DNA of 64,000 bases from Candidatus Pelagibacter sp. TMED166 (GTDB taxonomy: Bacteria > Pseudomonadota > Alphaproteobacteria > Pelagibacterales > Pelagibacteraceae): NCBI GenBank assembly GCA_002171015.1, contig NHHP01000001.1, forward strand, positions 4,641-68,640, read 5' to 3'. This document shows positions 1 through 64,000 of the stretch, one piece after another. The notes under the pieces are model-generated. The model searched no databases, had not been told where the DNA came from, and was given only the letters and a program-made list of their open reading frames with translations. The position numbers were made by a program, and so were the translations under genes. Position 1 is the first letter of the stretch. Each line of letters starts with the position of its first letter.

Positions 1-7
1 CCGTACT

Positions 8-27
8 ATTTATAAATGAATAATAGT
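8..27 (+). promoter_or_regulatory. conserved intergenic motif ATTTAT-WW-ATGAATAA (candidate late promoter), copy 1
   Basis: ATTTATAAATGAATAATAGT lies 9 nt upstream of the ATG at 37. The same 16/20-nt core recurs at 49812 and 57689 upstream of other virion genes. Function is inferred only. Confidence 0.3.
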
Positions 28-36
28 AGGTAAATC

Positions 37-432
37 ATGAGTATAGATTATGAGATATTTAAAGGTAAATCGTTATCATCACTATTCGAAGACATATATA
101 AAAACACAGAATACAACCGAAAACAGTTAGATATTTTAACAAAAGAGTTAGTACAATTCATAAAAGACGGTGATACCGCGGTTCAAATAGTTCCGATGAT
201 AAAAGAGTACCTTGAAATAAATGTTAAAAACGATGACCAATTAGTCAAGATGGCTGGTATAGTCCAAAGATTGATATCCACGGAAGCTAGAGCTGGTGCA
301 GAAGACGAGTTCGGTCTATCCGAGGAAGAAAAGACCCAATTGTTATCTGGTATCGAGGACACTATAAAAGATATACAAACCGAGTCAGATAAAATTCATA
401 ATAAAATAGAAAATGCCGATAGGATAAATTAA
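37..432 (+). CDS. hypothetical protein
   Basis: 131-aa ORF. Its stop overlaps the next start (TAATG at 430-434), coupling it to the baseplate block. No motif recognised. Confidence 0.6.
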   Translation: MSIDYEIFKGKSLSSLFEDIYKNTEYNRKQLDILTKELVQFIKDGDTAVQIVPMIKEYLEINVKNDDQLVKMAGIVQRLISTEARAGAEDEFGLSEEEKTQLLSGIEDTIKDIQTESDKIHNKIENADRIN

Positions 433-1403
433 TGTCAAAAATAGGATTTTTTAAAAAAGTGAATCCAACACTTGATGTACCAGTAGATACAAAGCTTAGT
501 AGATTATCCACACCATTACAGATTAGTAATTACATGAAAAAGCATCAAAAGGCTTTAGAGAGTGAATACCATGAGACAGACCGTCTTGAAGTAAAAGAGG
601 TAATTAGAAATAAACCAGGTGTGAGATTAGGAGTACGAGGTGTATTGATAAATGGTAAGTCCGATCCGGGCCTAGTGATACCAGCTCAAACCCATACCAC
701 GGTTGTCCCTTTGGTTGGTGAGCATGTCAACGTTATCGAAAGAGAGGGTGTGGTATACTTCACAGATATAACTAACAGAAAAGGTTCATTGAACGAAAAC
801 TCAATACCAGGTGTGGTCGGAGATTATAATCCAACAACACAATATGGTAAGGACTTCAAAAGACAACAAGTTCCACCGATTAATTTAGGTGAGGGTTGTA
901 TAACTCATGAGGGTCGTTTCGGTCAGACTATACATTTTGATGGGCATGACAACACACCTAAAATAAAAATATCCACACATCAATCTTCTTCATTAAGTTC
1001 TAGGGAAGAAAATATTGATGGTGATGATTCTTCTATATATTTATTATCACGAGGTATGAGAGATAAATTCGACGGTAATGCAATCGAAGGAAAAAAAGTG
1101 TTAATTCAGTCCGATGGTATATTTATTACAGGAAGAAAAGAAGTAAAAATTAACGCACCTAATTTGAGTGTGATTAACGATGAAATAAAGTTGGGTAGTA
1201 GAGACGCTATACAACCAGTGGTGTTAGGAAATGAATTGGTATCAGTAATTAAAGATTTAATTTCAGCAGTAGGTAAACTTGCTTTTGTAACAGGACCTTC
1301 ACCTGGTGCACCAGCTGGGCCTTCACCAACAAATGCTACTGTATTTTTAAATGTTCAAGCAAAATTAAATAGTATTTTAAGTAAAAAAGTAAAAACAGTA
1401 TAG
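432..1403 (+). CDS. putative baseplate hub / central spike protein (gp5/gpV-like, tentative)
   Basis: 323 aa. VVPLVGEHVNVIEREGVVYFTDI resembles the OB-fold segment of gp5/VgrG/gpV spikes, and KLGSRDAIQPVVLGNELVSVIKDLI resembles the gpV/Mu gp45 C-terminal motif. It sits two genes upstream of the gp25-like gene. Evidence is motif-level only. Confidence 0.45.
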   Translation: MSKIGFFKKVNPTLDVPVDTKLSRLSTPLQISNYMKKHQKALESEYHETDRLEVKEVIRNKPGVRLGVRGVLINGKSDPGLVIPAQTHTTVVPLVGEHVNVIEREGVVYFTDITNRKGSLNENSIPGVVGDYNPTTQYGKDFKRQQVPPINLGEGCITHEGRFGQTIHFDGHDNTPKIKISTHQSSSLSSREENIDGDDSSIYLLSRGMRDKFDGNAIEGKKVLIQSDGIFITGRKEVKINAPNLSVINDEIKLGSRDAIQPVVLGNELVSVIKDLISAVGKLAFVTGPSPGAPAGPSPTNATVFLNVQAKLNSILSKKVKTV

Positions 1404-1411
1404 GAGTTATC

Positions 1412-1861
1412 ATGACTAAAAAGCAGTTAGTAAAAATAATCCAAGAAGTTGTTCGTAGAGAAATAAAAAAAGAAGTAAACAAGATATTTATTGAAGAACA
1501 AAAAACTTCCCAAAAATTAACTGATGTTATACCAAAAGTTTCGAAGCCTCGTGAAAAAGTGAAATATACAAAAAATAAATCTTTAAATGATGTTTTGAAT
1601 GAAACCGCGGGATTGAGTAAAAAAGGTGAATTCGATGAATATCCAACCATGGGTGGTGGAGCTTTTGATTCATCTAGAATGTCTGAGTTGATGGGTTACG
1701 GTAACACCGACGAAGTGAAACGAGATATGGTTGCTGTTGATACAATCAAAAAAGCAGGTAGGTCGGTTGACCAAGTGCCAGACCATGTCACAAATGCATT
1801 GACAAGGGATTATAGTGGATTGATGAAAGCATTGGATGATAAGAAAAAAGGAATTAGGTAA
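1412..1861 (+). CDS. hypothetical protein
   Basis: 149-aa ORF with a lysine-rich N-terminal half, coupled to the next gene by TAATG. Confidence 0.6.
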   Translation: MTKKQLVKIIQEVVRREIKKEVNKIFIEEQKTSQKLTDVIPKVSKPREKVKYTKNKSLNDVLNETAGLSKKGEFDEYPTMGGGAFDSSRMSELMGYGNTDEVKRDMVAVDTIKKAGRSVDQVPDHVTNALTRDYSGLMKALDDKKKGIR

Positions 1862-2361
1862 TGTCAAGAAACGCAAGAGAAATAGACTTAGACTCAAGAA
1901 GTTATGTAGGACTATCATTTCCTTTGCGAGCGGATTCCAATAATAATTTTCAGATGACAAAAAATTCATTGGAACAATCGAGACATAATCTTAGGAATCT
2001 TCTACTAACATATCCTGGCGAAAGAGCTGGTAATCCTACTTTCGGTTCTAGATTAAGAGAAGTTTGTTTTGAACAACATGATGAATCCCTACCACAAAAA
2101 ATAGAGGATGTAATTTTGAGTTCAATCAATACTTTTTTACCTTATATAAAAGTTACAGATATAGAAACTTTGACCGATGAAAACCAAAACGAAAAAATAT
2201 TTGTAAAAATAAAATACACCACAACACTTGACCCAACTTTGAATCAAACTCTAAATTTAAACGTCACCGAAGCAACCGAGGTTGGTGGTGGACAATCATC
2301 GGGTGGTTCAGGTAGACCTAGCGGTGGTTCTGGTGGAAGCTCAGGTGGCGGAGGATACTAA
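1861..2361 (+). CDS. baseplate wedge protein, gp25/GpW family, with Gly/Ser-rich C-terminal tail
   Basis: LSFPLR...SLEQSRHNLRNLLLTYPGERAGNPTFGSRLREVCFE matches the GPW/gp25 signature (..L.T..GER...P.FGS.L....F). The tail is GGGQSSGGSGRPSGGSGGSSGGGGY. Confidence 0.8.
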   Translation: MSRNAREIDLDSRSYVGLSFPLRADSNNNFQMTKNSLEQSRHNLRNLLLTYPGERAGNPTFGSRLREVCFEQHDESLPQKIEDVILSSINTFLPYIKVTDIETLTDENQNEKIFVKIKYTTTLDPTLNQTLNLNVTEATEVGGGQSSGGSGRPSGGSGGSSGGGGY

Positions 2362-4349
2362 TGGCTAGAACAAGTGTACAGAAAGATTCGGTAAAATCTA
2401 TCAATTATTTGAATAAAGACTTCAATGATTTCAAAACAAACTTGGTTGAATTTGCAAAACAATACTTTCCAAATACCTATAATGATTTCAATGAAGCATC
2501 ACCAGGTATGTTATTTATCGAGATGGCAGCTTATGTTGGAGACGTTTTATCCTACTATATTGATTCACAATTCAGAGAGTCTTTATTGGCTTATGCCGAG
2601 GAAAAAAGAAATATTTATAATATCGCACAATCATTTGGATACAAACCAAAAACAACATCACCATCAGAGGTCGTGTTAGATGTGTTTCAAACCGTGCCAG
2701 CTTTGAACGGACTACCTGATTTTAGATATTCATTGACGATAGATGAAGGTACACAAATAAACGCTGGTTCCAATGGAACAACTTTTCGTACGTTAGAAGA
2801 TGTAAATTTTAAATTTTCAAGTTCCTATGACCCAAGAGATGTGACGATATTCGAAACCGATTCAGGTGAACCAACAAAGTTCTTGTTAAAGAAAAAGGTA
2901 AAAGCCAGAAGCGGAGAAATCACAACAGAATTTTTTGACTTCGGTACTGCTGAAAAATACACACAAGTAAGACTTTCTAATCCTGATATCATTGAAATAA
3001 TATCTTGTACAGATAGTGATGGTAATAAATGGTCTGAAGTTGATTCCTTGGCAAGAGATACTGTATTCGAAGAGATGGAAAATAACTCAGCCAATGACCC
3101 ATCGTCAGTAGGTGATAGAGAATCATCATCGTATATTTTAAAACTAAAGAAAGTTTCTAGAAGATTCACGACCGTGATAGATGAAAACGACAGAACTGTT
3201 ATGAGATTCGGTGCTGGTGTATCTGATAATCCTGATGAGGAGATTGTTCCCAATCCAACAAACGTAGGTTCGAGTCTACCGGGTAGTCCGAGTTTCTTGA
3301 CGACGGCATTCGACCCTTCAAATTTTTTAAAAACAAAAACATTTGGTTTAGCACCAGCCAATACCACGTTAACAATAGAGTATTCTTATGGTGGTGGTAT
3401 CGATGACAATGTAAATGTCGGTGATGTAAATCAACTTGGCCCGATAAGTTTTACAGTCAATGAAAATAATTTATCAGCACAACTCGTACAAGAATCAAAA
3501 GATTCCGTGAGTTTTACAAATCCAAAACCAGCAACTGGTGGTTCTTCAGGTGAAACAATCAGAGAGACGAAGGAGAATGCATTGGCTTATTTTCAATCAC
3601 AACAGAGAGCGGTCACCAAGGATGACTATATAGTTAGGGCCTATTCATTACCGCAAAAATTTGGAACTGTTGCTAAGGTTCACATGTCTCAAGATGAACA
3701 ACTAAGTAAGGTCGGAATGGCCGAGATGTTGGACAGAGAAATTATAGAATCTGATTTAGGAACTAATCTGAAAGATTTACAAGTAAATAATATACCTAAT
3801 CCTTTGGCGATGAATATGTATACCTTGGGATTTGATGGTAATAAAAAATTAACAAATTTGACTCCTACTACAAAACAAAATCTTAAAACTTATCTAAGCC
3901 AGTACAGATTGATTACCGATGCAATCAATATTAAAGATGCTTATATTATAAATATTGCGATAAAATTTGCAATATTGACTAAAATTGGTTTCAACAAAAA
4001 CGAAGTGTTGTTGAGATGTGTTTCTGTGGTACAAGATTTTTTCGATATCGATAGAATACAAATCGGACAACCTATTGTATTGGCAGATTTAGTATATGAG
4101 ATTTCTTTGGTCGATGGTGTTGCAACTGTTGTGAACCCAACGGAAAACAATCCTAGAAATCTACCGATTGTTGTAGAAAATAAATTTCAATTAGACCAAG
4201 GTTATTCAGGTAATTTCTTTGACATCAATACATCATTAAGAGGTGGAGTTTTATATCCAGCTCTCGACCCAAGTATATTTGAAGTCAAGTATCCTAATAC
4301 AGATATAAGCGGTAAAGTATTGGGTGATAACTTAGGTGTTAGGGAGTAG
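2361..4349 (+). CDS. baseplate protein, gp6 / GpJ (Baseplate_J) family
   Basis: 662 aa (T4 gp6 is about 660 aa). The N-terminal segment FNEASPGMLFIEMAAYVGDVLSYYIDSQFRES is typical of Baseplate_J proteins. It directly follows the gp25-like gene, as in T4-like and P2-like baseplate modules. Confidence 0.8.
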   Translation: MARTSVQKDSVKSINYLNKDFNDFKTNLVEFAKQYFPNTYNDFNEASPGMLFIEMAAYVGDVLSYYIDSQFRESLLAYAEEKRNIYNIAQSFGYKPKTTSPSEVVLDVFQTVPALNGLPDFRYSLTIDEGTQINAGSNGTTFRTLEDVNFKFSSSYDPRDVTIFETDSGEPTKFLLKKKVKARSGEITTEFFDFGTAEKYTQVRLSNPDIIEIISCTDSDGNKWSEVDSLARDTVFEEMENNSANDPSSVGDRESSSYILKLKKVSRRFTTVIDENDRTVMRFGAGVSDNPDEEIVPNPTNVGSSLPGSPSFLTTAFDPSNFLKTKTFGLAPANTTLTIEYSYGGGIDDNVNVGDVNQLGPISFTVNENNLSAQLVQESKDSVSFTNPKPATGGSSGETIRETKENALAYFQSQQRAVTKDDYIVRAYSLPQKFGTVAKVHMSQDEQLSKVGMAEMLDREIIESDLGTNLKDLQVNNIPNPLAMNMYTLGFDGNKKLTNLTPTTKQNLKTYLSQYRLITDAINIKDAYIINIAIKFAILTKIGFNKNEVLLRCVSVVQDFFDIDRIQIGQPIVLADLVYEISLVDGVATVVNPTENNPRNLPIVVENKFQLDQGYSGNFFDINTSLRGGVLYPALDPSIFEVKYPNTDISGKVLGDNLGVRE

Positions 4350-4353
4350 GTAG

Positions 4354-5454
4354 ATGCATTTTTTTACATTCGCAGAAAAAGATACAACTTTATATCAAGA
4401 TAGTGGAAGTCTCAATGCTGGATTGGACGAAATACTTGAGGTCAGAAAAGACGTAAGTGATACCGGTGAGTCGGTAAATGTTTCTAGGGTTCTGATTAGA
4501 TTCGACATTAGTCAGATATCCGCATCAATCGGTAACGGTACGATAACAAATCCTAGTTTTTTTCTAAATCTTTTTGATGCTAAATCAACCAATCTAGCAA
4601 CATCACAAAGTTTATTCGCCTATCCTGTAAGTCAGAGTTGGATTATGGGTGATGGTAGGTCGTATGATAATCCTAGAACAACCGAAGGTGCTAGTTTTAA
4701 CTTCAGAGATGGTGCGTCCGATGGAACTCTTTGGGAACCATCAGTCAGTGCATCGGGTTGTACATGGTTTAGCGGTAGTGGATATGAAGCGTCTCAATCT
4801 TTTGGACACAATACAATTGATGTCAGAATGGATGTCACAGATATTATGAACAAATGGTTGGAAGGGACAGTTGCCAATGATGGTTTCATCGTAAAACGAA
4901 GTGGTAGTGTTGGTAATCTAAATCCTAACTCCGACGAAGGTAGTACAACAAGGTTTGGTAATCTATCATTTTTTTCATCCGATACACATACAAAATATCC
5001 ACCAACACTAGAAACAGTTTGGGACGATTCTAGATGGTCAACAGGTTCTCTCTCACCCTTGAGTCAAACAGATATCGAGGACATGGTTGTTTATATGAAA
5101 GGACTGAGACCAGAGTATAAAGAAAATTCAAAAATAAAATTTAGATTAGTTGGTAGAGCAAGGTTTCCTGAGGCTACATATGCTACGACACCAGCGAATC
5201 TTTCGGTCAAATATCTACCTAGTGGTTCATCTTTTTATTCTATAAAGGATGCAGAAACAGATGATGTAATAGTTCCATTCGGTACTGGTTCAAGAATAAG
5301 TTGTGATTCAATCGGTAATTTTTTTAGATTAGATTTAAATGGATATCAACCTGAAAGATATTATAGATTGGAATATCGTATTCAGAGTGGTAGTGGTGTT
5401 GAAGAAACCGACCAATTTTTTGACGAGGGATTTACATTCAAGGTTACACAGTAA
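4354..5454 (+). CDS. virion structural protein, N-terminal DNRLRE-like beta-sandwich (tentative)
   Basis: 366 aa. AEKDTTLYQDSGSLNAGLDEILEV...SRVLIRFDISQI and ...DVTDIMNKWLEGTVANDGFIVK resemble the start and end signatures of DNRLRE-type domains. It lies in the baseplate block. Confidence 0.5.
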   Translation: MHFFTFAEKDTTLYQDSGSLNAGLDEILEVRKDVSDTGESVNVSRVLIRFDISQISASIGNGTITNPSFFLNLFDAKSTNLATSQSLFAYPVSQSWIMGDGRSYDNPRTTEGASFNFRDGASDGTLWEPSVSASGCTWFSGSGYEASQSFGHNTIDVRMDVTDIMNKWLEGTVANDGFIVKRSGSVGNLNPNSDEGSTTRFGNLSFFSSDTHTKYPPTLETVWDDSRWSTGSLSPLSQTDIEDMVVYMKGLRPEYKENSKIKFRLVGRARFPEATYATTPANLSVKYLPSGSSFYSIKDAETDDVIVPFGTGSRISCDSIGNFFRLDLNGYQPERYYRLEYRIQSGSGVEETDQFFDEGFTFKVTQ

Positions 5455-6062
5455 TGCCTTACACAAAAGAAGAGTTAACAAATATAGGTTTCTATACCGA
5501 GTATATAGATAAACTACGTAGAGAGTACATAGCGAAGTTAGTCGGTCGTGCTAGTGGTGAACGACCTTTCAGAGAAAACGATGTTTTATATTCATTCGAA
5601 GATATAGAAAGTAGAGAGGGTATTGAGAACGCAGATTTTGGAAATGATTTTTATTCCACTCTATATACAGCTCTAAACGGTACAAATTTAGATTACTTCA
5701 TAGAAGTCGATGAGGGGTATGCTGATTTTAGGGATTTTGTACAAGGGGAATCTTGCTCGGTACAGACCGATACTATAAAGCAAACCAACAAAGAGCGTGA
5801 ATCCGATAAACTAGTCGATAGGAAAATATCAGAACTCTTACAAGTAGAAATAGCTGACCCTTTACCAGATGGATTGGTAAACGGTGATACAATTACATCG
5901 GATAATGTTAACGACGTACGTAAGTGGTTGATTGATGGAAATCAAAAAAGACCTTTTCCTGACTTACAAAGTTTCTACGCAATCGGAGCTCAATGGAGAC
6001 AGGTAAAAACATTGACTCAGGATGTTATTGATGAGATTCCGGAAGGAGAGCCAGTAGACTAA
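5454..6062 (+). CDS. hypothetical protein (baseplate block)
   Basis: 202-aa ORF, coupled by TAATG at both ends. Confidence 0.65.
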   Translation: MPYTKEELTNIGFYTEYIDKLRREYIAKLVGRASGERPFRENDVLYSFEDIESREGIENADFGNDFYSTLYTALNGTNLDYFIEVDEGYADFRDFVQGESCSVQTDTIKQTNKERESDKLVDRKISELLQVEIADPLPDGLVNGDTITSDNVNDVRKWLIDGNQKRPFPDLQSFYAIGAQWRQVKTLTQDVIDEIPEGEPVD

Positions 6063-7495
6063 TGTCAAGTAAAATTACGGAAAAAGATAAAGAATTATTG
6101 ATAACGAACAGACCGTTTGTCTACGACGCTGTTGAGAACATTTATTTCGGTGGGTATTTCGGTAATGACTCGAATGACTACATTGAAGTCCTCATTCATG
6201 ACATAAATGATAATCTATTAGAAACATCGATTGTTGATTCCGAAGATTATAATTATGATAATATCAAAGGTGGTATAAAATTAAAAACAGGTACCATATT
6301 AAGAAAACTAGGATACGATAGAGGTAGATTCAAGGTTATTTATAATTTTCTTAGAAAAGTAGCTGGTTCATATGAAACAGTTGTCACAGACCAAGACGGA
6401 AATATTTTCAACGGAGAGGTTGATGTAAATCAGTTGGATAAGACATTATTTTTAAAGGAAAACAAGTATTTGGTTCACCAGATATCTCCATCTAGAACTG
6501 AATTAAGATTGGTTACACAAAACATCAGAGATGAATCTTACGTCAGAGACTTTTATAATTTAGCAGCTAGAAATAAAAAGGTAAAATCAGATGGAACAAA
6601 CGGAAGTCAGATAGAATTCGTTGGAACATCCGAAGATAAATCGAGTTCCACCCAACTTAGATTTGTACCAGTTCAAGGTTTAAACGAAGGTGTTTTCGAA
6701 CAGTCAATGGTGGGTGGGACTATTTCGATACCAAACTTTTTTTTGACCGATAGAATTTTCCCACAACCAGTACCTACCGCAGCCGATGTTGGGGTTGGTT
6801 CAAGTGAGGTGATAAATGAAGATATTTTTCAAGCTAGTTTTTTCTTAGATCCTGAAGCTGGGGTGAAGGCATTTAAAAACAACAATAGAGGAGAGGAAGG
6901 TGATACAAATTTTGCACCTGCTTATGCTAGGTTCAAAGATGTTTCTGATGGGGTTGGTTTGACTGGTGAAACGGTAACAATACCTTTAGTGGGAACAATA
7001 ACTGTTGGTAGTGAAGGTGTTGATTTTGAAGGTGATGGTAGAACATTGAATGATGTCAGAAACTTATCGGATAGTGAATTTAATGTTGTATATTTGAAAA
7101 GGAATGACCCTACACCCGAGATAGATATCGTTAGTAATTCTTTCATCAGAGCCGATACGACCGTAGAGTATAAATGGACAGTAACAGGATTTGATAAATA
7201 TAGTGGTGGGTTCAAAAGGATACAACCTAGACCAGATGGAGCCGATGAGGGTGGAGATTTCAGAATCGTGAACCTTGGTGATGGTTATGCTACAAGAACG
7301 GTAGGAAGTGCATTTCAAGCAATTCAAACCATACAAGGTGGTAATGCAACTTCGGATACTAATCGAGATGGTGCCAGATTAAGATTACAACTATTCAGTA
7401 AAGACTGTCACTATGGTATCAAACTAGAGATTAACGATAATACGGCGAATGATTCATCGACACTTCATTTACCAGCGATAATTGAGACACACTAA
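6062..7495 (+). CDS. hypothetical virion protein (baseplate block)
   Basis: 477-aa ORF, coupled by TAATG at both ends. No motif recognised. Confidence 0.65.
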   Translation: MSSKITEKDKELLITNRPFVYDAVENIYFGGYFGNDSNDYIEVLIHDINDNLLETSIVDSEDYNYDNIKGGIKLKTGTILRKLGYDRGRFKVIYNFLRKVAGSYETVVTDQDGNIFNGEVDVNQLDKTLFLKENKYLVHQISPSRTELRLVTQNIRDESYVRDFYNLAARNKKVKSDGTNGSQIEFVGTSEDKSSSTQLRFVPVQGLNEGVFEQSMVGGTISIPNFFLTDRIFPQPVPTAADVGVGSSEVINEDIFQASFFLDPEAGVKAFKNNNRGEEGDTNFAPAYARFKDVSDGVGLTGETVTIPLVGTITVGSEGVDFEGDGRTLNDVRNLSDSEFNVVYLKRNDPTPEIDIVSNSFIRADTTVEYKWTVTGFDKYSGGFKRIQPRPDGADEGGDFRIVNLGDGYATRTVGSAFQAIQTIQGGNATSDTNRDGARLRLQLFSKDCHYGIKLEINDNTANDSSTLHLPAIIETH

Positions 7496-10400
7496 TGGCT
7501 AGAAAACCTTACGTAGAACTACCCGATATACTAAAGCTACTACCATTAGCAGCCGAAGTTGATACCGAACCAGAAGTCGGAGGACCTGGTGGGTTACTCA
7601 ATCAGATAAAAGATTTATACATTACGGAATATATTTTACGTGATGGATGGTACGACGACGGTACGCTGGTTCCATCCAAACTTGTTCTATACGATGAACC
7701 ATTTACGGTCGAATTAAAATCCGATGTTAGATTCAATGAAGCTGATGAATTGGGGTGGGAAGTTCTACAAGATGGAGAGGTCATATTCCAAATTAGTGGA
7801 AATCGGTTACAGAGTTTTAATATTTCCGATTATGTCAATCCACAACAACTCCAACAAAATCGTATCTTCGAAGTAAGAGCCGTCATTGAACGATATAGGT
7901 TTTCTGAAGAGCGTGGTACATCCATCCTATTAGGCACTGAAGCTTTTCCAGAGGTTGCCTTTAGTTGCGTTGCACCACCAACGGATGATAATGAACTACC
8001 CTTTACACCTGTATACGAACCTTTTGTTGCTAAAATAAATAACGTTGATGGTGATACTATCGAGATAGACGTTAGTTACGATGAGCTTGTAAATAGAATA
8101 AGACCAATCACAGACGGTTCAAAGCAACCCAATGAACAATACAGCGGTTGGACAATTAATAGTAAGTTTGGTGACCGAAAAGATTTAAATACCTATGTAC
8201 ACTTCGGTGATGATAAAAGATATCTTGTTACAAATGTAAAGTATGATAATCAGGCCGTACCAACATTACCTTATTCTATAATTTATAAGACATATGAACC
8301 ACTACCAGACGACATATCGGAAAAAGATTTTGTTTATGTCGTTAGAGAGGTGTTACCACCGTTGACCGAAACTGTGGAGTTGGTTGGATACGCACAAGAA
8401 GAAGAGGAATTTCAGGTTTTAATCCCAAGAGATAATTTTCCTCAAGAGTCACCAATTACAAAAAGACAGACTGAATTTAAAACATTCAATGATTTAGTTA
8501 CATCCGAAGACCCAAGACTTAAAGATGATATTGAAGATAAATTTTTACAAGAAAAACCGGTTGAACTTAGTGTCGATTTTTCTAGATATGAGAATTTTGT
8601 CAATTTTTCATCCGCTCAACGAAGATTGGAAAATTTTAAATATAAGATTGAACAAATAGAAAAAGAGACCCAATTGAGTTCATCGTTCGTTGGTGTGACT
8701 AATGCTGATGTTGATTTAAATATACATCATAATAAAATACGTGATATAAAAAATAATTTTGATGGTTACGAAAATTATCTTCACAACATTCAATCATCTT
8801 ACGTGACTAGCTCCTTGGGACAATTTTTTGACGCGTCTTGGCCAAAGACCGGTAGTGGAACCTATGAAGACCCTTTCAAACCTGTTAGTTCTTCATCTAG
8901 TGAATTTACAAGTTGGTATGGTTCGATATCTAGTAAAACTGGTCAAATCTATAGTGCGTCATTTTACGATACCAATAACGGTAATAGGTTGGTCAATTTA
9001 CTTCCTGACCATATAAGAACAAATAATTCAAACACACAATTCTTAGATTTTATGGATATGGCCGGACAACATTTCGATGAACTTTGGTCTTATATAAAAT
9101 CACTATCTGATATTACCGATAGACGATTAGATTTAGGTGATGGTTTTTCAAAAGATTTAGTATTCAATATCGCTAAGTCTTTGGGTTGGAACACACAAGA
9201 TGGTAAGGATTTATTGGATTTAAGTAGATTTGGATTCGGTAGAAAACTGAGTGGTGATTCGTATTCTCTGTACACTTCTGGTTCTTTAGATTCACCTATT
9301 GAAGCCGATGTATCAAAAGAAATAGTAAAAAGATTAATAGCTAGTATGCCGTTCATCCTCAAAACCAAAGGTACGAAAGCTTCCATAAAAGCTATATTGA
9401 ATTGTTACGGTATACCATCAACGATACTACAAATCAGAGAGTACGGTGGTGTTGACGCCAAGGTACAGAGAGCACCATTTGAAACAAAAAGAAGATTTAC
9501 AAGAGCACTTGGTTTTAGAGGTACGCAACATGTCACAAGTAGTTGGGCTGACGATAGTGATACAAGTAGAAAACCTGAGACCGTCGAATTAAGATTCAGG
9601 TCCGTCAATAGTTCCGACCAAGTTCTTATTCAGAAAGATAATAATTGGGCAATAAAATTAAAAGATAACGGAGCAACGGATAATCTCGGTACTGTTTCAT
9701 TCGTATTATCTGGTTCTTCAGGTAATTTAGAAGTAAGTTCTTCACTACTACCTGTTTATGATGGTGAATTTTACTCATTGATGTTGAAAAAAGAAAAAGT
9801 CGATATAGAGCTATTTAAACATCCGTCGTTTGAAACAAGTAGTTTGTTCAACCCACCGTTCGAATCAGGCTCGACAAGTGCAGTCGGTGGAAATATTGAG
9901 ATTGTTAGTAGTTCAGGTGTGTCGAGAACAGGTACAAAAGCATTACAACATAGGAACACTTATCAAAAAGGAAGTGGACAAACATCCTATACCTTAAATT
10001 TTAGATCTGGTTCACAACCAGCATCGGTAGCTTCTATCAGTCAAGGTGAGACATATATATTCTCTGCCTTTGGTAAGGCGTCAGGTAGCACTGTTGATTC
10101 AGTTGGTGGTTTATCTGTATTTGAATTAGACTCGAATGAAAACGTTATAAATTGGGAAGATGATGTTGATTCATCACAAATCTCAATCACATCATTGGGT
10201 GGTATAAAAAGGTCAGAACCGATTGGACTTGTTGAAGATGAATGGAAAAAAATTACTGTCAAAAAGACAATAAGATTTCCAAACGCGGCAAAATTAGGTA
10301 TCCGATTTGAAAATAGAAAAGCTGGGTCAACAATTTATTGGGATGATGTGTCGTTGAAAAAAGCTTCAACTAATACGGATGAAATTGGTGACGGATTCTC

Positions 10401-11973
10401 TTATCAATTGTTCGTTAAGAAATTTTCCGAGGGATTGGATAGAATTGTACAATCATCCAATACATCATTGTTTATTACAGGTTCTGTATCATCATCATAT
10501 AATGCGTCTTGGACTGGTAGTGGTGACCTTTTCATAGGTGGTAAACCTAGTTCAGTATTTGGTAATCAACTCACAGGTTCGTTGATGGAATTCAGACTAT
10601 GGTCTGAACCGTTACGTGAATCTATTTTCGAAAATCATGTATCGGACCCGAAGTCATATGTTGGTAATACTCCATCATCATCCTATGAAAATTTATCCGT
10701 CAGATACTCTTTTGATGATAATACACAATTAGCAAATGGTGATACCATCAGAGATGTATCATCTAATCAAACCACCACAAGTCCTGGTCACGCACAAGGT
10801 TTTTTAAACCTGAATACCTTTGAATCTGTGGTAGACCAAACAAAAACTTTTGTTCCTAATTATGGGCCAAACCGAAGAAGTACCGACAAAATCAGAATTG
10901 AAGATAATTTTCTGAGCGGTAGTGGTGCGTCACTAAGTGTTACTGAAAGATTTGATTTTAGTTCAAATGATTTCGCACCTGTGGATTCAGCTAAAGTCGG
11001 CATATTTTTCTCACCTACTGATGTGGTAAATGATGACATCATATCGTCTTTTGCTAATTTAGATTTTAATCAATTATTAGGTGACCCAAGAGATAATTTT
11101 AAATTACAATACGGAGAGTTAAAGGACTCATCGAATAAATATTTTCAAAAATATACCGATAATAATGATTTTTGGGATTATATGCATTTGATAAAATTCT
11201 ACGACCAATCTGTATTCAAGAATATCAAAAAACTAATACCGATGAGAGCTAAGCCAACATTAGGTACGGTCATTGAACCTAATATTTTTGAACGTTCGAA
11301 AAATCCAATTCAGAGAAATCATCCATCGTTTGAGTTTATAAATTATGATTCGAAAATAAACCTAAGTAATTTTCATTACAACACGGATACCGATGGTGTA
11401 TATCAAGAAGCTAGTCACTCTGTTTTGAAAATAGAAACAGAATATCCTAATTATGAGGGTGAGATAGATTCTTCGGATAGTTTTCTTAAACCATCTTTGT
11501 ATAAATTTACAACAAATGATAACTACGATGATAGAAACACATACATAAGTGGTGCGGTCGAATTTGGTGGCCCATCTTTTGTATACCAAGAGGCTACAGG
11601 TGCGATTGTGATGAATCAAAGATTATCTGAAAGAAATCAGGAATACAAATATTTTTACGATAGTGAGATAAGTTATTCAGTCAGTTCACAATACAGTTCT
11701 GACCCATTTGAAAATTTTTATAGTTCTAGGTCTTTACATGAAAGTGACCTTGACACATCTTATCAACATAATACGGCGTTCGATAGAATGTTTTTTAAAG
11801 GTGTGAAGAATACATCGGAGACTACTATCGATGGAGATTTACCATTCATAGTGACCCAAACTGCACCAACAGTCGCAGTTCCAACAACGAAAGGTATATC
11901 GAAACTAACGGTCGACCAAAAGTCTGATGTCAAAAAACCGAAACCAAAACCTAGAAGACGTACGAGAAGATAA
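7495..11973 (+). CDS. large baseplate/fibre-associated protein with LamG-like lectin fold and sugar-binding-like sandwich
   Basis: 1492 aa. LFIGGKPSSVFGNQLTGSLMEFRLWSEPL fits the LamG/concanavalin-like signature, and LGIRFENRKAGSTIYWDDVSLKK resembles a CBM4/9-type module. It has a basic C-terminal tail, KKPKPKPRRRTRR. Confidence 0.6.
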   Translation: MARKPYVELPDILKLLPLAAEVDTEPEVGGPGGLLNQIKDLYITEYILRDGWYDDGTLVPSKLVLYDEPFTVELKSDVRFNEADELGWEVLQDGEVIFQISGNRLQSFNISDYVNPQQLQQNRIFEVRAVIERYRFSEERGTSILLGTEAFPEVAFSCVAPPTDDNELPFTPVYEPFVAKINNVDGDTIEIDVSYDELVNRIRPITDGSKQPNEQYSGWTINSKFGDRKDLNTYVHFGDDKRYLVTNVKYDNQAVPTLPYSIIYKTYEPLPDDISEKDFVYVVREVLPPLTETVELVGYAQEEEEFQVLIPRDNFPQESPITKRQTEFKTFNDLVTSEDPRLKDDIEDKFLQEKPVELSVDFSRYENFVNFSSAQRRLENFKYKIEQIEKETQLSSSFVGVTNADVDLNIHHNKIRDIKNNFDGYENYLHNIQSSYVTSSLGQFFDASWPKTGSGTYEDPFKPVSSSSSEFTSWYGSISSKTGQIYSASFYDTNNGNRLVNLLPDHIRTNNSNTQFLDFMDMAGQHFDELWSYIKSLSDITDRRLDLGDGFSKDLVFNIAKSLGWNTQDGKDLLDLSRFGFGRKLSGDSYSLYTSGSLDSPIEADVSKEIVKRLIASMPFILKTKGTKASIKAILNCYGIPSTILQIREYGGVDAKVQRAPFETKRRFTRALGFRGTQHVTSSWADDSDTSRKPETVELRFRSVNSSDQVLIQKDNNWAIKLKDNGATDNLGTVSFVLSGSSGNLEVSSSLLPVYDGEFYSLMLKKEKVDIELFKHPSFETSSLFNPPFESGSTSAVGGNIEIVSSSGVSRTGTKALQHRNTYQKGSGQTSYTLNFRSGSQPASVASISQGETYIFSAFGKASGSTVDSVGGLSVFELDSNENVINWEDDVDSSQISITSLGGIKRSEPIGLVEDEWKKITVKKTIRFPNAAKLGIRFENRKAGSTIYWDDVSLKKASTNTDEIGDGFSYQLFVKKFSEGLDRIVQSSNTSLFITGSVSSSYNASWTGSGDLFIGGKPSSVFGNQLTGSLMEFRLWSEPLRESIFENHVSDPKSYVGNTPSSSYENLSVRYSFDDNTQLANGDTIRDVSSNQTTTSPGHAQGFLNLNTFESVVDQTKTFVPNYGPNRRSTDKIRIEDNFLSGSGASLSVTERFDFSSNDFAPVDSAKVGIFFSPTDVVNDDIISSFANLDFNQLLGDPRDNFKLQYGELKDSSNKYFQKYTDNNDFWDYMHLIKFYDQSVFKNIKKLIPMRAKPTLGTVIEPNIFERSKNPIQRNHPSFEFINYDSKINLSNFHYNTDTDGVYQEASHSVLKIETEYPNYEGEIDSSDSFLKPSLYKFTTNDNYDDRNTYISGAVEFGGPSFVYQEATGAIVMNQRLSERNQEYKYFYDSEISYSVSSQYSSDPFENFYSSRSLHESDLDTSYQHNTAFDRMFFKGVKNTSETTIDGDLPFIVTQTAPTVAVPTTKGISKLTVDQKSDVKKPKPKPRRRTRR

Positions 11974-12053
11974 AATGTTTAAAAAATTAAATATTAGATA
12001 TTTATTTTTAGAAAAGTTATATCAACACAACAAAAATCATTGGAGATAATAAT

Positions 12054-12725
12054 ATGGGATTTTTAGACAATTCAAGTATAACCGTAGATGCTATTTTGAC
12101 CAAAAGAGGTCGCGAGATATTAGCCGCAGGCGGTGATTTGAATATAAATAAATTTGCTTTGAGTGATGAAGAGGTAGACTACACGTTATATGATGTCACT
12201 CATCCTAACGGTACAGATTCATACGGAAGCGTAATAGAAAATATGTCTTTGTTAGAGGCTACACCAGCTAGAACTACATTTCGTAGTTTTCTTGTGAATG
12301 AGTCACAAGCTGGTTCGAGTCTAAACGTAGATACGACTAATTATAGTGGTGTCGATAAAGATACAGACATCGCGATATCTCCAACTACAGTTGGTTCTCC
12401 GGCTGAATCCTATGTATTTCAGATAGAAAATTCCAATATAGTTAAATTTAGCGGTGAAGGGTCAGTAAAAACTAAGACAGCTGAGTCCGTTGTGTTAAGG
12501 GCTCAATCAATCAATACTGCTGGTACTACTACTGTTACGATTCAAGGTGTAAACTCAGGTCTTGTACAGACTGTAACTGTAAACGTTAAACCTGACGTAT
12601 CATCTGTGGTTGACCCAAGGCAAAAACAAACTAGACCACCTCTAGTAAGAGAAGATAGAGTAGTTAATTCATCAAGTCCTCGAGATCGTGGTGGCCGCGG
12701 TGGTGGCGGATACGGAGGTAGATAA
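12054..12725 (+). CDS. virion protein with Ig-like (Big_2-type) segment and RGG/GGY C-terminal tail
   Basis: 223 aa. SVVLRAQSINTAGTTTVTIQGVNSGLVQTVTVNVK looks like a bacterial Ig-like domain. The protein ends in RDRGGRGGGGYGGR and is preceded by an 80-nt AT-rich spacer and a GGAG Shine-Dalgarno. Confidence 0.6.
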   Translation: MGFLDNSSITVDAILTKRGREILAAGGDLNINKFALSDEEVDYTLYDVTHPNGTDSYGSVIENMSLLEATPARTTFRSFLVNESQAGSSLNVDTTNYSGVDKDTDIAISPTTVGSPAESYVFQIENSNIVKFSGEGSVKTKTAESVVLRAQSINTAGTTTVTIQGVNSGLVQTVTVNVKPDVSSVVDPRQKQTRPPLVREDRVVNSSSPRDRGGRGGGGYGGR

Positions 12726-13750
12726 TGTCAGCATATAGAAATTTTACAGGAGAGGATGTTAGTGAAGACACAGGTATTGTCACGTCAGGTATTTGGCAGG
12801 ATGGAGCTTCCAACATCATAACTTTCTTCAGTTCATCAGCACAGTACACCAACACGGGTGATTACAACATCGACGTGTATAGGTATGACCCATCCACAAA
12901 CGCATCAGCTTCGGTACAATTTGGATTAGTTTACGGTCATCGTGAGGGTAGTGGTTCACTTGGAACCAAAGGTGCGACAGGTGATAGAACGACGGCAGCG
13001 GTATTCGGACAATTCAATAATTTAATCAATCCACCAGAAACAACGAACTTTACGTTTCAAGGTAACACAGATGTCAAACAATTCTATGCTTTGTCAATCA
13101 ATAGGGCAAGAATGAGAGAAGCGATTGAACCAGGTGGTTGGGAACTACATTTAAAAAATGGTGCAAATAAAATAAAATTAATCGACGATTCTTCTACGAA
13201 CAAAGGTGGTAATAATTTTGAAAGAAATTTCTCGCCAGAGTTTAACATCGTTAGTGGAACATTGGTTGGTGGTACGGATATCAATACAGCGGCATCTGCT
13301 GAAGCAGATATCATGGGTTCTTACGGAACTTTTTATCCGAGTCTAGGGGTTTTACTTTTAAATCCTGAAAGACTTAGTGGAGCACCGTTACTGTTGGCAA
13401 CACTTAGTGGTTCAAACGCTGACAATAGGAATAATAGGAAACTCTTTGATTCAGTCGTAGCTGGAGCTAAATTCCAAATGAGACGAAAAGAAGAAATCAC
13501 TTCTGTTCATTATTTTGTTAGAGCGACATCGAATAATTTTAATTCAACGACCAATGAATCTTATTACACACAATCTGTTGCAGGTGTTAAGGAAATCATA
13601 CCAGGTATGAAGACAGACCCTAAAACATATATCACAAGTGTTGGTCTTTACAACAATGCTAACGAATTATTAGCAATCGCTAAACTCAGTAAACCAATCT
13701 TAAAATCAAGAGCAAGAGAAGCACTGATAAAAGTAAAACTTGACTTCTAA
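12725..13750 (+). CDS. fibre/tail-associated protein, paralogue A
   Basis: 341 aa. The C-terminus YITSVGLYNNANELLAIAKLSKPILKSRAREALIKVKLDF is shared with the next ORF. Confidence 0.6.
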   Translation: MSAYRNFTGEDVSEDTGIVTSGIWQDGASNIITFFSSSAQYTNTGDYNIDVYRYDPSTNASASVQFGLVYGHREGSGSLGTKGATGDRTTAAVFGQFNNLINPPETTNFTFQGNTDVKQFYALSINRARMREAIEPGGWELHLKNGANKIKLIDDSSTNKGGNNFERNFSPEFNIVSGTLVGGTDINTAASAEADIMGSYGTFYPSLGVLLLNPERLSGAPLLLATLSGSNADNRNNRKLFDSVVAGAKFQMRRKEEITSVHYFVRATSNNFNSTTNESYYTQSVAGVKEIIPGMKTDPKTYITSVGLYNNANELLAIAKLSKPILKSRAREALIKVKLDF

Positions 13751-13761
13751 AGGATTCCAAA

Positions 13762-14841
13762 ATGAAATTCAAGAATCTTGAATCCGATGATGTCTTAATA
13801 TCTCCATTCGAAGTTCATAAAACTTTTAATGTGACTAACCATGATAGTGGTAGTGGAATCTATAGATTCTCAATCACTAAAGGTACAGATTCAAATCTCT
13901 ACGGATTCGACACAACAACAGCATCCTCAACCTCAATATCGTCTAGTGCTTTCTACAACGTTCCTAACTATTATGTGATTAGTAGTATGTATTATCGTGA
14001 TTTGAATCAGATGAGCGGTATCAAGGATTATGTAAATGGTGTACCGATAGATAAAACCGGTGTCGATGAGTATGTAAAAACAAGACACTTATACGATAGA
14101 CCGACAGAAGCACATAAAGAAGTTTTACGTAGACCGTTAACAAGACAACTACATGATGACGCGACTGTAATATCTATTCCTCAAGAGTTATACGGTGAAA
14201 CAATCAAAAAAAATTCTATTAGATTAATAGATAATAGTGTAAGTCCACAAATAATTTTACAAGATGATGGTTTTGGTAATCTGTATGATATCGCTTTTAG
14301 TGCAAGTTATTCGGAACGGAGACTTGCTGCTAACGATAGCGGTAGTGTGGTTGGTAATATTTTTTACGATGATGGTGTGTTGGTTGTAACCGATACTGGT
14401 AGTTATTCAAGTGTGGGAGATGGTAGTTTTAATTTAACTTTTGATTCCACACAGACTATTTATGAAAGAGAATATATATGTAGGATAGACGAAGATGATT
14501 TTTTACATACGACGAATAGAAGTTTAAAAGTTGGACAGAGTAGTAGTATTGCTTTTCACGGAACTGATTATAATAAAGGAATTAATCTAGTAGGAACTTA
14601 CCGCGACGAATTTCCATATGAATTAACAGGATTTGCTACAAACTCTTTCCAAGATAAACAATACGAGATAGGTAGGGAATTAATCGGTGAAGCAACTCAT
14701 TCGGATTTCGCGACTTATGTGACATCCATTGGTCTTTACAATGATAATAATGAATTGGTTGCGATTGGTAAAACCGCTAAACCTATAAAAAATGATAGAG
14801 AAATGTCACTAAGTTTTGTGGTAAGATTTGACACAAACTAA
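13762..14841 (+). CDS. fibre/tail-associated protein, paralogue B
   Basis: 359 aa. The C-terminus YVTSIGLYNDNNELVAIGKTAKPIKNDREMSLSFVVRFD is homologous to the end of the 12725 ORF. Confidence 0.6.
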   Translation: MKFKNLESDDVLISPFEVHKTFNVTNHDSGSGIYRFSITKGTDSNLYGFDTTTASSTSISSSAFYNVPNYYVISSMYYRDLNQMSGIKDYVNGVPIDKTGVDEYVKTRHLYDRPTEAHKEVLRRPLTRQLHDDATVISIPQELYGETIKKNSIRLIDNSVSPQIILQDDGFGNLYDIAFSASYSERRLAANDSGSVVGNIFYDDGVLVVTDTGSYSSVGDGSFNLTFDSTQTIYEREYICRIDEDDFLHTTNRSLKVGQSSSIAFHGTDYNKGINLVGTYRDEFPYELTGFATNSFQDKQYEIGRELIGEATHSDFATYVTSIGLYNDNNELVAIGKTAKPIKNDREMSLSFVVRFDTN

Positions 14842-14880
14842 TATTTATAGTTGTAACGTTACATATTAAAGGAGAATAAA

Positions 14881-15165
14881 ATGGCACATTTTACAGAAAC
14901 TCAAGCTCAAGCATCAAAATTAGAGTCAGCCAATAAAGAGTTTACCGATGGTAACTTTGCTTATTGGGTATTGAGAGTATCGGGTTCAGATGGACAAATG
15001 CATCAGTACGTAGACCATGAATTAGCAGAAGATGCTTCTTTGACTCAAGTAAAAAATAAATTGATAAACCACGTAACTGGTTCAGAATTCTATGTAGAAC
15101 CAACACCACCTGTAATAAGTGGTTCTAGTCATTTCGTTGATGACCACGGAGATACATTAGGTTAA
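14881..15165 (+). CDS. hypothetical protein
   Basis: 94-aa ORF with an AAGGAG Shine-Dalgarno 7 nt upstream. ATATTTATAG motif at 14841-14850. Confidence 0.55.
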   Translation: MAHFTETQAQASKLESANKEFTDGNFAYWVLRVSGSDGQMHQYVDHELAEDASLTQVKNKLINHVTGSEFYVEPTPPVISGSSHFVDDHGDTLG

Positions 15166-15185
15166 TTAAAAATAGGAGAAAACAG

Positions 15186-16472
15186 ATGTTAAAGAAAATT
15201 ATAATAGGTATATTGTTAACCTCATCTTTGTTTAGCCAAGAGATTATACTAAACTTTTTTAAGTATTCCACAGCTTACGCTAGTTTTAGTTTAAACGCAC
15301 CGAGACACCAAGATGATAGGTTTTCTATCGTTGGTGGTTTGTCTACGGGTGTATTGGAATTCAAAAGGGATGAGAGAGAACTCGAAGCAGACTTCCAAAA
15401 ATCTTTTGGTTTGAGAAAGATAGGTAGATTTAAATACGAGCCTAAACGTGGTGTTAAGAACGCCGGTAAAGGTGGTATGTGGTATGATGGTTCTGAACAA
15501 TCAGCTAACGAGATGGCTACATTCGGACCTGTAAAGGGTTGGGAATACTTAGTCAAATGGACTGAGGGTCGTCAATGGGGTGATGATTACGTTAATCAAG
15601 AATACTGGCTACGATATGTAGGTGATTGGTTTATGATTAAAGGTGGTTACACCGAACTTGGTTTAGAGGACGTTTTATATTCACAAGGTGATGCTAGATT
15701 AAAAAAATCAATAGGCCCTATTCATATGAGTGTTGGATTGAAACACAGACAGCATCCTGTATATGGATTCGATGCTGTGATATTAGACACCACTTGGTAT
15801 AGAGGACAATGGTGGAACTTTGCTGAAGATGCATTCGGTATAGATGATAACGCTTGGTTTACTGAAGAATATTACAACAATGGTGACGGTAACCTTGACC
15901 AAGACATCCAATTATACGAGATAGACCCAATAACAGGTGAGCTCAGACACATCGAAGGTGGAGGCCCATTTTGGAATGACGATGGTAGGTTTGTTGGTGT
16001 TGATTGGTTGTGGAGAGATACTGAAGGTCGTATCTTTGCTTATACAGATAGAGAATATTTCTTATATCACTTTCCTGAAATGTTAGAAAATTATATCAGT
16101 AGAGTAAAGAAAGATTTAGGATACCAAAGAGAAACATCATTTGTAGTTGGTTTAGATTTTTATCACTATGATGAGAATTGGTGGGCACATGCTTGGGGTA
16201 ACTATATACCTTATCATTATGGTCACGATGTTTATTCGTATCATAACGCAGCTGCTTATGAGGAACACAAAGAAAATAAGAATCCACCACATACTTTTAA
16301 ATTCGGAGAATCAGGTTGGAAAGGTTGGGATGATTATGATGTAGGTGCTATCGTCGGTATTAAAGTAAAAGACAACTTCGGTATATTCGCTGAAGGAAAG
16401 TATCTTTACTATTGGAATAAACCAGCTTATGATTTTAAAGTAGGTGCTAACTATCAATTTGTAGGATGGTAA
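15186..16472 (+). CDS. predicted outer-membrane beta-barrel protein
   Basis: 428 aa with an N-terminal signal peptide (MLKKIIIGILLTSSLFSQ) and W/Y/G/D-rich composition. It ends in ...FKVGANYQFVGW, the C-terminal aromatic signature of BAM-inserted barrels. Confidence 0.55.
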   Translation: MLKKIIIGILLTSSLFSQEIILNFFKYSTAYASFSLNAPRHQDDRFSIVGGLSTGVLEFKRDERELEADFQKSFGLRKIGRFKYEPKRGVKNAGKGGMWYDGSEQSANEMATFGPVKGWEYLVKWTEGRQWGDDYVNQEYWLRYVGDWFMIKGGYTELGLEDVLYSQGDARLKKSIGPIHMSVGLKHRQHPVYGFDAVILDTTWYRGQWWNFAEDAFGIDDNAWFTEEYYNNGDGNLDQDIQLYEIDPITGELRHIEGGGPFWNDDGRFVGVDWLWRDTEGRIFAYTDREYFLYHFPEMLENYISRVKKDLGYQRETSFVVGLDFYHYDENWWAHAWGNYIPYHYGHDVYSYHNAAAYEEHKENKNPPHTFKFGESGWKGWDDYDVGAIVGIKVKDNFGIFAEGKYLYYWNKPAYDFKVGANYQFVGW

Positions 16473-17075
16473 ATGAACGGTGATATTAAAATAGGTAAGT
16501 TACTTTGTGATGAGGATATCATCACCAAGAGACAATTGAATCAAGCTCTTCAGGCTCAGATAAAAGGTGATAAAAGAGCCTTGGGTGAGATACTTGTTGA
16601 TAAGGGATTCTGCACCTTAGATGATATTACTGGTGTATTAATGGATGAACCTGTACACGAGGTCAAAAAAGAAAAGGTAGCTAAAAAATCCAAGGATAAG
16701 AATGAGCCGGTTGAAATAAGTGAAGAAAAGGTTATGGGCACCAAATTCACGATGTCGGTTCAAACTATCGGTGCATTGGTTATGGTGATAGCTAGTGGTG
16801 TCGGTGGTTATTATATGTTACTACAAGAAATACAAGAAGCTAAAGAACTTCCAAAGATTGATATAGAAGCAATCTACAAGGATGAATACCCATCAAGACC
16901 TGAAGGACATAACTGGCCAAGGTCTAAGGAACAATACAACCAACAGGTTGGAGACTTACAAGATGATATGGATACTGTATTTGATAGGTTGGATGAGTTA
17001 GAAGATGATGTTAAAGATTTAAAAAAGTTAGTAACAGATTTACGAGTTCAAGTAGCTAACAAGAGAGATAAGTAG
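16473..17075 (+). CDS. membrane protein with MshEN / T2SS-E N-terminal-like domain and acidic coiled coil
   Basis: Residues 6-59 form two 24-aa units, KIGKLLCDEDIITKRQLNQALQAQ and (R)ALGEILVDKGFCTLDDITGVLMDE, separated by about 5 aa. They resemble the tandem RLGxxLLxxGLLxxxxLxxxLxxQ motif. One TM follows (IGALVMVIASGVGGYYMLL), then a coiled-coil tail. Confidence 0.45.
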   Translation: MNGDIKIGKLLCDEDIITKRQLNQALQAQIKGDKRALGEILVDKGFCTLDDITGVLMDEPVHEVKKEKVAKKSKDKNEPVEISEEKVMGTKFTMSVQTIGALVMVIASGVGGYYMLLQEIQEAKELPKIDIEAIYKDEYPSRPEGHNWPRSKEQYNQQVGDLQDDMDTVFDRLDELEDDVKDLKKLVTDLRVQVANKRDK

Positions 17076-17084
17076 GAGAGTAGA

Positions 17085-17459
17085 GTGAGATATTTTATTG
17101 GATTATTATTTTTCTTATCTACAATGGTAGCTCAGGTTACAGATAAGAATTTCAAAGACAAAATAAGTGATGGTTTTTCAGTAATCGTATTTACTTCCGA
17201 ATGGCAAGAAAAAGAATTGGATACTAAGATATTAGATGGTGTAAAAGGGTATGAGGATGCTAAAATTATAACCGTCAAATCTGGAGACACAAAGAAGGTA
17301 ATTAAGAAACTAAGAATAAGAAATTTTCCATCTATTGCTTTATTTCATAATGGAGATAAGGTAGATGTTTGGAAAGCTGATATGGATGGTGAAGTCGATT
17401 GTACTGTATCTGATATAAAAAGAGCGGTAGATGACTTTAATTCTGGCGATGTCTTCTAA
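17085..17459 (+). CDS. exported thioredoxin-fold protein lacking the CxxC active site
   Basis: GTG start after AGGAGAG, with signal peptide MRYFIGLLFFLSTMVAQ. VTDKNFKDKISDGFSVIVFTSEWQEKE...IRNFPSIALFHNGDKV aligns with the thioredoxin pattern (VTD.NF...V..F.A.WCGPC...IR..PT..LF.NG), but WCGPC is replaced by WQEKE. Confidence 0.65.
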   Translation: MRYFIGLLFFLSTMVAQVTDKNFKDKISDGFSVIVFTSEWQEKELDTKILDGVKGYEDAKIITVKSGDTKKVIKKLRIRNFPSIALFHNGDKVDVWKADMDGEVDCTVSDIKRAVDDFNSGDVF

Positions 17460-17773
17460 TGGATGCTAAAGATTTAACAACAAAAGATGCAAGACAAAAT
17501 CAAAAACATTTTATAAATGTCAAATTAGTAGACCTAATTGAATATAGACAATCTCGTAAGTGGTATGTAAGTATTGCTGTGGTTGGTATGTTTGCATTTA
17601 TATTAGGTCTTATGATATTTTTTATGGGCCAAGGTAAAGATGTTACTGAGGGTTGGAAAGAAATTCTCCTACTTATGTTAGGTGGATTCGTAGGTTCGTT
17701 TGCAAAGGTTATTGATTTTTGGTTTAACAATCAAGAGAATGATAACAAACTCTTGGAACATGCGGATGACTAA
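17459..17773 (+). CDS. small membrane protein (two TM helices)
   Basis: 104 aa with hydrophobic stretches WYVSIAVVGMFAFILGLMIFFM and ILLLMLGGFVGSFAKVIDFWF. TAATG coupling at both ends. Confidence 0.55.
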   Translation: MDAKDLTTKDARQNQKHFINVKLVDLIEYRQSRKWYVSIAVVGMFAFILGLMIFFMGQGKDVTEGWKEILLLMLGGFVGSFAKVIDFWFNNQENDNKLLEHADD

Positions 17774-17988
17774 TGAAGAAAAAACATTTGGTGACTTTAG
17801 TAAGAACAATAAAAGATATACTATACGCTCATAGAAAAGCTGATTGGGATGATAAAAATGTTGTAGAAACTGTATCCGAGGTTATAACTAAAAAGTTCTC
17901 AAAATACATGAAAGAACAAGAAGACTTAGAGAGAATGGGTAAGACTGAACAAGATTATCTTGCTCCACCAAATGGGTTAAATCAATGA
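17773..17988 (+). CDS. hypothetical protein
   Basis: 71-aa ORF, coupled to its neighbours (TAATG upstream, ATGA downstream). Confidence 0.5.
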   Translation: MKKKHLVTLVRTIKDILYAHRKADWDDKNVVETVSEVITKKFSKYMKEQEDLERMGKTEQDYLAPPNGLNQ

Positions 17989-18638
17989 ACATCGCTACAT
18001 TAGCTGGACACCTTGCATTTGGATTAATTGCATTTTCATTTTTAGTCAAAGATATTTTTTGGCTTAGACTATTATCGATAGCGGCTAGTTTATTTTCTGT
18101 ATTTTACAATTACACGATACCAACAGAACCAATGTGGTTAGCAATCAATTGGAATTTTATATTCATCTTAGTAAATCTATATCATATCGGAGTAATTCTC
18201 TACGAAAAACGTGAAGTTAAAATGGGTGATAAAGACGAGGAACTCTATCAAACTTTATTCAAAGAAATGTCACCAGTAGAATATCTGAAAATTAGTCGAG
18301 CAGCTAAATGGGAAACACTCAAACCTGGTCAAAGAATCATAACACAAGGTATACAAGTACCAGATTTGTATCTTATTTACAACGGAACTGTTGATGTTGA
18401 GATTGATAATGAACATATAACACAACTTAAAGATGGAGAATTCGTTGGTGAAATGTCATTTTTAACAGAGAAAGTCGCAACCGCGACTTGTAAAGTAAAG
18501 TATGAAGCTCAATGTTTGGTTTGGAAACAAAGAGAGTTCAAGGAGTTATTGAAACGTAATCCATCTCTATATTTCACAATACAATCCGTTTTGAGTGCTC
18601 AGGTATCCAATAAACTAGTAAGTAGTACCAAAAAATAA
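17985..18638 (+). CDS. three-TM membrane protein with C-terminal cyclic-nucleotide-binding-like domain (Popeye-like architecture)
   Basis: 217 aa with three N-terminal hydrophobic helices. The C-terminal part LKPGQRIITQGIQVPDLYLIYNGTVDV...LKDGEFVGEMSFLTEKVATATCKV...FKELLKRNP fits the cNMP-binding beta-roll (G..FGE.s.l......At..a). The canonical phosphate-binding Arg is not present. Confidence 0.6.
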   Translation: MNIATLAGHLAFGLIAFSFLVKDIFWLRLLSIAASLFSVFYNYTIPTEPMWLAINWNFIFILVNLYHIGVILYEKREVKMGDKDEELYQTLFKEMSPVEYLKISRAAKWETLKPGQRIITQGIQVPDLYLIYNGTVDVEIDNEHITQLKDGEFVGEMSFLTEKVATATCKVKYEAQCLVWKQREFKELLKRNPSLYFTIQSVLSAQVSNKLVSSTKK

Positions 18639-18679
18639 GTTTGACGATATTTATTAAAGAATAACTATAGGGATAAGTG

Positions 18680-19207
18680 ATGGTAAAATTAAAAGAATTG
18701 TTAAAAGAATCTCTTGAAAGAAAGTTTGGTGAGCCTTTAGCAACCTTAGATGGTGTGATGAGGGATTATCAGTTGGGTAAACTTTATACCGATAAGGATA
18801 AACCACCTTTCAAGACCGATAAACAAATCCAAGAAGAATTAAACGAGGATGGACATACCGATGTACCGTCATCTATTAGAAAATTGAAAACATCGATTGA
18901 GGATGCCAACGAAATAATAGGTAGGTTACAATCAATGTCCGACGAACAACCACTTCCGAGTTGGTGGAGTGATAAGATTACCTTATCAGCGAATTATTTA
19001 AATAAAGCTCGTGATTATATTTTGAATCCAAATGAATCGGTGAATGAACGTTCCAACCCTAGTGATAAAAAAGAACTTCTCAGAGCTTTGAAAAACTCAA
19101 AAGTAGCTGATGCTTTTTCATTAAACAACGATGAGCTAGTTATAGAGATGACTAGTCCATCAGGTACAGACTTCGTAGTCGGTAATATAAGGAAGTATAA
19201 AGGTTAG
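18680..19207 (+). CDS. leader-family protein 1 (MVKLKELLKE...)
   Basis: The ORF track starts at GTG 18677, but ATG 18680 gives MVKLKELLKESLERKFGEPLATL. The leader and the FGEPL motif are shared with the 21591 ORF. Confidence 0.65.
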   Translation: MVKLKELLKESLERKFGEPLATLDGVMRDYQLGKLYTDKDKPPFKTDKQIQEELNEDGHTDVPSSIRKLKTSIEDANEIIGRLQSMSDEQPLPSWWSDKITLSANYLNKARDYILNPNESVNERSNPSDKKELLRALKNSKVADAFSLNNDELVIEMTSPSGTDFVVGNIRKYKG

Positions 19208-19209
19208 TA

Positions 19210-19923
19210 ATGATAAAGTTAAAAGATTTACTAATAGAAGCACCTAAGATTAAAAAAATAAAAAATGTTTCGGTTCAATATATGGATGCTGAATATGTTG
19301 GTAGTGTAGATTTCGAACCTGTCAGAAAAGCTTGGGTATATAAAAAGGATAAACCGAAAGATAATTATTTTCTAGACGTTATAACTAAAACAAAAAATAA
19401 ATATCAAATAGATTTAGGTAAACATAGAAACTCTGAAAGTGCAAAGAAATTTGCTAGTGGGTATTTGAAAAGAAAATTTACATCAATGGAATCCATTAAA
19501 GAAACAGTATCACACCGAATATTAAGACTATCTAAAGATGGTGCTTCTAAACAATTTCTTAGAGACTTCGATAGAGTGTTTAAGAAGAAGTCTAAAGAAT
19601 TAGGTTATGGTAAATTGAATAAGGACGTTCAGACTCTTAATGTTCAAGTTTCTAAACCAGCAGGTTTTGATAAACCTATTAAGTATGAAAAGATGAAAGG
19701 TATCCAAGTCAGCTATCAATTTGATGAAGGGGTAATACCAGGTAGACCATCTTACAAATATTCATTGGATGATTTCAAAAAAGATTTAAAAAAGTTCAGA
19801 GGATATAAAATAAAACAGGATTTACCAGTGATATTTACCTTAACCAAAGGTGACTTTGCGTATAGTGTAAATTACATTGGGGCTATAAGTGGTGTATTTG
19901 TAATTGGTGGCACAAGAGTATGA
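19210..19923 (+). CDS. leader-family protein 2 (MIKLKDLLIE...)
   Basis: 237-aa ORF with the conserved N-terminal leader. ATGA overlap with the next gene. Confidence 0.65.
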   Translation: MIKLKDLLIEAPKIKKIKNVSVQYMDAEYVGSVDFEPVRKAWVYKKDKPKDNYFLDVITKTKNKYQIDLGKHRNSESAKKFASGYLKRKFTSMESIKETVSHRILRLSKDGASKQFLRDFDRVFKKKSKELGYGKLNKDVQTLNVQVSKPAGFDKPIKYEKMKGIQVSYQFDEGVIPGRPSYKYSLDDFKKDLKKFRGYKIKQDLPVIFTLTKGDFAYSVNYIGAISGVFVIGGTRV

Positions 19924-20300
19924 TTAAACTAAAAGACCTTTTAAAAGAGGGTATAATAAACTCAACACAAAATAAGTTAATAAAGAAAGGTGAATCTTTA
20001 TATAAAAAACTTATGAAAAAATATGATGGTGACAAACAAAAAGTAGAAAAAGAAGTAATTTCTACTTTAAATAAAGATCCTCTAATTAAAAAATTTGTCG
20101 GTGTAGATGCTGTCAGTAATGATTACACAAGATATAGGATAAAAGGAAATGTTGAAGTTTATAAGTTAGAAAGTGGAGGATATCCTATTTTTTATGCTGA
20201 TGTGGTAACACGTGGGTATGATGCTAAAACAGGTAAAGATATTATAAATAAAAAAGTTAAAACAATTAATTTATCAAGAGAATTTGATAGATATCAATAA
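19920..20300 (+). CDS. leader-family protein 3 (MIKLKDLLKE...)
   Basis: 126-aa ORF with the conserved N-terminal leader. Confidence 0.65.
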   Translation: MIKLKDLLKEGIINSTQNKLIKKGESLYKKLMKKYDGDKQKVEKEVISTLNKDPLIKKFVGVDAVSNDYTRYRIKGNVEVYKLESGGYPIFYADVVTRGYDAKTGKDIINKKVKTINLSREFDRYQ

Positions 20301-20312
20301 GGTACGGAATTA

Positions 20313-20561
20313 ATGATTAAGTTAAAGGATATACTAACAGAAGCTAAGAAGTCTGATGTAAAGAAGATGGAAAAGATGGCTAATAAGATTGTTTCTGATA
20401 TGAATAAACTTAATAAGATGTTCGAAAAAATTCATGACGCTCGAACCAGTAATCCAAGTGCTTATCGTACGTTGAAGGATTGGGAAATGGTGGCAACCGA
20501 CGCAAGCGGAAAATACGGTGGTTGGTTCGAATATGTATACGATAGTGATAACGTGGAGTAA
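20313..20561 (+). CDS. leader-family protein 4 (MIKLKDILTE...)
   Basis: 82-aa ORF with the conserved N-terminal leader. Confidence 0.6.
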   Translation: MIKLKDILTEAKKSDVKKMEKMANKIVSDMNKLNKMFEKIHDARTSNPSAYRTLKDWEMVATDASGKYGGWFEYVYDSDNVE

Positions 20562-20563
20562 TT

Positions 20564-21427
20564 ATGAGTAAATCAATAAACGAAAATAAAGTTGAAAAGG
20601 AAAAAATTTTCAAAATGTTGGTCAAACGAGGAGATACTCCTATAGATGCTCGGTATGAGGTAAATAAATCCTACGATTTTGTAAAAAAGAGATATCCCAA
20701 AGCATCAGTTTCAAAAAAAGCCGAAATTATTTCTAGCTTATCCAAATTTGAATCCGTCAAAAAAGAAGGTACCTGTGGTTACGGTGAAAATGGTGAGTTA
20801 GGTGAAGAACCAGCCGGCCCACATCTGTTGAAGAAAACCGAAAGTAGGACAAAATCATTGGGTGAAAAGGATTTGATGAAATATCTGATGAAAAGGTTTA
20901 AGTTCAGCAAAAAGAAAGCTATTGGTACGATGAAGAAAGCTGGTTTCGATACATCCATGTTGAAAGAACAATCAGTTCTTGAAAAGTGTCAAAAAGGATA
21001 CATGACACATCCTACTCGTAAGACAAAAATTTTATTCGGTAAACGATATCCTAATTGTGTGAAAAAAGAAGGCGTTGATACGATGGTCACGGTTGAACAG
21101 GCTGGTAGATTACTTGATAATCTTTGTATCAATTGTGGTGATTTTGCTAACGAAGATTTAAGGAAATGGTTTAAACAGAAATGGGTTAATATAGGGAAGA
21201 AAACAAAGTCTGGTAAACACCCAGCGTGTGGAACTAGTGGTGAAAAAAGAGGATACGCTAAATGCGTCCCAGCTTCCAAAGCCGCCAGTATGTCGAAGAA
21301 ACAAAAAGCAAGTGCTACTCGTAGAAAGAGGTCTGCACAGAACAAAGCCGGTAGAGGTGGTAGAGGAAAACAAGGTGCAGGAGCACAAGGTAGAAAACCA
21401 ATAATGGTTAAGACCGATAAAAAATGA
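20564..21427 (+). CDS. basic protein with Cys-containing short modules (C..GY...PNCVK; WF..KWV...CG...KC)
   Basis: 287 aa. CQKGYMTHPTRKTKILFGKRYPNCVKKEG is paralogous to a segment of the 22504 ORF. It has an RGG/KQG-rich basic tail. Confidence 0.65.
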   Translation: MSKSINENKVEKEKIFKMLVKRGDTPIDARYEVNKSYDFVKKRYPKASVSKKAEIISSLSKFESVKKEGTCGYGENGELGEEPAGPHLLKKTESRTKSLGEKDLMKYLMKRFKFSKKKAIGTMKKAGFDTSMLKEQSVLEKCQKGYMTHPTRKTKILFGKRYPNCVKKEGVDTMVTVEQAGRLLDNLCINCGDFANEDLRKWFKQKWVNIGKKTKSGKHPACGTSGEKRGYAKCVPASKAASMSKKQKASATRRKRSAQNKAGRGGRGKQGAGAQGRKPIMVKTDKK

Positions 21428-21594
21428 TAAAAGAGTTAAAAAAAATTTTAACTTGTGGATGTCAAGATATATTTACTTTAGAGATGATAGAAGAAAAAAA
21501 ATGGAGCAAAAAGTATAAACGGTCAATCAATTGTAACAACCCAAAAGGATTTAGTCAAAAAGCACATTGTGCTGGAAGAAGGAAAAGAAAATGA
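21424..21594 (+). CDS. small leader-family protein 5 (MIKELKKIL..., 56 aa; not in ORF track)
   Basis: ATG at 21424 overlaps the upstream stop (ATGA), and the stop at 21592-21594 overlaps the next ATG (ATGA). Product: MIKELKKILTCGCQDIFTLEMIEEKKWSKKYKRSINCNNPKGFSQKAHCAGRRKRK. Confidence 0.55.
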   Translation: MIKELKKILTCGCQDIFTLEMIEEKKWSKKYKRSINCNNPKGFSQKAHCAGRRKRK

Positions 21595-22043
21595 TAAAAT
21601 TAAAAAAAATAATCAAAGAAACCAAATATTGGGAAGGACGTAAGTTTGGTGAACCACTTCCGACTTTGAAATTGGAACAAGAAGAGCCAGAACATTTCGG
21701 TGGTGGTGAAAACATCGATATATTGGGATTCAAGACAGAGCATTTCGATATCTGTAAATCTGCTGTTATTCTTTACAATAAATTAAAAGAAAAAGATTTA
21801 AATGACACAGCTAAAAAACTAGTTTTATCTTCAGCAAAAGAATTAGACCATTTATTCGAAATGGAAAAAGATGTCGTTGCTGGTAAGAGTCTAGACCATG
21901 ACCCATTGGAACATGGTATTGAATTGGTAAATATAATATCATTTCAACTAGGTAGGGTGGCTGAACTTATCAACGAAGATTTTGAACGTGACACAAATTT
22001 TCTTAAACTACACTTATTAGAAATCGTCAAAAGGAGTAAGTAA
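21591..22043 (+). CDS. leader-family protein 6 (MIKLKKIIKE...)
   Basis: The track ORF begins at 21567, but ATG 21591 gives MIKLKKIIKETKYWEGRKFGEPLPTL. That start matches the other leaders and forms an ATGA overlap with the 56-aa ORF. Confidence 0.65.
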   Translation: MIKLKKIIKETKYWEGRKFGEPLPTLKLEQEEPEHFGGGENIDILGFKTEHFDICKSAVILYNKLKEKDLNDTAKKLVLSSAKELDHLFEMEKDVVAGKSLDHDPLEHGIELVNIISFQLGRVAELINEDFERDTNFLKLHLLEIVKRSK

Positions 22044-22174
22044 TGGATAAATATAATAAATCAGTACAACATAACTGATTCCATCACGCGACTTGGGGGT
22101 CTCCCAAAAGAAAAAATGAGGGTATAGGAGATGTAATTTGGCATTCCCTAACCGAAGATGGTAAGGTTGAAATA

Positions 22175-22501
22175 GTGGATATCAGATTTGGTAACACTAT
22201 ATATCGAAATGTAAGTGTAAATAGATTAAAACCTATTGATGAGGCATCACATTCTCATCCTAGGTCTGGTAAAGAGTTAGACGATAAAAAGAAAAAGAGA
22301 AATAAAATGACAAAAGAGATAGCAGAACAAAAATTAAATTTATTCCTTGAAAAAAATGTTCCTACGAATCCAGCAAAATGGTCGTATTATAAATCTCAAG
22401 CAAAGAAAAAGTTTGATGTTTATCCATCCGCTTATGCCAACGCATGGGCTGCGAAACAATATAAAGCCGCTGGTGGTGGATGGAGAAAAACCAAAGGGTA
22501 A
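22175..22501 (+). CDS. basic protein with PSAYANAWAAKQYK motif; start uncertain
   Basis: The only start in the open frame is GTG at 22175. The frame stays open upstream to an in-frame TGA at 22076-22078, which is preceded by a coupled ATG at 22043 (see findings). Confidence 0.5.
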   Translation: MDIRFGNTIYRNVSVNRLKPIDEASHSHPRSGKELDDKKKKRNKMTKEIAEQKLNLFLEKNVPTNPAKWSYYKSQAKKKFDVYPSAYANAWAAKQYKAAGGGWRKTKG

Positions 22502-22503
22502 TC

Positions 22504-22932
22504 ATGGAAGAAGCAAGAGGAACTTGTTGGGTTGGTTACCAACAAATAGGTATGAAAAAGAAAGGTAATAGAATGGTGCCTAACTGTGTAAAAGAAGAGG
22601 TAGAGATTTACTACGAAGAAGGTGGTAAAGGATACGGATACACATTTGAATTTATTACCAATAAGTCCTTAAAAGAAGCGGAGTACCAAGGTAGAAAGGT
22701 AAAGTTAAATAAAATTATGCAAGGTGATGCTAAAAAGTTTAAAGTTTACGTAAAAAATCCAAAAGGTAACGTTGTTAAAGTAAACTTTGGTCAAGGTGGT
22801 GATGCTAAAGGTGGTACAATGAGAATCAGAAAATCAAATCCTAAGGCTCGAAAAAGTTTTCGGGCTCGTCATAATTGTGATAATCCAGGTCCAAAACACA
22901 AAGCTCGTTATTGGGCTTGTCGGACGTGGTAA
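22504..22932 (+). CDS. basic Cys-motif protein (CW.GY...PNCVKEE; RHNC...KARYWACRTW)
   Basis: ATG 22504 lies just after the upstream stop with an AAGGG Shine-Dalgarno (track start is 22480). CWVGYQQIGMKKKGNRMVPNCVKEE is paralogous to a segment of the 20564 ORF. Confidence 0.6.
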   Translation: MEEARGTCWVGYQQIGMKKKGNRMVPNCVKEEVEIYYEEGGKGYGYTFEFITNKSLKEAEYQGRKVKLNKIMQGDAKKFKVYVKNPKGNVVKVNFGQGGDAKGGTMRIRKSNPKARKSFRARHNCDNPGPKHKARYWACRTW

Positions 22933-23069
22933 ATCACCTCAAAGAAAAAAACCTAGGATATTGGGAGCATTGGTGGAAAGCTATGAAGTTAAGTGTCGCT
23001 CTATTTATACACGCATTTTTACCTGATATTTTAACTGATTACGCATCTAAGGAATTGAATGATGATTAA
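22926..23069 (+). CDS. possible small hydrophobic protein (about 47 aa; not in ORF track)
   Basis: An open frame fills the apparent gap. From GTG 22926 (or ATG 22983) it reads ..NHLKEKNLGYWEHWWKAMKLSVALFIHAFLPDILTDYASKELNDD and overlaps both neighbours by a few nt. The start is unproven. Confidence 0.35.
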   Translation: MVNHLKEKNLGYWEHWWKAMKLSVALFIHAFLPDILTDYASKELNDD

Positions 23070-23394
23070 GTTAAAAGAATTATTAAATCACATAAACGAA
23101 AATACAACATATCTTCCGCCAAAATACAGTAGTCCTGAGGTTAAAAGTATGATTGACAATGACATTAAAAAAATGTCAAAGATATTAGGAAAGGCTTCAC
23201 AACAAGTTATTAAAGTAATGATGGATGGTGTCAAGGGAGGAAAGTATGATGCTATGGATATTATCAGAGGTATAGAGACTGGTAACGTAAATAGAACACA
23301 CGAAGGAGAAAGACCTTTTCTGAGAATGCTGTGGAGAAAAGTTAAAAGTGGATTTAGAAGATACTCCAAAGACGGAAGGTTGAGAAAAAAATGA
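23062..23394 (+). CDS. leader-family protein 7 (MIKLKELLNH...)
   Basis: Tandem ATGs at 23059 and 23062. Conserved leader, ATGA overlap with the next gene. Confidence 0.65.
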   Translation: MIKLKELLNHINENTTYLPPKYSSPEVKSMIDNDIKKMSKILGKASQQVIKVMMDGVKGGKYDAMDIIRGIETGNVNRTHEGERPFLRMLWRKVKSGFRRYSKDGRLRKK

Positions 23395-23759
23395 TTAAAT
23401 TGAAAACCCTTTTAGAGAGAGTTGATTATCACTATGAAGCTTCGGAACTCGTTAAGCGTTATGGATTACGGTCTAAGGTTAAAATCGGTACTGGTAAAAA
23501 CTTCGGTGAATATATACCAGAGACTGATACAATTACTATCAGGCCATCTTATCCAAATCTTAAAGAATTCTACATGACTGTTTTACACGAAATAGGACAC
23601 GCATTGGATGCTAAAAGATTAGGACTAAGAAAATATTTAAAGAAATATGTTCAGGCTGGTACGATGGCAACCTACCGTGGTTTAGACCCACATGATGATA
23701 ATAAGTGGGAAGAAAAAGCCGAAAGGTTTGCTAAAAAAGAATTAAAAAGATGGTTGTAG
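23391..23759 (+). CDS. leader-family protein 8 with HExxH zinc-metallopeptidase motif
   Basis: 122 aa, MIKLKTLLE... leader. ...TITIRPSYPNLKEFYMTVLHEIGHALDAKR has the strand-helix-HExxH layout of minimal zincins (ImmA/IrrE- or SprT-like). Confidence 0.55.
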   Translation: MIKLKTLLERVDYHYEASELVKRYGLRSKVKIGTGKNFGEYIPETDTITIRPSYPNLKEFYMTVLHEIGHALDAKRLGLRKYLKKYVQAGTMATYRGLDPHDDNKWEEKAERFAKKELKRWL

Positions 23760-23775
23760 AAAAAAATAATTGTAT

Positions 23776-23804
23776 TTGAGCTTTTCATTTACTAATTATA
23801 TAAG
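23776..23804 (+). promoter_or_regulatory. sigma70-like promoter candidate (TTGAGC-N17-TATAAG)
   Basis: -35 TTGAGC at 23776-23781, a 17-nt spacer, -10 TATAAG at 23799-23804. It lies in the 79-nt spacer ahead of the nuclease/primase/SbcCD genes. Confidence 0.4.
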
Positions 23805-23838
23805 GTTACTTTATAAAACCAAAAGAAAAGAATAATAT

Positions 23839-24174
23839 ATGAAACCTCGTTCCGCAAAGAATAAAGGTAAAAGGTTACAAAATCAAGTCAGAGACTTAAT
23901 CCTCGAAAAATTTAATCAGTTAGAACCAGATGATGTTCGTTCAATCACGATGGGTGATAGTGGTGAAGATATTCTTTTATCACCCGCGGCTCGTAAGCTA
24001 TTCCCATTCTCCGTCGAGTGTAAAAATCAAGAGAAACTAAACATTTGGAAATCATTAGAACAATCGGAAACAAATTGTGGTAATCACACACCTATGGTGA
24101 TATTTAAAAGAAACAGAACTAAAACATATGTTGCATTAGAATTTGACAAACTGTTAGAATTATTGAATGAATAA
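23839..24174 (+). CDS. PD-(D/E)XK-type nuclease (Holliday-junction-resolvase-like, tentative)
   Basis: 111 aa. N-terminal basic KNKGKRLQNQVRDLI, then GDSGEDILLS...FSVECKNQ gives a D...E-x-K arrangement. It sits next to the primase and SbcCD genes. Confidence 0.5.
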   Translation: MKPRSAKNKGKRLQNQVRDLILEKFNQLEPDDVRSITMGDSGEDILLSPAARKLFPFSVECKNQEKLNIWKSLEQSETNCGNHTPMVIFKRNRTKTYVALEFDKLLELLNE

Positions 24175-25111
24175 AATTATAAATCTCCTTAACAGAGTTA
24201 TCGGTTCCAACGGAGCTAAGTTAAGGAAAAGGGATGAATACATGTATTGGTCACCTTTCATTTCACATCACAAACCTAAGCTACAAATAAATATATCCAC
24301 TGGTAAATGGCATTGTTGGGTATCGAATGTCGGTGGTCGTAATCTATTTCAGTTGTTGAAAAAGGTTGGAGCTACGAAAGAACAATTCTCTGAACTATCC
24401 GAGCTTGTTGATGATATACCACGATATAAACCAACAGAGGATAAGGTTGAATTTGTACAATTACCTAAAGAATATAGACCACTTTGGAACGGTGGTGATA
24501 GTATTGTTAAAAGACATGCTCTCAGCTATCTCTACAAACGTGACATTACGGATGAGGATATATTGAAATATGACATAGGTTACTGTGACTCTGGTCTGTA
24601 TTCAAACAGAATAATCATACCATCATATGATTCAGATGGTAAACTAAATTTTTTCGTAGGTAGAGATTTTTATAATGGTAAAATGAAATATCGTAACTCG
24701 ACCACCAGTAAAGATATAATCGGATTCGACTTATTTATAAATTGGGACGAACCAATAATATTATGTGAGGGTGTATTTGATGCTATGGCTTTCAAAAGAA
24801 ACGCGATACCTTTATTTGGTAAAACGGTCATGAATAATTTGATGAAAAAAATAATTGAATTTAGAGTAAAAACTTTATATTTAGCATTAGATAAAGATGC
24901 TATAGATGATGCTGTTCAGATAACTGAACAATTTATCAACCATGGTATAGAGGTCAGAATGATGAATTTCGAAGAAAAAGACCCAAGCGAAACAGGTTTT
25001 TCAAAATTGTTATATTTAATAGATAGAACAAAGAAAACAAAGTTTTCAGATTTGATGAAGGTAAGATTGAATGGCAAAACAAAAAGACATATGGAGATTC
25101 AACGACGATGA
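24167..25111 (+). CDS. DnaG-type (TOPRIM) DNA primase with degenerate zinc-finger region
   Basis: TOPRIM motifs IILCEGVFDAMAF (E-G-x-x-D) and YLALDKDAIDDA (DxD). The N-terminal WSPFISHHKPKLQINISTGKWHCWVSNVGG aligns with CPFH.EKTPSF....CFGCG..G but keeps only one Cys. Confidence 0.75.
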   Translation: MNKIINLLNRVIGSNGAKLRKRDEYMYWSPFISHHKPKLQINISTGKWHCWVSNVGGRNLFQLLKKVGATKEQFSELSELVDDIPRYKPTEDKVEFVQLPKEYRPLWNGGDSIVKRHALSYLYKRDITDEDILKYDIGYCDSGLYSNRIIIPSYDSDGKLNFFVGRDFYNGKMKYRNSTTSKDIIGFDLFINWDEPIILCEGVFDAMAFKRNAIPLFGKTVMNNLMKKIIEFRVKTLYLALDKDAIDDAVQITEQFINHGIEVRMMNFEEKDPSETGFSKLLYLIDRTKKTKFSDLMKVRLNGKTKRHMEIQRR

Positions 25112-25289
25112 GTGGAAAGTCCATATTGACAACGATAAATTATGTGAAGAAGTTGTTGACCGCTTTGGTTTACACCGCTCCACTATATACTATGAAAATG
25201 GTGGACTCTCTGAAGAGACCGCTTGGGATATAATCGTACCTAATTCCAAAATCAACAAAGTCAAAAAATATCTAAAGGATAATACTTGA
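25071..25289 (+). CDS. hypothetical protein
   Basis: 72-aa ORF overlapping the primase 3' end by 41 nt. Its TGA overlaps the TTG start of the next gene (TTGA). Confidence 0.45.
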   Translation: MAKQKDIWRFNDDEWKVHIDNDKLCEEVVDRFGLHRSTIYYENGGLSEETAWDIIVPNSKINKVKKYLKDNT

Positions 25290-28200
25290 TACAACAAAAA
25301 ATCAAAGTTCCATTTCGTAAATTAAAACACATACACCACATTTCAGACATTCAGATTCGTAATCTCAAAAGACATAAAGAGTACGAACAAGTATTTGAAG
25401 GTCTGTATTATGAAGTTAGGAAAAATAAAGATAACGCTGTTGCTTATATCGGTGGTGATATAGCACATTCTAAAACAGATATGTCACCAGAACTTATCGA
25501 CCAACTGTCTAGGTTGTTTAAAAATCTTGCTGATATATGTCCAACGATTATCATAGCTGGTAATCACGATTGTAATTTAAATAATCTGAATAGAATGGAT
25601 TGTTTAACTCCGATTGTAGAAAATTTAAACCATTCTAATTTACACTATCTGAAAAGGACGGGTGTCTATACTTGTGCAGATACTGATTTTATCGTATGGG
25701 ATGTATGGGATAAGGAAAAAGATTATATCAAAGCGAAAGATGTACCGGGTGATAGAACTAAGGTTGTCCTTTTTCACGGAACTGTAGATAAATGTGAAAC
25801 TGATTTGGGATTCAACCTACCATCCGATGTCAAGATAACTAAATTCAAAGGATATGATTTAGGATTACTAGGTGATATTCACAAAAGACAACATCTTAAT
25901 AAAGAAGAAACCATCTCCTACTGTGGTTCATTGGTTCAACAAAATCATGGTGAGGATATCGGTAAAGGTTATTTGCTATGGGATGTTTCGACTAGAAAAT
26001 CAGAATACATTGAGATTCCTAATGAGTATGGATATTATACGGTCAATATAGATAAGAATACCCTACCAGATTTATCGGATTTACCGAAAAAACCAAGACT
26101 ACGAGTCAGAGTATCTAACACCAAACCATCCGAGTTGAAAAAGCTCATGGCTAAAATACATAAGATGGCTAACGTACAAGAATCAGTCATAAGTAGGGTT
26201 GATGGTTTATCGACTGAAAAGATTCGTGATAATAAAATAAACATCGGTGATGTCAATAGTGTTGATTATCAACTTAAATTAATAAGTGATTATTTGAATA
26301 ATAATTATTTTATAGATGATGAGATGATGGTTAAGATAAAGAATATTTTGACTGAACTGAATACCAACATACCTGATGCCGATGTACAAAGAAATATAAA
26401 TTGGAAACTTAAAAAATTTGAGTTTTCAAATATGTTTTCATATGGAGAGAATAACACCGTTGATTTCACAAAACTAAACGGTATAATCGGTATGTTTGCA
26501 CCAAATGCCACCGGTAAATCAGCTTTGTTGGATTCTTTATGTTTTTGTTTATTTGATACCTCGTCTAGAGCCTATAAAGCTGATAATATAATTAATAATT
26601 CAAAATCTACAATGAGTTGTAAAGTCAACTTCGAGATAGATGGTATAGATTATTTTATAGAAAAGAAAGGTAAAAAGAATCTAAGAACAGGTCATGTAAA
26701 AGTGGATGTTCAATTTTACCTTATCGATGAAAGTGGAGAACGTGTAAGTTTAAATGGTGACCAAAGAAGAACAACACAAAAAAATATTCAAAACGTAATC
26801 GGTAGTTTTGACGAATTTATTTTGACAACAATGAGCTCACAAAATAATTCCACCGTGTTTATAGATAAGACACAAAAAGAAAGAAAAGAATTATTATCTC
26901 AGTTCATGGGATTGACAATATTCGACAGATTATATACGTTAGCAACAGAGGATATAAAAGAAGTAGATACACTTCTTAAAAATTTTAAAAAGGCTGATTA
27001 CGATACTGAATTAGCTAACATCACACAAGAATTATATTTACTTGAGGATAAACATAAAAAATTTAAATCCGATGAAAGAAAAGTAAAAAAAGAAATCAAA
27101 GAGGTTTTATCGACGATAAAAGAACAAACAGTAAGATTAAAACCCATCGATACAAATGTTCGCGACATATCTTTATTATCCAAAGAAAAAGATAAACTAG
27201 ATAGTTTATTATATAATGTTGATGAACAATTAGCTACCACTAAGACACAAGTCAAAACATTTTCTTTAGAACAAAAAGATTTTAACACTAGAATAAAACA
27301 ATATGAAAAAGATAATGTAAGTGAAAAGTATTCTAGATTAGAAAAACTAGAGGATGAAAGAGATTTGTTTCAGATAGAAATAGACAAGCTCAAGATAGAA
27401 GTTAGACAAAAATTAGATAAGATAGATAAACTTGGTAATTTGACCTACGATGAAGATTGTGATGATTGTATGAGTAATCCGTTTACACTTGACGCCATTG
27501 AAACAAAGAAAAATCTCGACAAGGATAAATTGTTAGCTCAACAATATGTGACTAAGAAAAAAACCATGGAAGATAGAATACAAAAAATGTTTAAGGTCAG
27601 AGCTTTTAAAACAGACCTAGATTCGTTGATGGAGCAACTTCATTCGTTGAACGTGAAAGAAACCCATACGAAAACACAACAAAATTTATTAGAAGAAAAA
27701 AGAAATAATATCTTCAATCAGTTGAATTCAATAAACCTTGAGATACAAAAATATCACAATCATGAAAAAGATATTCTGTTCAACTCACAGATTGAATCCG
27801 AGGTGGATAATCTACAGAACCAAAGCGATAATTTAGATTATCAGCTGGATACCGTATCCAATAAGGTTAAAAAATTATATGCTGATATCAAAGTTCTGAA
27901 GACTAATGAAAAACAAATCAATGATAATATTACCAAGGTTGAAAAACTCGAAGGTGACCATCAAGCGTATCAGTATCTATTAGAAGCGATTAGAAGAGAT
28001 GGTGTACCATATGACTTGATTAGTAAATCACTCCCAACTGTTGAAGGAGCGGTTAACGATATTCTCTCACAAATAGTGGATTTCAGTATTATATTCAATA
28101 TGGATGGAAAAGTAATCGATACACATATCGTATACGATGATGATAGAGTATGGCCACTTGAATTGAGTAGTGGTATGGAAAGATTTATATCTTCATTGGC

Positions 28201-28441
28201 TATTCGTGTCGGTTTGTTGAATGTCTCTAATCTACCACGCTCTAATTTTCTAGCCATCGATGAGGGTTGGGGAACCATGGATAGTGAAAACATAAATTCA
28301 GTCTATAGTTTATTTCAATATCTAAAAACACAGTTTCAATTCTCACTTATAGTATCTCATATCGATTCAATGAGAGATGCCGTAGATACTTTACTAGAAG
28401 TAAAGAAAGATGGTTCGCATAGTAATATTATTTTTGATTAG
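25286..28441 (+). CDS. fused SbcD/Mre11-like phosphoesterase + SbcC/Rad50-like ATPase (T4 gp47+gp46 equivalents in one chain)
   Basis: TTG start. The N-terminal 350 aa carry calcineurin-type motifs HISDIQ, GGDIAH, AGNHD, LFHGTV, LLGDIH. Next comes Walker A APNATGKS (26498-26521), then a long heptad-rich region with a central CDDC hook (27458-27469). The C-terminal part has LSSGMERF signature, Walker B FLAIDEG and VSHI. Confidence 0.8.
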   Translation: MIQQKIKVPFRKLKHIHHISDIQIRNLKRHKEYEQVFEGLYYEVRKNKDNAVAYIGGDIAHSKTDMSPELIDQLSRLFKNLADICPTIIIAGNHDCNLNNLNRMDCLTPIVENLNHSNLHYLKRTGVYTCADTDFIVWDVWDKEKDYIKAKDVPGDRTKVVLFHGTVDKCETDLGFNLPSDVKITKFKGYDLGLLGDIHKRQHLNKEETISYCGSLVQQNHGEDIGKGYLLWDVSTRKSEYIEIPNEYGYYTVNIDKNTLPDLSDLPKKPRLRVRVSNTKPSELKKLMAKIHKMANVQESVISRVDGLSTEKIRDNKINIGDVNSVDYQLKLISDYLNNNYFIDDEMMVKIKNILTELNTNIPDADVQRNINWKLKKFEFSNMFSYGENNTVDFTKLNGIIGMFAPNATGKSALLDSLCFCLFDTSSRAYKADNIINNSKSTMSCKVNFEIDGIDYFIEKKGKKNLRTGHVKVDVQFYLIDESGERVSLNGDQRRTTQKNIQNVIGSFDEFILTTMSSQNNSTVFIDKTQKERKELLSQFMGLTIFDRLYTLATEDIKEVDTLLKNFKKADYDTELANITQELYLLEDKHKKFKSDERKVKKEIKEVLSTIKEQTVRLKPIDTNVRDISLLSKEKDKLDSLLYNVDEQLATTKTQVKTFSLEQKDFNTRIKQYEKDNVSEKYSRLEKLEDERDLFQIEIDKLKIEVRQKLDKIDKLGNLTYDEDCDDCMSNPFTLDAIETKKNLDKDKLLAQQYVTKKKTMEDRIQKMFKVRAFKTDLDSLMEQLHSLNVKETHTKTQQNLLEEKRNNIFNQLNSINLEIQKYHNHEKDILFNSQIESEVDNLQNQSDNLDYQLDTVSNKVKKLYADIKVLKTNEKQINDNITKVEKLEGDHQAYQYLLEAIRRDGVPYDLISKSLPTVEGAVNDILSQIVDFSIIFNMDGKVIDTHIVYDDDRVWPLELSSGMERFISSLAIRVGLLNVSNLPRSNFLAIDEGWGTMDSENINSVYSLFQYLKTQFQFSLIVSHIDSMRDAVDTLLEVKKDGSHSNIIFD

Positions 28442-28583
28442 AATATAATATCCTCTTCGTACATTTTTGTTTTATCAATTCCTCTAACAAGGCATACATT
28501 TTATATCCGTGATGTTTAGAGTAATCTTTTAACATATCACGAAACTCTTCTCTGATTTTTATGTTAACAAATTTTTCTTTCAT
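28428..28583 (-). CDS. ribbon-helix-helix (Arc/CopG-like) small DNA-binding protein, 51 aa (not in ORF track)
   Basis: Minus-strand ATG at 28583-28581, TAA at 28430-28428. Product: MKEKFVNIKIREEFRDMLKDYSKHHGYKMYALLEELIKQKCTKRILYSNQK. It shows a short beta-strand (VNIKI) followed by two amphipathic helices, and it fills an otherwise gene-free 245-nt gap. Confidence 0.5.
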   Translation of the reverse strand: MKEKFVNIKIREEFRDMLKDYSKHHGYKMYALLEELIKQKCTKRILYSNQK

Positions 28584-28686
28584 ATCTATAATTATCATTT
28601 AACTACTTTTTAACCACTTTAGGAATACTTTCTATTTATTATTTTTGGATATTGATATTTATATTAGATATATAGGAACATTCTAA

Positions 28687-31600
28687 ATGGGATTTTTACC
28701 AAAGCGTTTAACATTACAGAATCTAGACCAAGTAAGTGTTTTCATCGAAGACACCGATAATCAATATTTTAACGTACAACACCTGCCAGAGACCCTAAGT
28801 CAAGGTAGACATGCTTTTAAACTATTTGGCTCGAACTTACTACGTGAAGGGATAGAATTAAAAATGGAGTTACTCGATTCTGAGGGTAACACTATTTTCA
28901 TGACACCTGTTGATTTTATAGGTGAAGAGACCCCACCGCATACCCCATATAGATATGTAACGATTGAAGTTTACTCCCCACCAATAAATTATCCTGGTAT
29001 CGCGACTCTGACCATTCTAGGTGAATTGAATCCTAATTTAGTCGATGTACCTATAGAATTTCAAAATGCGTACAACGTTAGATATCAGGTAGATATTGAT
29101 GTTGATTTATCAACAATTGTTAACACTCAACCTATTAGATTTTTTAAGAATCCAACTACAGAGTTTCAAGAGGTTGTTCAGGCAAAAACAGTACTATCTC
29201 CAATTAGTGAGTCAATTGTAAAGACAACCGCGAACGGATTGACAAGGTCGGATTTAAAAGGTTCGGTCATTGAGATACAATCAGGTAGTCTTGAGAAAGA
29301 AGCTCTACCTAATTCTGTTTCGGATACATTTAAGGATATCAGACGTTTTAAGGATGAGTTTAAATATAAGACAGGTCTAAGAGGTAAGGTTCCTAGCATT
29401 ATAAAAAGACGAGGATTGTCTAGAAGGTTCGCGTCTTTGGAACAACCAAAGTTTAAAATCAAAACATCAGCTGCGACATTTAGATCTGATATGCAGGGTG
29501 GGACGGTAGAAATTGGTAAACACGATGTAAAAATATTCACGGTCGATAGTATAACTGGTCAGACAAAGGAGAAGGTCGTAACCGTACCAAGATTCAAAAC
29601 CAAGATTCTAGAGGTTCTTGATGATAAGACAATCATACCAGAAGAACCACCTATAGTATTTTTACCAACTGGTAGTCAACCTTCAAACACCGACATACAA
29701 GAAGCTACGATAGAGGATTTCTCAAGTGCACCTATTACAGCATCTTTCAGTGCTGCTGATAGTTCACCATCCCAATCAATAGTAAACTTCGATTCCTTAC
29801 TTGATTTAACAATCAAGGATATGAGGACTTTTTCTGGTGATATATATAGGATACGAGTTCATGGAAAAAGTGAGGCTGCTGGTTCAGATTTCACAGTATT
29901 GACTGATGTCATAGTAGAATCACCAGAGTTATTAAAGGATGTAGATTCTCCGTCTGGTGTGCTACGAACAGGTTATTTTATCAATCAGTCACATATCAAT
30001 ACCTATTTAAACAAATTTTCAATGGACGGAACCACCAAGGGTACTAATGTAATATCAAACTATAATTCATCAAACATTATTGACGCTATAAATATTAGTG
30101 GTTCCAACCTAGGTTTGAATCAAAGTGTGGTCGTTGAAACTAAAATAGGACAATCATTTACCATTAGAAAGGATGTTACCTATACTTTATCGGCAAAAGT
30201 TAAAGGACAGATAAAAGACAAAGTTTTAGATGATAGTGGAACTGTTTCAAGAAAAGGTAAATTATATTTCCATCTGTCTGGTTCGAATATAAATGATTCA
30301 TCTCTCGTAACATCTCACAATAGATTTGGGTTTGAACTTAGGGATGAGGCGACCGGAGAGCCTGTTGTTTTACAATTAGATGAAGATATAGATGGTATTC
30401 AAAACTTCGAAACAATAGAACATACTTTTAAACCAAAATTTAATCTAGATAGGACTGTAAACACAGATACAGTCTTACAGTTGAGAGCTGAGTCTGGTGA
30501 ATGGTTTATAAGTGATTTATCTCTTAGACCAGCAATGGACACTGGATTCTCACCTGATGAATTTGATTTAAAAGTTCCGATACCGAGGTCTATAAGACCT
30601 GATAGATTTGATTTTCTAATAGAATATTTTGATATCAACAACAACGTGGCTGAAACCGTTACGGTATTACAAGATGTACCGATATCTGGTTCAGCATTGG
30701 TAATCGATGGTGATGGTAACCTTTTGACAGGATCTTTATTCCTAGGTAACGCTGTTGATTCAGGTATTGAAGCTGCTGGTGTAAACTCGGCATTCGTTAG
30801 GTCTGTTGGATATGAGGGTTTTGAAAGTGCATCTCTAGGTGGTAAGGGTGGATTCATGATTTTCAGCGGTTCTGTCTTACCCGACGCACCTGATAATTAT
30901 GTAGGTGCTGGTATTGAGATACATGATGGAACCACAGGTGTTGATGAAAGTTTTCTAAAATTTAGAACCAATCCATCACAGTTCGATGTTAAGACCTCGA
31001 CATTCTTTTTAGGTAAAAAATTAAATCCAGCAAATTTCATAAGTGGGTCTAACGGTAACCTACAAATATCCTCATCTAATTTTGAGTTGACCGCAGATGG
31101 TGATGTGACGATGTCTGGTGAGATTTCTGCTACTGGTGGAGCAATAGGTGGTTTTGATATCGGTAGTTCAACAATTTCTACCACGGGTGTCGTTCTTGGG
31201 GACTCATCAGAGGATTTATTTATTAGCTCAAGTGCTTTTAAAGTAGACCATAGTGGTAACATAACTGCATCTAATATAGATTTGGGTGGTACAATAAGTG
31301 CTACAAGTGGTGATGTTGGTGGATTTCAAATCAATGCAGGTTCGTTGACATCTGGTACCGGTGATAGTGCGATAACCATGAGTAGTGCTGATAAATTAAT
31401 ATCGATTGGTAGTGGTTCTACTTTCAATAAAGGTGATTTACGAGGTGGGTTTAGAGCCGGAATAGATACCGATGGAGTGTTCAAATTTGCTATTGGTAAT
31501 TCTGATTCATTCATACACGTTGATAACGATGGAGTAAGTATCAAGACAGAGGACATCAATGTTACAGCTTCGTTATTGAATATTGATGTCGATATATTTA

Positions 31601-34600
31601 GACTTAACGCTAATAATTTATTTATAAGTTCAAGTGAAGGTGGTATAATATCAGCTGGTAATCCTAGACCAACCGATATAGACGGAACCAATAAAGGTTT
31701 CTTCGTCAATGGTAGTACTGGTAAAGTGTTATTAGGTAATTCCAATGGTAGTCATATAAAATTTGATGGGACTAATACGAGTATTTCGTCATCGGCTTTC
31801 TTCCTAGGTTCGGAAGCTCAATTCGTAAGTGGTTCGAATGGTAATATAGAAATAAGTTCTAGTAATTTCCATCTCACAAATGCTGGTGATGTTACGATGG
31901 CTGGAACTATTACCGCGACCGCTGGTCAATTGGGTGGATTCGGAATCAGCAGTGACGCGATATCATCTGATAATTTCTTTATAAGTGGTGGAGCTGAGAA
32001 TAATGAATTCTTTATCTCATCATCAGCGTTCAACGTAAAAGCTAGTGGAAATGTTACAGCTTCAGCATTACAACTTAGTGGTGGTAGTGCAGGTGGATTG
32101 GTCGTAAGTGCTGGACAAATCGGTGTCGGTGAAATTCTGAAACTAAAGGATAGTGGACAGATAACAGGTTCGTCGGTTTTATTCACAGGTGGTAAGATAG
32201 CTTCATTTGATATAACAGATAATGTATTGAGTAACTCCCCAAACTTTTTTATAAGTGGTTCAGCGACAGGTAATAATTTTTTCATATCATCATCTAATTT
32301 CAACGTTAAGGCAAGTGGTGATGTATCAGCTTCAGCTATTCTATTAGGTGATAAAAGTGGTGGTCAATTTTTACAATTCGCGGGTGATACATTAACCGTA
32401 CAAGGTAATATATCTGCTGATAGTATATCGACCCCATCAGCAGCGGCTACACCTAGCTCGTCTTTATCATCAGATGGTCTGTTGAAAACAGTATCGGCTT
32501 CAATCGGTGGTTTTGAAATTGATGACCACAGTATACGAACAAGCGGTATAGAATTCAATAACTCAACACAACCTATATTCATAAGCTCAAGTGCTTTTAA
32601 AGTAGACCATAGTGGAAATGTCACTGCTAGTAATGTTGATTTAAGTGGTAAGATAACGGCAACTAGTGGAGAAATCGGTGGATTTAATATCGATAGTGAT
32701 GAAATAAAAAGTGGAACAAATATTAGTTTGAATTCAAACAACAAATCATTATCGATAAACAATAGTACGTTTGGAAATACCGGTATACAATTACAGTTCA
32801 ATAGTGGTACACCAAGAATGTTCGTTGGACAACAATTAGGTGAGTTCTTCAAGTTCGATGGAACTAATGTAGAAGTCAGCTCATCAAAATTTTTCTTCGG
32901 TAACAATACTAATTTTATAAGTGGTTCGTTGGGTAACATCAGTATACAGAGCAGTGGAGTTACCACCTTAAGTGGAAGTCAAGTCACAATACAAACACCA
33001 AAATTTTTCTTTGGTGGAGACTCACAATTCATAAGTGGTTCTAATGGCAATATAGAAATAAGTTCTAGTAAGTTTCATATCCAACCAGATGGTGATGTCA
33101 TCACAAACGATATTACCGCATCAAACGCAAACGTTAGTGGTAAGATAACCGCTACTTCTGGTGAAATCGGTGGATTCACGATAGGTGATGATTTATCAAA
33201 TAGTGCTGGTAGTACATTGAAACTCAAAGGTAGTACCGGTCAGATTACAGCCTCGGCAGCAAACATAACTGGTGATATTACTGCCGATACAATCACAGCT
33301 AATACAGCTGGGACTATTGCTAACTTCGAAATTAGTTCTACGGAAATAAAATCATCGAACAACCTTTTAAGATTGAAGTCAAATGGACAGATTACAGGTT
33401 CATCAGCACAAATCGCAGGTAACATTACTGCCACAAGTGGTCAAATAGCTGGATTTACAATTAGTGGTAATGAGTTGACCGCAACTAATTTTACTTTAGA
33501 CGCGAGTGGTAAATCGATATCACTTGGAACTGGTAATACAATTTTTATAGCGGATGCTGATGAAGGTATACAACTAGGACATGCCTCTTTCAATAGTGCT
33601 CCGTTTAGTGTAACTAAGGCTGGAGAGTTGAAAGCAACATCAGGCACTATTGGTGGTTGGAGTTTAAGTGCAAACACAATAGTAGGTGCTAATCTAACTT
33701 TAAATTCAAGTGGTCTGATAGAAACAAATGATTTCGCAAGTGGAGTCAAAGGTTTCAGATTAGATTCTACCAACAACGGACAAGCCGAGTTCGAGAATAT
33801 ATCGATTCGTGGTACTTTGAAAACAACAGTATTCGAAAAAGAAACTGTAAACGCTGTTGGTGGTCAGTTATATGTTGCGAACTCTACAACACTTACTGGT
33901 TCTTTAGCCATATCCGCTAGTGCAGCTACGATGAGTGTCGTCAATGTTACCGGTTTTACAGGTAGTTATGCGAATGATGGTGAAATACTAGTTGCTAAAA
34001 AAATAACCGACACAGGTTTTTCAACAGAATATATTTTAGTACAAAGTGCGTCACGAGATAATCCGTCAAGTGATACCGATTTCTCTGGTAAACTATTCGT
34101 TGTCAGAGGATATCAAAGTGGTAGTAGTGGGGACTTCCTAGGTGATAACGCTAATTTGTCTCAATCATTGGCACCTGGTCAGGTATTGGCTTCAACTGGT
34201 AGGATAGGAACAGGTTATATCAGATTAAATGCTAATCCAAATGATACCACAACACCATTTATAGATATTGTTGAAAGAACTGGTAGTGGTGTATTCGATG
34301 TAGATTTAAAAGCTAGACTCGGTGATTTGAGTGGGTTGAGTACAACGAAGTTACATGGAACCGACCCAGCAAACGCTGGTTTCGGACTCTACAGTCAAAA
34401 TGTTTTTCTCGAAGGTGGGATAGTTGCCAACACAGGTTCTATCGGTGGTATAGAAATGGAAGCTGGTAAACTATACAACGGAGTTGGTGTACACGGAAAT
34501 TCTAATACAGGTTTTTATGTCGATAGTTCCAGTAAATTTAGTTTGGGTGATAAGTTGGTTTGGGATGGAAGTGATTTATCTGTCGAAGGTTCAATAACCC

Positions 34601-37600
34601 TAACAGGTGGGACTGGAGTAGCCACCCCATCGGATGTATCCGCGAGTTTGAATGCATCATCGAGTGCACTACAGGATAACATAGATAACGTTGAATCCAA
34701 TGTATCAGGTGCTTTTACAGAAACATCAGCGTCTATCGCTACAGATTTAAATACAGTTGAATCCAACATATCGGGTGCTTTCACAGAGGTATCAGCTTCG
34801 ATAGTCCAAAACATAGTAACCGATATAAGTGGTTCGATACTAGATATTCCACCGGCACCTGGTGGTGAGGGTTTATTTTTAAACTTCCCACACATGGGAT
34901 ACTTTAGTGGTAGTGAATTTACAGCTTTCATATCAGCAAGTGGTGGTTTCCTATTCAAAGCTGATGACAACAATCTGATATCTTTTGGACAGACTGTAAC
35001 AGGTGGAGACGGAATAGATAGTAAATCGTTTGTTCTTAAATCAGATAACGTATTCCTAAGTGGTTCAAAGGTAAACATTCTAGGAGAAAGATTTTTCTTG
35101 GGTGGTCAGTCACAATTTGTTAGTGGTTCGAACGGAAATATTGAAATAAGTTCATCTAGGTTTCATGTGAAACCCGATGGTGATATAGTGGTTCAGAAGG
35201 TTACGGCTACAGAGGGTAGTATCGGTGGTTATACAATAGATGGTCATAGTATATCTACCACCGGTGTTGAAATTAACGATTCCACACAACCAATATTTAT
35301 AAGTTCAAGTGCTTTTAAAGTTGACCATGTAGGTAATGTCACGGCTAGTAACGTGGACTTATCAGGTAAGATTACTTCAACGGAAGGTAGTATCGGTGGA
35401 TTCGATATAGGCTCATCTCAGATATCGAGTTCAACCGGTGGATTGATTTTAAACTCAGATGGTGGTATCACGGGCTCTAAGTTTTTATTAGAAGGCGGTA
35501 TCATTACCGATAGTGTAACGATAGAAGGGTCGTTATCAGCTAACTCAATATCTACACCGACAGGTGGTTCACCCTTGGCTCAGATAACCGACCAAGGTTT
35601 CGCTAAGTTCGTATCAGCGTCGATTGGTGGATTCGATATATCACAAACTGAAATCAAGGATACAGACGAAGACTTAATTTTAAAATCAAGTGGACAAATC
35701 ACTGCATCTGCAGCACAGATAACTGGTGAACTCAACATTACCGGTGGTGCCACCAAAACCCAATTGGATGTCATAGGTCAACAAACCGCATCATTGGATG
35801 CTAGTGTATCCGCGATAGGAGCAACGACCGCATCATTGAACACAGCGACTGGATCACTCCAATCAGATATCGATACAGGTCTGGCATCAGTCAGTTCATC
35901 GGTATCAGGTGCTTTTACCGAAGCTTCAGCTTCGTTGGCAACAAATCTTAACACCGTAGAAGCCAATGTATCGGGTGCTTTTACTGAGGTATCTGCTTCC
36001 ATTGTTGAAAAAATTGTAACGGATTCAACCGGTTCAATTTTAGAAGTCCCACCATCACCAGCGGGAAGTGGATTGTATTTAAATTTTCCACACATGGGAT
36101 TCTACGATGGAGCGGAACCAGCAAGTACGACATATATCGTTACAGCACCGGGTGGTTCGGGTGGTGGATTCTACATAGATGGTGTTCAGAGAGCAACATT
36201 AGAATTACAAGTAGGATACACCTATAGATTTAATACCTCTGCTGTTGAGGGTTCTCATCCGTTTAGATTTTCAACAGATTCTGATAATGATAATGCTTAT
36301 ACAACTGGTGTTACGGTTGGTAGTGGATACGTAGATATAGTGGTTACTTCAAGCACACCATCAACTCTATATTATTATTGTACGGCACATGATGGTATGG
36401 GTGGACAGATAAATGTCGTGGATAACTCAGAGTATAAAGCTTTTATATCAGCATCTGGTGGATTTCTATTCAAAGCTGATAACAATAATCTGATATCCTT
36501 TGGTCAATCCGTAGATGGTGGGGATGGAACTTCAACGAAATCATTCGTGCTTCGGTCTGATAATGTTTTCCTAAGTGGTTCTAATGTAAATATTTTAGGG
36601 GAGAGGTTTTTCCTCGGTGGACAGGCACAATTCATTAGTGGGTCGAATGGTAACCTAGAAATTACCTCAAGTAACTTTCATCTAGACAGAGATGGTAATG
36701 TCACATTGGATGGAACTATAACGGCTACAACCGGTGAAATCGGTGGATTTAGTATATCTTCAAACTCCATATCAAGTTCGAATGATATTTTACAATTAAA
36801 ATCAAGTGGTCAGATTACCGCATCAGCAATACAACTTACTGGTGAGGTCAACATAACAGGTGGTTCGGCTAAATCACATTTGGAGCAAATCGGAGAATCA
36901 ACAGCATCATTGAATACGAGTGTTGTTGCAATCGGACAATCAACTTCATCCCTTGACGCGAGTGTTGTATCGATAGGTCAACAAACCGAATCTTTGGACA
37001 ATAGTGTTATTTCTATTGGTGAGAAATCCGCATCATTAGACGCAAGTGTTGTTTCCATAGGAGAATCAACAGCATCTCTAACTACTGCCTCACAATCTAT
37101 GGCGGCTAGAGCTTCATTGACTGCGACAGGTTTGGATATATTTGATAGTGGTAGTAATAGGATTGCTGAGTTTAGTGGAAATGTCACAATAGGTAAAACC
37201 GCGTTTCCAGAGAACAACGTTTTTATCGATAACGATAGTGTTGAAATCAGAAGAGGTTCACAGGTATCGGCTTCCTTTGGTTCAACGACGACGATTGGCC
37301 CAACATCCAACAAACACGTCAAAATAACAAGCGATGCATTGGAGATTAAAACCGATGCCAATACAACGGTTCTATCGGCATCTGCTGCAGGTTTGGAAAT
37401 GGTCGGTACGATTAATGCCAGTGCTGGTGATATCGGTGGATTCGGTATATCGGCGACAACAATCAGTAGTTCTAATTCAGATTTGATATTGAACTCCAAC
37501 GGACAGATAACCGCTTCAGCGGTATCGATGTCAGGTGCGATTAATGCGACTAGCGGTTTGATTGGTGGTATGAGGATTGAATCCAACAGCATAGAGAGTG

Positions 37601-40600
37601 GTGCGGATTCAGGCGATGGTTCGGTGATAACCTTGACCGTGACAGCTCAAGATAGTAATTATTTCATCATAGACGGAGTCAATCAACCAACGTTGACATT
37701 CCTACCTGGTAACACCTATAGGTTTGATTTATCGGATGATTCAACTAATGGTCATCCTTTCAGATTTGCCACATCTGGTGATGGTAGCGGTACTGTTGTG
37801 TACACCGAGGGTGTGACATCGAGTGGAACTCAAGGAGATCCTGGTGCGTATCGACAGATAGCCGTGACACAAAATACTCCAACGAATTTATTCTATAGAT
37901 GCACAAATCATAGCGGTATGGGTAATTCAATTACCGTCGATAAAACCTCTCCGTTGATACTAGATGGTAACACAGGACAGATCAGTGGTTCTAGATTTCT
38001 TTTCACGGGTGGTAAGATTAGCGGTTCTAGTGTCGAGATTGATGTTGAAAACGTTAAGATAAGCGGTAGTTCGGTAGATATCGCCACACCTAAGTTTTTC
38101 CTAGGCGGTGGTGGACAATTCATAAGCGGTAGTAATCAAAACATTGAGATTAGCTCTAGTAACTTTCATCTACAACCCGATGGTGATGTTGTGATGAGCG
38201 GTACTGTCACGGCAACAACAGGTGAGTTAGGTGGTTTCGCGATAACACCGACTGCAATATCTGAATCCAACAACCGTTTAATATTAAGGTCGGATGGTAG
38301 GATTACGGCTTCGTTCATGCAAATGACCGGTGAAGTAAACATAGTCGGTGGTTCTGCTAAAACTCATTTAGAATTAATCGGTGAACAGACCGCGTCGTTG
38401 AATACGAGCGTGGTTTCGATTGGAGCTCAAACTGCATCTCTTGACACAAGTGTTGTATCGATAGGAGCACAGACTGCGTCATTAGATGCTAGTGTAGTTT
38501 CAATCGGTGAGAAATCCGCATCGTTGGATACTAGTGTCGTATCGATAGGAGCACAGACTGCATCATTAGATGCGAGTGTTGTTTCGATAGGGGCACAAAC
38601 AGCGTCATTGGACACGAGTGTGGTTTCAATAGGTGCGACTACGGCTTCGATACAAACCGTAACCGCTTCTCTACAGGTAGCTTCAGCGTCAATGGCGTCA
38701 ACCGCGGCATTGACAGCGACTGGTCTAGACATTTTCGATAGCGGTAGTAACAGAATTGCACAATTTAGTGGTAACGTTACGATAGGTAAGACAAGTTTTC
38801 CTGAAAATAATGTTTTTATCGATGAAGATTCTGTGGAGATACGTAGAGGTTCTCAGGTATCGGCGTCGTTTGGAAGCACAACAACCATAGGCCCAACCAC
38901 GGATAAGCATGTAAAAATTACATCAGATGCTTTGGAGATTAAAACAGATTCCGATACAACTGTTTTATCAGCATCCGCAGCTGGTCTGGAGATGGAGGGT
39001 ACGGTTAGAGCAACTGCAGGTGAAATTGGTGGATTCACAATAAATTCTACAGAGATAAGTGCTAGTGGATTACTGTTAAAATCAAGTGGACAGATAACAG
39101 GTTCAGCTGCTAATCTTAGTGGTAGCTCGGTTGATATAAGAACACCGAAGTTTTTCTTAGGTGGCAGTGGACAATTTGTAAGTGGTTCAAATGGAAACAT
39201 TGAAATAAGTTCATCTAAGTTTCATGTGAAACCAGATGGTGATATTGTGGTTAGAAAGGTTAATGCTGATGATGGTACAATCGGAGGTTTTAAAATTGCA
39301 AATACATTTTTAACATCAAGTGCAGGTAGTGGTTTTGGTATTTTAATTGCAGAGCCAGATACAAATCCAACAAATGATTTCAATATAGATGAAGATGGAG
39401 CATTGGGTATATCATTTGGTCTACATCGAAGACCTAATGGTACAACCTATACTTTAAATACATCAAATATGGATTTAGACAATGCTACTAATTATCCAAA
39501 TTTATGGGTAATGGGTTCTGCTACTGATAATGAAAACATAATATTTAGAGTTGGAAAATCAGGTGGTGAGGGTATCAGATTTGAAAACGAAAAGATTGAA
39601 GTAAGTTCTTCAGCATTTTTACTTGGTGATAAGAATAGTAATTTCGTAAGTGGTAGTAATGGTAACATAGAGATAAGTTCATCTAAGTTTCATGTGAAAC
39701 CAGATGGTGATATAGTAGTTAGAAAAGTAGATGCTGTTGAAGGTTCTATATCAGGATTTTCAGTTGAAAATAATAAATTACTAGGTCGTACAGTTTCGGA
39801 TTTTAGTGGTACGGTTATAACATCTTCTGTTTTATTTACACCTGATGTTGAAAATACTGGAGGACTAGGAGGCATACCAGCAATAGGCATAACTGCAATG
39901 AGTGGTTCGGTAATGGGAGCTGGGTTTAGTGTATTATGTAAACCAAACGATGACGAGCTTGGTGTTGACTTTAGAATTGGCCAAGCAACAGGTGAAGGAA
40001 TAGCTACTGGAACAGGTGGATTAAGAATTGTAGCTGTACAGAAAGAAGATGGTTCGGATGATTTTGGTTACTCGGTAAACGGTCAAAGTTTTACAGATTT
40101 CACCTCAGGTTCATCTTTTAATTTTGGCGGTGCAGGAAATGGCTTGAGTTATGGTCTCACCGGTAATAGATTCAAATACCTAATGGGTAAGAGCAGTGGT
40201 GCTCATTTAAAATTTGATTCTGCTGTAAATGAATTATGGATTAGTTCTTCGTATCAAAATATGGAAACTGATATAGGTAAGACAGTAATTTATGGAAATT
40301 CAGTATCTGCTTCAAGAAGTACAGCGATAAGTGACCTAAACTCATACACTACAAGTTCGTTAAGTCATCTTCATCTTGATGGGTTAACATTCAATACCGC
40401 AACTAGTGTTCGTTCAGCACTTCTAGGAGCTGCAGATGGAGAACAACATTCAATAACATTTAACAGACTGTTATATTTTGAGAGTACTCAAGGTGGTGAA
40501 AGCATGCGCCTTAGTCGTAATAGTGAAGTTGTTATTGCAGGTGCATTATCTAAGGGTTCTGGTACATTTAGAATATCACATCCAGATCCTAAAAAGAATG

Positions 40601-40941
40601 AAAAGTATTATTTACAACATTCGTTTGTAGAGTCGCCAACTCGTGGAGATAATATTTATAGATGGCAAATAGATGTTAAGGAAAAACGACACACAATTAA
40701 ATTACCTGATTATTATAAACATTTAAATGAGAATGATATGGTTTGGATAAATGCAGTAAAACATTTTGGTAAGGCTTATGGTGAAGTAAATGTAGAACAA
40801 ACAGAACTAACAATACATACCGATACTGATGGATTATACAATGTTCTATTGATTGGAACACGAAAAGATGAGGTAGCAACAAAAGCATTTGCAGGTGTAG
40901 AACCATCAAAATCTTATATAAAAGAATTAGAGGAGAAATAA
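28687..40941 (+). CDS. giant repetitive tail-fibre-like virion protein (4084 aa)
   Basis: One uninterrupted ORF. It has at least 9 copies of a 45-50-aa module, FFLGG.QF(V/I)SGSNGNIEISSS.FH..PDGD....(I/V)TAT.G.IGGF.I. It also has 14-aa coiled-coil-like repeat arrays, two about 105-aa cupredoxin-like inserts, and a non-repetitive C-terminal domain (about 40480-40938). Confidence 0.85.
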   Translation: MGFLPKRLTLQNLDQVSVFIEDTDNQYFNVQHLPETLSQGRHAFKLFGSNLLREGIELKMELLDSEGNTIFMTPVDFIGEETPPHTPYRYVTIEVYSPPINYPGIATLTILGELNPNLVDVPIEFQNAYNVRYQVDIDVDLSTIVNTQPIRFFKNPTTEFQEVVQAKTVLSPISESIVKTTANGLTRSDLKGSVIEIQSGSLEKEALPNSVSDTFKDIRRFKDEFKYKTGLRGKVPSIIKRRGLSRRFASLEQPKFKIKTSAATFRSDMQGGTVEIGKHDVKIFTVDSITGQTKEKVVTVPRFKTKILEVLDDKTIIPEEPPIVFLPTGSQPSNTDIQEATIEDFSSAPITASFSAADSSPSQSIVNFDSLLDLTIKDMRTFSGDIYRIRVHGKSEAAGSDFTVLTDVIVESPELLKDVDSPSGVLRTGYFINQSHINTYLNKFSMDGTTKGTNVISNYNSSNIIDAINISGSNLGLNQSVVVETKIGQSFTIRKDVTYTLSAKVKGQIKDKVLDDSGTVSRKGKLYFHLSGSNINDSSLVTSHNRFGFELRDEATGEPVVLQLDEDIDGIQNFETIEHTFKPKFNLDRTVNTDTVLQLRAESGEWFISDLSLRPAMDTGFSPDEFDLKVPIPRSIRPDRFDFLIEYFDINNNVAETVTVLQDVPISGSALVIDGDGNLLTGSLFLGNAVDSGIEAAGVNSAFVRSVGYEGFESASLGGKGGFMIFSGSVLPDAPDNYVGAGIEIHDGTTGVDESFLKFRTNPSQFDVKTSTFFLGKKLNPANFISGSNGNLQISSSNFELTADGDVTMSGEISATGGAIGGFDIGSSTISTTGVVLGDSSEDLFISSSAFKVDHSGNITASNIDLGGTISATSGDVGGFQINAGSLTSGTGDSAITMSSADKLISIGSGSTFNKGDLRGGFRAGIDTDGVFKFAIGNSDSFIHVDNDGVSIKTEDINVTASLLNIDVDIFRLNANNLFISSSEGGIISAGNPRPTDIDGTNKGFFVNGSTGKVLLGNSNGSHIKFDGTNTSISSSAFFLGSEAQFVSGSNGNIEISSSNFHLTNAGDVTMAGTITATAGQLGGFGISSDAISSDNFFISGGAENNEFFISSSAFNVKASGNVTASALQLSGGSAGGLVVSAGQIGVGEILKLKDSGQITGSSVLFTGGKIASFDITDNVLSNSPNFFISGSATGNNFFISSSNFNVKASGDVSASAILLGDKSGGQFLQFAGDTLTVQGNISADSISTPSAAATPSSSLSSDGLLKTVSASIGGFEIDDHSIRTSGIEFNNSTQPIFISSSAFKVDHSGNVTASNVDLSGKITATSGEIGGFNIDSDEIKSGTNISLNSNNKSLSINNSTFGNTGIQLQFNSGTPRMFVGQQLGEFFKFDGTNVEVSSSKFFFGNNTNFISGSLGNISIQSSGVTTLSGSQVTIQTPKFFFGGDSQFISGSNGNIEISSSKFHIQPDGDVITNDITASNANVSGKITATSGEIGGFTIGDDLSNSAGSTLKLKGSTGQITASAANITGDITADTITANTAGTIANFEISSTEIKSSNNLLRLKSNGQITGSSAQIAGNITATSGQIAGFTISGNELTATNFTLDASGKSISLGTGNTIFIADADEGIQLGHASFNSAPFSVTKAGELKATSGTIGGWSLSANTIVGANLTLNSSGLIETNDFASGVKGFRLDSTNNGQAEFENISIRGTLKTTVFEKETVNAVGGQLYVANSTTLTGSLAISASAATMSVVNVTGFTGSYANDGEILVAKKITDTGFSTEYILVQSASRDNPSSDTDFSGKLFVVRGYQSGSSGDFLGDNANLSQSLAPGQVLASTGRIGTGYIRLNANPNDTTTPFIDIVERTGSGVFDVDLKARLGDLSGLSTTKLHGTDPANAGFGLYSQNVFLEGGIVANTGSIGGIEMEAGKLYNGVGVHGNSNTGFYVDSSSKFSLGDKLVWDGSDLSVEGSITLTGGTGVATPSDVSASLNASSSALQDNIDNVESNVSGAFTETSASIATDLNTVESNISGAFTEVSASIVQNIVTDISGSILDIPPAPGGEGLFLNFPHMGYFSGSEFTAFISASGGFLFKADDNNLISFGQTVTGGDGIDSKSFVLKSDNVFLSGSKVNILGERFFLGGQSQFVSGSNGNIEISSSRFHVKPDGDIVVQKVTATEGSIGGYTIDGHSISTTGVEINDSTQPIFISSSAFKVDHVGNVTASNVDLSGKITSTEGSIGGFDIGSSQISSSTGGLILNSDGGITGSKFLLEGGIITDSVTIEGSLSANSISTPTGGSPLAQITDQGFAKFVSASIGGFDISQTEIKDTDEDLILKSSGQITASAAQITGELNITGGATKTQLDVIGQQTASLDASVSAIGATTASLNTATGSLQSDIDTGLASVSSSVSGAFTEASASLATNLNTVEANVSGAFTEVSASIVEKIVTDSTGSILEVPPSPAGSGLYLNFPHMGFYDGAEPASTTYIVTAPGGSGGGFYIDGVQRATLELQVGYTYRFNTSAVEGSHPFRFSTDSDNDNAYTTGVTVGSGYVDIVVTSSTPSTLYYYCTAHDGMGGQINVVDNSEYKAFISASGGFLFKADNNNLISFGQSVDGGDGTSTKSFVLRSDNVFLSGSNVNILGERFFLGGQAQFISGSNGNLEITSSNFHLDRDGNVTLDGTITATTGEIGGFSISSNSISSSNDILQLKSSGQITASAIQLTGEVNITGGSAKSHLEQIGESTASLNTSVVAIGQSTSSLDASVVSIGQQTESLDNSVISIGEKSASLDASVVSIGESTASLTTASQSMAARASLTATGLDIFDSGSNRIAEFSGNVTIGKTAFPENNVFIDNDSVEIRRGSQVSASFGSTTTIGPTSNKHVKITSDALEIKTDANTTVLSASAAGLEMVGTINASAGDIGGFGISATTISSSNSDLILNSNGQITASAVSMSGAINATSGLIGGMRIESNSIESGADSGDGSVITLTVTAQDSNYFIIDGVNQPTLTFLPGNTYRFDLSDDSTNGHPFRFATSGDGSGTVVYTEGVTSSGTQGDPGAYRQIAVTQNTPTNLFYRCTNHSGMGNSITVDKTSPLILDGNTGQISGSRFLFTGGKISGSSVEIDVENVKISGSSVDIATPKFFLGGGGQFISGSNQNIEISSSNFHLQPDGDVVMSGTVTATTGELGGFAITPTAISESNNRLILRSDGRITASFMQMTGEVNIVGGSAKTHLELIGEQTASLNTSVVSIGAQTASLDTSVVSIGAQTASLDASVVSIGEKSASLDTSVVSIGAQTASLDASVVSIGAQTASLDTSVVSIGATTASIQTVTASLQVASASMASTAALTATGLDIFDSGSNRIAQFSGNVTIGKTSFPENNVFIDEDSVEIRRGSQVSASFGSTTTIGPTTDKHVKITSDALEIKTDSDTTVLSASAAGLEMEGTVRATAGEIGGFTINSTEISASGLLLKSSGQITGSAANLSGSSVDIRTPKFFLGGSGQFVSGSNGNIEISSSKFHVKPDGDIVVRKVNADDGTIGGFKIANTFLTSSAGSGFGILIAEPDTNPTNDFNIDEDGALGISFGLHRRPNGTTYTLNTSNMDLDNATNYPNLWVMGSATDNENIIFRVGKSGGEGIRFENEKIEVSSSAFLLGDKNSNFVSGSNGNIEISSSKFHVKPDGDIVVRKVDAVEGSISGFSVENNKLLGRTVSDFSGTVITSSVLFTPDVENTGGLGGIPAIGITAMSGSVMGAGFSVLCKPNDDELGVDFRIGQATGEGIATGTGGLRIVAVQKEDGSDDFGYSVNGQSFTDFTSGSSFNFGGAGNGLSYGLTGNRFKYLMGKSSGAHLKFDSAVNELWISSSYQNMETDIGKTVIYGNSVSASRSTAISDLNSYTTSSLSHLHLDGLTFNTATSVRSALLGAADGEQHSITFNRLLYFESTQGGESMRLSRNSEVVIAGALSKGSGTFRISHPDPKKNEKYYLQHSFVESPTRGDNIYRWQIDVKEKRHTIKLPDYYKHLNENDMVWINAVKHFGKAYGEVNVEQTELTIHTDTDGLYNVLLIGTRKDEVATKAFAGVEPSKSYIKELEEK
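36112..36426 (+). other. cupredoxin-like domain 1 inside the giant fibre (aa 2476-2580)
   Basis: ...GYTYRFNTSAVEGSHPFRFST...LYYYCTAHDGMGGQINV. His2524, Cys2565, His2568 and Met2571 sit in the H...C-x2-H-x2-M spacing of type-1 copper sites (amicyanin-type short loop). Confidence 0.6.
36895..37104 (+). repeat. in-frame 42-nt (14-aa) tandem repeat, 4 full + 1 degenerate unit
   Basis: ESTASLNTSVVAIG / QSTSSLDASVVSIG / QQTESLDNSVISIG / EKSASLDASVVSIG / ESTASLTTASQSMA. Confidence 0.85.
37624..37941 (+). other. cupredoxin-like domain 2 inside the giant fibre (aa 2980-3085)
   Basis: ...GNTYRFDLSDDSTNGHPFRFAT...LFYRCTNHSGMGNSITV, with His3023, Cys3072, His3075, Met3078. Confidence 0.6.
38383..38676 (+). 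repeat. in-frame 42-nt (14-aa) tandem repeat, 6 full + 1 degenerate unit
   Basis: (E/A)QTASL(N/D)(T/A)SVVSIG repeated six times, with one EKSASLDTSVVSIG variant, then ATTASIQTVTASLQ. Confidence 0.9.
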
Positions 40942-40942
40942 A

Positions 40943-41425
40943 ATGTTAAAAGAATTTAACGATATAATAGAAATAACCCTACATCACGAGGGTGGATATG
41001 TAAATGACCCGAATGATTTAGGCGGAGAAACCAATTTTGGTATCGCTAAACGTTTCTATCCCGACGTAGATATAAAAAATTTAACGAAAGATAAAGCAAA
41101 AGATATTTATAGAAGAGATTATTGGGATAAAAACAAAGTCGATGAGATGCCTGAACAGTTGAGACATATATATTTCGATATGTGTGTAAATCAAGGCAAA
41201 GGAACCGCAGTAAAAGTTTTACAAAGAGCTTGTAATTCCAAGAAAGCAGACCTCAAGGTCGATGGTGGGTTGGGCCCTAAAACATTAGGGGCTATCAAAG
41301 AATTCAATCCATCGCTACCAAGGGTTCGTTGCTATAGATTGAAACATTACTATGATTTGGTGAATAGGAAACCAGAACAAGAAAAGTTCTTATTCGGATG
41401 GTATCGTAGAACAATGGAAGTATAA
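40943..41425 (+). CDS. GH108-family lysozyme (endolysin or virion lysin) with peptidoglycan-binding C-terminus
   Basis: ITLHHEGGYVNDPNDLGGETNFGI matches the GH108 N-terminal signature (EGGY..D..D.GG.T..GI). VDGGLGPKTLGAIKEF matches the PG-binding helical motif (DG..GP.T..A). Confidence 0.8.
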   Translation: MLKEFNDIIEITLHHEGGYVNDPNDLGGETNFGIAKRFYPDVDIKNLTKDKAKDIYRRDYWDKNKVDEMPEQLRHIYFDMCVNQGKGTAVKVLQRACNSKKADLKVDGGLGPKTLGAIKEFNPSLPRVRCYRLKHYYDLVNRKPEQEKFLFGWYRRTMEV

Positions 41426-44400
41426 ATGAATAAATTGACCGAATGGTTGACAAAACCATTTTTAGAAAAAGATATTATCAAAGAGGGTGTCAGAGATCCT
41501 GGTATCTTCAAAGCTATATTTTTAGCTGGAGGACCTGGTAGCGGTAAATCATTCGTAGCACAGAAGTTATTCGGTATACCAGAGAAGATAAATGTATCGA
41601 AGACTGGTCTGAAGATGGTAAATCAAGATAACGAACTTGAACTTTTGTTAAAAAAGTATTTTGGTACAACTGATATTGACAATATGCCTGATGAGTTATT
41701 TCAAGATTTGACTGGTGTGGATAAACAAGGTAAACCCGTAGATTACGACACGAGTGGATTAAGAAAGTTTGCTAAATCTTTAAGTAAAGAAAGATTAAGA
41801 CTTTACACCAATGGAAAGTTAGGTGTTATCATAGATGGTACTGGACATAACTTTGGTAAGATTAAAAAAAGAAGAAAAGAATTGATGGATTTAGGATACG
41901 ATACCTATATGGTTTTTGTAAATACCTCATTAAAGATTGCTAGAGAAAGAAATGAAAAAAGAGATAGGGTCGTACCAGACGCTATTGTTAAAAAAAGTTG
42001 GGAAGATGTACAATCAAATTTAGGTGCCTTTCAAGGTTTATTCGGTGGTTCTAACTTTATGATTGTTCAGAATAACAAGATGTTATCAGATGCTCAGATA
42101 AAGAAACATTTTAAGATGTTGGTCAGTAAAGGTATAGATTCATTTTTAAAGAAACCAATTAAGAGTAAGGTTGGTAAAGCTTGGTTACGAAGAGAAAAGA
42201 AACATCAAAAGGTATTTAAAGATCCTGGCCAGTCAAAGTTTTTTGAATCTATAAATATTCCGATAAAAGTAGGTGATACAATCCTTACCGGTAGATTTAA
42301 AAACAAAAAAGTTGTTGTAAAATCAATCGGAAAAGACGACCACGGTATGCCCACAATAAATGGAAAAAAGATAACAACAATTCGTACGATGAAAAACGTT
42401 GATGAGGCACCTAGGGTTCCTAGAAAGAAAGGACAACATCGTGGTTCAAAGTCTCATTCAGATTTATATACGGATGAGAATCCAAAAGGAACAATCAAAG
42501 GATTGAAGTTTGCTACGGTTAAAGATGCAAAAGCATCAGTCAGTAAAATAAATGGAAGTGGTAAAACTCACGCACATAAGATACAAGCAGCTGTAGCTAT
42601 GGAACAGAGAGCTAAAGAAATGGGTAAAGCTTCTCAAGCGGCTGTATATAGAACTTATATCAATAAGATGAAAAAGAAAACAAAAGAGAAAAATGAAGAA
42701 TTTGGATTACCTGCTGGTGAGATACCATCACCAAGTCGTAAGATGGTAAAGAAGATGAAGAAACGTGGTAACACATCGGTTCCCTACGGTAGTGGTTACA
42801 AGAAAGTAAATGAAAATGATAAAGCTGAGTTATACAAATTGTATAGTATGGGTATGAAAGCATTTTCTGGTAGTGCTAAACATAAAGAAATACTAAAGAA
42901 GATAAAAGTTCTAAGAAAAAAATTAGGTATGAATGAACAAAAAGAAATCAAAAAAACTATCGGTATATTCGGTGGTAGATTCCAACCGTTTCATAGTGGA
43001 CATTTAGCCACATATAAATGGTTATCTAAACAAGTGGATGAAGCTTATATAACAACTTCTAATATTAAACAACTTCCAAGACACCCAATGGACTTCAAGG
43101 AAAAAGTCCGTCACATGGTAAAGATGGGTATTCCAAAGAATCGTATTGTTCAAGAAAGAACACCTTATGTAGCAGACAAAGTTTTAAAGAAATTTAATCC
43201 TAATACCACTGCTGTAGTTTATGCTTTTGGACAAAAAGATGCTGGTAGATTAAAAGGTGGTAAGGGTAAATACTTTCAAGATTATAAAAAAAGTAGAGAG
43301 GATATCCGAGGATACAAAGAACATGGATATTTTATCACTGCACCACAATTTGGTGACATGAGTGGTACTAAGATGAGGTCACTATTGGGTGACCCTAGGA
43401 TAGATGATAAAGAAAGAAGAAAATCTTTCAAAAAAGTTTTCGGATATTTCGACCAAGGTATCTATAATATGATGACCAATAAATTCAGAAAGTTATACGA
43501 GGGTATAGAGGACTTTATACTCAAAACAGATTTTAAAGAATTAGTCAACGAAGCAAGTTTAACAGCGATAAACCCAACAGATGATGGCCCACCAACTTTC
43601 TACAGAGGTTTCAATGATTATAAGAATCAATCCAAAAGATGGTTGGATGATATGTACGGTGATACTGGTTGGGAAGTCGTACAATATATTTTAGGAAAAC
43701 ATGCTATAAATCCTGATTATGATTACACCCTTAAATACAACGTAGTTCCTGCTGTAGCTTATGGTCGTAAACAATCTGGTAAATATGGTACTAGATTTGG
43801 TACAGACAATCCAATAAAATCCTATAAAAATTATATAGAAGGAACTGTATTGCATAATATTGGGTATGAGTTGGTAAAATGGATGGGTATTACACCAGAT
43901 GGTAATAATTATACTGGTGTAGAGGTGGAGACTCCAGTGGTACCAGGTATCGGTGATGATAATGTTGGTAATACAGAAAAACAAAAATTAAAACTAAAAG
44001 AGATAAATTTAAATGAAGAAGTAGAAATATTGATTGGGGAAAGGAAAAAACTTTTACCGTCAAGAGACCACAAATATGTTTCGATTGGTTTCGGTAGGTA
44101 TAAATTAAAAGGTAAGGAAAACGAAGACGACGCCGATGTATATTTCAAATCAAAAGATGGAACTTATATAAAATCAAATGACCAAAAAAGTGATAATAAA
44201 AATTTTAAAGAAGGTGTATTACTAGAGGGTGGAGCTTACGGACATTTGAACCATCCTTTTGATGACAAAAATCTTACATTTTCAGATTTTAAAACACTAA
44301 TTATTAATACCCTACAAGGTAAATTAGACAAAGAGGGTGCAGTCACAGAAAAAACAGATGGTCAGAACATAATGATAAGTTGGAAGAACAATAAACTTAT

Positions 44401-45451
44401 CGCCGCTAGAAATAAAGGTCATATAAAAAATCATGGGGCAAACGCACCAGACATTAGTGGTATTCAATCGATGTTTGCTGGTCGTGGAGATATTGAAAAA
44501 GCATTCGTATTTGCAATGAGGGATTTACAAAAGGCCATCGGTAAACTTAGTGATAAACAAAAGGACAAGATATTTGACGAAGGAAAAAAATTCATGTCTT
44601 TAGAAGTAATATATCCAAAGACCGTTAACGTAATACCTTATGATAAATCGTTATTACAATTTCATGGAACGATTGAATACGATACCGACGGTTCTCCGAT
44701 AGGTGAGGATAGGGGTAGTGCACGGATGTTAGCCGGTATGATAAAACAAATAAATCAAGATATACAGAAAGCGTTTAAAATAGAAAAACCATTTATCTCG
44801 AAGTTACCACAAGTAAAGGATTTTAGTAGAAGACAGAAATACTTTTTAGGTAAATTGAATAGATTACAAAAACAATTTGCATTGAGAGGTACGGATACTC
44901 TAGCTGATTATCATCAAGCTTATTGGACTGAATTTATTTTCAACGCTGCTAAACAATACAAATACAACATACCGAACAACGTCTTGGGTAAGTTGACTAA
45001 AAGATGGGCGTTTTTAGATAAATCATATAGAATACCAGATATCAGACGTGAGATACCGAATAAGAATTTTTTGAATTGGGTTCTGAGAACCGACAAAACA
45101 GATTTACAAGGTCTACAAAAAAAACATATTAGGGATTGGGAAGTTTTGTTTTTTGAACTAGGTGCTGAGATATTATCAAACTTATCTGATTTTATCGCGG
45201 CTAATCCAGATAAATCTGCTCAAAAAATTAGAAAAGATTTATCAAAAGCAATAAGTAAAGTGAAGACTTCGAAAGACCCAAAAGTTATCAACACCTTGAA
45301 AACACAGTTGGATAGGTTGAAAGCAATAGGTGGTTTGAAAGCTGTTGTCCCTACTGAGGGAATCACGTTTGTTTTCAAAGGAAAATTGTATAAATATACT
45401 GGTGCTTTCGCACCAGCTAATCAAATTTTAGGAATGTTAAAGTTCGTATAG
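41426..45451 (+). CDS. 1341-aa multidomain protein: P-loop kinase + HxGH (NMNAT/cytidylyltransferase-type) nucleotidyltransferase + KxDG ligase-like domain
   Basis: Walker A GGPGSGKS (41528-41551), with VIIDGTG and RNEKRDRVVP downstream. GIFGGRFQPFHSGH (42962-43003) and MSGTKMR (43358-43378) fit the HxGH / (S/T)xxxxR pair of NMNAT-like enzymes. EKTDGQN (44348-44368, K976) fits motif I of ATP-dependent RNA/DNA ligases. Confidence 0.6.
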   Translation: MNKLTEWLTKPFLEKDIIKEGVRDPGIFKAIFLAGGPGSGKSFVAQKLFGIPEKINVSKTGLKMVNQDNELELLLKKYFGTTDIDNMPDELFQDLTGVDKQGKPVDYDTSGLRKFAKSLSKERLRLYTNGKLGVIIDGTGHNFGKIKKRRKELMDLGYDTYMVFVNTSLKIARERNEKRDRVVPDAIVKKSWEDVQSNLGAFQGLFGGSNFMIVQNNKMLSDAQIKKHFKMLVSKGIDSFLKKPIKSKVGKAWLRREKKHQKVFKDPGQSKFFESINIPIKVGDTILTGRFKNKKVVVKSIGKDDHGMPTINGKKITTIRTMKNVDEAPRVPRKKGQHRGSKSHSDLYTDENPKGTIKGLKFATVKDAKASVSKINGSGKTHAHKIQAAVAMEQRAKEMGKASQAAVYRTYINKMKKKTKEKNEEFGLPAGEIPSPSRKMVKKMKKRGNTSVPYGSGYKKVNENDKAELYKLYSMGMKAFSGSAKHKEILKKIKVLRKKLGMNEQKEIKKTIGIFGGRFQPFHSGHLATYKWLSKQVDEAYITTSNIKQLPRHPMDFKEKVRHMVKMGIPKNRIVQERTPYVADKVLKKFNPNTTAVVYAFGQKDAGRLKGGKGKYFQDYKKSREDIRGYKEHGYFITAPQFGDMSGTKMRSLLGDPRIDDKERRKSFKKVFGYFDQGIYNMMTNKFRKLYEGIEDFILKTDFKELVNEASLTAINPTDDGPPTFYRGFNDYKNQSKRWLDDMYGDTGWEVVQYILGKHAINPDYDYTLKYNVVPAVAYGRKQSGKYGTRFGTDNPIKSYKNYIEGTVLHNIGYELVKWMGITPDGNNYTGVEVETPVVPGIGDDNVGNTEKQKLKLKEINLNEEVEILIGERKKLLPSRDHKYVSIGFGRYKLKGKENEDDADVYFKSKDGTYIKSNDQKSDNKNFKEGVLLEGGAYGHLNHPFDDKNLTFSDFKTLIINTLQGKLDKEGAVTEKTDGQNIMISWKNNKLIAARNKGHIKNHGANAPDISGIQSMFAGRGDIEKAFVFAMRDLQKAIGKLSDKQKDKIFDEGKKFMSLEVIYPKTVNVIPYDKSLLQFHGTIEYDTDGSPIGEDRGSARMLAGMIKQINQDIQKAFKIEKPFISKLPQVKDFSRRQKYFLGKLNRLQKQFALRGTDTLADYHQAYWTEFIFNAAKQYKYNIPNNVLGKLTKRWAFLDKSYRIPDIRREIPNKNFLNWVLRTDKTDLQGLQKKHIRDWEVLFFELGAEILSNLSDFIAANPDKSAQKIRKDLSKAISKVKTSKDPKVINTLKTQLDRLKAIGGLKAVVPTEGITFVFKGKLYKYTGAFAPANQILGMLKFV

Positions 45452-45459
45452 AGGTTAAT

Positions 45460-46011
45460 ATGGCAGGATATAGTAAAGAAAATCATAGACAAAATCAAGC
45501 TCTACAGACTATTTTAGATGGTGGTACACCTGAAAAAAGAATAATTGTAAGTATGGAAGATGTCAATGAAAAGAAACAAAGACAGAAACAAATCGCAGAG
45601 GATAGAGAGAAGTCAAGTAAGAGGTCTGAAGCTTTATCATCAGCACGTACTCCATGGTTTTGTCCAAGCTGTAAAAAGGTAATGAAAAAAAAATTAGATG
45701 ACAAAATGTATAGACTGTACAATCATTGTTTCAATTGTCAGGTTGAAGTAGAAAATAAAATGAGAATTGAAGGTACTTATGATGATTGGGAAAAAGAAAA
45801 AATAAAACAAAATCAATTATCTTGGATACAAGAACAAAGAGAAACTATAGAACAATTTAAAAAACAAAAGGCACCTGAGTTCTATCAACAATTCAGGCCC
45901 GATGGTTATTCAATTGATAAAGAAAAATGGGATATGGATAAGAGTTTCATATTAGAACAAGCAGAAGAAGCTCTAGATTATCTTAAAAAAATGGAAGATT
46001 CTTTAAAATAA
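45460..46011 (+). CDS. zinc-ribbon protein
   Basis: 183 aa with CPSCKK...(17 aa)...CFNCQ, flanked by charged helical regions. Confidence 0.6.
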   Translation: MAGYSKENHRQNQALQTILDGGTPEKRIIVSMEDVNEKKQRQKQIAEDREKSSKRSEALSSARTPWFCPSCKKVMKKKLDDKMYRLYNHCFNCQVEVENKMRIEGTYDDWEKEKIKQNQLSWIQEQRETIEQFKKQKAPEFYQQFRPDGYSIDKEKWDMDKSFILEQAEEALDYLKKMEDSLK

Positions 46012-46053
46012 TATATTTATATATAGGGAATTTTAACTTTAAGGAGAATAACA

Positions 46054-46356
46054 ATGCCTCAAATAAAAAGTGGTACAAATAATAGAACCGATGTAGCGAG
46101 TAGAAGTGCACCGAAATTTAAAAATCCTGGCTTCTATAACAAAGCAACTTTGGTTGGGTCAAATAAGACAATTGCATTTACTGGCTCGGCTATAGCTGCT
46201 GGATTTATTTGTGAGAACGTGACAAATGTTACGATTGAATTACAAAATGGTGGTACATTACCAGGTTCGACTTTGACAGCTGATACTTTATACGAGATAG
46301 CACCCAAAAAGGTTGTCATTGGTGCTACAGGTGTGGTTCACGTATTACATAAGTAA
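46054..46356 (+). CDS. hypothetical protein
   Basis: 100-aa ORF with an AAGGAG Shine-Dalgarno and an ATATATTTATATATAG motif at 46011-46026. It lies immediately upstream of terL. A small-terminase role cannot be supported from sequence. Confidence 0.55.
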   Translation: MPQIKSGTNNRTDVASRSAPKFKNPGFYNKATLVGSNKTIAFTGSAIAAGFICENVTNVTIELQNGGTLPGSTLTADTLYEIAPKKVVIGATGVVHVLHK

Positions 46357-46359
46357 AAA

Positions 46360-47949
46360 ATGAAGAGAAACCAAAAAGGACAATTGAAAGATGTCATAAG
46401 GAAGGAGTATGTAAAATGCGCCTCAGACCCTATCTACTTTTTGAAAAGATACTGTTTTATACAGCATCCGATAAAAGGTAAGATACCTTTCGCCCTTTAC
46501 GATTTTCAAGAAAAAACAATTGAAGACTTCGTTCAACACCGATTCAACATAATTTTGAAAGCTAGACAATTAGGTTTATCGACGATTACGGCAGGTTATT
46601 CTCTGTGGATGATGACATTTCATCAAGATAAAAATATTTTGGTTATTGCTACGAAACAAGAGGTCGCGAAAAACCTTGTTACAAAAGTAAGAGTGATGCA
46701 CGCCAACTTACCCTCTTGGTTGAAACAAAAATGTGTTGAGGATAATAAACTATCCCTTAGATATAAAAATGGTTCACAGATAAAGGCCGTATCGAGTGGA
46801 GAGGATGCAGGTCGTTCAGAGGCACTATCACTATTGGTTCTCGATGAGGCTGCTTTCATCGATAAAATTGATACAATATGGGCTGCAGCTTCACAGACAC
46901 TATCTACTGGTGGTCAATGTATCGCACTATCCACACCAAACGGTGTTGGTAATTGGTTTCACAGAACTTGGATGGATTCTGAAGATGGACTGAATGATTT
47001 TAATTTTATCAAACTACATTGGACAGTACATCCAGATAGAGAACAAGATTGGAGAGATGAACAAGATTCCCTATTAGGCCCCTCACTTGCGGCACAAGAA
47101 TGTGACTGTGATTTTATTACATCTGGTCAATCGGTCGTCGATGGTTTGATTCTAGAAGATTATAAAAACAATCAGGTCAGAGAACCGATTGAAAAAAGAG
47201 GTATCGATAGTAATGTGTGGATATGGGAACCACCGAATTATACAAAAGATTATATAGTATGTGCAGATGTCAGTCGTGGTGATTCAACTGATTATTCAGC
47301 TTTTCACATCATAGATATAGAGACTTTGGAACAGGTTGGAGAGTATAAGGGAAGAATGTCGACAAGAGACTTTGGTAATCTTCTAGTCAATATATCGATT
47401 GAGTATAACGATGCATTACTTGTAATTGAAAATAACAATATAGGTTGGGCAACCATCCAACAATGTATCGACAGAGAATATCAAAATCTTTTTTACATGA
47501 GTAAAGATTTACAAGTTGTAGATGTACACAGGCAGGTCAATAATAAAATTAACAGAGCCGAAAAACAGTTAGTACCTGGATTTACGGTGACACAAAAGAC
47601 ACGACCGTTGGTGGTTGCGAAATTAGAAGAATTTTTCAGAGAGAGATTAGTTACGGTTCGTTCAAATCGTTTAATAGACGAGTTGTTTGTATTTATATAT
47701 AATGGTAGTAGAGCGGAAGCTATGTCCGGATACAACGATGATTTAGTGATGTCTTACGCTATGGGTTTATGGATACGAGAAACCGCCTTGAGATTAAGAG
47801 CGGAAGGTATCGAACTACAGAAAAAAGCAATGAGTGGTATAACATCAAATCAAGGTGTTTACACTCCTAAACAAAATATCAATGATTCTTGGACGATGGA
47901 AGTAAACAAACAACCAGAATCATTAGATTGGTTACTAGATAAGAGGTAA
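46360..47949 (+). CDS. terL: terminase large subunit (T4 gp17-like)
   Basis: ILKARQLGLST (gp17-type Walker A variant SRQLGKT), Walker B LLVLDEAAFI, coupling motif LSTPNG. Nuclease-half acidic residues: IVCADVSRGDSTDYSAF, LLVIENNNIG, YNDDLVMS. Confidence 0.9.
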   Translation: MKRNQKGQLKDVIRKEYVKCASDPIYFLKRYCFIQHPIKGKIPFALYDFQEKTIEDFVQHRFNIILKARQLGLSTITAGYSLWMMTFHQDKNILVIATKQEVAKNLVTKVRVMHANLPSWLKQKCVEDNKLSLRYKNGSQIKAVSSGEDAGRSEALSLLVLDEAAFIDKIDTIWAAASQTLSTGGQCIALSTPNGVGNWFHRTWMDSEDGLNDFNFIKLHWTVHPDREQDWRDEQDSLLGPSLAAQECDCDFITSGQSVVDGLILEDYKNNQVREPIEKRGIDSNVWIWEPPNYTKDYIVCADVSRGDSTDYSAFHIIDIETLEQVGEYKGRMSTRDFGNLLVNISIEYNDALLVIENNNIGWATIQQCIDREYQNLFYMSKDLQVVDVHRQVNNKINRAEKQLVPGFTVTQKTRPLVVAKLEEFFRERLVTVRSNRLIDELFVFIYNGSRAEAMSGYNDDLVMSYAMGLWIRETALRLRAEGIELQKKAMSGITSNQGVYTPKQNINDSWTMEVNKQPESLDWLLDKR

Positions 47950-47952
47950 AAA

Positions 47953-49794
47953 ATGGCTGATACAAGTTTATTCAGTAGATTAAGAAGATTATTTTCAACT
48001 AATGTTGTTGTTAGAAACGTTGGTGGAAGAAAACTGAAGGTTAGTGATACTAGTCGTACACAAGCTTATTCAAAAAGTAATCTTGTCGATAGATATCAAA
48101 AGATTTTCACAGGTGCTGGACTGAGTGGATATTCCGATGCGTTGATGACAAAATCAATGAGATTGAATTTATTCAAAGATTATGAAGCAATGGACTCCGA
48201 TGCTATAATATCATCGGCTCTAGATATATATTCCGATGAATCAACAATGAAATCCGAATACGGAGAGGTGTTACAGATTCAAACAGATAATGACCAAATA
48301 AAAGAAATACTACACAATCTATTCTATGATATTGTCAATATTGAATTCAATCTTTGGCCATGGATTCGTAACATGTGTAAGTATGGTGATTTCTTTTTAA
48401 AGTTAGAGATAGACGAAAAGTACGGTATTACTAATGTTGTCCCACTTTCTGTTTATGATGTGTCTAGATTAGAAGGTTTAGATCCTGAGAATCCTGAATA
48501 TGTAAAATTTTTAATCGAGGCTGCGACAGCAGAACATAGGTATAAACAAGAACAATCATCAACAAAAGAAGAATTGGAAAACTATGAGGTCGCACATTTT
48601 AGATTACTATCAGACTCTAATTATTTACCCTATGGTAAATCACAAGTAGAGGGTGCTCGTAAAATATATAAACAATTGACCTTAATGGAAGACGCGATGT
48701 TAATCCATCGTATAATGAGAGCACCTGAGAAAAGAGTATTCAAATTAGATATTGGTAACATACCACCAGCAGAAGTTGATAATTACATGCAACAAGTTAT
48801 CAATAAAATGAAGAAAGCACCTGTTGTTGATGAGACCACCGGTGATTACAACCTCAAATACAATATGCAGAATATTACCGAGGATTTCTTTTTACCTGTC
48901 CGTGGTGGTGATAGTGGTACGAGTATCGATTCTTTACCAGGTTTGACATATGAAGCAACGGATGATATCGAGTATTTAAAGAATAAATTACTATCAGCAC
49001 TTAGGATACCAAAAGCATTTCTAGGGTTCGAAGACCAAATCGGTTCTAAGGCTACCTTAGCAGCAGAGGATGTTCGTTTTGCAAGGACTATAGAAAGGAT
49101 ACAGAGAATTACTCTTTCCGAGTTAACAAAGATTGCAATTGTTCATTTATATGCACAAGGATATCAAGACGCAGAATTGACAAATTTTGAATTGACTTTG
49201 ACTAATCCATCAACAATATATGAACAAGAAAAAATTGAACTTTGGAACAATAAAACTTCTTTAGCTGATTCAATGTTGAGAGACGGATTATGTTCGTCTG
49301 AATGGATATATAAAAATATTTTTAATTTTACCCAAGAAGAAATCAAAGAAATGGACAAACAAATTACATTTGATTATAAAACAAAATTTAGAAGACAACA
49401 AATCGAACAAGAGGGTAATGACCCAGCTGAGAGTGGAGAATCACAAGGGACACCATCGGATTTAGCTTTAGGTAGAACCGGTCATGAGTTGGATGACGAA
49501 GGTGGTTCGGAAGAGGGTGGACAACCAGGTGCTGGAAGACCAAAAGAACCAAATAAATATGGAAAAGATAGTGGAGCGAGAGGAAGAGACCCTTTGGGAG
49601 CTCATGATAAGAAAAAAGGTGGTAGTGGTGCTCCTAAGTATGGTAAGGCTTTAGCCCTATCTCATTACGATTCCCTTAAGAAATCAATGAATTTTAACAA
49701 AAAAGACAGAGAAATCATAACTGAGGTATCAGAATTAGAAGAAGAGTATCAAAATGAGGTAAGTTCTTTCAGTAATGATAAATCAAATGACTAA
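47953..49794 (+). CDS. portal protein
   Basis: 613 aa directly after terL. SALDIYSDEST and the overall size resemble gp20-type portals. It has a Gly/charged C-terminal tail. Confidence 0.75.
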   Translation: MADTSLFSRLRRLFSTNVVVRNVGGRKLKVSDTSRTQAYSKSNLVDRYQKIFTGAGLSGYSDALMTKSMRLNLFKDYEAMDSDAIISSALDIYSDESTMKSEYGEVLQIQTDNDQIKEILHNLFYDIVNIEFNLWPWIRNMCKYGDFFLKLEIDEKYGITNVVPLSVYDVSRLEGLDPENPEYVKFLIEAATAEHRYKQEQSSTKEELENYEVAHFRLLSDSNYLPYGKSQVEGARKIYKQLTLMEDAMLIHRIMRAPEKRVFKLDIGNIPPAEVDNYMQQVINKMKKAPVVDETTGDYNLKYNMQNITEDFFLPVRGGDSGTSIDSLPGLTYEATDDIEYLKNKLLSALRIPKAFLGFEDQIGSKATLAAEDVRFARTIERIQRITLSELTKIAIVHLYAQGYQDAELTNFELTLTNPSTIYEQEKIELWNNKTSLADSMLRDGLCSSEWIYKNIFNFTQEEIKEMDKQITFDYKTKFRRQQIEQEGNDPAESGESQGTPSDLALGRTGHELDDEGGSEEGGQPGAGRPKEPNKYGKDSGARGRDPLGAHDKKKGGSGAPKYGKALALSHYDSLKKSMNFNKKDREIITEVSELEEEYQNEVSSFSNDKSND

Positions 49795-49808
49795 TTATTG
49801 TTTAACTT

Positions 49809-49832
49809 TATATTTATTTATGAATAAATATA
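49809..49832. promoter_or_regulatory. perfect 10-nt-arm palindrome TATATTTATT-TATG-AATAAATATA containing AATAAATA (T4-type late-promoter-like), copy 2 of conserved motif
   Basis: Located 22 nt upstream of the ATG at 49855, followed by a GGAG Shine-Dalgarno. It shares the core ATTTATnnATGAATAA with 8-27 and 57689-57708. Confidence 0.4.
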
Positions 49833-49854
49833 CACTTGTATGGAGTAATCTATA

Positions 49855-50724
49855 ATGGCTCGAAAAATAAAACATTCAAAAATCAAGAATACTGGTATTC
49901 TTTTTGAATTATTGACAAGACAAATCACAGCAGATGTGTTAGCCGGAAAATCAACAAAGTCAGTTGGTATATTGAAGAAATTTTTTAATGAAAAGACAGA
50001 GTTGGGTAAAGAACTTGAACTCTACAAGTTATTGTCAGAAAAAAATTATAATTCAGAAGTCAAAGCTAATGATTTATTAAATGTGGTTATAAAACAAAGA
50101 CAAAACCTAAACAACTCAGACCTACGCAGAGAAAAGTATAATTTGATTAGTTCGATTAAAGAAAATTATAACGTTACAGATTTTTTCAATGGTAGGATTC
50201 CTAATTATAGATTATTGGCATCTATCTATAATATTTTCCAATCTGAGACTACTGATGAGAAATTTAAAGCTGACCAGTTGGTTAATTCTAAATTTACTGT
50301 GTTGGAACATATAACTCATAAAAAGATAGATGATGAGAAAATAAAACAAAAGGTAATCGCCGAATATAGTAAACAAGACAAGGATTTGAGATTATTGGCT
50401 TATGAAATATTAGTAGATAAGTTCAACAAAAAGTATAAATCCCTTGATGAATCACAAAAGAAACTGTTAAAGAATTATATTAATAATATCAGTAATACTA
50501 ATTCATTAAGAGAATATGTTGATAAAGAGGTCACTCGTATAAAATCAGTATTGAAAAAAGAGTTACCTAGGGTAGATGATAAAATTACTAGTATCAAATT
50601 AACAGAAGCGATTAATCAAATAGAAAATTTGACAAAAGGTAAAATTGTTAACGAAAAACAAGTTTTATCTTTGATGAGATATTATGAACTTATTAAGGAG
50701 ATTAGGAATGTCCACAAAGGATAA
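49855..50724 (+). CDS. hypothetical protein (head module)
   Basis: 289-aa ORF between the portal and protease genes. No motif recognised. Confidence 0.65.
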   Translation: MARKIKHSKIKNTGILFELLTRQITADVLAGKSTKSVGILKKFFNEKTELGKELELYKLLSEKNYNSEVKANDLLNVVIKQRQNLNNSDLRREKYNLISSIKENYNVTDFFNGRIPNYRLLASIYNIFQSETTDEKFKADQLVNSKFTVLEHITHKKIDDEKIKQKVIAEYSKQDKDLRLLAYEILVDKFNKKYKSLDESQKKLLKNYINNISNTNSLREYVDKEVTRIKSVLKKELPRVDDKITSIKLTEAINQIENLTKGKIVNEKQVLSLMRYYELIKEIRNVHKG

Positions 50725-51145
50725 ACTCAAAGAGATTATCAGAGAGTTAATCAGACAAGAATTGGAAGAGGTTTCTGTTACGGGTAATCTCGATGGTGGT
50801 GAAGGCCCACCTAGAACTCCTTATGCTTTTTACGGTGGTCGTAAAAAAGATAAAAAGAAAAAGAAAAAAATTACACATGCGGCTGGATATTCAAAAGTAC
50901 ACGAAGGTAAATATCATGAATATCGTAACGATGAATCAATGACACCGAAACAAAAAATCGGTAAGTCGATGAGAGAAATCAGAGATAGTCTGAATGAGTT
51001 AGACAAATTAGTAAAAATGAACGTTCGTTTGAAAAATGAATTAAATGTAGATTCAAGGTCATATTGGAAAAATACCCATAAGGCGTTACGTAGAGTTAGT
51101 GAAAGGTTGGTAAAACTAGCGAACAAGGTCGGTCAATTACAGTAA
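50708..51145 (+). CDS. hypothetical protein with leader-like N-terminus (MSTKDKLKEIIRE...)
   Basis: ATG 50708 has an AAGGAG Shine-Dalgarno 8 nt upstream (track start is 50684). Basic KKDKKKKKK stretch. Confidence 0.55.
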   Translation: MSTKDKLKEIIRELIRQELEEVSVTGNLDGGEGPPRTPYAFYGGRKKDKKKKKKITHAAGYSKVHEGKYHEYRNDESMTPKQKIGKSMREIRDSLNELDKLVKMNVRLKNELNVDSRSYWKNTHKALRRVSERLVKLANKVGQLQ

Positions 51146-51153
51146 GTATTGAT

Positions 51154-51342
51154 ATGCCATTTCAAGAGAACAAAAAATCCTATATGGATACTTTGTTCAG
51201 TATCTCGACTCTGTTGAAAAGATGGCAAGTCGAAATACAGAAGAAAGATGTAGATAAGAATTATATGTTAAAGAGACTTGGACAATGGATTGAGATGTTG
51301 GAAAGTCTTAGACACGAAATTATGATGGGAAAAGATAAATGA
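51154..51342 (+). CDS. hypothetical protein
   Basis: 62-aa ORF with an ATGA overlap onto the protease gene. Confidence 0.5.
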   Translation: MPFQENKKSYMDTLFSISTLLKRWQVEIQKKDVDKNYMLKRLGQWIEMLESLRHEIMMGKDK

Positions 51343-51950
51343 AACAACTAATAGTAGATTATTTGCCGTTTGAAATCAAACCAGAACAAATTAATGAATC
51401 CATGAAGGGTAATAATGGTAAGTTAATTGTTAAGGGTGTTTTACAACGAGCTGAGTCAAAAAATCAAAACGGTAGAATCTACCCGAGGGATATTTTAGTC
51501 AGAGAAGCTAAAAAATACACAGAAGAATTTATAGAACAAAGAAGAGCCATGGGTGAGCTAGACCATCCTGAATCGTCCGTTGTGAATTTACAAAATGTTT
51601 CTCACAATGTCAAGGAAATGCACTTCGAAGGCGATAACTTGATGGGAACCGTCGAGGTTTTAGGAACACCAGCTGGTAACATATTGAAAGAATTATTCAA
51701 AAGTGGTATTAAATTAGGTATCAGTTCTCGTGGAATGGGTTCTGTGGAATCGGTAAACGAGGGTGAAGCACAAGAGGTTCAACCTGATTTCGAACTTATT
51801 GCTTTTGATTTTGTATCCAATCCATCCACACATGGAGCTTTCTTGCATCCAACCAATGAATCAATAAATGAGTCAAAGATAGTTGGTAGAACGTGTGGTG
51901 ATTACTGTAAGGTTGAATCAGTAATAAATGACATCATGAGGGGAAGCTAA
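51339..51950 (+). CDS. prohead core protease (T4 gp21 family)
   Basis: 203 aa (T4 gp21 is about 212 aa). VLQRAESKNQNGRIYPRDIL...AMGELDHPE...NVSHNV...LGISSRGMGS matches conserved gp21-family blocks, including the His and Ser regions. Confidence 0.85.
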   Translation: MKQLIVDYLPFEIKPEQINESMKGNNGKLIVKGVLQRAESKNQNGRIYPRDILVREAKKYTEEFIEQRRAMGELDHPESSVVNLQNVSHNVKEMHFEGDNLMGTVEVLGTPAGNILKELFKSGIKLGISSRGMGSVESVNEGEAQEVQPDFELIAFDFVSNPSTHGAFLHPTNESINESKIVGRTCGDYCKVESVINDIMRGS

Positions 51951-52258
51951 TGAGTTATCTTAATCGAAAAGTTATGAACACTTGGCACGAATTTCGTAAG
52001 ACAACTTGCGAATGTGGTGGTGATTGTTGTTCAGTCAACGAATCCATAGAGGATAAAGCAAGGGCTAAAAAGAAATTTCAGTCTTTAGCGAAACAAGAAG
52101 GTGGGATGAGAGATAAAATGTTTAAGTTGGAACAAGCTTTCTTACGTGACGCCAGACCTGAGAATAGAGAGATTGCAAAACAACTCAAAAAATTATATAA
52201 AGATAATGTTACCAACTTCATGAGAGAAGCTGCTAAACTAACTAAGAAATTAAAATAA
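51950..52258 (+). CDS. hypothetical protein
   Basis: 102-aa ORF, TAATG-coupled at both ends. Confidence 0.55.
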   Translation: MSYLNRKVMNTWHEFRKTTCECGGDCCSVNESIEDKARAKKKFQSLAKQEGGMRDKMFKLEQAFLRDARPENREIAKQLKKLYKDNVTNFMREAAKLTKKLK

Positions 52259-53277
52259 TGCCCTCGTTATCCAAAAAACAACAAAAGTTTATGGGTATTG
52301 TTAGAGCGATACAAAAAGGAGATGCACCGGCATCAAAATTTTCAAAAAAAGCTCGAGACACCGCAAAGAGTATGAAAGGAAAAGACGTGAAGAAATACGC
52401 TTCGACAAAACACAAGGGATTACCAACAAGAGTGAAAAGTGAAAACAAACTTTTTGAAAATCCTGCCGCTATCGCTGCTGGTGTCAGAGCTGCTATGGCA
52501 AGGGCAAAAGAAAAAGAACTTTCCTCAGGTGGTGGTAAAAAGGTAAAAGTCGCAACCGCACTATCTAATAAAAGTCATCCTCAGCATAAAAAGGCAAAAG
52601 GTATAATAGATAGAATTAAAGATAAAGCTAAGGAAATGTTATCCAAAGCAAAAAAGAAAAAAACCGAACCAAAGAAACAATCAAAAGCAGATGCTAGTTT
52701 CTACGCAAGACAATTCGGTGGTCAAGCCGAAAGTATAAGTAATAGATTATTGAAAAAAATTGAGAAAAATAAAGCCACTCGTTTAAAAAAAAAAGTAAAA
52801 AAAATCAGATTAAAAGGTAGAGGTGTCTATCAGGATTACGATGGATTGGAAGGTTTTGGTGGTGAACTCAAAGGTTCTAAAAAGAAAAAATTTGAAGACG
52901 ATAGAAAGAAAAATGGTGAACAGTTAGGATACAAACTAACTGGTAAGAGTGATGCCAATGAATCCGTAAATGAAAGAATGGATAAGAGACAGGCAGGTGA
53001 GACCTTGAAACAGTTGGGTGGTAATCGTTTCATTGCTATGACAGGTGCGAAGAATTTCGCAGTAGGCCCCAAGGGGATGGGGTTCAAGATTGGTAAAAAT
53101 GCCAAAAATGTAAACTATGTAAGAATAGATTTAGATAGAGGTAAAGATTTGTACGATATGTATTTTAACTTTGTGTCCGTAAGGGGTGTGAAGGTGAAAG
53201 CAAAAGTTAAGGGAGTCTATGCAGATGACCTTCGTGGAATGTTCACCAAACATACCGGTATGTATACAAGTTTGTAG
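52258..53277 (+). CDS. lysine-rich basic protein (possible internal head protein)
   Basis: 339 aa. The N-terminus MPSLSKKQQKFMGIVRAIQKG...YASTKHKGLP resembles the DUF3008-type opening. The composition is very K-rich, and the gene lies in the head module. Confidence 0.6.
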   Translation: MPSLSKKQQKFMGIVRAIQKGDAPASKFSKKARDTAKSMKGKDVKKYASTKHKGLPTRVKSENKLFENPAAIAAGVRAAMARAKEKELSSGGGKKVKVATALSNKSHPQHKKAKGIIDRIKDKAKEMLSKAKKKKTEPKKQSKADASFYARQFGGQAESISNRLLKKIEKNKATRLKKKVKKIRLKGRGVYQDYDGLEGFGGELKGSKKKKFEDDRKKNGEQLGYKLTGKSDANESVNERMDKRQAGETLKQLGGNRFIAMTGAKNFAVGPKGMGFKIGKNAKNVNYVRIDLDRGKDLYDMYFNFVSVRGVKVKAKVKGVYADDLRGMFTKHTGMYTSL

Positions 53278-53342
53278 AAAAATTATAATGACTTATATTT
53301 ATAGATATAAAAACATAACCATTTAAAATTAGGAGAGTAAAA

Positions 53343-53822
53343 ATGGCAGGAAAAAATAAAGATGCAATCAGAAATGCTTTAGCACAAGTTGTTAGCTACA
53401 ATGGTGGTAATCAATTTGGTGCAGTCGCAGCTGGTGTTGCAGATGCTATCAAAGACATACCGGTTGTTGACGCAACATCTGGTAACGTAACATTAACGGC
53501 AGACCAATCTGGTGCTTGTGTATTCGCAGGTGGTGGTGCAAGAACAATCACATTACCAGCAGTTGCTGCAGGTATAAACTTCAAAATTGTATCAACAACA
53601 GCACACAATCATATAATTTCTGGTTCCGCAGGAGATTTAACAGGTCTTGTGTATACAGGAATTGATAATACTAACGGTACTACTATTGCTAGAACGAATA
53701 TTACTAATAAATGTGCGATTACGTTAGCAAATGCTAAAATTGGTGAACAGTTGGAGTTGGTATCTGATGGTAGTAAGCATTATATCAAGGGTGACCTAAA
53801 CGATACACCAACAGCTACTTAA
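53343..53822 (+). CDS. hypothetical protein (beta-rich, head module)
   Basis: 159-aa ORF with an AGGAGAG Shine-Dalgarno. TATATTTATAGATAT motif at 53294-53308. Confidence 0.6.
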   Translation: MAGKNKDAIRNALAQVVSYNGGNQFGAVAAGVADAIKDIPVVDATSGNVTLTADQSGACVFAGGGARTITLPAVAAGINFKIVSTTAHNHIISGSAGDLTGLVYTGIDNTNGTTIARTNITNKCAITLANAKIGEQLELVSDGSKHYIKGDLNDTPTAT

Positions 53823-53828
53823 TAAATC

Positions 53829-54482
53829 ATGTCAAAGAAAATCAAGTTAAAGGATTTACTTAAAGAGAACTTTACAGGTTCGATGATGGGTGGTGTTGTC
53901 TCAAGAAACGCCTTTGGTGAAGAAATGAGTCTATCACATATCGTCAAAGAAAAGTATGGTGATATAGATGAAGAGAAAGTTGATGTAAAACAACTTACTA
54001 AGGAAATATCATCTTATAACGGAATTGGTGAAGCTATCTTCGGTAAATCGAATATATCTAAAATATCGGAGAAATTGAGTTGGATTGCTAAATCTGCTAA
54101 ATCACATACTCTCCAAGAAACTGATGATTGGTTTGATAAGATTACGGTCAATCGTAATATGAAAGAATTGACAGGTTTATCAAAACAGTTTGGTAAGATA
54201 GCTCAAGAGTCAAAGTCTTTACAGGAAAGATTAGGTGCTCTGTATGAAGATATGGGTAACATCCTAGGTAGATACTATGATATAGGAGAAACCCACGTCT
54301 ACGGACATGATTCCGATGATGTAGAGACTTACGATATTGAAGAGAATGCATATGAAGAGTTTTTTCAAAAAGCGATGAAAAAGTTTGGTATTAAATCCCC
54401 AGCGGATTTGGGTGATGATGAGAAGAAAAAATTCTTCAACTATGTGGATAAAAACTATAAAGCAGACAACGAGACTGACTAG
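53829..54482 (+). CDS. leader-family protein 9 (MSKKIKLKDLLKE...)
   Basis: 217-aa ORF in the head module carrying the same leader as the 18677-23759 array, with a 3-residue N-terminal extension. Confidence 0.65.
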   Translation: MSKKIKLKDLLKENFTGSMMGGVVSRNAFGEEMSLSHIVKEKYGDIDEEKVDVKQLTKEISSYNGIGEAIFGKSNISKISEKLSWIAKSAKSHTLQETDDWFDKITVNRNMKELTGLSKQFGKIAQESKSLQERLGALYEDMGNILGRYYDIGETHVYGHDSDDVETYDIEENAYEEFFQKAMKKFGIKSPADLGDDEKKKFFNYVDKNYKADNETD

Positions 54483-54490
54483 GAGGATAC

Positions 54491-54676
54491 TTGATTTACG
54501 TAAAGGTTTATAAAAATAATTACGAAAAAGCTATAAGTAAATTTAAGAAAAAGGTTAAAGAGTCTAAGTTATTGGTTGAATTAAGAGAACGAGAGTTCTA
54601 CACTAAGAAATCAACCAAACGTAAAGAAAAAAAGGCGAAAGCTAGACTTAGGCAAAAAAATCATATCGAAAATTAA
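54491..54676 (+). CDS. rpsU: ribosomal protein bS21 homologue
   Basis: TTG start 4 nt after AGGAGG. (M)IYVKVYKNNYEKAISKFKKKVKESKLLVELREREFYTKKSTKRKEKKAKARLRQK aligns along its length with bacterial bS21 (..V.V..N.....A...FK........L.E.R.REFY.KP...RK....A..R). Confidence 0.85.
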   Translation: MIYVKVYKNNYEKAISKFKKKVKESKLLVELREREFYTKKSTKRKEKKAKARLRQKNHIEN

Positions 54677-54805
54677 TTTTCTATATATTTATATATACAA
54701 AAAACAAATACACTACGGTCTTTCCGACCATCTTGTAGTGTAATCATAAATGTAATTCTATTATAGTTCCTAATAACTATATTAATTCCAAATGGAGAAA
54801 TAATA

Positions 54806-55942
54806 ATGGATGATCTTTTAAAAGATGCCATTGCTGATGCTAAAGCTGTTCGTGAAACTGCTTTAGAGAATGCTAAAATTGCACTCGAAGAGGCTTTCAC
54901 TCCTAGACTACAATCTATGCTTTCAAAGAAAATTCAATCGGAAATCGAAGTTGACGAAGGTGAACATGAAGATGACCGTGAAGAAGAAGGTTCAATGAGA
55001 GGCGAAGAAGGTGAGGAGAGAAGCGAAGAAGGTGACGATGTCGAAGAAAGAGCACATGAAGAAGACGATGATGATGTTGAAGAAAGAGCACATGAAGAAG
55101 ACGATGAAGACGATGTCGATGAAGGTATTATCGAAATTGATGGAGTCAAATATGCACCTGTCGTGTCTGAAAAAGAAGACGACGAAGATCCTGAAGAGGG
55201 TATGCATGATGACGAAGACGATGTCGATGAAGACCTTGACCTTGATGAAATCTTGAAAGAACTAGAAGAGGAAGATGTCAATGAAGTCGATGAAATCGAA
55301 GAAGGTGAGCATGAAGACGATGATGATGAAAAGAATGAAGACCTTGATGAAAACGATGTATCTTCTAACATAGGTTCTGGTGATAACAAACTCGATAAAA
55401 AAGCTGGTGATTCTACTGATATTGGTAAAGCCGGTTCAGCTAAATTCGAATCTGTTAAAGAAGGAGCTCATGAAGATGAAGATGAAGACGAAGTCGATGA
55501 AGATATTGACCTTGAAGAGATTGTAAAAGCATTAACAGAAGAGGACGATGAAGAAGAGGAGAAAAATGAAGTATCCAAATTGCAGTCTGACTTGGACGAG
55601 CATCGCAATGTCGTAAAATATCTACGTTCCAAACTCAACGAAGTGAATTTGCTCAACGCAAAACTACTTTTCACAAATAAACTATTTCGTTCTTTCGGTC
55701 TAAATAATGACCAGAAGATGAAAGTTGTGGAAACTTTTGATAGAGCTCATAATCTTCGTGAAGTTAAATTAGTTTATTCTACTTTAGCTGAGTCTTTTGG
55801 AAATAACAAAAAAACTGAAATTAAAGAATTAAAAGGTTCGGCTTCTAAGCCTGTAGCCTCTACTAAGTCTGAAAAACAGGAAGTAATTTCTGAAGGACAT
55901 GAGTTGAGAGACAGATTTAAGAAGTTGGCTGGTATTCTTTAA
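54806..55942 (+). CDS. acidic prohead scaffold protein (T4 gp22 analogue)
   Basis: 378 aa with an extremely E/D-rich central region. It sits between the protease and major capsid genes and has a helical C-terminal region. Confidence 0.65.
   Translation: MDDLLKDAIADAKAVRETALENAKIALEEAFTPRLQSMLSKKIQSEIEVDEGEHEDDREEEGSMRGEEGEERSEEGDDVEERAHEEDDDDVEERAHEEDDEDDVDEGIIEIDGVKYAPVVSEKEDDEDPEEGMHDDEDDVDEDLDLDEILKELEEEDVNEVDEIEEGEHEDDDDEKNEDLDENDVSSNIGSGDNKLDKKAGDSTDIGKAGSAKFESVKEGAHEDEDEDEVDEDIDLEEIVKALTEEDDEEEEKNEVSKLQSDLDEHRNVVKYLRSKLNEVNLLNAKLLFTNKLFRSFGLNNDQKMKVVETFDRAHNLREVKLVYSTLAESFGNNKKTEIKELKGSASKPVASTKSEKQEVISEGHELRDRFKKLAGIL
55043..55114 (+). repeat. 36-nt tandem duplication in scaffold gene (EERAHEEDDDDV / EERAHEEDDEDD)
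   Basis: The first 29 nt of the two units are identical (55043-55071 and 55079-55107). Confidence 0.85.
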
Positions 55943-55962
55943 GACATAATTGGAGAAATTAA

Positions 55963-57615
55963 ATGTCAAATCATAAAAACCTCGGAGCAGTCGAGAAATT
56001 GATGGATGGATATAATCCATACAAGCAACGACAAGAGGAAACTCGTGGTTTAATCAAGAAGTGGGAGCCCACTGGCTTGTTAGAAGGTTTGAGCACAGAA
56101 CAAAAAGTAAGTGGTATGGCAGTACTTCTTGAAAACCAGGCTCGTCAGTTAATCGACGAATCTAGTCACACAGGAACTTCTGCTAACTCTGAAGAATGGT
56201 CTGGTGTTGCACTCCCATTGGTTAGAAAAATCTTTGGTGAATTAGCAGCTCAGGAGTTCGTTAGTGTTCAACCTATGAATCTTCCAAGTGGACTTATCTT
56301 CTATCTTGATTTCAAATACGGAACAGCTCAGGCTGGTTTCGATGATGGTGGCCAAGTGTTTGGTATTACATCTGGTTCAGATGCAAATCCAAATGGTGGT
56401 CTCTATGGTGCTGGTAGGTCAGGATATTCTATCAATGACTTCACCGGTACTGCACAAGCAGTAGCAGCCCTTACTGGTTCAGTAAGCTGGGCTGATGTTG
56501 ATTTTGAACCAGATTTATCTAGTTCATTAGGAAATCTTAAATTCTATGATATTCCTATTTCAACACTTTCAGATCCTGATTTAGAAGGTATTAAAGCATT
56601 TGAAATTACTGGTTCAAGTGCGTTTACTGCTTACTATCCTGCATATAACAAAGTTTTAGATGGTTCAAACGGAAACGAAGTGAATCCATCTGATTCAAGT
56701 CGTTCTCATATACGATTTATCGTAGACGAGGGAAGTATATCCGCAGGTCAGACAGCATCAGTACTGTTTCATAAGCAACCAACAGATGTCACTCGTGGTG
56801 ACTTCGAAGCTTCATCAGCTGGTGTTAGTGCTAATCCTGAAACCGATATTGATATACCAGAAATCGACATATCAATGCGTTCAATCGCTATCGTTGCGAA
56901 AACACGTAAATTGAAAGCAGTATGGACTCCTGAGTTAGCTCAAGACCTTAATGCTTATCATAGTGTAGACGCTGAAGCAGAACTTACTTCACTATTAAGT
57001 GAGTATGTATCTATGGAAATCGACTTAGAAATCCTAGATATGCTTTATCTAAACGCTAATGCGAAGACTGAACGTTGGAGTACAAGAGTTGGATTCGAAT
57101 ACGACCCATCTACTACTCTTTTTGCCGAATCATCTGGTGCATCAAACGCCTATTCTAAGGGTGATTGGTTTCAAACTCTAGGTAACAAGATACAGTCTGT
57201 ATCTAATGCAATACATCAGAAGACCCTACGTGGTGGTGCGAACTTCATCGTAGTAAGTCCTGAAGTTGCAACAATCCTTGAGTCAATACCAGGATATAGT
57301 TCAGATAGTGATGCTGATTCTAGTAAGACTCAGTACGCTATGGGTGTACAGAAGGCAGGTTTAATTAACAATAGATTTACAGTCTATAAGAACCCTTATC
57401 AGTTCGAGAATGTAATCTTGGTAGGTTTCCGTGGAAGTAACTTCCTCGAAACAGGTGCGGTCTACGCTCCATATGTACCGTTAATTATGACTCCTCTTGT
57501 ATACGACCCTAAGAACTTCACTCCACGTAAAGGTGTAATGACACGTTACGCTAAGAAAATCGTGAGACCAGAGTTCTACGGTAAGGTAATCGTTGCTGAT
57601 GTTAACTATGTTTAA
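55963..57615 (+). CDS. major capsid protein (T4 gp23-like)
   Basis: 550 aa (gp23 is 521 aa). AAQEFVSVQPMNLPSGLIFYLDF resembles the conserved gp23-family block. It follows the protease and scaffold genes and has a candidate propeptide cleavage after I64-D65-E66. A strong terminator lies downstream. Confidence 0.8.
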   Translation: MSNHKNLGAVEKLMDGYNPYKQRQEETRGLIKKWEPTGLLEGLSTEQKVSGMAVLLENQARQLIDESSHTGTSANSEEWSGVALPLVRKIFGELAAQEFVSVQPMNLPSGLIFYLDFKYGTAQAGFDDGGQVFGITSGSDANPNGGLYGAGRSGYSINDFTGTAQAVAALTGSVSWADVDFEPDLSSSLGNLKFYDIPISTLSDPDLEGIKAFEITGSSAFTAYYPAYNKVLDGSNGNEVNPSDSSRSHIRFIVDEGSISAGQTASVLFHKQPTDVTRGDFEASSAGVSANPETDIDIPEIDISMRSIAIVAKTRKLKAVWTPELAQDLNAYHSVDAEAELTSLLSEYVSMEIDLEILDMLYLNANAKTERWSTRVGFEYDPSTTLFAESSGASNAYSKGDWFQTLGNKIQSVSNAIHQKTLRGGANFIVVSPEVATILESIPGYSSDSDADSSKTQYAMGVQKAGLINNRFTVYKNPYQFENVILVGFRGSNFLETGAVYAPYVPLIMTPLVYDPKNFTPRKGVMTRYAKKIVRPEFYGKVIVADVNYV

Positions 57616-57646
57616 TATTAGTTGAGATAGTACTTAGGTACAATAT

Positions 57647-57677
57647 AAAAAGGGGAAGTCTAACTTCCCCTTTTTTT
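57647..57677 (+). terminator. rho-independent terminator after major capsid gene
   Basis: AAAAA-GGGGAAGT-cta-ACTTCCCC-TTTTTTT: an 8-bp GC-rich stem (57652-57659 / 57663-57670) followed by a T7 run. The flanking A and T runs can extend the stem. Confidence 0.85.
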
Positions 57678-57685
57678 ATGCTCTT

Positions 57686-57709
57686 AATATTTATTAATGA
57701 ATAAATGTA
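57686..57709. promoter_or_regulatory. imperfect palindrome AATATTTATT-AATG-AATAAATGTA, copy 3 of conserved motif (candidate late promoter)
   Basis: Located 20 nt upstream of the ATG at 57730, followed by an AGGAG Shine-Dalgarno. The core ATTTATnnATGAATAA is identical to copy 2. Confidence 0.35.
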
Positions 57710-57729
57710 ATTAATTTTAGGAGATTTTC

Positions 57730-58893
57730 ATGGCACAAGAAGCAATTTGGCCAGGTAGTAGTTCATTTGCCGTCGGAGAAACACCTTATGGTTTCTACGA
57801 TACCGATACTGATTTTTCAGGTTCAAGCGTTCATTCAGTCGATAGGTTCGCTGATTGGGCGGCGAGAAGACTAGGTTTTCCAATTATGTCGGTTGAATTA
57901 CAAGAAGGGCAATTCTATGCCTGTTACGAGGAATCAATTACAGAATATTCAGCTCAAGTCAATCAATTCAATATAAAAGATAATTTATTACATCTAACAG
58001 GTCAAGCTACTGGTTCTAATGTGACCCACAAAAAAGTAACACCGACACTCGGTAGAACCGTAACATTGTCAAAACAATACGGTACAGAGGCGATGGTTGG
58101 TGGAAATGTTGATATAAAAAAAGGTTCTATCAACGTGACGAGTGGTAGTCAAGAATATGACTTGAATAAATTATTTGTAGATGGTAGTACAAGTGGTTCG
58201 ATTGAAGTAAAAAGAGTTTATTACGAAGCCACACCAGCAATGCAAAGGTTTTTCGACCCTTATGCAACGACCGGTTATGGGACTATTAATATGGTATCAG
58301 GTTTTGGATTTGGTAACTATTCACCAGCGGTGTCGTTTACATTGATGCCATTATTTGAAGACCTACTGAGGGTTCAAGCCATTGAGTTGAACGATTCAAT
58401 TAGAAAATCTGCTTATACTTTTTCTTTAGTCAATAATAAGCTGAGAATATTTCCAGATCCAGAAGAGGACAGAACCGTCTTTTTTGATTATGTGGTAACT
58501 AGTGAACGAGATAATCCGTTAATTACAGAGTATAGTGGTTCTGCAGATGTTGTATCTGATTTCTCAAATGTTCCTTATGACAACATGGAGTTCAAATTTA
58601 TAAACGATGTTGGTAAACAATGGATTAAAAAATATGGTTTAGCTCTTTGTAAAGAACTATTGGGTATAATACGAGGTAAGTATGGTACAATACCGATACC
58701 TAACTCAGACACAACTTTGGATGGTGATACCCTCAGAGCCGAAGCTTCCGCTGAAAAGGAAACACTAGTCACACAACTCAGAGAAATGTTAGAACAAACG
58801 AGTCGAAAAGCACTTTTAGAAGCAGATAAGGATGAAGCTGAATTTTTACAAGAAAAATTACAAAAAGTTCCATATCCAATTTACATAGGATAA
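57730..58893 (+). CDS. hypothetical virion protein
   Basis: 387-aa ORF immediately after the capsid terminator/promoter region. No motif recognised. Confidence 0.65.
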   Translation: MAQEAIWPGSSSFAVGETPYGFYDTDTDFSGSSVHSVDRFADWAARRLGFPIMSVELQEGQFYACYEESITEYSAQVNQFNIKDNLLHLTGQATGSNVTHKKVTPTLGRTVTLSKQYGTEAMVGGNVDIKKGSINVTSGSQEYDLNKLFVDGSTSGSIEVKRVYYEATPAMQRFFDPYATTGYGTINMVSGFGFGNYSPAVSFTLMPLFEDLLRVQAIELNDSIRKSAYTFSLVNNKLRIFPDPEEDRTVFFDYVVTSERDNPLITEYSGSADVVSDFSNVPYDNMEFKFINDVGKQWIKKYGLALCKELLGIIRGKYGTIPIPNSDTTLDGDTLRAEASAEKETLVTQLREMLEQTSRKALLEADKDEAEFLQEKLQKVPYPIYIG

Positions 58894-58897
58894 AATA

Positions 58898-59383
58898 ATG
58901 CCAAGTCGTTTTTATTCACAAAAAGACATCGACACCTTTGATAAATTCAACAAAGAATTAGTCGGTAATTTATCTACTGAACAAGATGGTATAATAAATC
59001 AACCAGTCATTATCTACAAGGTATCGGTGACCGATACAGAAGTCAATATGTATGGTGAGACATCACAAGGAAAGGTTTTCAAACCAGGTGTTCAGATTAC
59101 CGCATTGGTAAATGCCGAAGACCAAACAACAACGACAGATGAATTCGGACCTGATTTACAACAAAACGCTGAATTTTCATTCGTAAGACAATCATTGGTT
59201 GATATAAATTTTGTCGTTGAAATAGGAGATGTGATTAATTGGAACAGCGGATATTGGGAAATATCTTCGATAAGTGAAAATCAATTAGTTGGTGGACAGA
59301 CAGACTTTAATCATTCTGTGGTTTGTAACACATATCTAATCAGAATATCACATTTAAATATCGAAAGAGTTAGGAGTATTTAA
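58898..59383 (+). CDS. hypothetical protein
   Basis: 161-aa ORF, TAATG-coupled to the next gene. Confidence 0.6.
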   Translation: MPSRFYSQKDIDTFDKFNKELVGNLSTEQDGIINQPVIIYKVSVTDTEVNMYGETSQGKVFKPGVQITALVNAEDQTTTTDEFGPDLQQNAEFSFVRQSLVDINFVVEIGDVINWNSGYWEISSISENQLVGGQTDFNHSVVCNTYLIRISHLNIERVRSI

Positions 59384-61080
59384 TGGCAGGTACAAGGACG
59401 ACATCAGGTAAACCTTTACCAAGAAAACAAAGAGTACTGAATAGAGGATATCTATATACGAGAAAAGATGAAAAAGTAAAGAATCCTGAAGTAACTCTGA
59501 TGGATATGGACAGTGCGATAGTTTCGTACTTCGATGAGGTTATTCAACCATCGGTAGATGACAACGGAGAAAACACGAAAGTACCGATAATGTACGCATC
59601 ACCTGAGAGGTGGAAAGCAATAAAACGTGACGGTTTTATACGTGATAAAAAAAGACAAATTATTACGCCAGTTATCGTGTATAGAAGAACAAGTATTGAG
59701 AAAGACCAAAGTATACCACAAGATAAGTTGGATGCTAATAATCCTAACATTTTCTATACTTTTGAAAAGAAGTTTTCCCAAGAAAATAGATATGATAATT
59801 TTTCTCAACAAATAGGGTTATTACCACAAAAAGAATATTATAATGTGATGTTACCCGATTATGTTACATTGCAATATGATTTTATTATTTGGACTTCCTA
59901 CATAGAACAAATGAATAAAATAGTTGAGAGAGTTGTTTACTCCGATGGTGCTTATTGGGGTCATCCTGATAAGATGAGATTCAGAACAAGTATAGATACA
60001 TTTACGGACGCGACAGAAGTTAGTGACACCGAGAGAATAGTCAGAACTAATTTTACCGTAACTCTCAGAGGTTATTTATTACCCAAAGGTAACTTTGACC
60101 ATAGGTCTACGACTCAAAAATTTTTAACACCGAAGAAATTAATTTTTGGTGCAGAGACAGATGTTGCAGTCACTAATAATGTAGGGATTGCTGGTCAGTT
60201 TACTGGTGAAGCACCAGACGACGTTAGTGTTTTCAGTAAACCAGCAGAAGGAGATTTGGGTGTATCGACCGCGAATCCAATAGTTTTCAATCAAGGGACT
60301 GGTGTGACTTTAACACCAGATGGAATTGAGTTCGATGGTGGTAGTAGGGTCGATTTGACAATCGCAATAGGTCAACCGGTTGAAACAACATCAAACGTAG
60401 TGTTCAATGCGGTATCGGCCAGTTCGTTGGTTCTCGGTAGTACAACATTCAAAGACCAGCAGATTACAGGTAGTCAATCAATTCTAGGTTCGTTGACAAC
60501 CACAGGTGATTTAACAATCAATAGCGATACAACGGTCAACGGAACACTAACCGTAAGAGAACTTCATACCGAATTTGTTTCAGCATCTATCATTTTCGCT
60601 AGTGGTTCAACAATCTTTGGTGACACGGCAGATGACACCCATCAATTCAGCGGTAGTGTTCAGATGTCTGGTTCTCTATCCTTAAACAACTATGAGGTGA
60701 CGGAGATATCAAACGACACAGGTTTATCAGACAATAGTGCCACAGCTTTGGTTACTGAAAACGCGGTCAGAGGATACGTTAGTGACCAAGTATCCACTCC
60801 TAACACTTATTTGAGAAAACAATTTTTCAAAACATCAACATCAATAACTGCTCCATCGACCGCTAGTTTTACCGCCGTTACCGCATCAGCACCTACGGGT
60901 CTAACTGCTACATCGAAAAATGACTTTGTATTTTTTATAAACGGACAGTACATGGAACATGATGCGTTATCAATTCAACAGGCTGCGTCAACATTTTTAC
61001 TAAAGGTTGATAACGATAGTATAGGTTATGAACTAGAATCCGATGATGAAATATTAGCAATCGGTAAATTCAACTCATAG
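59383..61080 (+). CDS. virion protein: globular N-terminal domain + fibre-like C-terminal region (paralogue of 61084 ORF)
   Basis: 565 aa. The C-terminal 230 aa (TGDLTINSDTTVNGTLTV...SGSLSLNNYEVTEISNDTGLSDNSA...FTAVTASAPTGLTATSKNDFVFFINGQ...AIGKFNS) are collinear with the next ORF. Confidence 0.65.
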   Translation: MAGTRTTSGKPLPRKQRVLNRGYLYTRKDEKVKNPEVTLMDMDSAIVSYFDEVIQPSVDDNGENTKVPIMYASPERWKAIKRDGFIRDKKRQIITPVIVYRRTSIEKDQSIPQDKLDANNPNIFYTFEKKFSQENRYDNFSQQIGLLPQKEYYNVMLPDYVTLQYDFIIWTSYIEQMNKIVERVVYSDGAYWGHPDKMRFRTSIDTFTDATEVSDTERIVRTNFTVTLRGYLLPKGNFDHRSTTQKFLTPKKLIFGAETDVAVTNNVGIAGQFTGEAPDDVSVFSKPAEGDLGVSTANPIVFNQGTGVTLTPDGIEFDGGSRVDLTIAIGQPVETTSNVVFNAVSASSLVLGSTTFKDQQITGSQSILGSLTTTGDLTINSDTTVNGTLTVRELHTEFVSASIIFASGSTIFGDTADDTHQFSGSVQMSGSLSLNNYEVTEISNDTGLSDNSATALVTENAVRGYVSDQVSTPNTYLRKQFFKTSTSITAPSTASFTAVTASAPTGLTATSKNDFVFFINGQYMEHDALSIQQAASTFLLKVDNDSIGYELESDDEILAIGKFNS

Positions 61081-61083
61081 ATT

Positions 61084-61914
61084 ATGGCTAATATATTTAG
61101 AGAGGCTTTTGTACCGAAACAAGGTACAGGTGTAACGATAAATCAAGACAATCAATTACTCAGAGCAGAGGAACGTGAATTAGTAAATATATCAATCGGT
61201 AATGATGTGGGTGTAACAGCTCAACCATTGTTTTTATCGGTAACATCAACGAGTCAAGAATTTCAAATAAATCAATTTATAATTACACCGAATGCGATGA
61301 CCGGTTCAATAAACTTACTAGGTGATTTAACACTCAGTACAACGTTGGCAGTCGGTAACGATATGAGGGTCTTAGGAGCAACGACCGCTTCAAAAATAGA
61401 ATCACAACAGACCCAATCATTTACGATATTCGATAGTGGTTCGAGTCTATTCGGAGACTCTGTAGATGACACTCATAAAATCTCAGGTAGTTTATTATCT
61501 TCTGGTTCCATCGTTCTGAATAATGGAACGATTCAAAATATTTCAAATGATACCGCTTTATCCGATAACAGCACACAAGATATCGTGACAGAAAGAGCTG
61601 GTAAGACTTATATAGACAATATAGGATATGAGGGTTTTCAGACCTATCAGAGAAAGTGTTTTCCACATACCGGTAGTTTCGTTAGTTCAACGACATCTAG
61701 TTTTAATGCGGTAACGGCATCAGCTCCATCTGGTTTTACATCTACGACAAAAAATGATTTCATGTTTTTTATCAACGGTGTAATCGTAGAAAACGACGGT
61801 GTAGATATACAACAAGTCGGTTCGTCTCTGTTGTTAAAGATAGATACATCAAATGTTGGTTATGTTTTGTCTACTGACGATGAAGTTGTAGGTTGGGGAA
61901 AATTTAATTCGTAA
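61084..61914 (+). CDS. fibre-like protein (paralogue of C-terminal part of 59383 ORF)
   Basis: 276 aa. ...SGSIVLNNGTIQNISNDTALSDNST...FNAVTASAPSGFTSTTKNDFMFFINGV...GWGKFNS. Confidence 0.65.
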   Translation: MANIFREAFVPKQGTGVTINQDNQLLRAEERELVNISIGNDVGVTAQPLFLSVTSTSQEFQINQFIITPNAMTGSINLLGDLTLSTTLAVGNDMRVLGATTASKIESQQTQSFTIFDSGSSLFGDSVDDTHKISGSLLSSGSIVLNNGTIQNISNDTALSDNSTQDIVTERAGKTYIDNIGYEGFQTYQRKCFPHTGSFVSSTTSSFNAVTASAPSGFTSTTKNDFMFFINGVIVENDGVDIQQVGSSLLLKIDTSNVGYVLSTDDEVVGWGKFNS

Positions 61915-61952
61915 TACCACTTTTCTTTTACTACTTTGTTATATTTATAGAT

Positions 61953-62276
61953 ATGAGGAAAAGACATTGGAAAGATAGAAAAAATAGAAAGTGTCCATCT
62001 TGTACGAGAATCTTAACCTACACTAGAAAAGATTCTTTCGATAGAGCAGTTGGTAACAATAGTGTCTGTAAATCATGTGCACAGATGGATAGAAAATTGA
62101 CAATGGAAACGATTGAAAAAATGCAACAACCGAAATCAGTTGAACATAAACAAAAAATTTCTATCGGACAGTTCAAAAGGTCGTATGATAGATATTTATT
62201 AGAAGTAACGAAACCAAACCTGTCGTTTGATGAGTTTGTGGAGGCGAGAAAAAAAGGATATAAATGGCAATACTAA
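61953..62276 (+). CDS. zinc-ribbon + NUMOD3-like DNA-binding protein (possible homing-endonuclease remnant)
   Basis: 107 aa with CPSC...(19 aa)...CKSC, then PKSVEHKQKISIGQFKRS, which resembles the NUMOD3 motif (HSEETK.KIS...KG) of GIY-YIG/HNH homing endonucleases. No nuclease motif is present. Confidence 0.4.
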   Translation: MRKRHWKDRKNRKCPSCTRILTYTRKDSFDRAVGNNSVCKSCAQMDRKLTMETIEKMQQPKSVEHKQKISIGQFKRSYDRYLLEVTKPNLSFDEFVEARKKGYKWQY

Positions 62277-62773
62277 AGAGTAAACAATTATCCACAAGAT
62301 TATCTGGTTCTTATGTAATATCGGGTTCGACGCAAAACCTAATAGGACAAACCACGATAGAGGGTCAGACCACAATAAGTGGTTCGGCAATCCTAAAAGG
62401 GCCGTCGGTTGATTTAAATATACGACAAAATGATAATACAAATTTAGTTAGATTATTGACCACAACTGGTGGAACGTCGGCTTTACAACTTTACGATAAT
62501 GATAATCATGGTTCGGTATTAAAAACAGTAGAGATAAATACAAGTGACCAGAATGCCTTGATTATCAGTTCTGGTAGTGCGACAATATTAAATCTCGATA
62601 GGGATAATAAAAAATTATTTGTTGATGGAAACATTAGTGGTAGTTCTAGTTTCACTGGTTCTTTCGGTAGTGTTGAGACCTCTGGTGATATAAATTCTAG
62701 TGGTAGAATTTTTGAACAAGGTACATCAGTAATAGACCACGCTACGGCGATGGCAATAGTATTTGGAGGATAA
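62264..62773 (+). CDS. fibre-associated protein
   Basis: 169-aa Ser/Gly/Thr-rich ORF. It shares the S.(S/F)TGSFG motif with the final ORF. Confidence 0.55.
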   Translation: MAILKSKQLSTRLSGSYVISGSTQNLIGQTTIEGQTTISGSAILKGPSVDLNIRQNDNTNLVRLLTTTGGTSALQLYDNDNHGSVLKTVEINTSDQNALIISSGSATILNLDRDNKKLFVDGNISGSSSFTGSFGSVETSGDINSSGRIFEQGTSVIDHATAMAIVFGG

Positions 62774-62775
62774 TA

Positions 62776-63102
62776 ATGGCTAATACATTTACAAGTGCGG
62801 CAACAGGTTCGACAACAGCGGTAACAACATTGTACACATGTCCAGCTGCTACATCAGCAGTTATTCATGCGATGTATCTCAGTAATGTTGACGGTACGAA
62901 CGATGCAACAGTCAACGTATCGATTAGCGGTAGTGCTAATTTCGACACTAGAAGATTTATATTGAAAACAGTCGATGTTCCAGCCGATACCACGGTGGTG
63001 ATTGAGAAACCAATCAACCTCGGTGTATCCGATAAATTGGAAACACAGGCTTCACAAACCTCATCAATTGATGTATTCGCAAGTATATTGGAAATAACAT
63101 AG
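62776..63102 (+). CDS. hypothetical beta-rich protein
   Basis: 108-aa ORF, tightly spaced between fibre genes. Confidence 0.55.
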   Translation: MANTFTSAATGSTTAVTTLYTCPAATSAVIHAMYLSNVDGTNDATVNVSISGSANFDTRRFILKTVDVPADTTVVIEKPINLGVSDKLETQASQTSSIDVFASILEIT

Positions 63103-63103
63103 T

Positions 63104-64000
63104 ATGAGCAATCCCAAATACATAGGTAAAAACATACTCGACCATGAACTTTTGGTTCGTAATGGTAATATAATTGGTGACCATACCGAGATTATAAGGG
63201 TTGTCGTCCAAAGCACAGCTCAAGGAAATAAATATGTGTTTTTAGGTGGAATTGCACCTGACCTTACTTTGAGTGAGGGTAAAACCTATAGGTTCGACCA
63301 ATCAGATAGCACGAATACCAACCATCCGTTTAGGTTTAGTACGACTTATAACGGAACTTGGGGTGGTGGTTCGGCCTACACAACAAATGTTACGGTTCAC
63401 GGAGTACCAGGTGTTAAAGGTGCGTATACGGAAATAAAGGTTACCAAGGTCACTCCAAACTTTCTTTATTATTATTGCACCCAACATTCAAATATGGGTA
63501 TATATAACGATAAGGCTGGAAAGTTTCTTAAAAATGATTTGAATAATCTACATAGGGTAAGTGGTTCATCAACCTCAACTGGTTCGTTTGGTGATGGTAG
63601 ATTTGCAGGAAATGTCGGTATCGGAAATGTAAATCCACCAGAAAAGCTAACCGTAACTGGTGACATAAGTGCAAGTGGTGATTTTCATTTAGATGGTCAA
63701 GCTGGTTTTGGTGTGGCACCAAATACTGATTATGCTGCTGTTTTCCAACAACCTACTGGTACAAATAAAGATTACATACAAGGTGTTCAAGATAATGGTA
63801 GTAATACTGCTTTTAGGATTGATACCGATAGTGGTGATAATGTATCCCTAAGATTATACAACGGAAGTGGTGTTCAAAAAATTCATTTAAATGCTGGTGG
63901 AACTTCAACATTTGAAGGAAGTGTAAGTGGTTCATCAACCTCAACTGGTTCGTTTGGTAGAGGGTTTATTGTAGATTCGTTAAATCTTAATAATAATGCA
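63104..64000 (+). CDS. fibre-like protein with N-terminal cupredoxin-like domain (3' end outside window; not in ORF track)
   Basis: ATG at 63104, one nt after the upstream stop, open for 299 codons to the window edge. GKTYRFDQSDSTNTNHPFRFST...FLYYYCTQHSNMGIYN gives His74, Cys125, His128, Met131. Downstream it is a Gly/Ser-rich fibre. Confidence 0.75.
   Translation, partial: MSNPKYIGKNILDHELLVRNGNIIGDHTEIIRVVVQSTAQGNKYVFLGGIAPDLTLSEGKTYRFDQSDSTNTNHPFRFSTTYNGTWGGGSAYTTNVTVHGVPGVKGAYTEIKVTKVTPNFLYYYCTQHSNMGIYNDKAGKFLKNDLNNLHRVSGSSTSTGSFGDGRFAGNVGIGNVNPPEKLTVTGDISASGDFHLDGQAGFGVAPNTDYAAVFQQPTGTNKDYIQGVQDNGSNTAFRIDTDSGDNVSLRLYNGSGVQKIHLNAGGTSTFEGSVSGSSTSTGSFGRGFIVDSLNLNNNA
63191..63508 (+). other. 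cupredoxin-like domain 3 (aa 30-135 of truncated ORF)
   Basis: Same H...C-x2-H-x2-M-G pattern and TYRF/HPFRF blocks as the two inserts in the 4084-aa protein. Confidence 0.6.

Follow-up and report, generated by a model that had tools for sequence, protein, structure and literature searches.

A conserved barrel, coiled-coil and thioredoxin-fold gene trio in marine phages, possibly a lysis-associated, spanin-like envelope module

Results

Six open reading frames lie on the forward strand directly 3' of a block of baseplate and fibre-like genes in the 64,000-nucleotide stretch of DNA analysed here (the window): A (15186-16472, 428 aa), B (16473-17075, 200 aa), C (17085-17459, 124 aa, GTG start), D (17459-17773, 104 aa), E (17773-17988, 71 aa) and F (17985-18638, 217 aa). 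Read directly from the sequence, A and B meet at TAA followed by ATG (16470-16475), the C/D and D/E junctions are TAATG (17457-17461 and 17771-17775), the E/F junction is ATGA (17985-17988), and a gap of 9 nt with GGAG inside it separates B from C. The six frames, coordinates, junctions and predicted features listed in an earlier note on this DNA were all confirmed from the sequence. The operon proposed there stands on this tight packing, as no promoter or terminator signal rose above shuffled controls. Throughout the window, genes are packed closely and lie on one strand. Transmembrane (TM) and signal segments in the 64-kb window are confined to A-F, barring a marginal case in a 662-aa ORF at 2361-4349 (hydropathy segment of 1.65 at residues 572-590), and further bitopic proteins are encoded just beyond the window edges. 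Every product except E is predicted to be a membrane, periplasmic or outer-membrane protein, in agreement with the envelope proteins that had been proposed, and database searches likewise bore out the view that no known system matches the six-gene ensemble. A, B and F had no match among 50,697 GenBank phage records.

The gene order A, variable genes, B, C recurs in several hundred uncultured marine viral contigs, and two phage backbones unrelated to each other share the trio A-B-C. The window phage has the T4-like one (Gp23, gp13, gp25), with TerL and MCP 51-54% identical to those of Flavobacterium phage immuto. The second clade is podovirus-like; its TerL is 46% identical to that of Flavobacterium phage elemo and further matches Cellulophaga, Tenacibaculum and Maribacter phages. 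The closest cultured relatives of both backbones are mainly phages of Flavobacteriia, and the window is DNA of a marine phage whose hosts are probably Flavobacteria. A scan seeded with C found 345 viral loci, and gene order was counted in the best 79 of these 345: B immediately precedes C in 78 of the 79, and A lies upstream of B-C in 64/65 loci with enough flank. B and C are usually start/stop coupled, with a 4-nt overlap in 38 second-clade loci; in five second-clade loci, A is present but its flank lacks B-C. The six genes had been described as one ensemble, but only A, B and C proved to be conserved, since D changes place, E is found in one relative only and F is patchy. Within the window clade, A, B and C are 60-90% conserved, compared with 30-45% identity for the adjoining fibre-like genes.

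Most relatives carry a lipoprotein gene between A and B, which is absent from the window and was apparently lost there. A secreted-protein gene follows A in nearly all relatives: the k1 clusters comprise 76 second-clade ORFs, and c4, which has a lipobox and then acidic residues like the Bacteroidetes lipoprotein export signal (PMC5080379), is found in most window-clade loci. Profile comparison revealed no relationship between k1 and c4, and k1 had no match to the T9SS C-terminal domain. Neither the window nor locus L023 has such a cargo gene, yet both keep A, B and C intact. In eight relatives, two to four type IV pilin-like genes each follow C (G|FTLIE-type N-terminus in 21/21).

A is predicted to be secreted and to form a 14-stranded beta-barrel in the outer membrane; its family is undescribed. 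A hydropathy scan places a hydrophobic signal peptide at the N-terminus, at about residues 1-18, and the protein ends in the C-terminal beta-signal GANYQFVGW; the last residue is aromatic in all 101 clade members (F or W in 27/27, F or Y in 74/74). The AlphaFold2 model (pLDDT 71, pTM 0.66) contains 14 long beta strands, and a 123-residue segment (191-313), mostly of low confidence, separates strands 9 and 10. When the model was compared with the PDB using Foldseek, all 50 matches listed were outer-membrane barrels, with TM-scores of 0.15-0.55; FapF was the best of those listed (4e-7), and NanC, OmpF, OmpG, PorB and chitoporin were also among them. The family reached 258 clusters at E<=1e-3 in a profile search. 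Neither A nor 26 diverse family members matched Pfam, PHROG, NCBIfam or PADLOC, and the A family gave no Pfam signal for PorP/SprF, Slam or secretin. Conservation is lowest, and indels are most frequent, in the predicted extracellular loops; it is higher in the strands and in the long turn on the periplasmic side.

B is predicted to be a bitopic inner-membrane protein with a cytoplasmic N-terminus and a periplasmic coiled coil. Its MshEN-like domain (nt 16488-16640; residues 6-56) matches NCBIfam NF053729, an MshE-related c-di-GMP-binding domain, with 44.8 bits (cut-off 38), and aligns with the N-domains of PilF, MshE and PilB in PDB sequence matches. A variable linker follows, then the TM segment (~nt 16746-16817, hydropathy around residues 92-110) and a periplasmic part that has no Cys and ends in the coiled coil (nt 16923-17072), where 11 of the 14 a/d heptad positions in the last 50 residues are hydrophobic. 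As in the c-di-GMP receptor domains of MshE, PilB/PilF and NfrB, the domain has the two 'LG'-type motif cores (K-I-G and A-L-G). Unlike in those receptors, its fusion partner is not an ATPase or glycosyltransferase but a TM segment with a coiled coil in the periplasm, a consensus Gly of motif I is replaced by Asp and motif II is only partly conserved; c-di-GMP binding is putative. The N-domain is strongly conserved inside the window clade. The TM and periplasmic parts are homologous to the 'short B' of the second clade (93-131 aa; hhalign probability 98.9), and the MshEN-like head is a lineage-specific addition.

C is predicted to be a periplasmic thioredoxin-fold protein that has lost CxxC and is redox-dead. 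It has a signal peptide terminating in AQ and scores 28 bits against Pfam Thioredoxin (cut-off 23.5); a profile of its relatives matches PDB thioredoxins at E 1e-11 to 1e-14 (best 8.5e-14), with 'WNKSN' opposite 'WCGHC'. In C itself, WQEK replaces the WCGPC of thioredoxin, no CxxC is present and the cis-Pro is kept.

D, E and F are lineage-specific additions outside the conserved core. D has two TM segments by hydropathy and an acidic C-terminus, matches phrog_1544 and phrog_9990 (both annotated 'unknown function', E about 2e-5) and shifts among relatives from upstream of A to downstream of C or F. Its shape looks generically holin- or antiholin-like, no more, and it had no profile similarity to the two-TM family k5 or to the holin family. 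E is soluble, has a relative only in L001 (63% identity) and had no significant match in Pfam, PHROG, NCBIfam or PADLOC. F, found in just part of the window lineage, joins three N-terminal TM helices (~nt 17985-18209, three hydropathy peaks) to a cyclic-nucleotide-binding (CNB) fold (~nt 18246-18614; Pfam cNMP_binding 52 bits, POPDC1-3 54.5 bits), as do POPDC and other membrane-anchored CNB proteins, including CNB-type Pycsar effectors. The domain resembles those of PycTIR effectors, and the PADLOC matches of F come through it only. Unlike in these proteins, the canonical phosphate-binding Arg is Ala ('GEMSFLTEKVATAT' against 'GE....RTAT' in PDB alignments). By inspection, F also lacks the POPDC motifs DSPE and FQVT, and no partner cyclase gene was recognised beside it. 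Its nearest relatives are uncharacterised bacterial proteins; full-length cellular homologues (38-46% identity) occur in Bacteriovoracaceae, Pyrinomonadaceae and others, and all have Ala at the same position. As to the second-messenger control suggested in the earlier note, the two nucleotide-messenger-type domains, in B and F, are real at the sequence level, but cAMP or cGMP sensing by F is not established because the canonical Arg is missing.

The note had also stated that none of the products looks like a lysis protein. This has to be revised, because B has the architecture of an i-spanin (an N-in TM segment followed by a coiled coil in the periplasm), and A-B-C abuts lysis genes in related phages. 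In the second clade, an endolysin-like gene lies at most four genes after C in 31/56 loci, immediately after it in 27, and a holin is also nearby in 28/56; the neighbours are M15_3/phrog_894 (1e-39), phrog_33083 (8.5e-13) and the phrog_3427 holin (1.5e-25). In other loci, an endolysin-like gene directly precedes A, and one lies within five genes of the block in 19 of 37 complete loci. A holin occurs within five genes of C in 5/19 window-clade loci. The window itself encodes a probable endolysin with GH108 and PG_binding_3 domains (40943-41425, forward strand; PF05838 96 bits, PF09374 47 bits; phrog_315 endolysin, 1.2e-52), 22 kb from A-F. Neither the window nor the 10-kb flanks examined contained a holin homologue, and the window yielded no canonical o-spanin or u-spanin candidate. 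In second-clade loci, the scan covered the non-overlapping called ORFs and found no consistent lipobox among them. Module proteins had no sequence similarity to spanin PHROGs. Spanins are seldom identifiable in flavobacterial phages (PMC8776804), and B agrees in topology and coiled coil with the definition of an i-spanin (PMC6139136).

Discussion

On the basis of architecture and synteny, we tentatively propose that the module is a lysis-associated, spanin-like trans-envelope unit with the barrel as its outer-membrane partner, a reading that we regard as possible. A, B and C would form the core of an envelope-spanning complex that acts in or with the last lysis step, as a counterpart of a two-component spanin. 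B would be the inner-membrane anchor, with its N-terminus in the cytoplasm and its coiled coil projected into the periplasm, while A, inserted by the host barrel-assembly machinery, would replace the lipoprotein o-spanin as the outer-membrane anchor. C, always translated right after B, may be a periplasmic partner or chaperone that has abandoned redox chemistry. With the peptidoglycan cleared by holin and endolysin, the outer membrane would be destabilised or fused by the complex. In the T4-like lineage to which the window belongs, B has gained its cytoplasmic MshEN-type domain, and the bacterial three-TM F and the two-TM D have been recruited beside the core. This suggests a link between timing and the nucleotide messengers of the host, which the module of this lineage may additionally sense. 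What the analysis shows is the reading frames, their domains and folds, the co-occurrence and the synteny; complex formation, outer-membrane disruption and any ligand binding or regulation are what we infer.

The likeness to two-component spanins (lambda Rz/Rz1, T4 PseT.3/PseT.2) lies in the N-in/C-out topology of B, its N-terminal TM segment and coiled coil, the start/stop coupling of the downstream gene, the neighbouring endolysin and holin genes of many relatives, and the presumed trans-envelope span. Unlike those spanins, the window has no lipoprotein o-spanin, the coupled protein C has a thioredoxin fold and mostly lacks lipidation, a 428-aa beta-barrel is proposed as the outer-membrane partner, and B has a cytoplasmic MshEN-like domain. 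To our knowledge, no spanin with a barrel as its outer-membrane partner has been described before. We count in favour of a lysis role the tight co-occurrence in two backbones, the synteny with lysis genes, the i-spanin-like B, the failure to find canonical spanins and the variability of the outer loops of A. Counted against it are the distance of the window endolysin, the missing holin homologue and o-spanin, and the lack in B of the periplasmic Cys present in most spanins. The variable, often secreted products encoded between A and B are not predicted by a spanin model, the pilin-like arrays are unexplained by lysis, and A stands apart from B-C in the five loci mentioned above; in addition, late-gene clustering alone could bring an unrelated envelope module into the neighbourhood of lysis genes.

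Superinfection exclusion or receptor masking, which the earlier note had put forward, is less well supported than a lysis-linked role, and we consider it unlikely. A and the lipoprotein or secreted protein encoded beside it in relatives would be exposed on the infected cell and block the receptor or entry route of this and other phages, and B, C, D and F would counter incoming DNA or the tail lysozyme at the inner membrane and in the periplasm. Its appeal lies in the position of the module directly after the baseplate and fibre-like block, a place shared by T5 llp and the cor genes, in the variable outer loops of A, and in the secreted proteins or lipoproteins encoded by the most variable part, between A and B. 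Phages are known to encode outer-membrane proteins, Lom and the Lc porin among them, and BFVD contains other phage proteins annotated as porin or OMP. However, A does not co-vary with the receptor-binding genes, as its conservation differs from theirs, and the trio is shared by two backbones with different tail types. The window lacks any lipoprotein or secreted partner, and exclusion would not predict endolysin and holin genes so often directly beside the module. Llp and Cor, which also adjoin receptor-binding or fibre genes, are small, lone outer-membrane lipoproteins directed at one receptor, unlike a barrel with inner-membrane and periplasmic partners, whose conservation does not follow that of the fibre genes.

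An export or anchoring device, with A as the outer-membrane channel or anchor for k1 or c4 and B and C as accessories, seems improbable to us. The pseudopilins would extend the device in some relatives, and the version in the window would be cargo-less. The best PDB structural matches of A are the secretion barrels FapF and BcsC, but their TM-scores are low (0.25-0.46). The N-domain of B is of the type found in pilus and T2SS ATPases, and the secreted-protein gene after A, the export-like signal of c4 and the pilin-like genes after C fit the idea; the retention of A, B and C without cargo, the mutually unrelated k1 and c4, the unmatched T9SS domain and the missing PorP/SprF, Slam and secretin signals do not.

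That A is a porin or solute channel raising uptake, an auxiliary metabolic gene beside functionally unrelated small membrane proteins, is very improbable, because the porins among its Foldseek matches and the BFVD annotations are set against a near-obligate linkage to B-C across two backbones, no match to any porin sequence family and the mostly low-confidence insertion between strands 9 and 10. Lambda Lom, porin Lc of phage PA-2 and NmpC of DLP12 are encoded beside tail-fibre or lysis genes, and A resembles them as a signal-peptide-bearing phage barrel in such a position. Those are accessory 'moron' genes of temperate phages and belong to known host families (Ail/Lom and OmpC-type porins), whereas A is among the core genes in lytic-type marine phages, is predicted to form 14 strands, lacks a Pfam family and has a near-obligate linkage to B-C.

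Returning to the lysis reading, the adjacency of A-B-C to lysis genes in related phages indicates that the trio may be the means of outer-membrane breakage. If this is true, it would supply the missing outer-membrane breakage route of these phages.

Organization of the module and its surroundings

All six forward-strand ORFs that an earlier note had placed in this region were found, and its coordinates proved exact: A (15186-16472, 428 aa), B (16473-17075, 200 aa), C (17085-17459, 124 aa, with a GTG start), D (17459-17773, a 2-TM protein), E (17773-17988) and F (17985-18638, 217 aa). The junctions that it had reported were likewise read from the sequence, namely TAA followed directly by ATG at 16470-16475, TAATG at 17457-17461 and 17771-17775, and ATGA at 17985-17988; B and C are separated by a 9-nt gap with GGAG ahead of C. 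The same note had called the six genes an operon. Their tight packing agrees with this and is the feature that points to an operon, whereas the sigma-70-type promoters and intrinsic terminators predicted around the module did not exceed shuffled controls and were rejected. The Bacteroidota -7 motif TAnnTTTG was matched just twice in intergenic gaps, where 0.7 matches were expected. One of them, at 18636-18643 (TAAGTTTG), overlaps the stop codon of F, and the next gene lies 41 nt further; the other, at 28640, is ahead of a giant ORF.

The window is densely coding and uses a single strand throughout. TM or signal-peptide-like segments were found in the 64-kb window only in A-F, bar one marginal hydropathy segment in a 662-aa ORF (2361-4349), and no small membrane ORF was hidden in the intergenic gaps. 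Downstream of F, the ORFs of an array at 18677-23759 have M(M)IKLK(D/E)LL as their common N-terminus (starts at 18677, 19210, 19920, 20313, 21567, 23059 and 23391), and 'leader' ORFs homologous to them, in clusters L4 and L7, are found again in relatives from both of the phage clades treated here. The giant ORF (28687-40941) encodes 4084 aa and has a GC content of 0.40-0.41, compared with 0.32-0.35 around it; directly 3' of it is a GH108 endolysin gene, which is followed directly by a 1341-aa multidomain ORF (41426-45451, AAA_33 kinase-like and cytidylyltransferase-like). Giant ORFs of 3000-3300 aa are also present in contigs of the second clade, immediately 5' of A.

A is predicted to be an outer-membrane barrel of an undescribed family

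Pfam, PHROGs, NCBIfam and PADLOC gave no match to A. When 1.84 billion representative proteins were searched with a profile, relatives were identified in 258 clusters, and 26 full-length sequences (A and 25 diverse relatives, 25-49% identical) were aligned, none of which (0/26) matched Pfam. In this family the signal peptide is kept, the first strand reads 'FKYST.Y', and a C-terminal 'G.NY..F' usually closes the protein; the terminal residue is F, W or Y in 101/101 clade members. A first AlphaFold2 model based on a shallow alignment was discarded (pLDDT 44.6), and the model from the diverse alignment was used instead (pLDDT 71, pTM 0.66), in which 14 long strands run antiparallel and 123 residues are inserted between strands 9 and 10. 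All 50 of the PDB matches listed by Foldseek were outer-membrane barrels, including FapF (4e-7), BcsC, NanC, porins and autotransporter barrels, although the TM-scores of the matches listed were low (0.15-0.55). In BFVD, one unnamed viral protein matched well (E 2e-25), and most of the remaining significant matches were to phage proteins that carry a porin or OMP annotation. In addition, A has the predicted features of a beta-barrel substrate of BAM: a signal peptide, an aromatic-ended beta-signal and an even number of strands (14). Comparison with known OMP families (porin, FapF, FadL/PorV, PorP/SprF, OmpA and others) gave no profile match and no match of high TM-score, the best scores being 0.2-0.55. 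On this evidence, A is assigned to the outer-membrane beta-barrels, in a family that had not been described.

A, B and C are conserved in two phage backbones

Close homologues of A were found at 43 IMG/VR loci, which make up the window clade of T4-like phages. The gene order in this clade is fibre-like genes, A, c4, B, C and variable genes. The c4 gene encodes a lipoprotein of ~190 aa with 'SCEDxRVE' and lies between A and B in nearly all relatives, sometimes with further genes (for example, c4 at L001:11282-12040); it is absent from the window and from locus L023. Because the stop codon of A abuts the start of B in the window (16470-16475), c4 appears to have been lost there. The position of D shifts among the loci, E has a relative in one contig only (L001), and F is carried by about half of the loci having enough flank. 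A phrog_3427 holin (c25) follows C in 5 of 19 loci.

Eight relatives in this clade (L003, L013, L017, L018, L019, L032, L041 and L042) carry 2-4 tandem pilin-like genes directly after A-c4-B-C; an example is the type IV pilin/pseudopilin-like tandem downstream of C at L017:13339-15308. All 21 of these genes encode the N-terminus K/R..G followed by FTLIEL and then ~20 hydrophobic residues, and they are followed by c24, which encodes a secreted protein, and c29, which encodes a TM protein. A TadE or pilin Pfam domain in cluster c7 was considered and rejected, as there was no Pfam match, and it is by the N-terminal motif that c7 is called pilin-like.

The second clade has a podovirus-like backbone, and its A proteins are ~33% identical to that of the window. 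Its TerL matched only Flavobacterium, Cellulophaga, Tenacibaculum and Maribacter phages and three unassigned records (uncultured or Caudoviricetes sp.). Here the order is A, k1, 0-5 more genes, a short B and C. The k1 product is a secreted Cys-rich protein, for which a T9SS C-terminal domain was rejected since Pfam gave no match, and the short B consists of 93-131 aa with a TM and a coiled coil and is devoid of the MshEN head. The A-to-B interval behaves like an insertion hot spot of 0-6 genes in this clade; between A/k1 and B there is often a phrog_452 endonuclease gene (k22, e.g. L079:11778-12152) and k5, a 70-aa 2-TM protein.

A scan seeded with C, and thus independent of A, yielded 345 loci, and gene order was taken from the best 79 of them. 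In these 79, B was directly 5' of C in 78, and A was upstream in 64 of 65. From the co-occurrence in both clades and the C-seeded scan, we infer that A, B and C function together and have been transferred as a unit between the two phage backbones. Searches of GenBank phages with the DNA region, with the A, B and F proteins and with two distant A relatives gave no match. The freshwater relative MW202828 was set aside as a comparison; it carries another 207-aa gene before an M15 endolysin and is without A-B-C.

Features of B, C, D and F

Residues 6-56 of B pass the NCBIfam model for the MshE-related c-di-GMP-binding domain (44.8 bits, cut-off 38) and align with the N-domains of PilF, MshE and PilB among PDB sequences. 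The MshEN domain is characterised by conserved 24-residue motifs in a tandem pair (PMC8669469). In the T4-like lineage, this MshEN-type head of B is strongly conserved. Relative to the consensus reportedly given by Wang et al. in 2016, motif I of B matches at ~10 of 11 positions, with Gly10 changed to Asp, and motif II matches only partially. The head is followed by a variable low-complexity linker, a single TM (predicted at residues ~92-110), the conserved periplasmic stretch YPS[RK]P[ED]G[HY]NWPRS and a C-terminal 50-residue coiled coil, which is hydrophobic at 11/14 a/d positions and shows weak coiled-coil-type Pfam matches (CdvA, DivIC) and heptad-repeat PDB matches. The only Cys residues of B, 12 and 47, belong to the cytoplasmic domain. 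In the second clade, the TM of the short B is predicted at residues ~17-38, and this form is homologous to the long one (hhalign probability 98.9). In some relatives, pseudopilin-like genes are thus found beside a protein with a pilus-ATPase-type N-domain.

C is a secreted thioredoxin-fold protein in which CxxC has given way to WQEK in the window and to WNKxN in second-clade sequences; in the profile of its relatives, 'WNKSN' aligned to 'WCGHC'. The C groups of the two clades are homologous (hhalign probability 98.9), and a lipobox is absent from 21/21 window-clade and 47/61 second-clade sequences. C has the fold of a thioredoxin but lacks the CxxC site of a redox-active one. Holins are small proteins that carry at least one TM and a charged C-terminus and are encoded beside the endolysin. 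D combines 2 TMs with an acidic tail, and its PHROG matches are all of 'unknown function'. In hhalign comparisons, neither D nor F showed similarity to the holin family of the relatives, and homology was rejected for these pairs as well as for D with k5 and c4 with k1 (probabilities <=5.2).

F possesses three TM helices and a cyclic-nucleotide-binding (CNB) fold, matching Pfam cNMP_binding (52 bits) and POPDC1-3 (54.5 bits). Canonical CAP/PKA CNB domains carry the cassette G-E-...-R-[ST]-A, whereas in F the Arg that contacts the cyclic phosphate is Ala, with Gly-Glu kept. The same change was observed in 11/11 phage variants of F and in 19 cellular homologues. The cellular homologues are full-length, including the TM region, are 38-46% identical and come from Bacteriovoracaceae, Pyrinomonadaceae, Chloroherpetonaceae, Phycisphaeraceae and others. 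They represent an uncharacterised family (bacterial loci L125-L166) whose members have ~215 aa, three TMs and a CNB fold, and in which the Arg-free cassette G-E-M-S-[FY]-x(5)-A-[ST]-A occurs in nearly all members examined; none of their neighbouring genes is conserved, and synteny is lineage-specific only. F is thus a member of a bacterial family and was acquired by this phage lineage. A Pycsar CNB effector lies beside a PycC cyclase in a defence locus, whereas F is in the late region of a phage. The PADLOC matches of F, including one to a PycC model, cover only the CNB domain (residues ~101-211), and no cyclase model in Pfam, NCBIfam or PADLOC matched its five neighbouring products.

The phage and its probable host

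Precomputed Pfam matches (Gp23 capsid, T4 gp13 and gp25) identify the window phage as a T4-like myovirus, and its genome continues for >10 kb past either window end. Its TerL and MCP are 51-55% identical to those of Flavobacterium phage immuto and Microcystis phage Mel-JY01. The signal peptide ends with a small residue and then Gln in C (21/21 and 62/63 sequences), in k1 (72/73) and in many A proteins, which is the Bacteroidetes 'Q-rule' (PMC5837995). In addition, acidic residues directly follow the lipidated Cys of c4, a pattern that resembles the Bacteroidetes lipoprotein export signal but matches it incompletely (PMC5080379). The host is likely a member of the Bacteroidota and probably of the Flavobacteriia.

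A Shine-Dalgarno (SD) core was present <=20 nt upstream of the start in 33 of 60 window genes, against a background of 9%. Because Bacteroidota make little use of SD sequences, such strong usage was unexpected alongside secreted proteins that follow the Q-rule. A 61-aa ORF at 54491-54676 encodes a homologue of ribosomal protein bS21 (phrog_21469, E 5e-9), and the SD usage and this phage bS21 may be connected.

Association with lysis genes and comparison with spanins

In the second clade, an M15_3 endolysin gene (phrog_894, 1e-39) immediately follows C at 27 of 56 loci; an endolysin-like gene lies <=4 genes from C at 31 of the 56, and at 28 there is a phrog_3427 holin too. In another sub-lineage, an endolysin-like k51 gene (phrog_33083) or a DUF5675 gene is directly 5' of A. 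Among complete second-clade loci, 19 of 37 have a PHROG-endolysin-like gene <=5 genes from the block. The window endolysin (GH108 and PG_binding_3, phrog_315) at 40943 is 22 kb from the module and not adjacent to it, and neither the window nor the flanks examined yielded a holin homologue. The lysis genes of T4 are scattered, and the dispersed endolysin of the window is alike in this respect. Upstream of the window start, two bitopic proteins are encoded, one of 200 aa with a TM at residues ~31-54 (L271:3319-3921, ~6.7 kb upstream) and one of 86 aa with an N-terminal TM and a helical tail (L271:8546-8806, ~1.5 kb upstream). Neither has a family match, and both may be considered as candidates for a holin, antiholin or spanin of the phage.

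Two-component spanins are encoded in the lysis cassette, and their loss blocks outer-membrane disruption (PMC6139136). The i-spanin is a class II (N-in, C-out) protein with an N-terminal TM and a helical or coiled-coil periplasmic domain, and the o-spanin is an outer-membrane lipoprotein with a lipobox, whose gene is embedded in that of the i-spanin, overlaps it or comes just after it (PMC6139136). Periplasmic Cys for intermolecular disulfides is missing in ~4% of known spanins (PMC6139136). B shares with i-spanins its predicted topology, here with an N-terminal domain of cytoplasmic nucleotide-binding type, and its predicted coiled-coil periplasmic domain. It differs in having no periplasmic Cys, and the module differs in encoding no lipoprotein o-spanin; in the relatives, the lipoprotein c4 sits upstream of B. 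The only lipobox ORF in the region or the whole window is an out-of-frame ORF inside A (15937-16086), and no o-spanin or u-spanin candidate was found in the window. This ORF was rejected as a hidden o-spanin: any lipobox ORF within A was present in 7/28 relatives, and one at the same site in 4/28, and it is therefore regarded as a by-product of the A coding sequence. In the second-clade loci, the scan covered the non-overlapping ORFs called there, and among these neither a consistent lipobox nor a recurrent o-spanin or u-spanin candidate was found. Recognisable spanins are rare in flavobacterial phage genomes (PMC8776804).

Possible roles of the module

A predicted outer-membrane barrel (A), an N-in/C-out coiled-coil protein (B) and a periplasmic thioredoxin-fold protein (C) are thus co-inherited, often in a lysis cassette. 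We tentatively favour the explanation that they form a periplasm-spanning complex that finishes lysis via outer-membrane destabilisation, both the complex and this role being proposals. The outer membrane would be destabilised after peptidoglycan degradation, with A in the role of the o-spanin and C as its partner or as a chaperone in the complex. B of the T4-like lineage has gained its MshEN-type cytoplasmic head, and F has been recruited there, which together suggest coupling to nucleotide messengers. That flavobacterial phages possess a hitherto undescribed barrel-based machine for outer-membrane disruption, messenger-gated in the T4-like lineage, we regard as unlikely. In such a machine, a 14-stranded barrel would replace the o-spanin and be linked to the coiled-coil B and the redox-dead C; c-di-GMP or a related dinucleotide would act through the MshEN head and some ligand through F, and the pseudopilin arrays of some relatives would be a piston-like elaboration. 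To our knowledge, the module would be the first in which membrane proteins of a lysis cassette are fused to, or linked with, receptor folds for second messengers.

A role in superinfection exclusion or receptor masking seems doubtful: the module adjoins fibre genes and the outer loops of A are predicted to be variable, but no co-variation of A with these genes was seen, and such a role does not predict the synteny with lysis genes. We also think it improbable that the module is an export or anchor device, with a possible link to the pseudopilins, for a secreted protein or lipoprotein encoded next to it, since the window is without a cargo gene, even though the best fold matches of A are secretion barrels. 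That A is a plain porin is very improbable.

The folds of the parts are already known. The libraries (Pfam, PHROGs, NCBIfam and PADLOC) and literature searched describe neither the barrel family nor the association of A with B and C, and they contain no spanin-like protein with an MshEN head and no 3-TM protein with a CNB fold encoded by a phage. How Bacteroidota phages breach the outer membrane is largely obscure, and for this step the A-B-C trio is a concrete candidate. Its homologues are abundant, with hundreds to thousands in metagenomes; being conserved, abundant and common to two backbones, it is therefore amenable to deletion and heterologous lysis assays. Even if the lysis explanation is wrong, A constitutes a new family of outer-membrane barrels, and the module is a hot spot of envelope-directed genes in marine phages, including lipoproteins, secreted proteins, pseudopilins and holins. 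If the explanation is true, the timing of phage release would be tied to host signalling, and with messenger gating the timing of lysis would reflect the physiology or the defence status of the cell.

What the first reader, a model, noticed from the sequence alone, without database searches (positions are those of the whole stretch)
18677..23759. About ten unrelated small ORFs share an N-terminal MIKLKDLLKE leader ending in the T4 prohead-protease cleavage motif (L/I-x-E): candidate capsid-targeting signal for a packaged, ejected protein arsenal
Seen: the ORFs start at 18680 (MVKLKELLKE), 19210 (MIKLKDLLIE), 19920 (MIKLKDLLKE), 20313 (MIKLKDILTE), 21424 (MIKELKKIL, 56 aa, below the track cutoff), 21591 (MIKLKKIIKE), 23062 (MIKLKELLNH) and 23391 (MIKLKTLLE). 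Two more lie in the head module, at 53829 (MSKKIKLKDLLKE) and 50708 (MSTKDKLKEIIRE). All have near-identical first ~10 residues but unrelated downstream sequences of 56-237 aa. Codons differ between copies (ATA/ATT, AAA/AAG, TTA/CTA/TTG/CTT), so selection acts on the peptide, not the DNA. In 8 of 10 the leader ends with L/I-x-E about 9-10 residues in (position 13 in the two N-terminally extended head-module copies). Established: T4 internal proteins IPI/IPII/IPIII share a ~10-residue capsid-targeting sequence, which the gp21 prohead protease removes after L/I-x-E. This window encodes a gp21-family protease (51339..51950), an acidic scaffold and a gp23-like capsid protein. Inference: the array is an expanded set of capsid-packaged proteins co-ejected with the DNA. 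They would be candidates for immediate host takeover or anti-defence, as T4 IPI is against a restriction system. I am not aware of a described system with this leader.
Basis: partly seen in the sequence, partly recalled or inferred. Interest (0 to 1): 0.85.

Follow-up and report, generated by a model that had tools for sequence, protein, structure and literature searches.

The report
Shared capsid-packaging leader on phage proteins
An uncultured marine T4-like phage lineage puts the same 10-residue N-terminal tag (MIKLKDLLKE), which ends in the cut site of its head-maturation protease, on over a hundred unrelated small proteins, most likely to load them into the capsid for delivery with the DNA, as T4 does with its three internal proteins.

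Summary
Similarity covers exactly the 30 coding bases (about 0.7 identity against about 0.3 in the flanks). Third codon positions are freer, so selection acts on the peptide.

The leader is clade-wide. Glu10 was not imposed in the search, yet it is present in 69 of 83 proteins. Position 9 is free and conservation ends at residue 10.

The conserved positions (4, 7, 8, 10) are the ones mapped in T4's IPIII capsid-targeting sequence (4 and 7 targeting; 8 and 10 processing). The window has a T4-type head module. Its S77 protease keeps the catalytic motifs, and the capsid-protein maturation site (I-D-E66) aligns with T4 gp23's.

In relatives, 71 of 78 leader genes lie within 3 kb downstream of the protease. 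The distal array is a hypervariable hotspot like the T-even ip loci. Four independent cargo fusions keep [LI]-x-E at the junction.

Cargos include an ArdC-type zincin peptidase, a probable Alt-like ADP-ribosyltransferase, NUDIX, a kinase-like P-loop protein and wall-degrading enzymes.

Packaging, cleavage and ejection are inferred, not shown. Verdict: a new variant of a known kind (the T4 CTS system) on a much larger scale.

The parts
18680..19207 (+). Cargo A (175 aa): leader MVKLKELLKE|S followed by the second motif ERKFGEPLATL
   Evidence: predicted mature protein pI 5.2
19210..19923 (+). Cargo B (237 aa): leader MIKLKDLLIE|A. It is a fusion of two cargo modules, with an internal I-K-E98|T site at the junction.
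   Evidence: the C-module (residues 96-237) occurs as a standalone protein with its own leader in about 90 clusters, and E98 is at least 90% conserved. The AF2 model shows two domains with a disordered linker at 91-97. No PDB fold match.
19920..20300 (+). Cargo C (126 aa): leader MIKLKDLLKE|G; basic (pI 9.7); singleton family
20313..20561 (+). Cargo D (82 aa): leader MIKLKDILTE|AKKSD
   Evidence: In L086 the D body is fused behind an A-type N-domain at '...TITE|AKKSD'.
21424..21594 (+). ORF E (56 aa, MIKELKKILT...): doubtful member. It is a small basic Cys-rich protein (CNNPKGFSQKAHCAGR).
   Evidence: No [LI]-x-E at residues 8-10, and the leader-like start is not conserved in homologs from L085, L121 or L123.
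21591..22043 (+). Cargo F (150 aa): leader MIKLKKIIKE|T plus GRKFGEPLPTL; an abundant marine family
   Evidence: 531 database homologs, all unannotated. The 120 listed begin with the leader or a variant; 14 begin MNEHY/MNENY, and at the one such locus inspected the leader lies in frame just upstream. E10 is invariant. In relatives this family sits directly after the protease. AF2: disordered residues 1-35 plus a four-helix core, with no fold match.
23062..23394 (+). Cargo G (110 aa): MIKLKELLNHINE|N. Glu10 is replaced by His, and the next I-N-E is at 11-13.
   Evidence: The L140 homolog has the canonical MIKLKDLLGE.
23391..23759 (+). Cargo H (122 aa): MIKLKTLLE|R; zincin-like metallopeptidase (HEIGH) of the MPTase-PolyVal / ArdC type
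   Evidence: Pfam PF18818 matches 20 of 20 family members, best E 9.9e-6. PHROG 87 metallo-protease. E9 and R10 are invariant. JGI names two members 'antirestriction protein ArdC'.
50708..51145 (+). Head-module protein J (145 aa): extended leader MSTKDKLKEIIRE, with a conserved L-E-E21|VSVTGN site. It lies between portal and protease, like T4 gp67/gp68.
   Evidence: Homologs in phages immuto and Mel-JY01 keep [LI]-E-E before xTGxxxG.
53829..54482 (+). Head-module protein I (217 aa): extended leader MSKKIKLKDLLKE|NFTG
   Evidence: The Mel-JY01 homolog, located just after its protease, reads '...VIAE|NVSG'.
51339..51950 (+). Prohead protease, T4 gp21 family (Peptidase_S77): the inferred processing enzyme
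   Evidence: Pfam 2.5e-28; PHROG 207. The His (GELDHP) and Ser (GISSRG) motifs align with T4 gp21. An N-terminal I18-x-E20|S21 site is invariant in 29 relatives.
54806..55942 (+). Scaffold candidate (378 aa, pI 4.2, 35% D+E, 15 [LI]-x-E sites): the inferred docking partner of the leader
   Evidence: Composition and position directly upstream of the capsid gene. No detectable homology to T4 gp22.
55963..57615 (+). Major capsid protein (Gp23 family), with the predicted maturation site L-I-D-E66|S
   Evidence: Pfam 1.9e-77. The site aligns with T4 gp23 L-T-E65|A and is invariant in 11 relatives.
47953..49794 (+). Portal protein (Portal_T4, gp20 family)
51950..52258 (+). 102-aa CxCGGxCC protein. 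It has no leader here, but orthologs in relatives carry it (MIKLKELIKE|ECNCG; some have Asp10).
41426..45451 (+). 1341-aa AAA_33/Zeta-like kinase plus cytidylyltransferase protein. Its N-terminus '...KDIIKE20|GVRDPGIFKA' matches the point where small homologs carry the leader (MIKLKDILNE|GVYDPGIFKA). It is a candidate further substrate.

Best explanation
The decapeptide M-I-K-L-K-x-[LI]-[LIMV]-x-E is a capsid-targeting propeptide of the T4 type.

Proposed mechanism:
1. During head assembly, the N-terminal half (Leu4 and Ile/Leu7 on a Lys-rich background) docks the nascent cargo onto the acidic scaffold core inside the prohead.
2. Once the shell closes, the gp21-family serine protease cuts after Glu10 at its [LI]-x-E site. 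This releases the mature cargo inside the capsid, and the scaffold is degraded.
3. The cargo is then delivered into the next host cell together with the DNA.

Because the address is only 10 residues long and sits at the very start of the gene, any ORF can gain or lose it. That produces a hypervariable array of interchangeable cargo genes (window 18.7-23.8 kb) in addition to the copies in the head module.

Shown here:
- The peptide-level conservation and its exact extent.
- Its spread across the clade on about 112 cargo families.
- Its linkage to the protease gene.
- Conservation of T4-type sites in the canonical protease substrates.

Inferred: docking, cleavage, retention in the virion and ejection.
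For: 1. Selection acts on the peptide, not the DNA. Identity is about 0.7 in the 30 leader bases against about 0.3 in both flanks, within the window and across 23 cargo families. Third codon positions are freer (0.50 against 0.76), and codon use tracks the genome background.

2. Glu10 was not required in the search pattern, yet it is present in 69 of 83 proteins (background Glu frequency is 6%). Position 9 is free and there is no conservation after residue 10. E10 is invariant in the F family. Glu and the hydrophobic residue two positions before it are invariant in the H family, even where the upstream residues differ.

3. The positions match T4's mapped CTS. In IPIII, residues 4 and 7 carry targeting and residues 8 and 10 carry processing, and gp21 cuts after L/I-X-E (PMC9026906). 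T4's removed N-termini read MKTYQEFIAE (IPII, IPIII) and MAKINELLRE (gp24); Alt's N-terminus reads MELITELFDE, though where Alt is cut was not checked.

4. The head module is T4-type: Peptidase_S77, Gp23 and Portal_T4. The catalytic His and Ser motifs are kept, and the capsid-protein site I-D-E66|S aligns with gp23 L-T-E65|A. That site is invariant in relatives, as is I-x-E20|S in the protease.

5. In 80 relatives, 71 of 78 leader ORFs lie within 3 kb downstream of the protease (50 within 1 kb), although twice as much sequence was sampled upstream. The F family sits in the head module in relatives but in the distal array here.

6. Four independent cargo fusions keep [LI]-x-E at the junction:
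   - B: SIKE98|T, in a linker predicted to be disordered.
   - L085 NUDIX-zincin: VLLE|R.
   - L086 PAP2-zincin: a full internal leader.
   - P0241: an internal KIKLKSLLKE|T.
   Where the internal leader has decayed (B, L085), the processing half survives.

7. The array is a hotspot with conserved flanks and different cargo sets in each relative, like the T-even ip loci (PMC12373910).

8. The cargo classes match known DNA-co-delivered effectors (PMC5512222):
   - MPTase-PolyVal / ArdC-type zincin.
   - A probable arginine ADP-ribosyltransferase, the enzyme class of T4 Alt.
   - Zeta/AAA_33 kinase-like, NUDIX, PAP2, RNase_T, and M23 plus phage lysozyme.
Against: - There is no direct evidence of packaging, cleavage or ejection. 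No cultured phage or virion proteome carries these proteins (F has no match in 50,697 phage genomes).
- The leader has no demonstrable homology to the T4 CTS. It is too short, with 2-5 of 10 identities, so the match is one of architecture.
- The closest cultured relatives (Mel-JY01, immuto; 51-54% capsid-protein identity) do not show the exact leader in their head modules.
- [LI]-x-E is a low-information motif. Glu and Leu are common, and the scaffold alone has 15 such sites.
- Some orthologs do without the leader (window 51950-52258) or carry Asp, His, Thr or Arg at position 10.
- About 112 cargo families is far more than any known capsid cargo set. Several cargo types (NUDIX, exonuclease, phosphatase) would be equally at home as ordinary early cytoplasmic enzymes.
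- A conserved second motif (RKFGEPLPTL) has no counterpart in T4 and is unexplained.
- Co-occurrence of the leader with this protease clade could not be tested genome-wide, because only partial loci were available.
Confidence: 0.6

Rival explanations
1. The leader does target proteins to the prohead and is cut by the protease, but the tagged proteins are assembly or core components. These could be scaffold accessories, size determinants or DNA-condensing internal proteins that are degraded or stay inert, rather than an ejected effector arsenal.
For: In relatives most strict-leader genes sit between the protease and the scaffold or capsid genes, where T4 encodes its core proteins gp67, gp68 and gp22. 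Many window cargos are small and very basic (pI 9.5-10.3 for B, C, G, H and J), like DNA-binding internal proteins. F and B have no enzyme-like fold match.
Against: Many cargos are clear enzymes with no obvious assembly role: NUDIX, a Zeta-like kinase, RNase_T, PAP2, M23 plus lysozyme, zincin, and a probable ADP-ribosyltransferase. The cargo set is hypervariable between close relatives, which is atypical for assembly components. T4's CTS-bearing proteins are non-essential effectors (PMC9958956; PMC12373910).
Confidence: 0.15
2. The conserved N-terminus serves a different protein-level function unrelated to the capsid. Options include a docking tag for another phage or host machine, a degron or timer for regulated proteolysis, a chaperone-recognition or localisation signal, or a nascent-chain sequence that favours expression.
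For: The cargo repertoire (about 112 families) is much larger than any known capsid cargo set and includes enzymes typical of early cytoplasmic functions. Some loci with leader genes show no homologs of window proteins (35 of 132 matches). The second motif RKFGEPLPTL hints at an additional interaction not known from T4.
Against: This does not explain several findings:
- The conserved block ends exactly at a Glu preceded by [LIMV]-x.
- That tripeptide alone survives at decayed fusion junctions.
- Strict-leader genes cluster next to the prohead protease.
- The conserved positions coincide with the mapped T4 CTS positions.

The peptide also has no hydrophobic core of the length needed for Sec, Tat or lipoprotein export, as the sequence itself shows.
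Confidence: 0.15
3. The similarity is a nucleic-acid feature, such as a translation-initiation enhancer (A/U-rich early codons), a recombination cassette that shuffles genes, or a relic of repeated duplication, with no role for the peptide itself.
For: The leader codons are A/T-rich (ATG ATT AAA TTA AAA ...), as favoured at the 5' ends of genes. A shared 30-nt block could promote cassette exchange in the hypervariable array. T4-type phages are known to shuffle genes through conserved intergenic promoter-stem-loop motifs (PMC2839356 and PMC4122927, as listed).
Against: - The similarity starts at the ATG and stops at codon 10. The upstream 30 nt are at background identity (0.29-0.34), with only a generic GGA ribosome-binding site.
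- Synonymous positions vary (0.50 against 0.76), and Leu, Lys and Ile codons follow the genome background.
- Glu10 and Leu7/8 are not explained by A/U-richness.
- Internal copies inside fused ORFs, where no initiation occurs, keep the motif.
- About 112 unrelated cargo families rule out simple paralogy.
Confidence: 0.05

Closest known systems
T4 capsid-targeting sequence (CTS) of internal proteins IPII/IPIII (MKTYQEFIAE), the related propeptides of IPI, Alt and gp24, and the hyperplastic ip loci of T-even phages
   Same: - A roughly 10-residue N-terminal peptide shared by otherwise unrelated, non-essential proteins.
- Hydrophobic residues at positions 4, 7 and 8, and Glu at 10.
- It ends in the L/I-x-E site of a Peptidase_S77 (gp21-type) prohead protease.
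- The genes lie partly in the head module and partly in a hypervariable hotspot.
- The cargo includes a probable ADP-ribosyltransferase (compare Alt) and an anti-restriction-type protein (compare IPI-III).

   Different: - A different sequence, Lys-rich (MIKLKDLLKE), with no demonstrable homology.
- A distant 'far-T4' marine lineage (capsid protein about 30% identical to the pelagiphage and cyanophage T4-likes, 51-54% to the nearest cultured phages).
- A repertoire of at least about 112 cargo families, against about 10 Ip families in T-evens.
- Many cargos are recognisable enzymes.
- A frequent second motif, RKFGEPLPTL.
- Frequent cargo-cargo fusions that retain the site.
- Packaging and cleavage are unproven here.
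Propeptides of ejection and inner-body proteins in giant phages phiKZ, 201phi2-1 and SPN3US (processed by gp21-related proteases at S/A-x-E)
   Same: Many head-internal proteins are processed after Glu by a diverged gp21 homolog. Paralogs can share a conserved N-terminal stretch, for example SPN3US gp53 and gp54 share MANFVKSKLARESVE. The propeptide is inferred to target the protein to the prohead (PMC5694885).
   Different: Those propeptides are mostly over 100 residues long and are not one universal decapeptide. The cleavage motif there is S/A-x-E rather than [LI]-x-E. No portable tag on a hundred unrelated families has been reported for them.
Polyvalent proteins of phages and conjugative elements (Iyer et al. 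2017)
   Same: The predicted strategy is the same: effectors enter the cell with the invading DNA. The domain repertoire overlaps: MPTase-PolyVal zincin, ADP-ribosyltransferases, kinases, nucleotide-metabolism and peptidoglycan-attacking enzymes (PMC5512222). Processing into separate modules by a peptidase is also predicted there.
   Different: Polyvalent proteins join 2-15 domains in one polypeptide. Here most effectors are separate small genes, each with its own address tag, and only occasional two-module fusions occur. The inferred processing enzyme is the prohead serine protease, not the zincin.

Membership tests
T4-type capsid-targeting propeptide (CTS) system | A short (10-20 aa) N-terminal peptide shared by proteins that are otherwise unrelated | tested here: met
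   83 unique proteins in about 19 families among close relatives, and 227 proteins in about 112 families overall. Conservation ends at residue 10.
T4-type capsid-targeting propeptide (CTS) system | The peptide ends in the prohead-protease site L/I-x-E | tested here: met
   Glu10 is present in 69 of 83 proteins without being imposed. Position 8 is L, I, M or V in all, but that was imposed by the search pattern. Position 9 is free. E10 is invariant in the F and H families. The gp21 motif is taken from PMC9026906.
T4-type capsid-targeting propeptide (CTS) system | Functional positions as mapped in IPIII: 4 and 7 for targeting, 8 and 10 for processing | tested here: met
   At sequence level only: L4 in 80 of 83, I/L7 in 80 of 83, [LIMV]8 in 83 of 83 (positions 4, 7 and 8 were restricted by the search pattern), and E10 in 69 of 83 (not restricted), compared. 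No mutational test was possible.
T4-type capsid-targeting propeptide (CTS) system | The genome encodes a gp21-family (Peptidase_S77) protease with intact catalytic residues, alongside a gp23-type capsid protein cut at a homologous site | tested here: met
   Pfam 99.3 bits against a cut-off of 27. The GELDHP and GISSRG motifs align with T4 gp21, and the capsid-protein site I-D-E66|S aligns with gp23 L-T-E65|A. The site is invariant in relatives.
T4-type capsid-targeting propeptide (CTS) system | Sequence homology of the leader to the T4 CTS (MKTYQEFIAE) | tested here: inconclusive
   2 of 10 identities to the IPII/IPIII CTS and 5 of 10 to the gp24 propeptide MAKINELLRE. The peptide is too short for any statistical test, so this is a resemblance of architecture only.
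T4-type capsid-targeting propeptide (CTS) system | The proteins are present in purified virions with the leader removed, and are ejected with the DNA | not testable with these tools
   There is no cultured member. F has no match in 50,697 deposited phage genomes. This needs virion or viral-fraction proteomics.
T-even hyperplastic ip locus | A genomic hotspot with conserved flanks in which leader-bearing genes are swapped between close relatives | tested here: met
   The flanks are conserved (217-aa cNMP-binding membrane protein upstream; PDDEXK protein plus primase downstream), and the cargo sets differ in the window, L085, L086, L087 and L208. The precedent is PMC12373910.
Polyvalent proteins (Iyer et al. 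2017) | 2-15 disparate domains combined in one polypeptide | tested here: not met
   Most cargos are single small modules (median 144 aa). Only occasional two-module fusions occur. The domain repertoire overlaps, and H carries the signature MPTase-PolyVal domain.
Sec/Tat/lipoprotein signal peptides | An uninterrupted hydrophobic core of about 7-15 residues after a short basic N-region | tested here: not met
   This can be read directly from the sequence. In M-I-K-L-K-D-L-L-K-E the charged residues alternate with Leu/Ile, and the longest hydrophobic run is 2 residues.
Mobile regulatory cassettes / PeSL-type DNA shuffling modules of T4-like phages | A conserved intergenic promoter-stem-loop DNA flanking the shuffled genes | tested here: not met
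   The upstream 60 nt are at background identity (0.31-0.34 against 0.75 in the leader). Many leader genes overlap the preceding stop codon, so there is no intergenic space.

The most novel reading that the evidence does not exclude
An abundant, uncultured marine far-T4 phage lineage, possibly infecting SAR11 given the MAG label on an identical protein, uses a universal 10-residue 'postal code' to load a very large, fast-turning-over set of enzymes into its capsids. The set has at least 112 families, including fusions that are cut apart at retained sites. It would then inject them with the DNA.

If so, the leader lets one read the ejected effector repertoire (the 'ejectome') of environmental phages directly from metagenomes. 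It would also provide a minimal, portable packaging tag outside the E. coli/T4 system. The frequent second motif RKFGEPLPTL would mark a distinct docking class inside the head.
Probability: 0.45. Interest if true: 0.8.

Novelty: new variant of a known kind. Interest (0 to 1): 0.7.

Why it matters
**A sequence-readable catalogue of delivered proteins.** If the leader is a packaging address, a 10-residue pattern is enough to list, from sequence alone, the proteins that a widespread marine phage lineage delivers into its host at the moment of infection. In T4 that class of proteins has turned out to be dedicated anti-restriction and host-takeover factors. Elsewhere such proteins are very hard to recognise.

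**Scale and content.** The repertoire seen here is at least 112 cargo families. It includes an ArdC-type zincin peptidase, a probable ADP-ribosyltransferase, a Zeta-like kinase, NUDIX, a phosphatase, an exonuclease and wall-degrading enzymes. That would make it the largest known set of capsid-addressed proteins and a ready source of candidate counter-defence genes.

**Generality of the principle.** It would extend the CTS principle from T-even coliphages to a distant branch of the T4 superfamily. That suggests the mechanism is ancient or easily re-invented.

**Practical uses.**
- A second, unrelated minimal tag for loading foreign proteins into phage heads.
- Better gene calling. At least one start in the public protein collection is mis-called seven codons downstream at Met8 of the leader, and 13 further entries have the same truncated look.

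Tried and rejected
- **Function of window cargos.** Pfam and PHROGs on the ten window proteins gave nothing except the sub-threshold zincin hit for H.
- **Structure prediction.** AF2 models of F and B (pLDDT about 77) gave no significant PDB fold match: best E 2.7 for F and 3.7e-3 with TM 0.26 for B. Their functions stay unknown.
- **Solved structures for H.** Sequence and profile searches returned only a spurious designed repeat protein.
- **Cultured carriers.** There is no near-DNA match for the head module and no tblastn match for F. The head modules of the nearest cultured relatives lack the exact leader, so no published virion proteome could be consulted.
- **Literature.** MIKLKD, MIKLKN and MIKLKE returned no relevant paper.
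- **Exhaustive 35-residue module search.** It gave only 17 significant representatives, because the query is too short for the 1.84-billion-protein library. This is a weak lower bound and not a measure of spread.
- **Second protease auto-processing site.** I first read the window's S-I-N-E178 near the C-terminus of the protease as a conserved site. It is not conserved in relatives (Glu in 10 of 29), so I dropped the claim.
- **Window 26327 (MVKIKNILTE).** Rejected as a member because it lies in frame inside the Mre11/Rad50-like ORF.
- **Copy E.** Treated as doubtful.
- **Scaffold and core homology.** BLAST of the scaffold candidate, I and J against T4 gp22, gp67 and gp68 gave nothing significant.
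- **tRNAs.** A scan for host clues found none.

Full report

Yes. All ten ORFs start where stated and have the stated N-termini. A strict pattern, K[LI]K[DEKT][LI][LI], occurs nine times in the six-frame translation of the 64-kb window. Every hit is on the + strand, 1-5 residues after an ATG start codon. Shuffling the residues of the 57 gene products 2000 times gives on average 0.154 hits anywhere and 0.005 in the first 14 residues. The observed values are 9 and 8.

The similarity is confined to the coding decapeptide. Among the seven strict copies of the array, nucleotide identity is 0.705 over codons 1-10. It is 0.289 in the 30 bases upstream and 0.311 and 0.292 in the next two 30-base blocks. 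Third codon positions agree in 50% of comparisons and positions 1+2 in 76%. The Leu, Lys, Ile and Glu codons used follow the genome's background usage.

Four corrections apply.
- Copy E (21424) lacks the site, and its leader-like start is not conserved in homologs, so it is doubtful.
- A and F also share a second motif, RKFGEPLPTL, directly after the leader.
- B is a fusion of two modules.
- One more look-alike (26327) is internal to the Mre11/Rad50-like ORF and is not a gene start.

**2. What surrounds it?**

The window is a phage. It has a T4-type head module:

| Feature | Coordinates | Evidence |
|---|---|---|
| Large terminase | 46360-47949 | |
| Portal | 47953-49794 | Portal_T4, |
| Prohead protease | 51339-51950 | Peptidase_S77, 99.3 bits, |
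| Acidic scaffold candidate | 54806-55942 | pI 4.2, 35% D+E, |
| Major capsid protein | 55963-57615 | Gp23, 261.6 bits, |

The order portal, small proteins, protease, scaffold, capsid protein parallels T4 genes 20-67-68-21-22-23.

The nearest deposited phages are distant. An uncultured 484-kb phage record (LR756508) is 57% identical in the capsid protein. Microcystis phage Mel-JY01 and Flavobacterium phage immuto are 51-54% identical, Rhodothermus phage RM378 is 37.5%, and the pelagiphage and cyanophage T4-likes are about 30%. There is no near-DNA match.

A protein identical to cargo H is deposited as a hypothetical protein of the metagenome-assembled genome 'Candidatus Pelagibacter sp. TMED166'. 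That may name the source record. It is at best a weak host hint.

**3. Comparative test: conserved leader, variable cargo**

Eighty relatives were fetched through the protease (75-98% identity, marine metagenomes) and four through the primase next to the array. Together with the window they contain 83 unique proteins that begin M-[ILV]-K-[LI]-K-x-[LIVM]-[LIVM], and 100 of 101 occurrences are on the gene strand.

Position 10 was not part of the search, yet it is Glu in 69 of 83 proteins, against a 6% background for Glu. Position 9 is free (K, S, N, T and others), and nothing is conserved after residue 10. The cargos fall into about 19 families.

It gave 132 matches, nearly all at ORF starts, on dozens of further families. 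Over everything fetched I count 227 unique complete leader-bearing ORFs, 61-759 aa long (median 144), in about 112 BLAST-level cargo clusters. This is a lower bound.

I repeated the upstream-DNA test on one representative from each of 23 families. Identity is 0.31-0.34 upstream, 0.75 in the leader and 0.31 downstream. The only upstream feature is a generic GGA-type ribosome-binding site near position -10. The refutation criterion stated in the finding is therefore not met.

**4. Link to the head and to the protease**

In the 80 protease-anchored loci, 71 of 78 strict-leader ORFs lie within 3 kb downstream of the protease stop codon, and 50 of them within 1 kb. Twice as many bases were sampled upstream as downstream. 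The F family, which sits in the distal array in the window, lies directly after the protease in relatives. The window's leaderless 102-aa head-module protein (51950-52258) has orthologs that carry the leader.

The array itself lies between a conserved cNMP-binding membrane protein and a PDDEXK protein plus primase. It holds a different cargo set in each relative: L085, L086, L087 (only the H ortholog), L088 (none) and the Tara contig L208.

**5. Does the clade's protease still have T4 specificity?**

The window protease aligns with T4 gp21, with the catalytic His (GELDHP against GELNHP) and Ser (GISSRG against GVSSRG) motifs conserved.

In the capsid-protein alignment, the window's Q-L-I-D-E66|S falls on T4 gp23's F-L-T-E65|A and gp24's L-L-R-E10|S. 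L-I-D-E66 is invariant in 11 unique relatives. An I18-x-E20|S21 site near the protease N-terminus is invariant in 29, with the middle residue varying. A second site that I first suspected near the protease C-terminus is not conserved, and I dropped it.

**6. Comparison with what is established for T4**

gp21 cuts after L/I-X-E. It removes 65 residues from gp23, 10 from gp24, and short N-terminal peptides from IPI, IPII, IPIII and Alt (PMC9958956; PMC9026906). The first 10 residues of IPIII suffice for encapsidation. Residues 4 and 7 matter for targeting and residues 8 and 10 for processing. Asp10 blocks processing but not targeting (PMC9026906).

Translating the T4 record gives these N-termini:

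| Protein | N-terminus |
|---|---|
| IPII / IPIII | MKTYQEFIAE |
| gp24 | MAKINELLRE |
| Alt | MELITELFDE |
| gp22 | MLKEQLIAE |

The new leader, MIKLKDLLKE, has the same length and the same constrained positions: hydrophobic at 4, 7 and 8, and Glu at 10. It shares 5 of 10 residues with the gp24 propeptide. That is a match of architecture. Homology cannot be tested on ten residues.

T-even ip genes were themselves identified by their shared N-terminal signal. They number at least 10 families and sit in a genomic hotspot (PMC12373910).

**7. Fusions as natural experiments**

Four independent fusions of two cargo modules keep the site at the junction.
- **B.** Its C-module (residues 96-237) circulates as a standalone 140-155-aa protein with its own leader (MIKLKDLITE|TVSD...) in about 90 clusters. 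In B the junction reads SMESIKE98|TVSH. E98 is at least 90% conserved, and it follows a linker predicted to be disordered (residues 91-97).
- **L085_7563.** A NUDIX-zincin fusion with the junction MRNVLLE|RVDY.
- **L086_8401.** A PAP2-zincin fusion with a complete internal MIKLKPLLE|RVDY.
- **P0241.** It has an internal NKIKLKSLLKE|TKVWERKFGEPLPT.

Where the internal leader has decayed (B and L085), the part that survives is the [LI]-x-E 'processing' half. This is what one expects if the junction is still cut but no longer needs to target.

In the H family, the Glu and the hydrophobic residue two positions before it are invariant. This holds even in a subgroup with a different upstream N-terminus, MGKFKKMMESSFLLE|R.

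**8. What the cargos are**

In the window only H has a functional hint. It is a zincin-like metallopeptidase with HEIGH. All 20 sampled family members match Pfam MPTase-PolyVal (best E 9.9e-6), and JGI names two members 'antirestriction protein ArdC'. F (a four-helix core behind a disordered 35-residue N-terminus) and B (two domains) gave confident-enough AF2 models but no significant PDB match.

In relatives, the leader heads the following (unless stated):
- A Zeta-toxin/AAA_33 kinase-like protein.
- An RNase_T exonuclease.
- NUDIX hydrolases.
- A PAP2 phosphatase.
- An M23 peptidase plus phage-lysozyme protein.
- A probable arginine ADP-ribosyltransferase. It matches Vis (PDB 4xzj) at E 0.0018 with the R, S-T-x and E-x-E motifs in register.

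This repertoire overlaps the domains of 'polyvalent proteins', which are predicted to enter cells with invading DNA (PMC5512222). T4's own packaged Alt is an ADP-ribosyltransferase.

The window's 1341-aa kinase-like plus cytidylyltransferase protein reads ...KDIIKE20|GVRDPGIFKA, whereas small homologs read MIKLKDILNE|GVYDPGIFKA. It may be a further substrate.

**9. Mechanism, with confidence**

The most likely explanation (0.6) is a T4-type capsid-targeting propeptide. The Lys-rich amphipathic N-terminal half docks the cargo to the acidic scaffold core in the prohead. The S77 protease removes the leader after Glu10. The mature cargo stays in the head and leaves with the DNA.

- Shown: the peptide-level constraint and its exact extent, its clade-wide portability, its linkage to the protease, conservation of T4-type sites in the canonical substrates, and retention of the site at fusion junctions.
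- Inferred: docking, cleavage, retention and ejection.

Rivals:
- The same targeting, but the cargos are assembly or core components rather than effectors (0.15).
- Another protein-level function unrelated to the capsid (0.15).
- A nucleic-acid feature or plain paralogy (0.05).

**10. Novelty**

The leader string is absent from the searchable literature. The F family, with 531 database homologs, carries no annotation anywhere. No deposited phage genome has it.

The principle, however, is the T4 CTS and ip-hotspot principle. I therefore rate this a new variant of a known kind. It has a different leader, in a distant and environmentally abundant branch of the T4 superfamily. Its cargo repertoire is at least ten times larger and enzyme-rich, and it has an extra motif (RKFGEPLPTL) that has no known counterpart.

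Interest is 0.7. A specialist would not be surprised that a gp21-type phage has a CTS. The surprise would be the scale and the fact that ejected effectors could be read from metagenomes by a 10-residue pattern.

Noticed in passing
window 18722-18754 and 21636-21668 (residues 15-25 of A and 16-26 of F); also 38 of 83 leader proteins in L001-L088: A second conserved motif, (W)x-RKFGEPLPTL, follows the leader after a 4-6-residue spacer in several otherwise unrelated cargo families. T4's CTS has no counterpart to it. In the AF2 model of F it lies in the disordered N-terminal region. It may be a second docking element that defines a subclass of cargo.
   Followed up: partly
At the boundary, in frame, sits MVKIKNILTE, which fits the leader pattern. 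It is conserved in L085 and L086 (MIKIKNILTE/D). It could be a relic start, a chance match or a real processing site; I did not resolve this.
   Followed up: partly
window 17985-18638: A phage-encoded 217-aa membrane protein with a Popeye-like domain (POPDC1-3, 1.7e-14) and a cyclic-nucleotide-binding domain (7.2e-14). It forms the conserved left flank of the array in relatives. A cNMP sensor is an unusual thing for a phage to carry.
   Followed up: no
window 28687-40941: A 4084-aa ORF with no Pfam hit at all, and a 1492-aa ORF (7495-11973) likewise. These are giant proteins of unknown function, presumably virion or fibre components.
   Followed up: no
window 20564-21427, 21424-21594, 22175-22501, 22480-22932: The leaderless genes scattered through the array are small, very basic proteins that share Cys motifs (CNNPKGFSQKAHCAGR and NCDNPGPKHKARYWACR; PNCVKKE/PNCVKEE) and a DUF5872-like SAYANAWA segment. 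A relative's homolog of the 287-aa protein does carry the leader (L086_5110, MIKLKDILE|GTCGYG). They may be DNA-binding internal proteins.
   Followed up: partly
window 41426-45451: A 1341-aa multidomain protein (AAA_33/Zeta-toxin-like kinase plus cytidylyltransferase-like), located next to a GH108 lysozyme and just upstream of the head module. Phages immuto and Mel-JY01 have annotated nucleotidyltransferase genes (NadR-type, cytidylyltransferase-like) at a similar position; whether they are homologs was not tested. Its N-terminal I-K-E20|G aligns with the end of the leader in small homologs.
   Followed up: partly
window 1412-1861: A 149-aa protein in the baseplate/tail region starts MTKKQLVKIIQE|VVRRE. 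This is a leader-like N-terminus with I-Q-E at residues 10-12, resembling the extended form seen in J.
   Followed up: no
P0257 (identical to window 23391-23759): The identical protein is deposited in NCBI as a hypothetical protein of the MAG 'Candidatus Pelagibacter sp. TMED166' (longest contig 71,886 bp). The window is therefore probably a phage contig binned into a SAR11 MAG. That is either mis-binning by composition or a host hint.
   Followed up: partly
L208 4022-4468 and proteins such as P0062, P0066, P0071: Fourteen F-family entries in the public protein collection start at MNEHY/MNENY. At the one locus inspected (L208) the full leader MIKLKKIMNE is in frame just upstream, so the start was called at Met8 of the leader. 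Leader-aware start prediction would correct calls of this kind.
   Followed up: yes
alignment A3 (H family), e.g. P0269, P0273, P0275: A large subgroup of the zincin cargo family replaces MIKLK... with MGKFKKMMESSFLLE|R while keeping the invariant L-x-E|R. This may be a second leader type in related phages.
   Followed up: no
window 52258-53277: A very basic 339-aa head-module protein (pI 10.3) with an N-terminal DUF3008 domain lies between the protease and the scaffold candidate. It has only one [LI]-x-E site. Its role is unknown.
   Followed up: no

What the first reader, a model, noticed from the sequence alone, without database searches (positions are those of the whole stretch)
36112..36426. 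Cupredoxin-like domain with a complete type-1 copper ligand set cleanly inserted into one copy of a duplicated fibre segment
Seen: two ~150-aa segments exactly 400 residues apart (from 34702 and 35902) are collinear: VSGAFTE.SAS...L(F/Y)LNFPHMG(Y/F)... then ...(F/Y)(T/K)AFISASGGFLFKAD.NNLISFGQ. In copy 1 the junction reads FPHMGYFSGSEFTAFISASGG. In copy 2, 105 residues are inserted at that point: ...TYIVTAPGG..FYIDGVQRATLELQVGYTYRFNTSAVEGSHPFRFST...VDIVVTSSTPSTLYYYCTAHDGMGGQINVV. Established: blue-copper proteins bind Cu through His...Cys-x(n)-His-x(n)-Met. The C-x2-H-x2-M spacing and the Y.C..H..MG.I.V ending match amicyanin-like cupredoxins. Inference: this is a metal (copper?) centre displayed on a phage fibre. 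It could have a redox, metal-sensing, structural or receptor-binding role. I do not know of a characterised example.
Basis: partly seen in the sequence, partly recalled or inferred. Interest (0 to 1): 0.8.

Follow-up and report, generated by a model that had tools for sequence, protein, structure and literature searches.

The report
Copper-site cupredoxin domains on phage fibre
A giant fibre-like protein of a marine-type phage carries two small domains with the fold and all four metal-binding residues of blue-copper proteins; the same unnamed domain occurs in thousands of ocean phage tail proteins, so many marine virus particles may carry copper.

Summary
A 4084-aa ORF (28687-40941, +) contains two paralogous segments that are 70% identical. 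They differ by one clean 105-aa gap, aa 2476-2580, which is exactly nt 36112-36426.

AlphaFold2 models the insert with pLDDT 91. Every top Foldseek hit in the PDB is a cupredoxin (rusticyanin, pseudoazurin, plastocyanin, amicyanin).

H2524, C2565, H2568 and M2571 sit where type-1 copper ligands sit. The C-x2-H-x2-M loop has the amicyanin spacing.

- A second copy lies at about 37609-37947 (H3023/C3072/H3075/M3078).
- The domain is a large family. It matches 9230 representative proteins and 348 sequenced phages, nearly all marine (cyanophages, pelagiphages, OM43 phages), in tail-fibre and baseplate proteins. It has no Pfam or NCBIfam model, and I found no paper describing it.

The ligands are kept or lost together. 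They are complete in 79 of 80 single-copy proteins. In three related giant fibres the ligand cysteines are the only cysteines in roughly 3200 to 4000 residues.

Best reading: a phage-specific, mobile, metal-binding (probably copper) cupredoxin module displayed on the fibre, acting in adsorption or stability. Metal identity and role are untested.

The parts
28687..40941 (+). Giant repetitive Ser/Gly-rich virion (fibre-like) protein of 4084 aa that carries both cupredoxin-like domains
   Evidence: ORF list and translation. Orthologues of about 3950 aa with the same N-terminus (MGFLPK...) occur in IMG/VR contigs L007 and L008. PHROGs gives only phrog_19846, function unknown.
36112..36426 (+). Cupredoxin-like domain 1 (aa 2476-2580), the 105-aa extra piece in repeat module copy 2
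   Evidence: Single clean gap in the paralogue alignment. AF2 pLDDT 91.4, pTM 0.84, 8 strands. Foldseek PDB top hits are all cupredoxins, best 1rcy at E 2e-5 and TMq 0.59. BFVD matches to marine phage tail proteins at TM 0.8-0.9.
36256..36258 (+). Codon of His2524, the putative N-terminal Cu ligand (HPF motif)
36379..36399 (+). Ligand loop C2565-T-A-H2568-D-G-M2571 (C-x2-H-x2-M)
   Evidence: Cys ends strand 7; His and Met lie in the strand 7-8 loop.
37609..37947 (+). Cupredoxin-like domain 2 (HMM envelope aa 2977-3086), 40% identical to domain 1. Ligands H3023 (37753-37755), C3072 (37900-37902), H3075 (37909-37911), M3078 (37918-37920)
   Evidence: AF2 pLDDT 91.6. Foldseek PDB top 50 hits are all cupredoxin-family proteins. 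It lies within a 177-aa extra stretch relative to the paralogous segment aa 3432-3522.
35887..36111 (+). Upstream flank of repeat module copy 2 (aa 2401-2475), ending ...LYLNFPHMGFYDG
36427..36711 (+). Downstream flank of repeat module copy 2 (aa 2581-2675), starting SEYKAFISASGGFLFKADNNN
34687..35196 (+). Repeat module copy 1 (aa 2001-2170) with the empty junction FPHMGYFSG|SEFTAFISASGG between nt 34911 and 34912

Best explanation
The 105-aa segment is an autonomous cupredoxin (blue-copper-type) beta-sandwich domain. A sister copy lies 1.5 kb downstream. Both belong to a large, unnamed family found almost only in phages.

Each copy sits in a loop of a repeated module of a 4084-aa virion fibre-like protein. 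Each keeps a complete type-1 site: His before strand 4, Cys at the end of strand 7, and His and Met in a short amicyanin-length loop before strand 8.

The most likely mechanism has three steps:
1. The domain binds one metal ion through H2524/C2565/H2568/M2571. The metal is most probably copper.
2. In canonical cupredoxins both chain ends lie at the pole opposite the metal site. As an insert, the domain should therefore project sideways from the fibre shaft with the metal site at its exposed tip.
3. It acts as an accessory module of the adsorption apparatus. The metal locks the fold for life in seawater and/or forms part of the surface that touches the host envelope. It is probably not a catalytic or respiratory electron carrier.

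Shown here: the insert, the fold, ligand placement, ligand co-conservation, the phage-restricted marine distribution, and variable occupancy of the insertion site.

Inferred: metal binding, copper as the metal, the outward orientation, and the adsorption or stability role.
For: Insert geometry: one clean 105-aa gap in a 70%-identical paralogue pair.

Fold: AF2 pLDDT 91.4 and 91.6. All significant PDB fold matches are cupredoxins, including loop-swap constructs carrying CTPHPFM or CAAHAAM loops. Weak sequence matches align the C..H..MG loop with plastocyanin and pseudoazurin.

Ligands:
- H, C, H and M are invariant in the clean alignment.
- They are complete in 239 of 309 full-length instances. 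By copy number: 79/80 in single-copy proteins, 143/171 in 2-3-copy proteins, 17/58 in proteins with 4 or more copies.
- They are kept or lost together: H49/C90 give 246 both, 50 neither, 13 discordant; C90/H93 give 245, 58 and 6.
- Second-sphere positions P50, Y63 and P83 track the presence of Cys.
- The ligand Cys are the only Cys in the related giant fibres: L007 has 3 of 3, L008 2 of 2, L009 2 of 2. In the window they are 2 of 3 in 4084 aa. No disulfide partner exists.

Virion and tail context:
[quoted passage not shown] The domain is often at or near the C-terminus.
- BFVD matches include proteins whose records name them virion structural proteins, in S-TIM5 and others.
- It also lies between adaptor genes in a Tara podophage.

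Modularity: the junction N[FYH]P[HY]xG...SE[FY][TK]AFISASGG is filled in 1 of 2 modules in the window, 2 of 3 in L007 and 1 of 3 in L008.

Phage restriction: a scan of 185,579 species genomes found only 17 loci. All are marine SAG or MAG contigs; at four of the five loci whose neighbours I checked, those neighbours are phage genes.
Against: - No metal was measured. I had no model coordinates, so site geometry (ligand-ligand distances) was not checked.
- Phage fibres fold in the host cytoplasm, where copper is tightly buffered. Classical cupredoxins are metallated outside the cytoplasm, and they are known to pick up Zn when expressed in the wrong compartment (established knowledge). Copper loading would therefore need a chaperone or would have to happen after lysis.
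- About a quarter of the domain instances sampled lack the ligands. The fold evidently has a metal-independent use.
- Met and the following Gly stay conserved even where the ligands are lost. Met conservation alone is therefore not evidence for a metal site.
- The instances analysed are the 150 best hits of a profile built from ligand-bearing sequences, which inflates the ligand-complete fraction.
- The protein has no tail-fibre family match of its own. It lies between replication/repair genes and an endolysin-like gene, not among the baseplate genes.
Confidence: 0.6

Rival explanations
1. Same fold and same four ligands, but the site holds zinc (or another abundant cytoplasmic metal) as a purely structural ion. 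In this reading the domain is a metal-stapled decoration with no copper chemistry.
For: The protein is made and assembled in the cytoplasm and has no export signal context; it is an internal segment of a 4084-aa ORF. Cupredoxins readily take Zn in the wrong compartment (established knowledge). The conservation evidence shows that a metal site is under selection but does not say which metal.
Against: The His2-Cys-Met set, with a short C-x2-H-x2-M loop on a cupredoxin scaffold, is the hallmark of type-1 Cu. All fold matches are copper proteins. Structural Zn sites usually use more Cys or His and no Met, yet Met is the best conserved of the four positions.
Confidence: 0.2
2. The copper centre is functionally redox-active or is itself recognised at the host surface. 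It might gate adsorption by oxidation state, generate local oxidative chemistry, or mimic a copper-loaded ligand. The last option would be a copper analogue of the Ferrojan Horse idea, in which metal on tail fibres is proposed to exploit host uptake systems.
For: In the canonical cupredoxin topology the metal site would sit at the distal, exposed pole of an inserted domain (inference plus established topology). The domain sits at or near fibre C-termini in pelagiphage and cyanophage proteins. The family is tied to the ocean habitat rather than to one host group. The Ferrojan Horse hypothesis is stated in bioRxiv 10.1101/674382.
Against: The hosts include SAR11, Prochlorococcus and OM43, which are very different cell envelopes. 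No known common copper-uptake receptor comes to mind (my own knowledge). No partner protein, receptor or redox substrate was identified here. Ligand-free copies coexist in the same proteins.
Confidence: 0.12
3. A metal-free Ig-like/beta-sandwich decoration. The H/C/H/M residues would be relics of a cupredoxin ancestor and would now have only packing roles.
For: 70 of 309 instances lack the full ligand set, yet the domains persist, mostly in tandem arrays. Beta-sandwich accessory domains are common on phage structural proteins (established knowledge).
Against: A relic would decay position by position. Instead the ligands are kept or lost as a set and are complete in 79 of 80 single-copy proteins. 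A lone, unpaired Cys is retained as the only Cys in extracellular proteins of roughly 3200 to 4000 aa across diverged relatives.
Confidence: 0.06

Closest known systems
Amicyanin / plastocyanin / pseudoazurin small blue copper proteins (Pfam PF00127 Copper-bind; type-1 cupredoxins)
   Same: Eight-strand Greek-key beta-sandwich. His before strand 4, Cys at the end of strand 7, His and Met in the strand 7-8 loop. The aromatic run Y-Y-C before the Cys matches the pattern in the plastocyanin alignment (F-Y-C-T-P-H). The C-x2-H-x2-M spacing is identical to the amicyanin loop CTPHPFM.
   Different: Sequence similarity is below threshold: PF00127 scores 12.8 bits against a cut-off of 21.2 (E 0.16), and the PDB profile search gives E 0.07. 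TM-scores are only about 0.55-0.6. The domain is embedded in a giant virion protein rather than being a free exported electron carrier. The N-terminal His is followed by Pro in 92% of ligand-bearing copies. The family is restricted to phages.
Rusticyanin (best structural match, 1rcy) and AcoP of Acidithiobacillus
   Same: Top Foldseek matches for both domains: E 2e-5 and 1.4e-4, TMq 0.58-0.60. Both are type-1 cupredoxins that work in a harsh extracytoplasmic medium.
   Different: Rusticyanin is about 150 aa with an N-terminal extension (TMt only about 0.44). Identity is 16-20%. Its biological context differs: iron-oxidation electron transfer in acidophiles.
Ig-like / FN3 / BIG2 accessory beta-sandwich domains on phage structural proteins
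   Same: These are promiscuous small beta-sandwiches added to, or inserted in, tail, fibre, baseplate and neck proteins of unrelated phages. Copy number is variable and presence differs between close relatives.
   Different: Those domains have no metal-ligand set. This family keeps a co-conserved His/Cys/His/Met site and is confined to marine phages in the collections searched.
Cyanophage-encoded plastocyanin (petE auxiliary metabolic gene)
   Same: A cupredoxin with a type-1 ligand set encoded by marine cyanomyoviruses.
   Different: petE is a free-standing, host-derived photosynthetic electron carrier and is not a virion component (established knowledge). The domain here matches plastocyanin only at E about 0.25 and sits inside structural proteins.
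Metal ions in phage fibres: the His-x-His iron sites of the T4 gp37 tip, the basis of the Ferrojan Horse hypothesis
   Same: A transition metal carried on a phage adsorption organelle. The hypothesis links virion-bound metal to marine trace-metal cycling (bioRxiv 10.1101/674382).
   Different: There the metal is iron, held by histidines contributed by the trimeric fibre itself (my own knowledge). Here each site lies within one autonomous cupredoxin domain and has a thiolate ligand.

Membership tests
Cupredoxin fold (superfamily) | Greek-key beta-sandwich of 7-8 strands | tested here: met
   AF2 models have pLDDT 91.4 and 91.6, with 8 and 9 strands. All Foldseek PDB hits at E<=1e-3 are cupredoxin-family proteins.
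Type-1 (blue) copper site | Ligand set His ... Cys-x(n)-His-x(m)-Met | tested here: met
   H2524, C2565, H2568, M2571 and H3023, C3072, H3075, M3078. Invariant in alignment A2.
Type-1 (blue) copper site | Topological placement: first His at the start of strand 4, Cys at the end of strand 7, His and Met in the loop to strand 8 | tested here: met
   DSSP of the model: H49 precedes strand 51-54; C90 ends strand 85-90; H93 and M96 lie in loop 91-96 before strand 97-103. The same holds in domain 2.
Type-1 (blue) copper site | Ligand atoms within bonding geometry of one metal position | not testable with these tools
   Model coordinates are not returned, so no distances could be measured.
Type-1 (blue) copper site | Binds copper, with a ~600 nm charge-transfer band and narrow A-parallel EPR | not testable with these tools
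   Needs protein chemistry.
Type-1 (blue) copper site | Ligands conserved under selection in homologues | tested here: met
   239 of 309 instances are complete; 79 of 80 in single-copy proteins. Keep-or-lose-together pattern gives Fisher p of 1e-43 to 1e-55, not corrected for relatedness of the sequences. The ligand Cys are the sole Cys in related giant fibres.
Pfam PF00127 Copper-bind (plastocyanin/azurin family) | Score at or above the gathering threshold (21.2 bits) | tested here: not met
   Domain 1 scores 12.8 bits, E 0.16. Domain 2 has no hit. Some multi-copy relatives reach 22-23.5 bits only as a whole-protein sum, with no single stretch passing on its own. I therefore do not file it as a PF00127 member; it is a separate family of the same fold.
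Amicyanin-type ligand loop | C-x2-H-x2-M spacing | tested here: met
   CTAHDGM and CTNHSGM. Solved Cu proteins with CTPHPFM or CAAHAAM loops appear among the fold matches: 2ux6 and 2vmj; 2fta, 3fs9 and 2xv2.
Phage tail fibre | Match to a tail-fibre family, or a position within a tail gene module | tested here: inconclusive
   PHROGs gives only phrog_19846, function unknown. The N- and C-terminal parts find almost nothing in phage records. Neighbours are primase, an SbcC-like protein and an endolysin-like gene. The domain itself occurs in annotated tail fibres and gp9-like proteins of other phages.

The most novel reading that the evidence does not exclude
Marine phage virions are copper metalloparticles. 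Thousands of phage lineages infecting cyanobacteria, SAR11, OM43 and probably Bacteroidota display type-1 copper centres at the exposed tips of fibre-borne cupredoxin domains. In this reading the copper takes a direct part in host recognition or in redox-gated adsorption. Virions would then also form a previously unrecognised pool of organically bound copper in seawater, a copper counterpart of the Ferrojan Horse hypothesis.
Probability: 0.15. Interest if true: 0.9.

Novelty: new variant of a known kind. Interest (0 to 1): 0.72.

Why it matters
If the sites bind copper, a redox metal cofactor is a routine part of the adsorption apparatus of the ocean's most abundant viruses: cyanomyoviruses, pelagiphages and OM43 phages.

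That would give three things:
- A new class of virion metalloprotein.
- A direct experimental handle on how seawater chemistry affects infection: copper dependence of adsorption and stability, tested with C-to-S mutants.
- A testable link between viruses and marine copper speciation.

Even if the metal is only structural, the family is very large (9230 representatives at 50% identity) and has no model in the Pfam or NCBIfam copies searched. A named model would annotate thousands of 'hypothetical' marine viral proteins. It would also mark structural genes in viral dark matter.

Tried and rejected
- Megablast of 35500-38500 against 50,697 phage records found nothing, so there is no close sequenced relative.
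- PHROGs on the whole 4084-aa protein gave only an unknown-function family.
- tblastn of its N-terminal 650 aa and C-terminal 384 aa found one weak hit each. These did not establish how or where the protein attaches.
- Pfam and NCBIfam have no model for the domain. The weak hits (PF25489 At5g54830-like, NF041519 bluetail, TIGR02656 plastocyanin) are all below cut-off or are whole-protein sums. I did not treat them as membership.
- An FN3 reading (Cdon/Boc, E 0.14-0.6) was rejected. The fold search returns cupredoxins almost exclusively; the one exception I noted in the top 50 is a titin Ig domain at rank 37.
- Recent horizontal acquisition of the insert is not supported. Its GC (~0.40) matches the flanks.
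- There is no microhomology or direct repeat at the insert boundaries.
- A cellular origin or cellular homologues with the same loop was checked. Only 17 loci turned up in 185,579 species genomes. At four of the five loci checked, neighbouring genes matched phage families (internal virion protein, major head protein, ferredoxin auxiliary gene and two unknown-function PHROGs).
- Nine literature searches were run, seven of them for a prior description (cupredoxin, plastocyanin-like, copper-binding or blue copper, combined with phage, tail fiber, cyanophage or pelagiphage). None found a description. The one candidate I opened concerns a viral nirK gene, not this domain.
- There are no tRNA genes in the window.
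Full report
**1. What is in the sequence**

The finding lies inside one very long ORF, 28687..40941 on the + strand, 4084 aa. Translating 36112-36426 reproduces the quoted 105 residues.

A local alignment of aa 1985-2198 with aa 2381-2700 gives 147/210 identities (70%). It contains a single long gap:
- aa 2076-2170 align with 2581-2675.

The extra piece is therefore aa 2476-2580 = nt 36112-36426, to the residue. The two paralogous modules are about 70% identical at DNA level too, so the duplication is old. There is no repeat or microhomology at the boundaries, and the insert has the same GC as its flanks.

**2.

The motif HPF...C-x2-H-x2-M occurs twice. The second copy spans aa ~2977-3086 (nt ~37609-37947), with H3023, C3072, H3075 and M3078. 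It is 40% identical to the first.

It also sits in an extra stretch. Relative to the paralogous segment aa 3432-3522, the region aa 2948-3124 is an additional 177 aa that contains the domain.

The whole protein has only three cysteines, and two of them are the ligand cysteines.

**3. Fold**

AlphaFold2, with small alignments of homologues, models both domains confidently:

| Domain | pLDDT | pTM |
|---|---|---|
| 1 | 91.4 | 0.84 |
| 2 | 91.6 | 0.85 |

Foldseek against the PDB returns cupredoxins for both. The hits are rusticyanin (1rcy; E 2e-5 and 1.4e-4; TMq about 0.59), AcoP, pseudoazurin, plastocyanin, amicyanin, copper nitrite reductase and multicopper oxidase domains.

The secondary structure places the four residues exactly where type-1 ligands belong:
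- H49 of the domain comes immediately before strand 51-54.
- C90 is the last residue of strand 85-90.
- H93 and M96 are in the loop before the final strand, 97-103.

The C-x2-H-x2-M spacing is that of the amicyanin loop CTPHPFM. Solved copper proteins carrying that loop, or CAAHAAM, appear among the fold matches: 2ux6 and 2vmj; 2fta, 3fs9 and 2xv2.

At sequence level the relationship is below threshold. Pfam Copper-bind scores 12.8 bits against a cut-off of 21.2. Plastocyanin 1b3i gives E 0.25. Pseudoazurin 3tu6 gives E 0.068 with the profile, aligned on the C..H..MG loop.

So this is a cupredoxin by fold and site. It is not a member of PF00127 by that family's own criterion.

**4. The family**

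- tblastn of the domain against 50,697 phage records finds 348 records. By first word of the organism name: Synechococcus 251, Cyanophage 57, Prochlorococcus 27, Pelagibacter 4, Methylophilales 4, Marine 3. No enterobacterial, Pseudomonas or other non-marine phages appear.
- In the records I opened, the domain is at the extreme C-terminus of the S-SM1 gp9-like protein. It lies about 60 aa from the C-terminus of the fibres of pelagiphages HTVC028P and EXVC032P and of uvMED fosmid S30-C28. It is internal in the P-TIM68 and S-TIM66 proteins.
- BFVD models of such proteins match at TM 0.8-0.9, including proteins whose records name them virion structural proteins (S-TIM5).
- An exhaustive profile search of 1.84 billion representatives finds 9230 proteins at E<=1e-3 and 5494 at E<=1e-10, with up to 26 copies per protein.
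- In the 90%-clustered collection there are 3638 hits. None of the 120 hits listed carries a precomputed Pfam domain, and the only names given are 'hypothetical protein'. NCBIfam has nothing either.
- A scan of one genome for each of 185,579 bacterial and archaeal species, using the loop pattern, found only 17 loci. All are on marine single-cell or metagenome-assembled contigs. I checked neighbouring genes at five of these loci, and four had matches to phage families (internal virion protein, major head protein, a ferredoxin auxiliary gene, unknown-function PHROGs).
- In a cosmopolitan Tara podophage a 233-aa carrier sits between two adaptor-like genes.

The family is thus a promiscuous module of marine phage structural proteins.

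**5. Are the ligands under selection?**

In a clean 12-sequence alignment H, C, H and M are invariant.

I extracted 309 full-length domain instances from the 150 best representatives plus the phage proteins. The full set H/C/H/M is present in 239 of them. Completeness falls with copy number:

| Copies per protein | Complete ligand sets |
|---|---|
| 1 | 79 of 80 |
| 2-3 | 143 of 171 |
| 4 or more | 17 of 58 |

The residues are kept or lost as a set:

| Pair | Both present | Neither | Discordant |
|---|---|---|---|
| H49 / C90 | 246 | 50 | 13 |
| C90 / H93 | 245 | 58 | 6 |

Positions P50, Y63 and P83 follow the cysteine. This suggests an extended site signature.

The strongest single fact comes from the related giant fibres found in IMG/VR. 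There the ligand cysteines are the only cysteines in the whole protein:

| Locus | Length | Domains | Cys |
|---|---|---|---|
| L007 | 3955 aa | 3 | 3 |
| L008 | 3947 aa | 2 | 2 |
| L009 | at least 3177 aa | 2 | 2 |

An unpaired thiol kept in an extracellular protein argues for a metal thiolate.

Two cautions apply. The sample is biased toward sequences resembling a ligand-bearing profile. The Fisher tests ignore relatedness among the sequences.

**6. Modularity of the insertion**

The junction N[FYH]P[HY]xG[FY]x...SE[FY][TK]AFISASGGF recurs in these fibres and is either empty or filled:

| Fibre | Empty | Filled |
|---|---|---|
| Window | 1 | 1 |
| L007 | 1 | 2 |
| L008 | 2 | 1 |

A second site, before ...SPLILDG, is filled in all three.

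The domain therefore behaves as a cassette at defined loops. Whether a given difference arose by insertion or by deletion cannot be decided.

**7. The surrounding genome**

The window is a phage. It encodes:
- a baseplate wedge protein (2361-4349)
- a large terminase (46360-47949)
- a portal protein (47953-49794)
- a major head protein (55963-57615)
- a head-tail adaptor-like protein (57730-58893)
- a primase (24167-25111)
- an SbcC-like protein (25286-28441)
- an endolysin-like protein (40943-41425)

The major head protein is closest to those of an uncultured 484-kb phage, Microcystis phage Mel-JY01, Baltic Flavobacterium phage 'immuto' and Rhodothermus phage RM378, at 37-57% identity. It is therefore a distant T4-like myovirus of an aquatic host, possibly a member of the Bacteroidota.

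The giant protein has no tail-fibre family match. 'Fibre' rests on its repetitive Ser/Gly-rich build and on where the domain occurs in other phages.

**8. How it most likely works**

Shown: an autonomous cupredoxin domain with a co-conserved type-1 ligand set, inserted in loops of a repetitive virion protein, belonging to a marine, phage-restricted family.

Inferred:
- It binds one metal ion, most probably copper. The His2-Cys-Met set on this scaffold, with an amicyanin-length loop, is the signature of type-1 Cu.
- In the canonical cupredoxin topology strand 1 runs toward the metal site and strand 8 runs away from it. Both chain ends therefore lie at the opposite pole. An inserted domain should stick out from the shaft with the metal site at its tip.
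- Its role is accessory to adsorption. The metal either rigidifies the fold for a long extracellular life or forms part of the surface that contacts the cell.

The main difficulty is metallation. Fibres fold in the cytoplasm, where copper is scarce and cupredoxins tend to take zinc (established knowledge). A structural-zinc reading (about 0.2) and post-lysis loading both remain open. A direct redox or recognition role for the copper is possible but has no specific support (about 0.12). A metal-free relic is unlikely (about 0.06), given the all-or-none ligand pattern.

**9. Comparison with what is known, and novelty**

It works like a small blue copper protein and like the Ig-like accessory domains of phage structural proteins. 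It is a member of neither family by their own criteria.

I found no solved structure of the family; the best PDB match has a TM-score of about 0.6. There is no family model in the Pfam or NCBIfam copies searched, and no description in the literature I could search. Superfamily-level labels in InterPro, Gene3D or CDD could exist; I could not check them.

I rate it a new variant of a known kind: a known fold and site in a new context (virion-borne, phage-exclusive, marine). Interest is high but depends on showing metal binding.

Noticed in passing
window 37609-37947: A second cupredoxin-like domain with a full H/C/H/M set lies in the same ORF. It is 40% identical to the first and sits in a 177-aa extra stretch relative to the paralogous segment aa 3432-3522.
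   Followed up: yes
window 36888-37076 and 38376-38635: Arrays with a 42-nt (14-aa) period encode ...SVVSIGAQTASLDT... 4.5 and 5.5 times. They look like a coiled-coil or segmented shaft region of the giant protein, and they flank the second cupredoxin domain on both sides.
   Followed up: partly
window 41426-45451: A 1341-aa ORF lies directly after the endolysin-like gene. It has PHROG matches to an ATPase-like family at the N-terminus and a cytidyltransferase-like family at aa 504-709. This is an unusual large enzyme-like protein between the fibre and the terminase.
   Followed up: no
window 7495-11973: A 1492-aa ORF in the baseplate region has no PHROG match at all.
   Followed up: no
window 40300-40941 (C-terminal ~150 aa of the giant protein): Residues 217-362 of the C-terminal 384-aa query (about nt 40435-40872; motif ...FRISHPDP...YLQHSFVESP...NIYRW...) match only a hypothetical protein of Cyanophage S-TIM54, at 32% identity. 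This may be a shared tip or chaperone-like module.
   Followed up: partly
P0018, P0020, P0041 (representative proteins): Some proteins carry many tandem copies of the domain: 26, 14 and 10 matched stretches, or 19, 11 and 8 at the stricter threshold. In these copies the His/Cys/His ligands are mostly replaced (for example Y/E/S or Q/S/S) while Met-Gly is retained. This looks like a metal-free sub-branch of the family.
   Followed up: partly
BFVD hits A0A481YVH3, A0A481Z6J5, A0A481Z7Q7: 'Beta-sandwich proteins' assigned to Marseillevirus and Pithovirus metagenomic bins (LCMAC201, LCPAC302/304) match the model at TM 0.74-0.79 and 25-28% identity. The domain may also occur in giant-virus bins, or phage contigs may have been misbinned.
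   Followed up: no
L040-L042, gene at 8001-8702: A 233-aa protein carrying the domain is seen on 24 or more contigs, including Tara samples. It lies between two SU10_adaptor-like genes of a ~35-53 kb marine podophage, so the domain also decorates the neck/adaptor region.
   Followed up: partly
window 55963-57615: The major head protein is most similar (51-57% identity) to those of an uncultured 484-kb phage (LR756508), Microcystis phage Mel-JY01 and Flavobacterium phage immuto. No nucleotide-level relative exists in the phage collection. No tRNA genes are present in the 64 kb.
   Followed up: partly
domain positions 41-48 (window 36232-36255 and the equivalent in domain 2): The loop before the first His (consensus D-Q-S-x-S-N-x-G) is conserved in both ligand-bearing and ligand-free copies. 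It may therefore serve a metal-independent function. Window domain 1 departs from the consensus (NTSAVEGS), while domain 2 keeps it (DLSDDSTNG).
   Followed up: no
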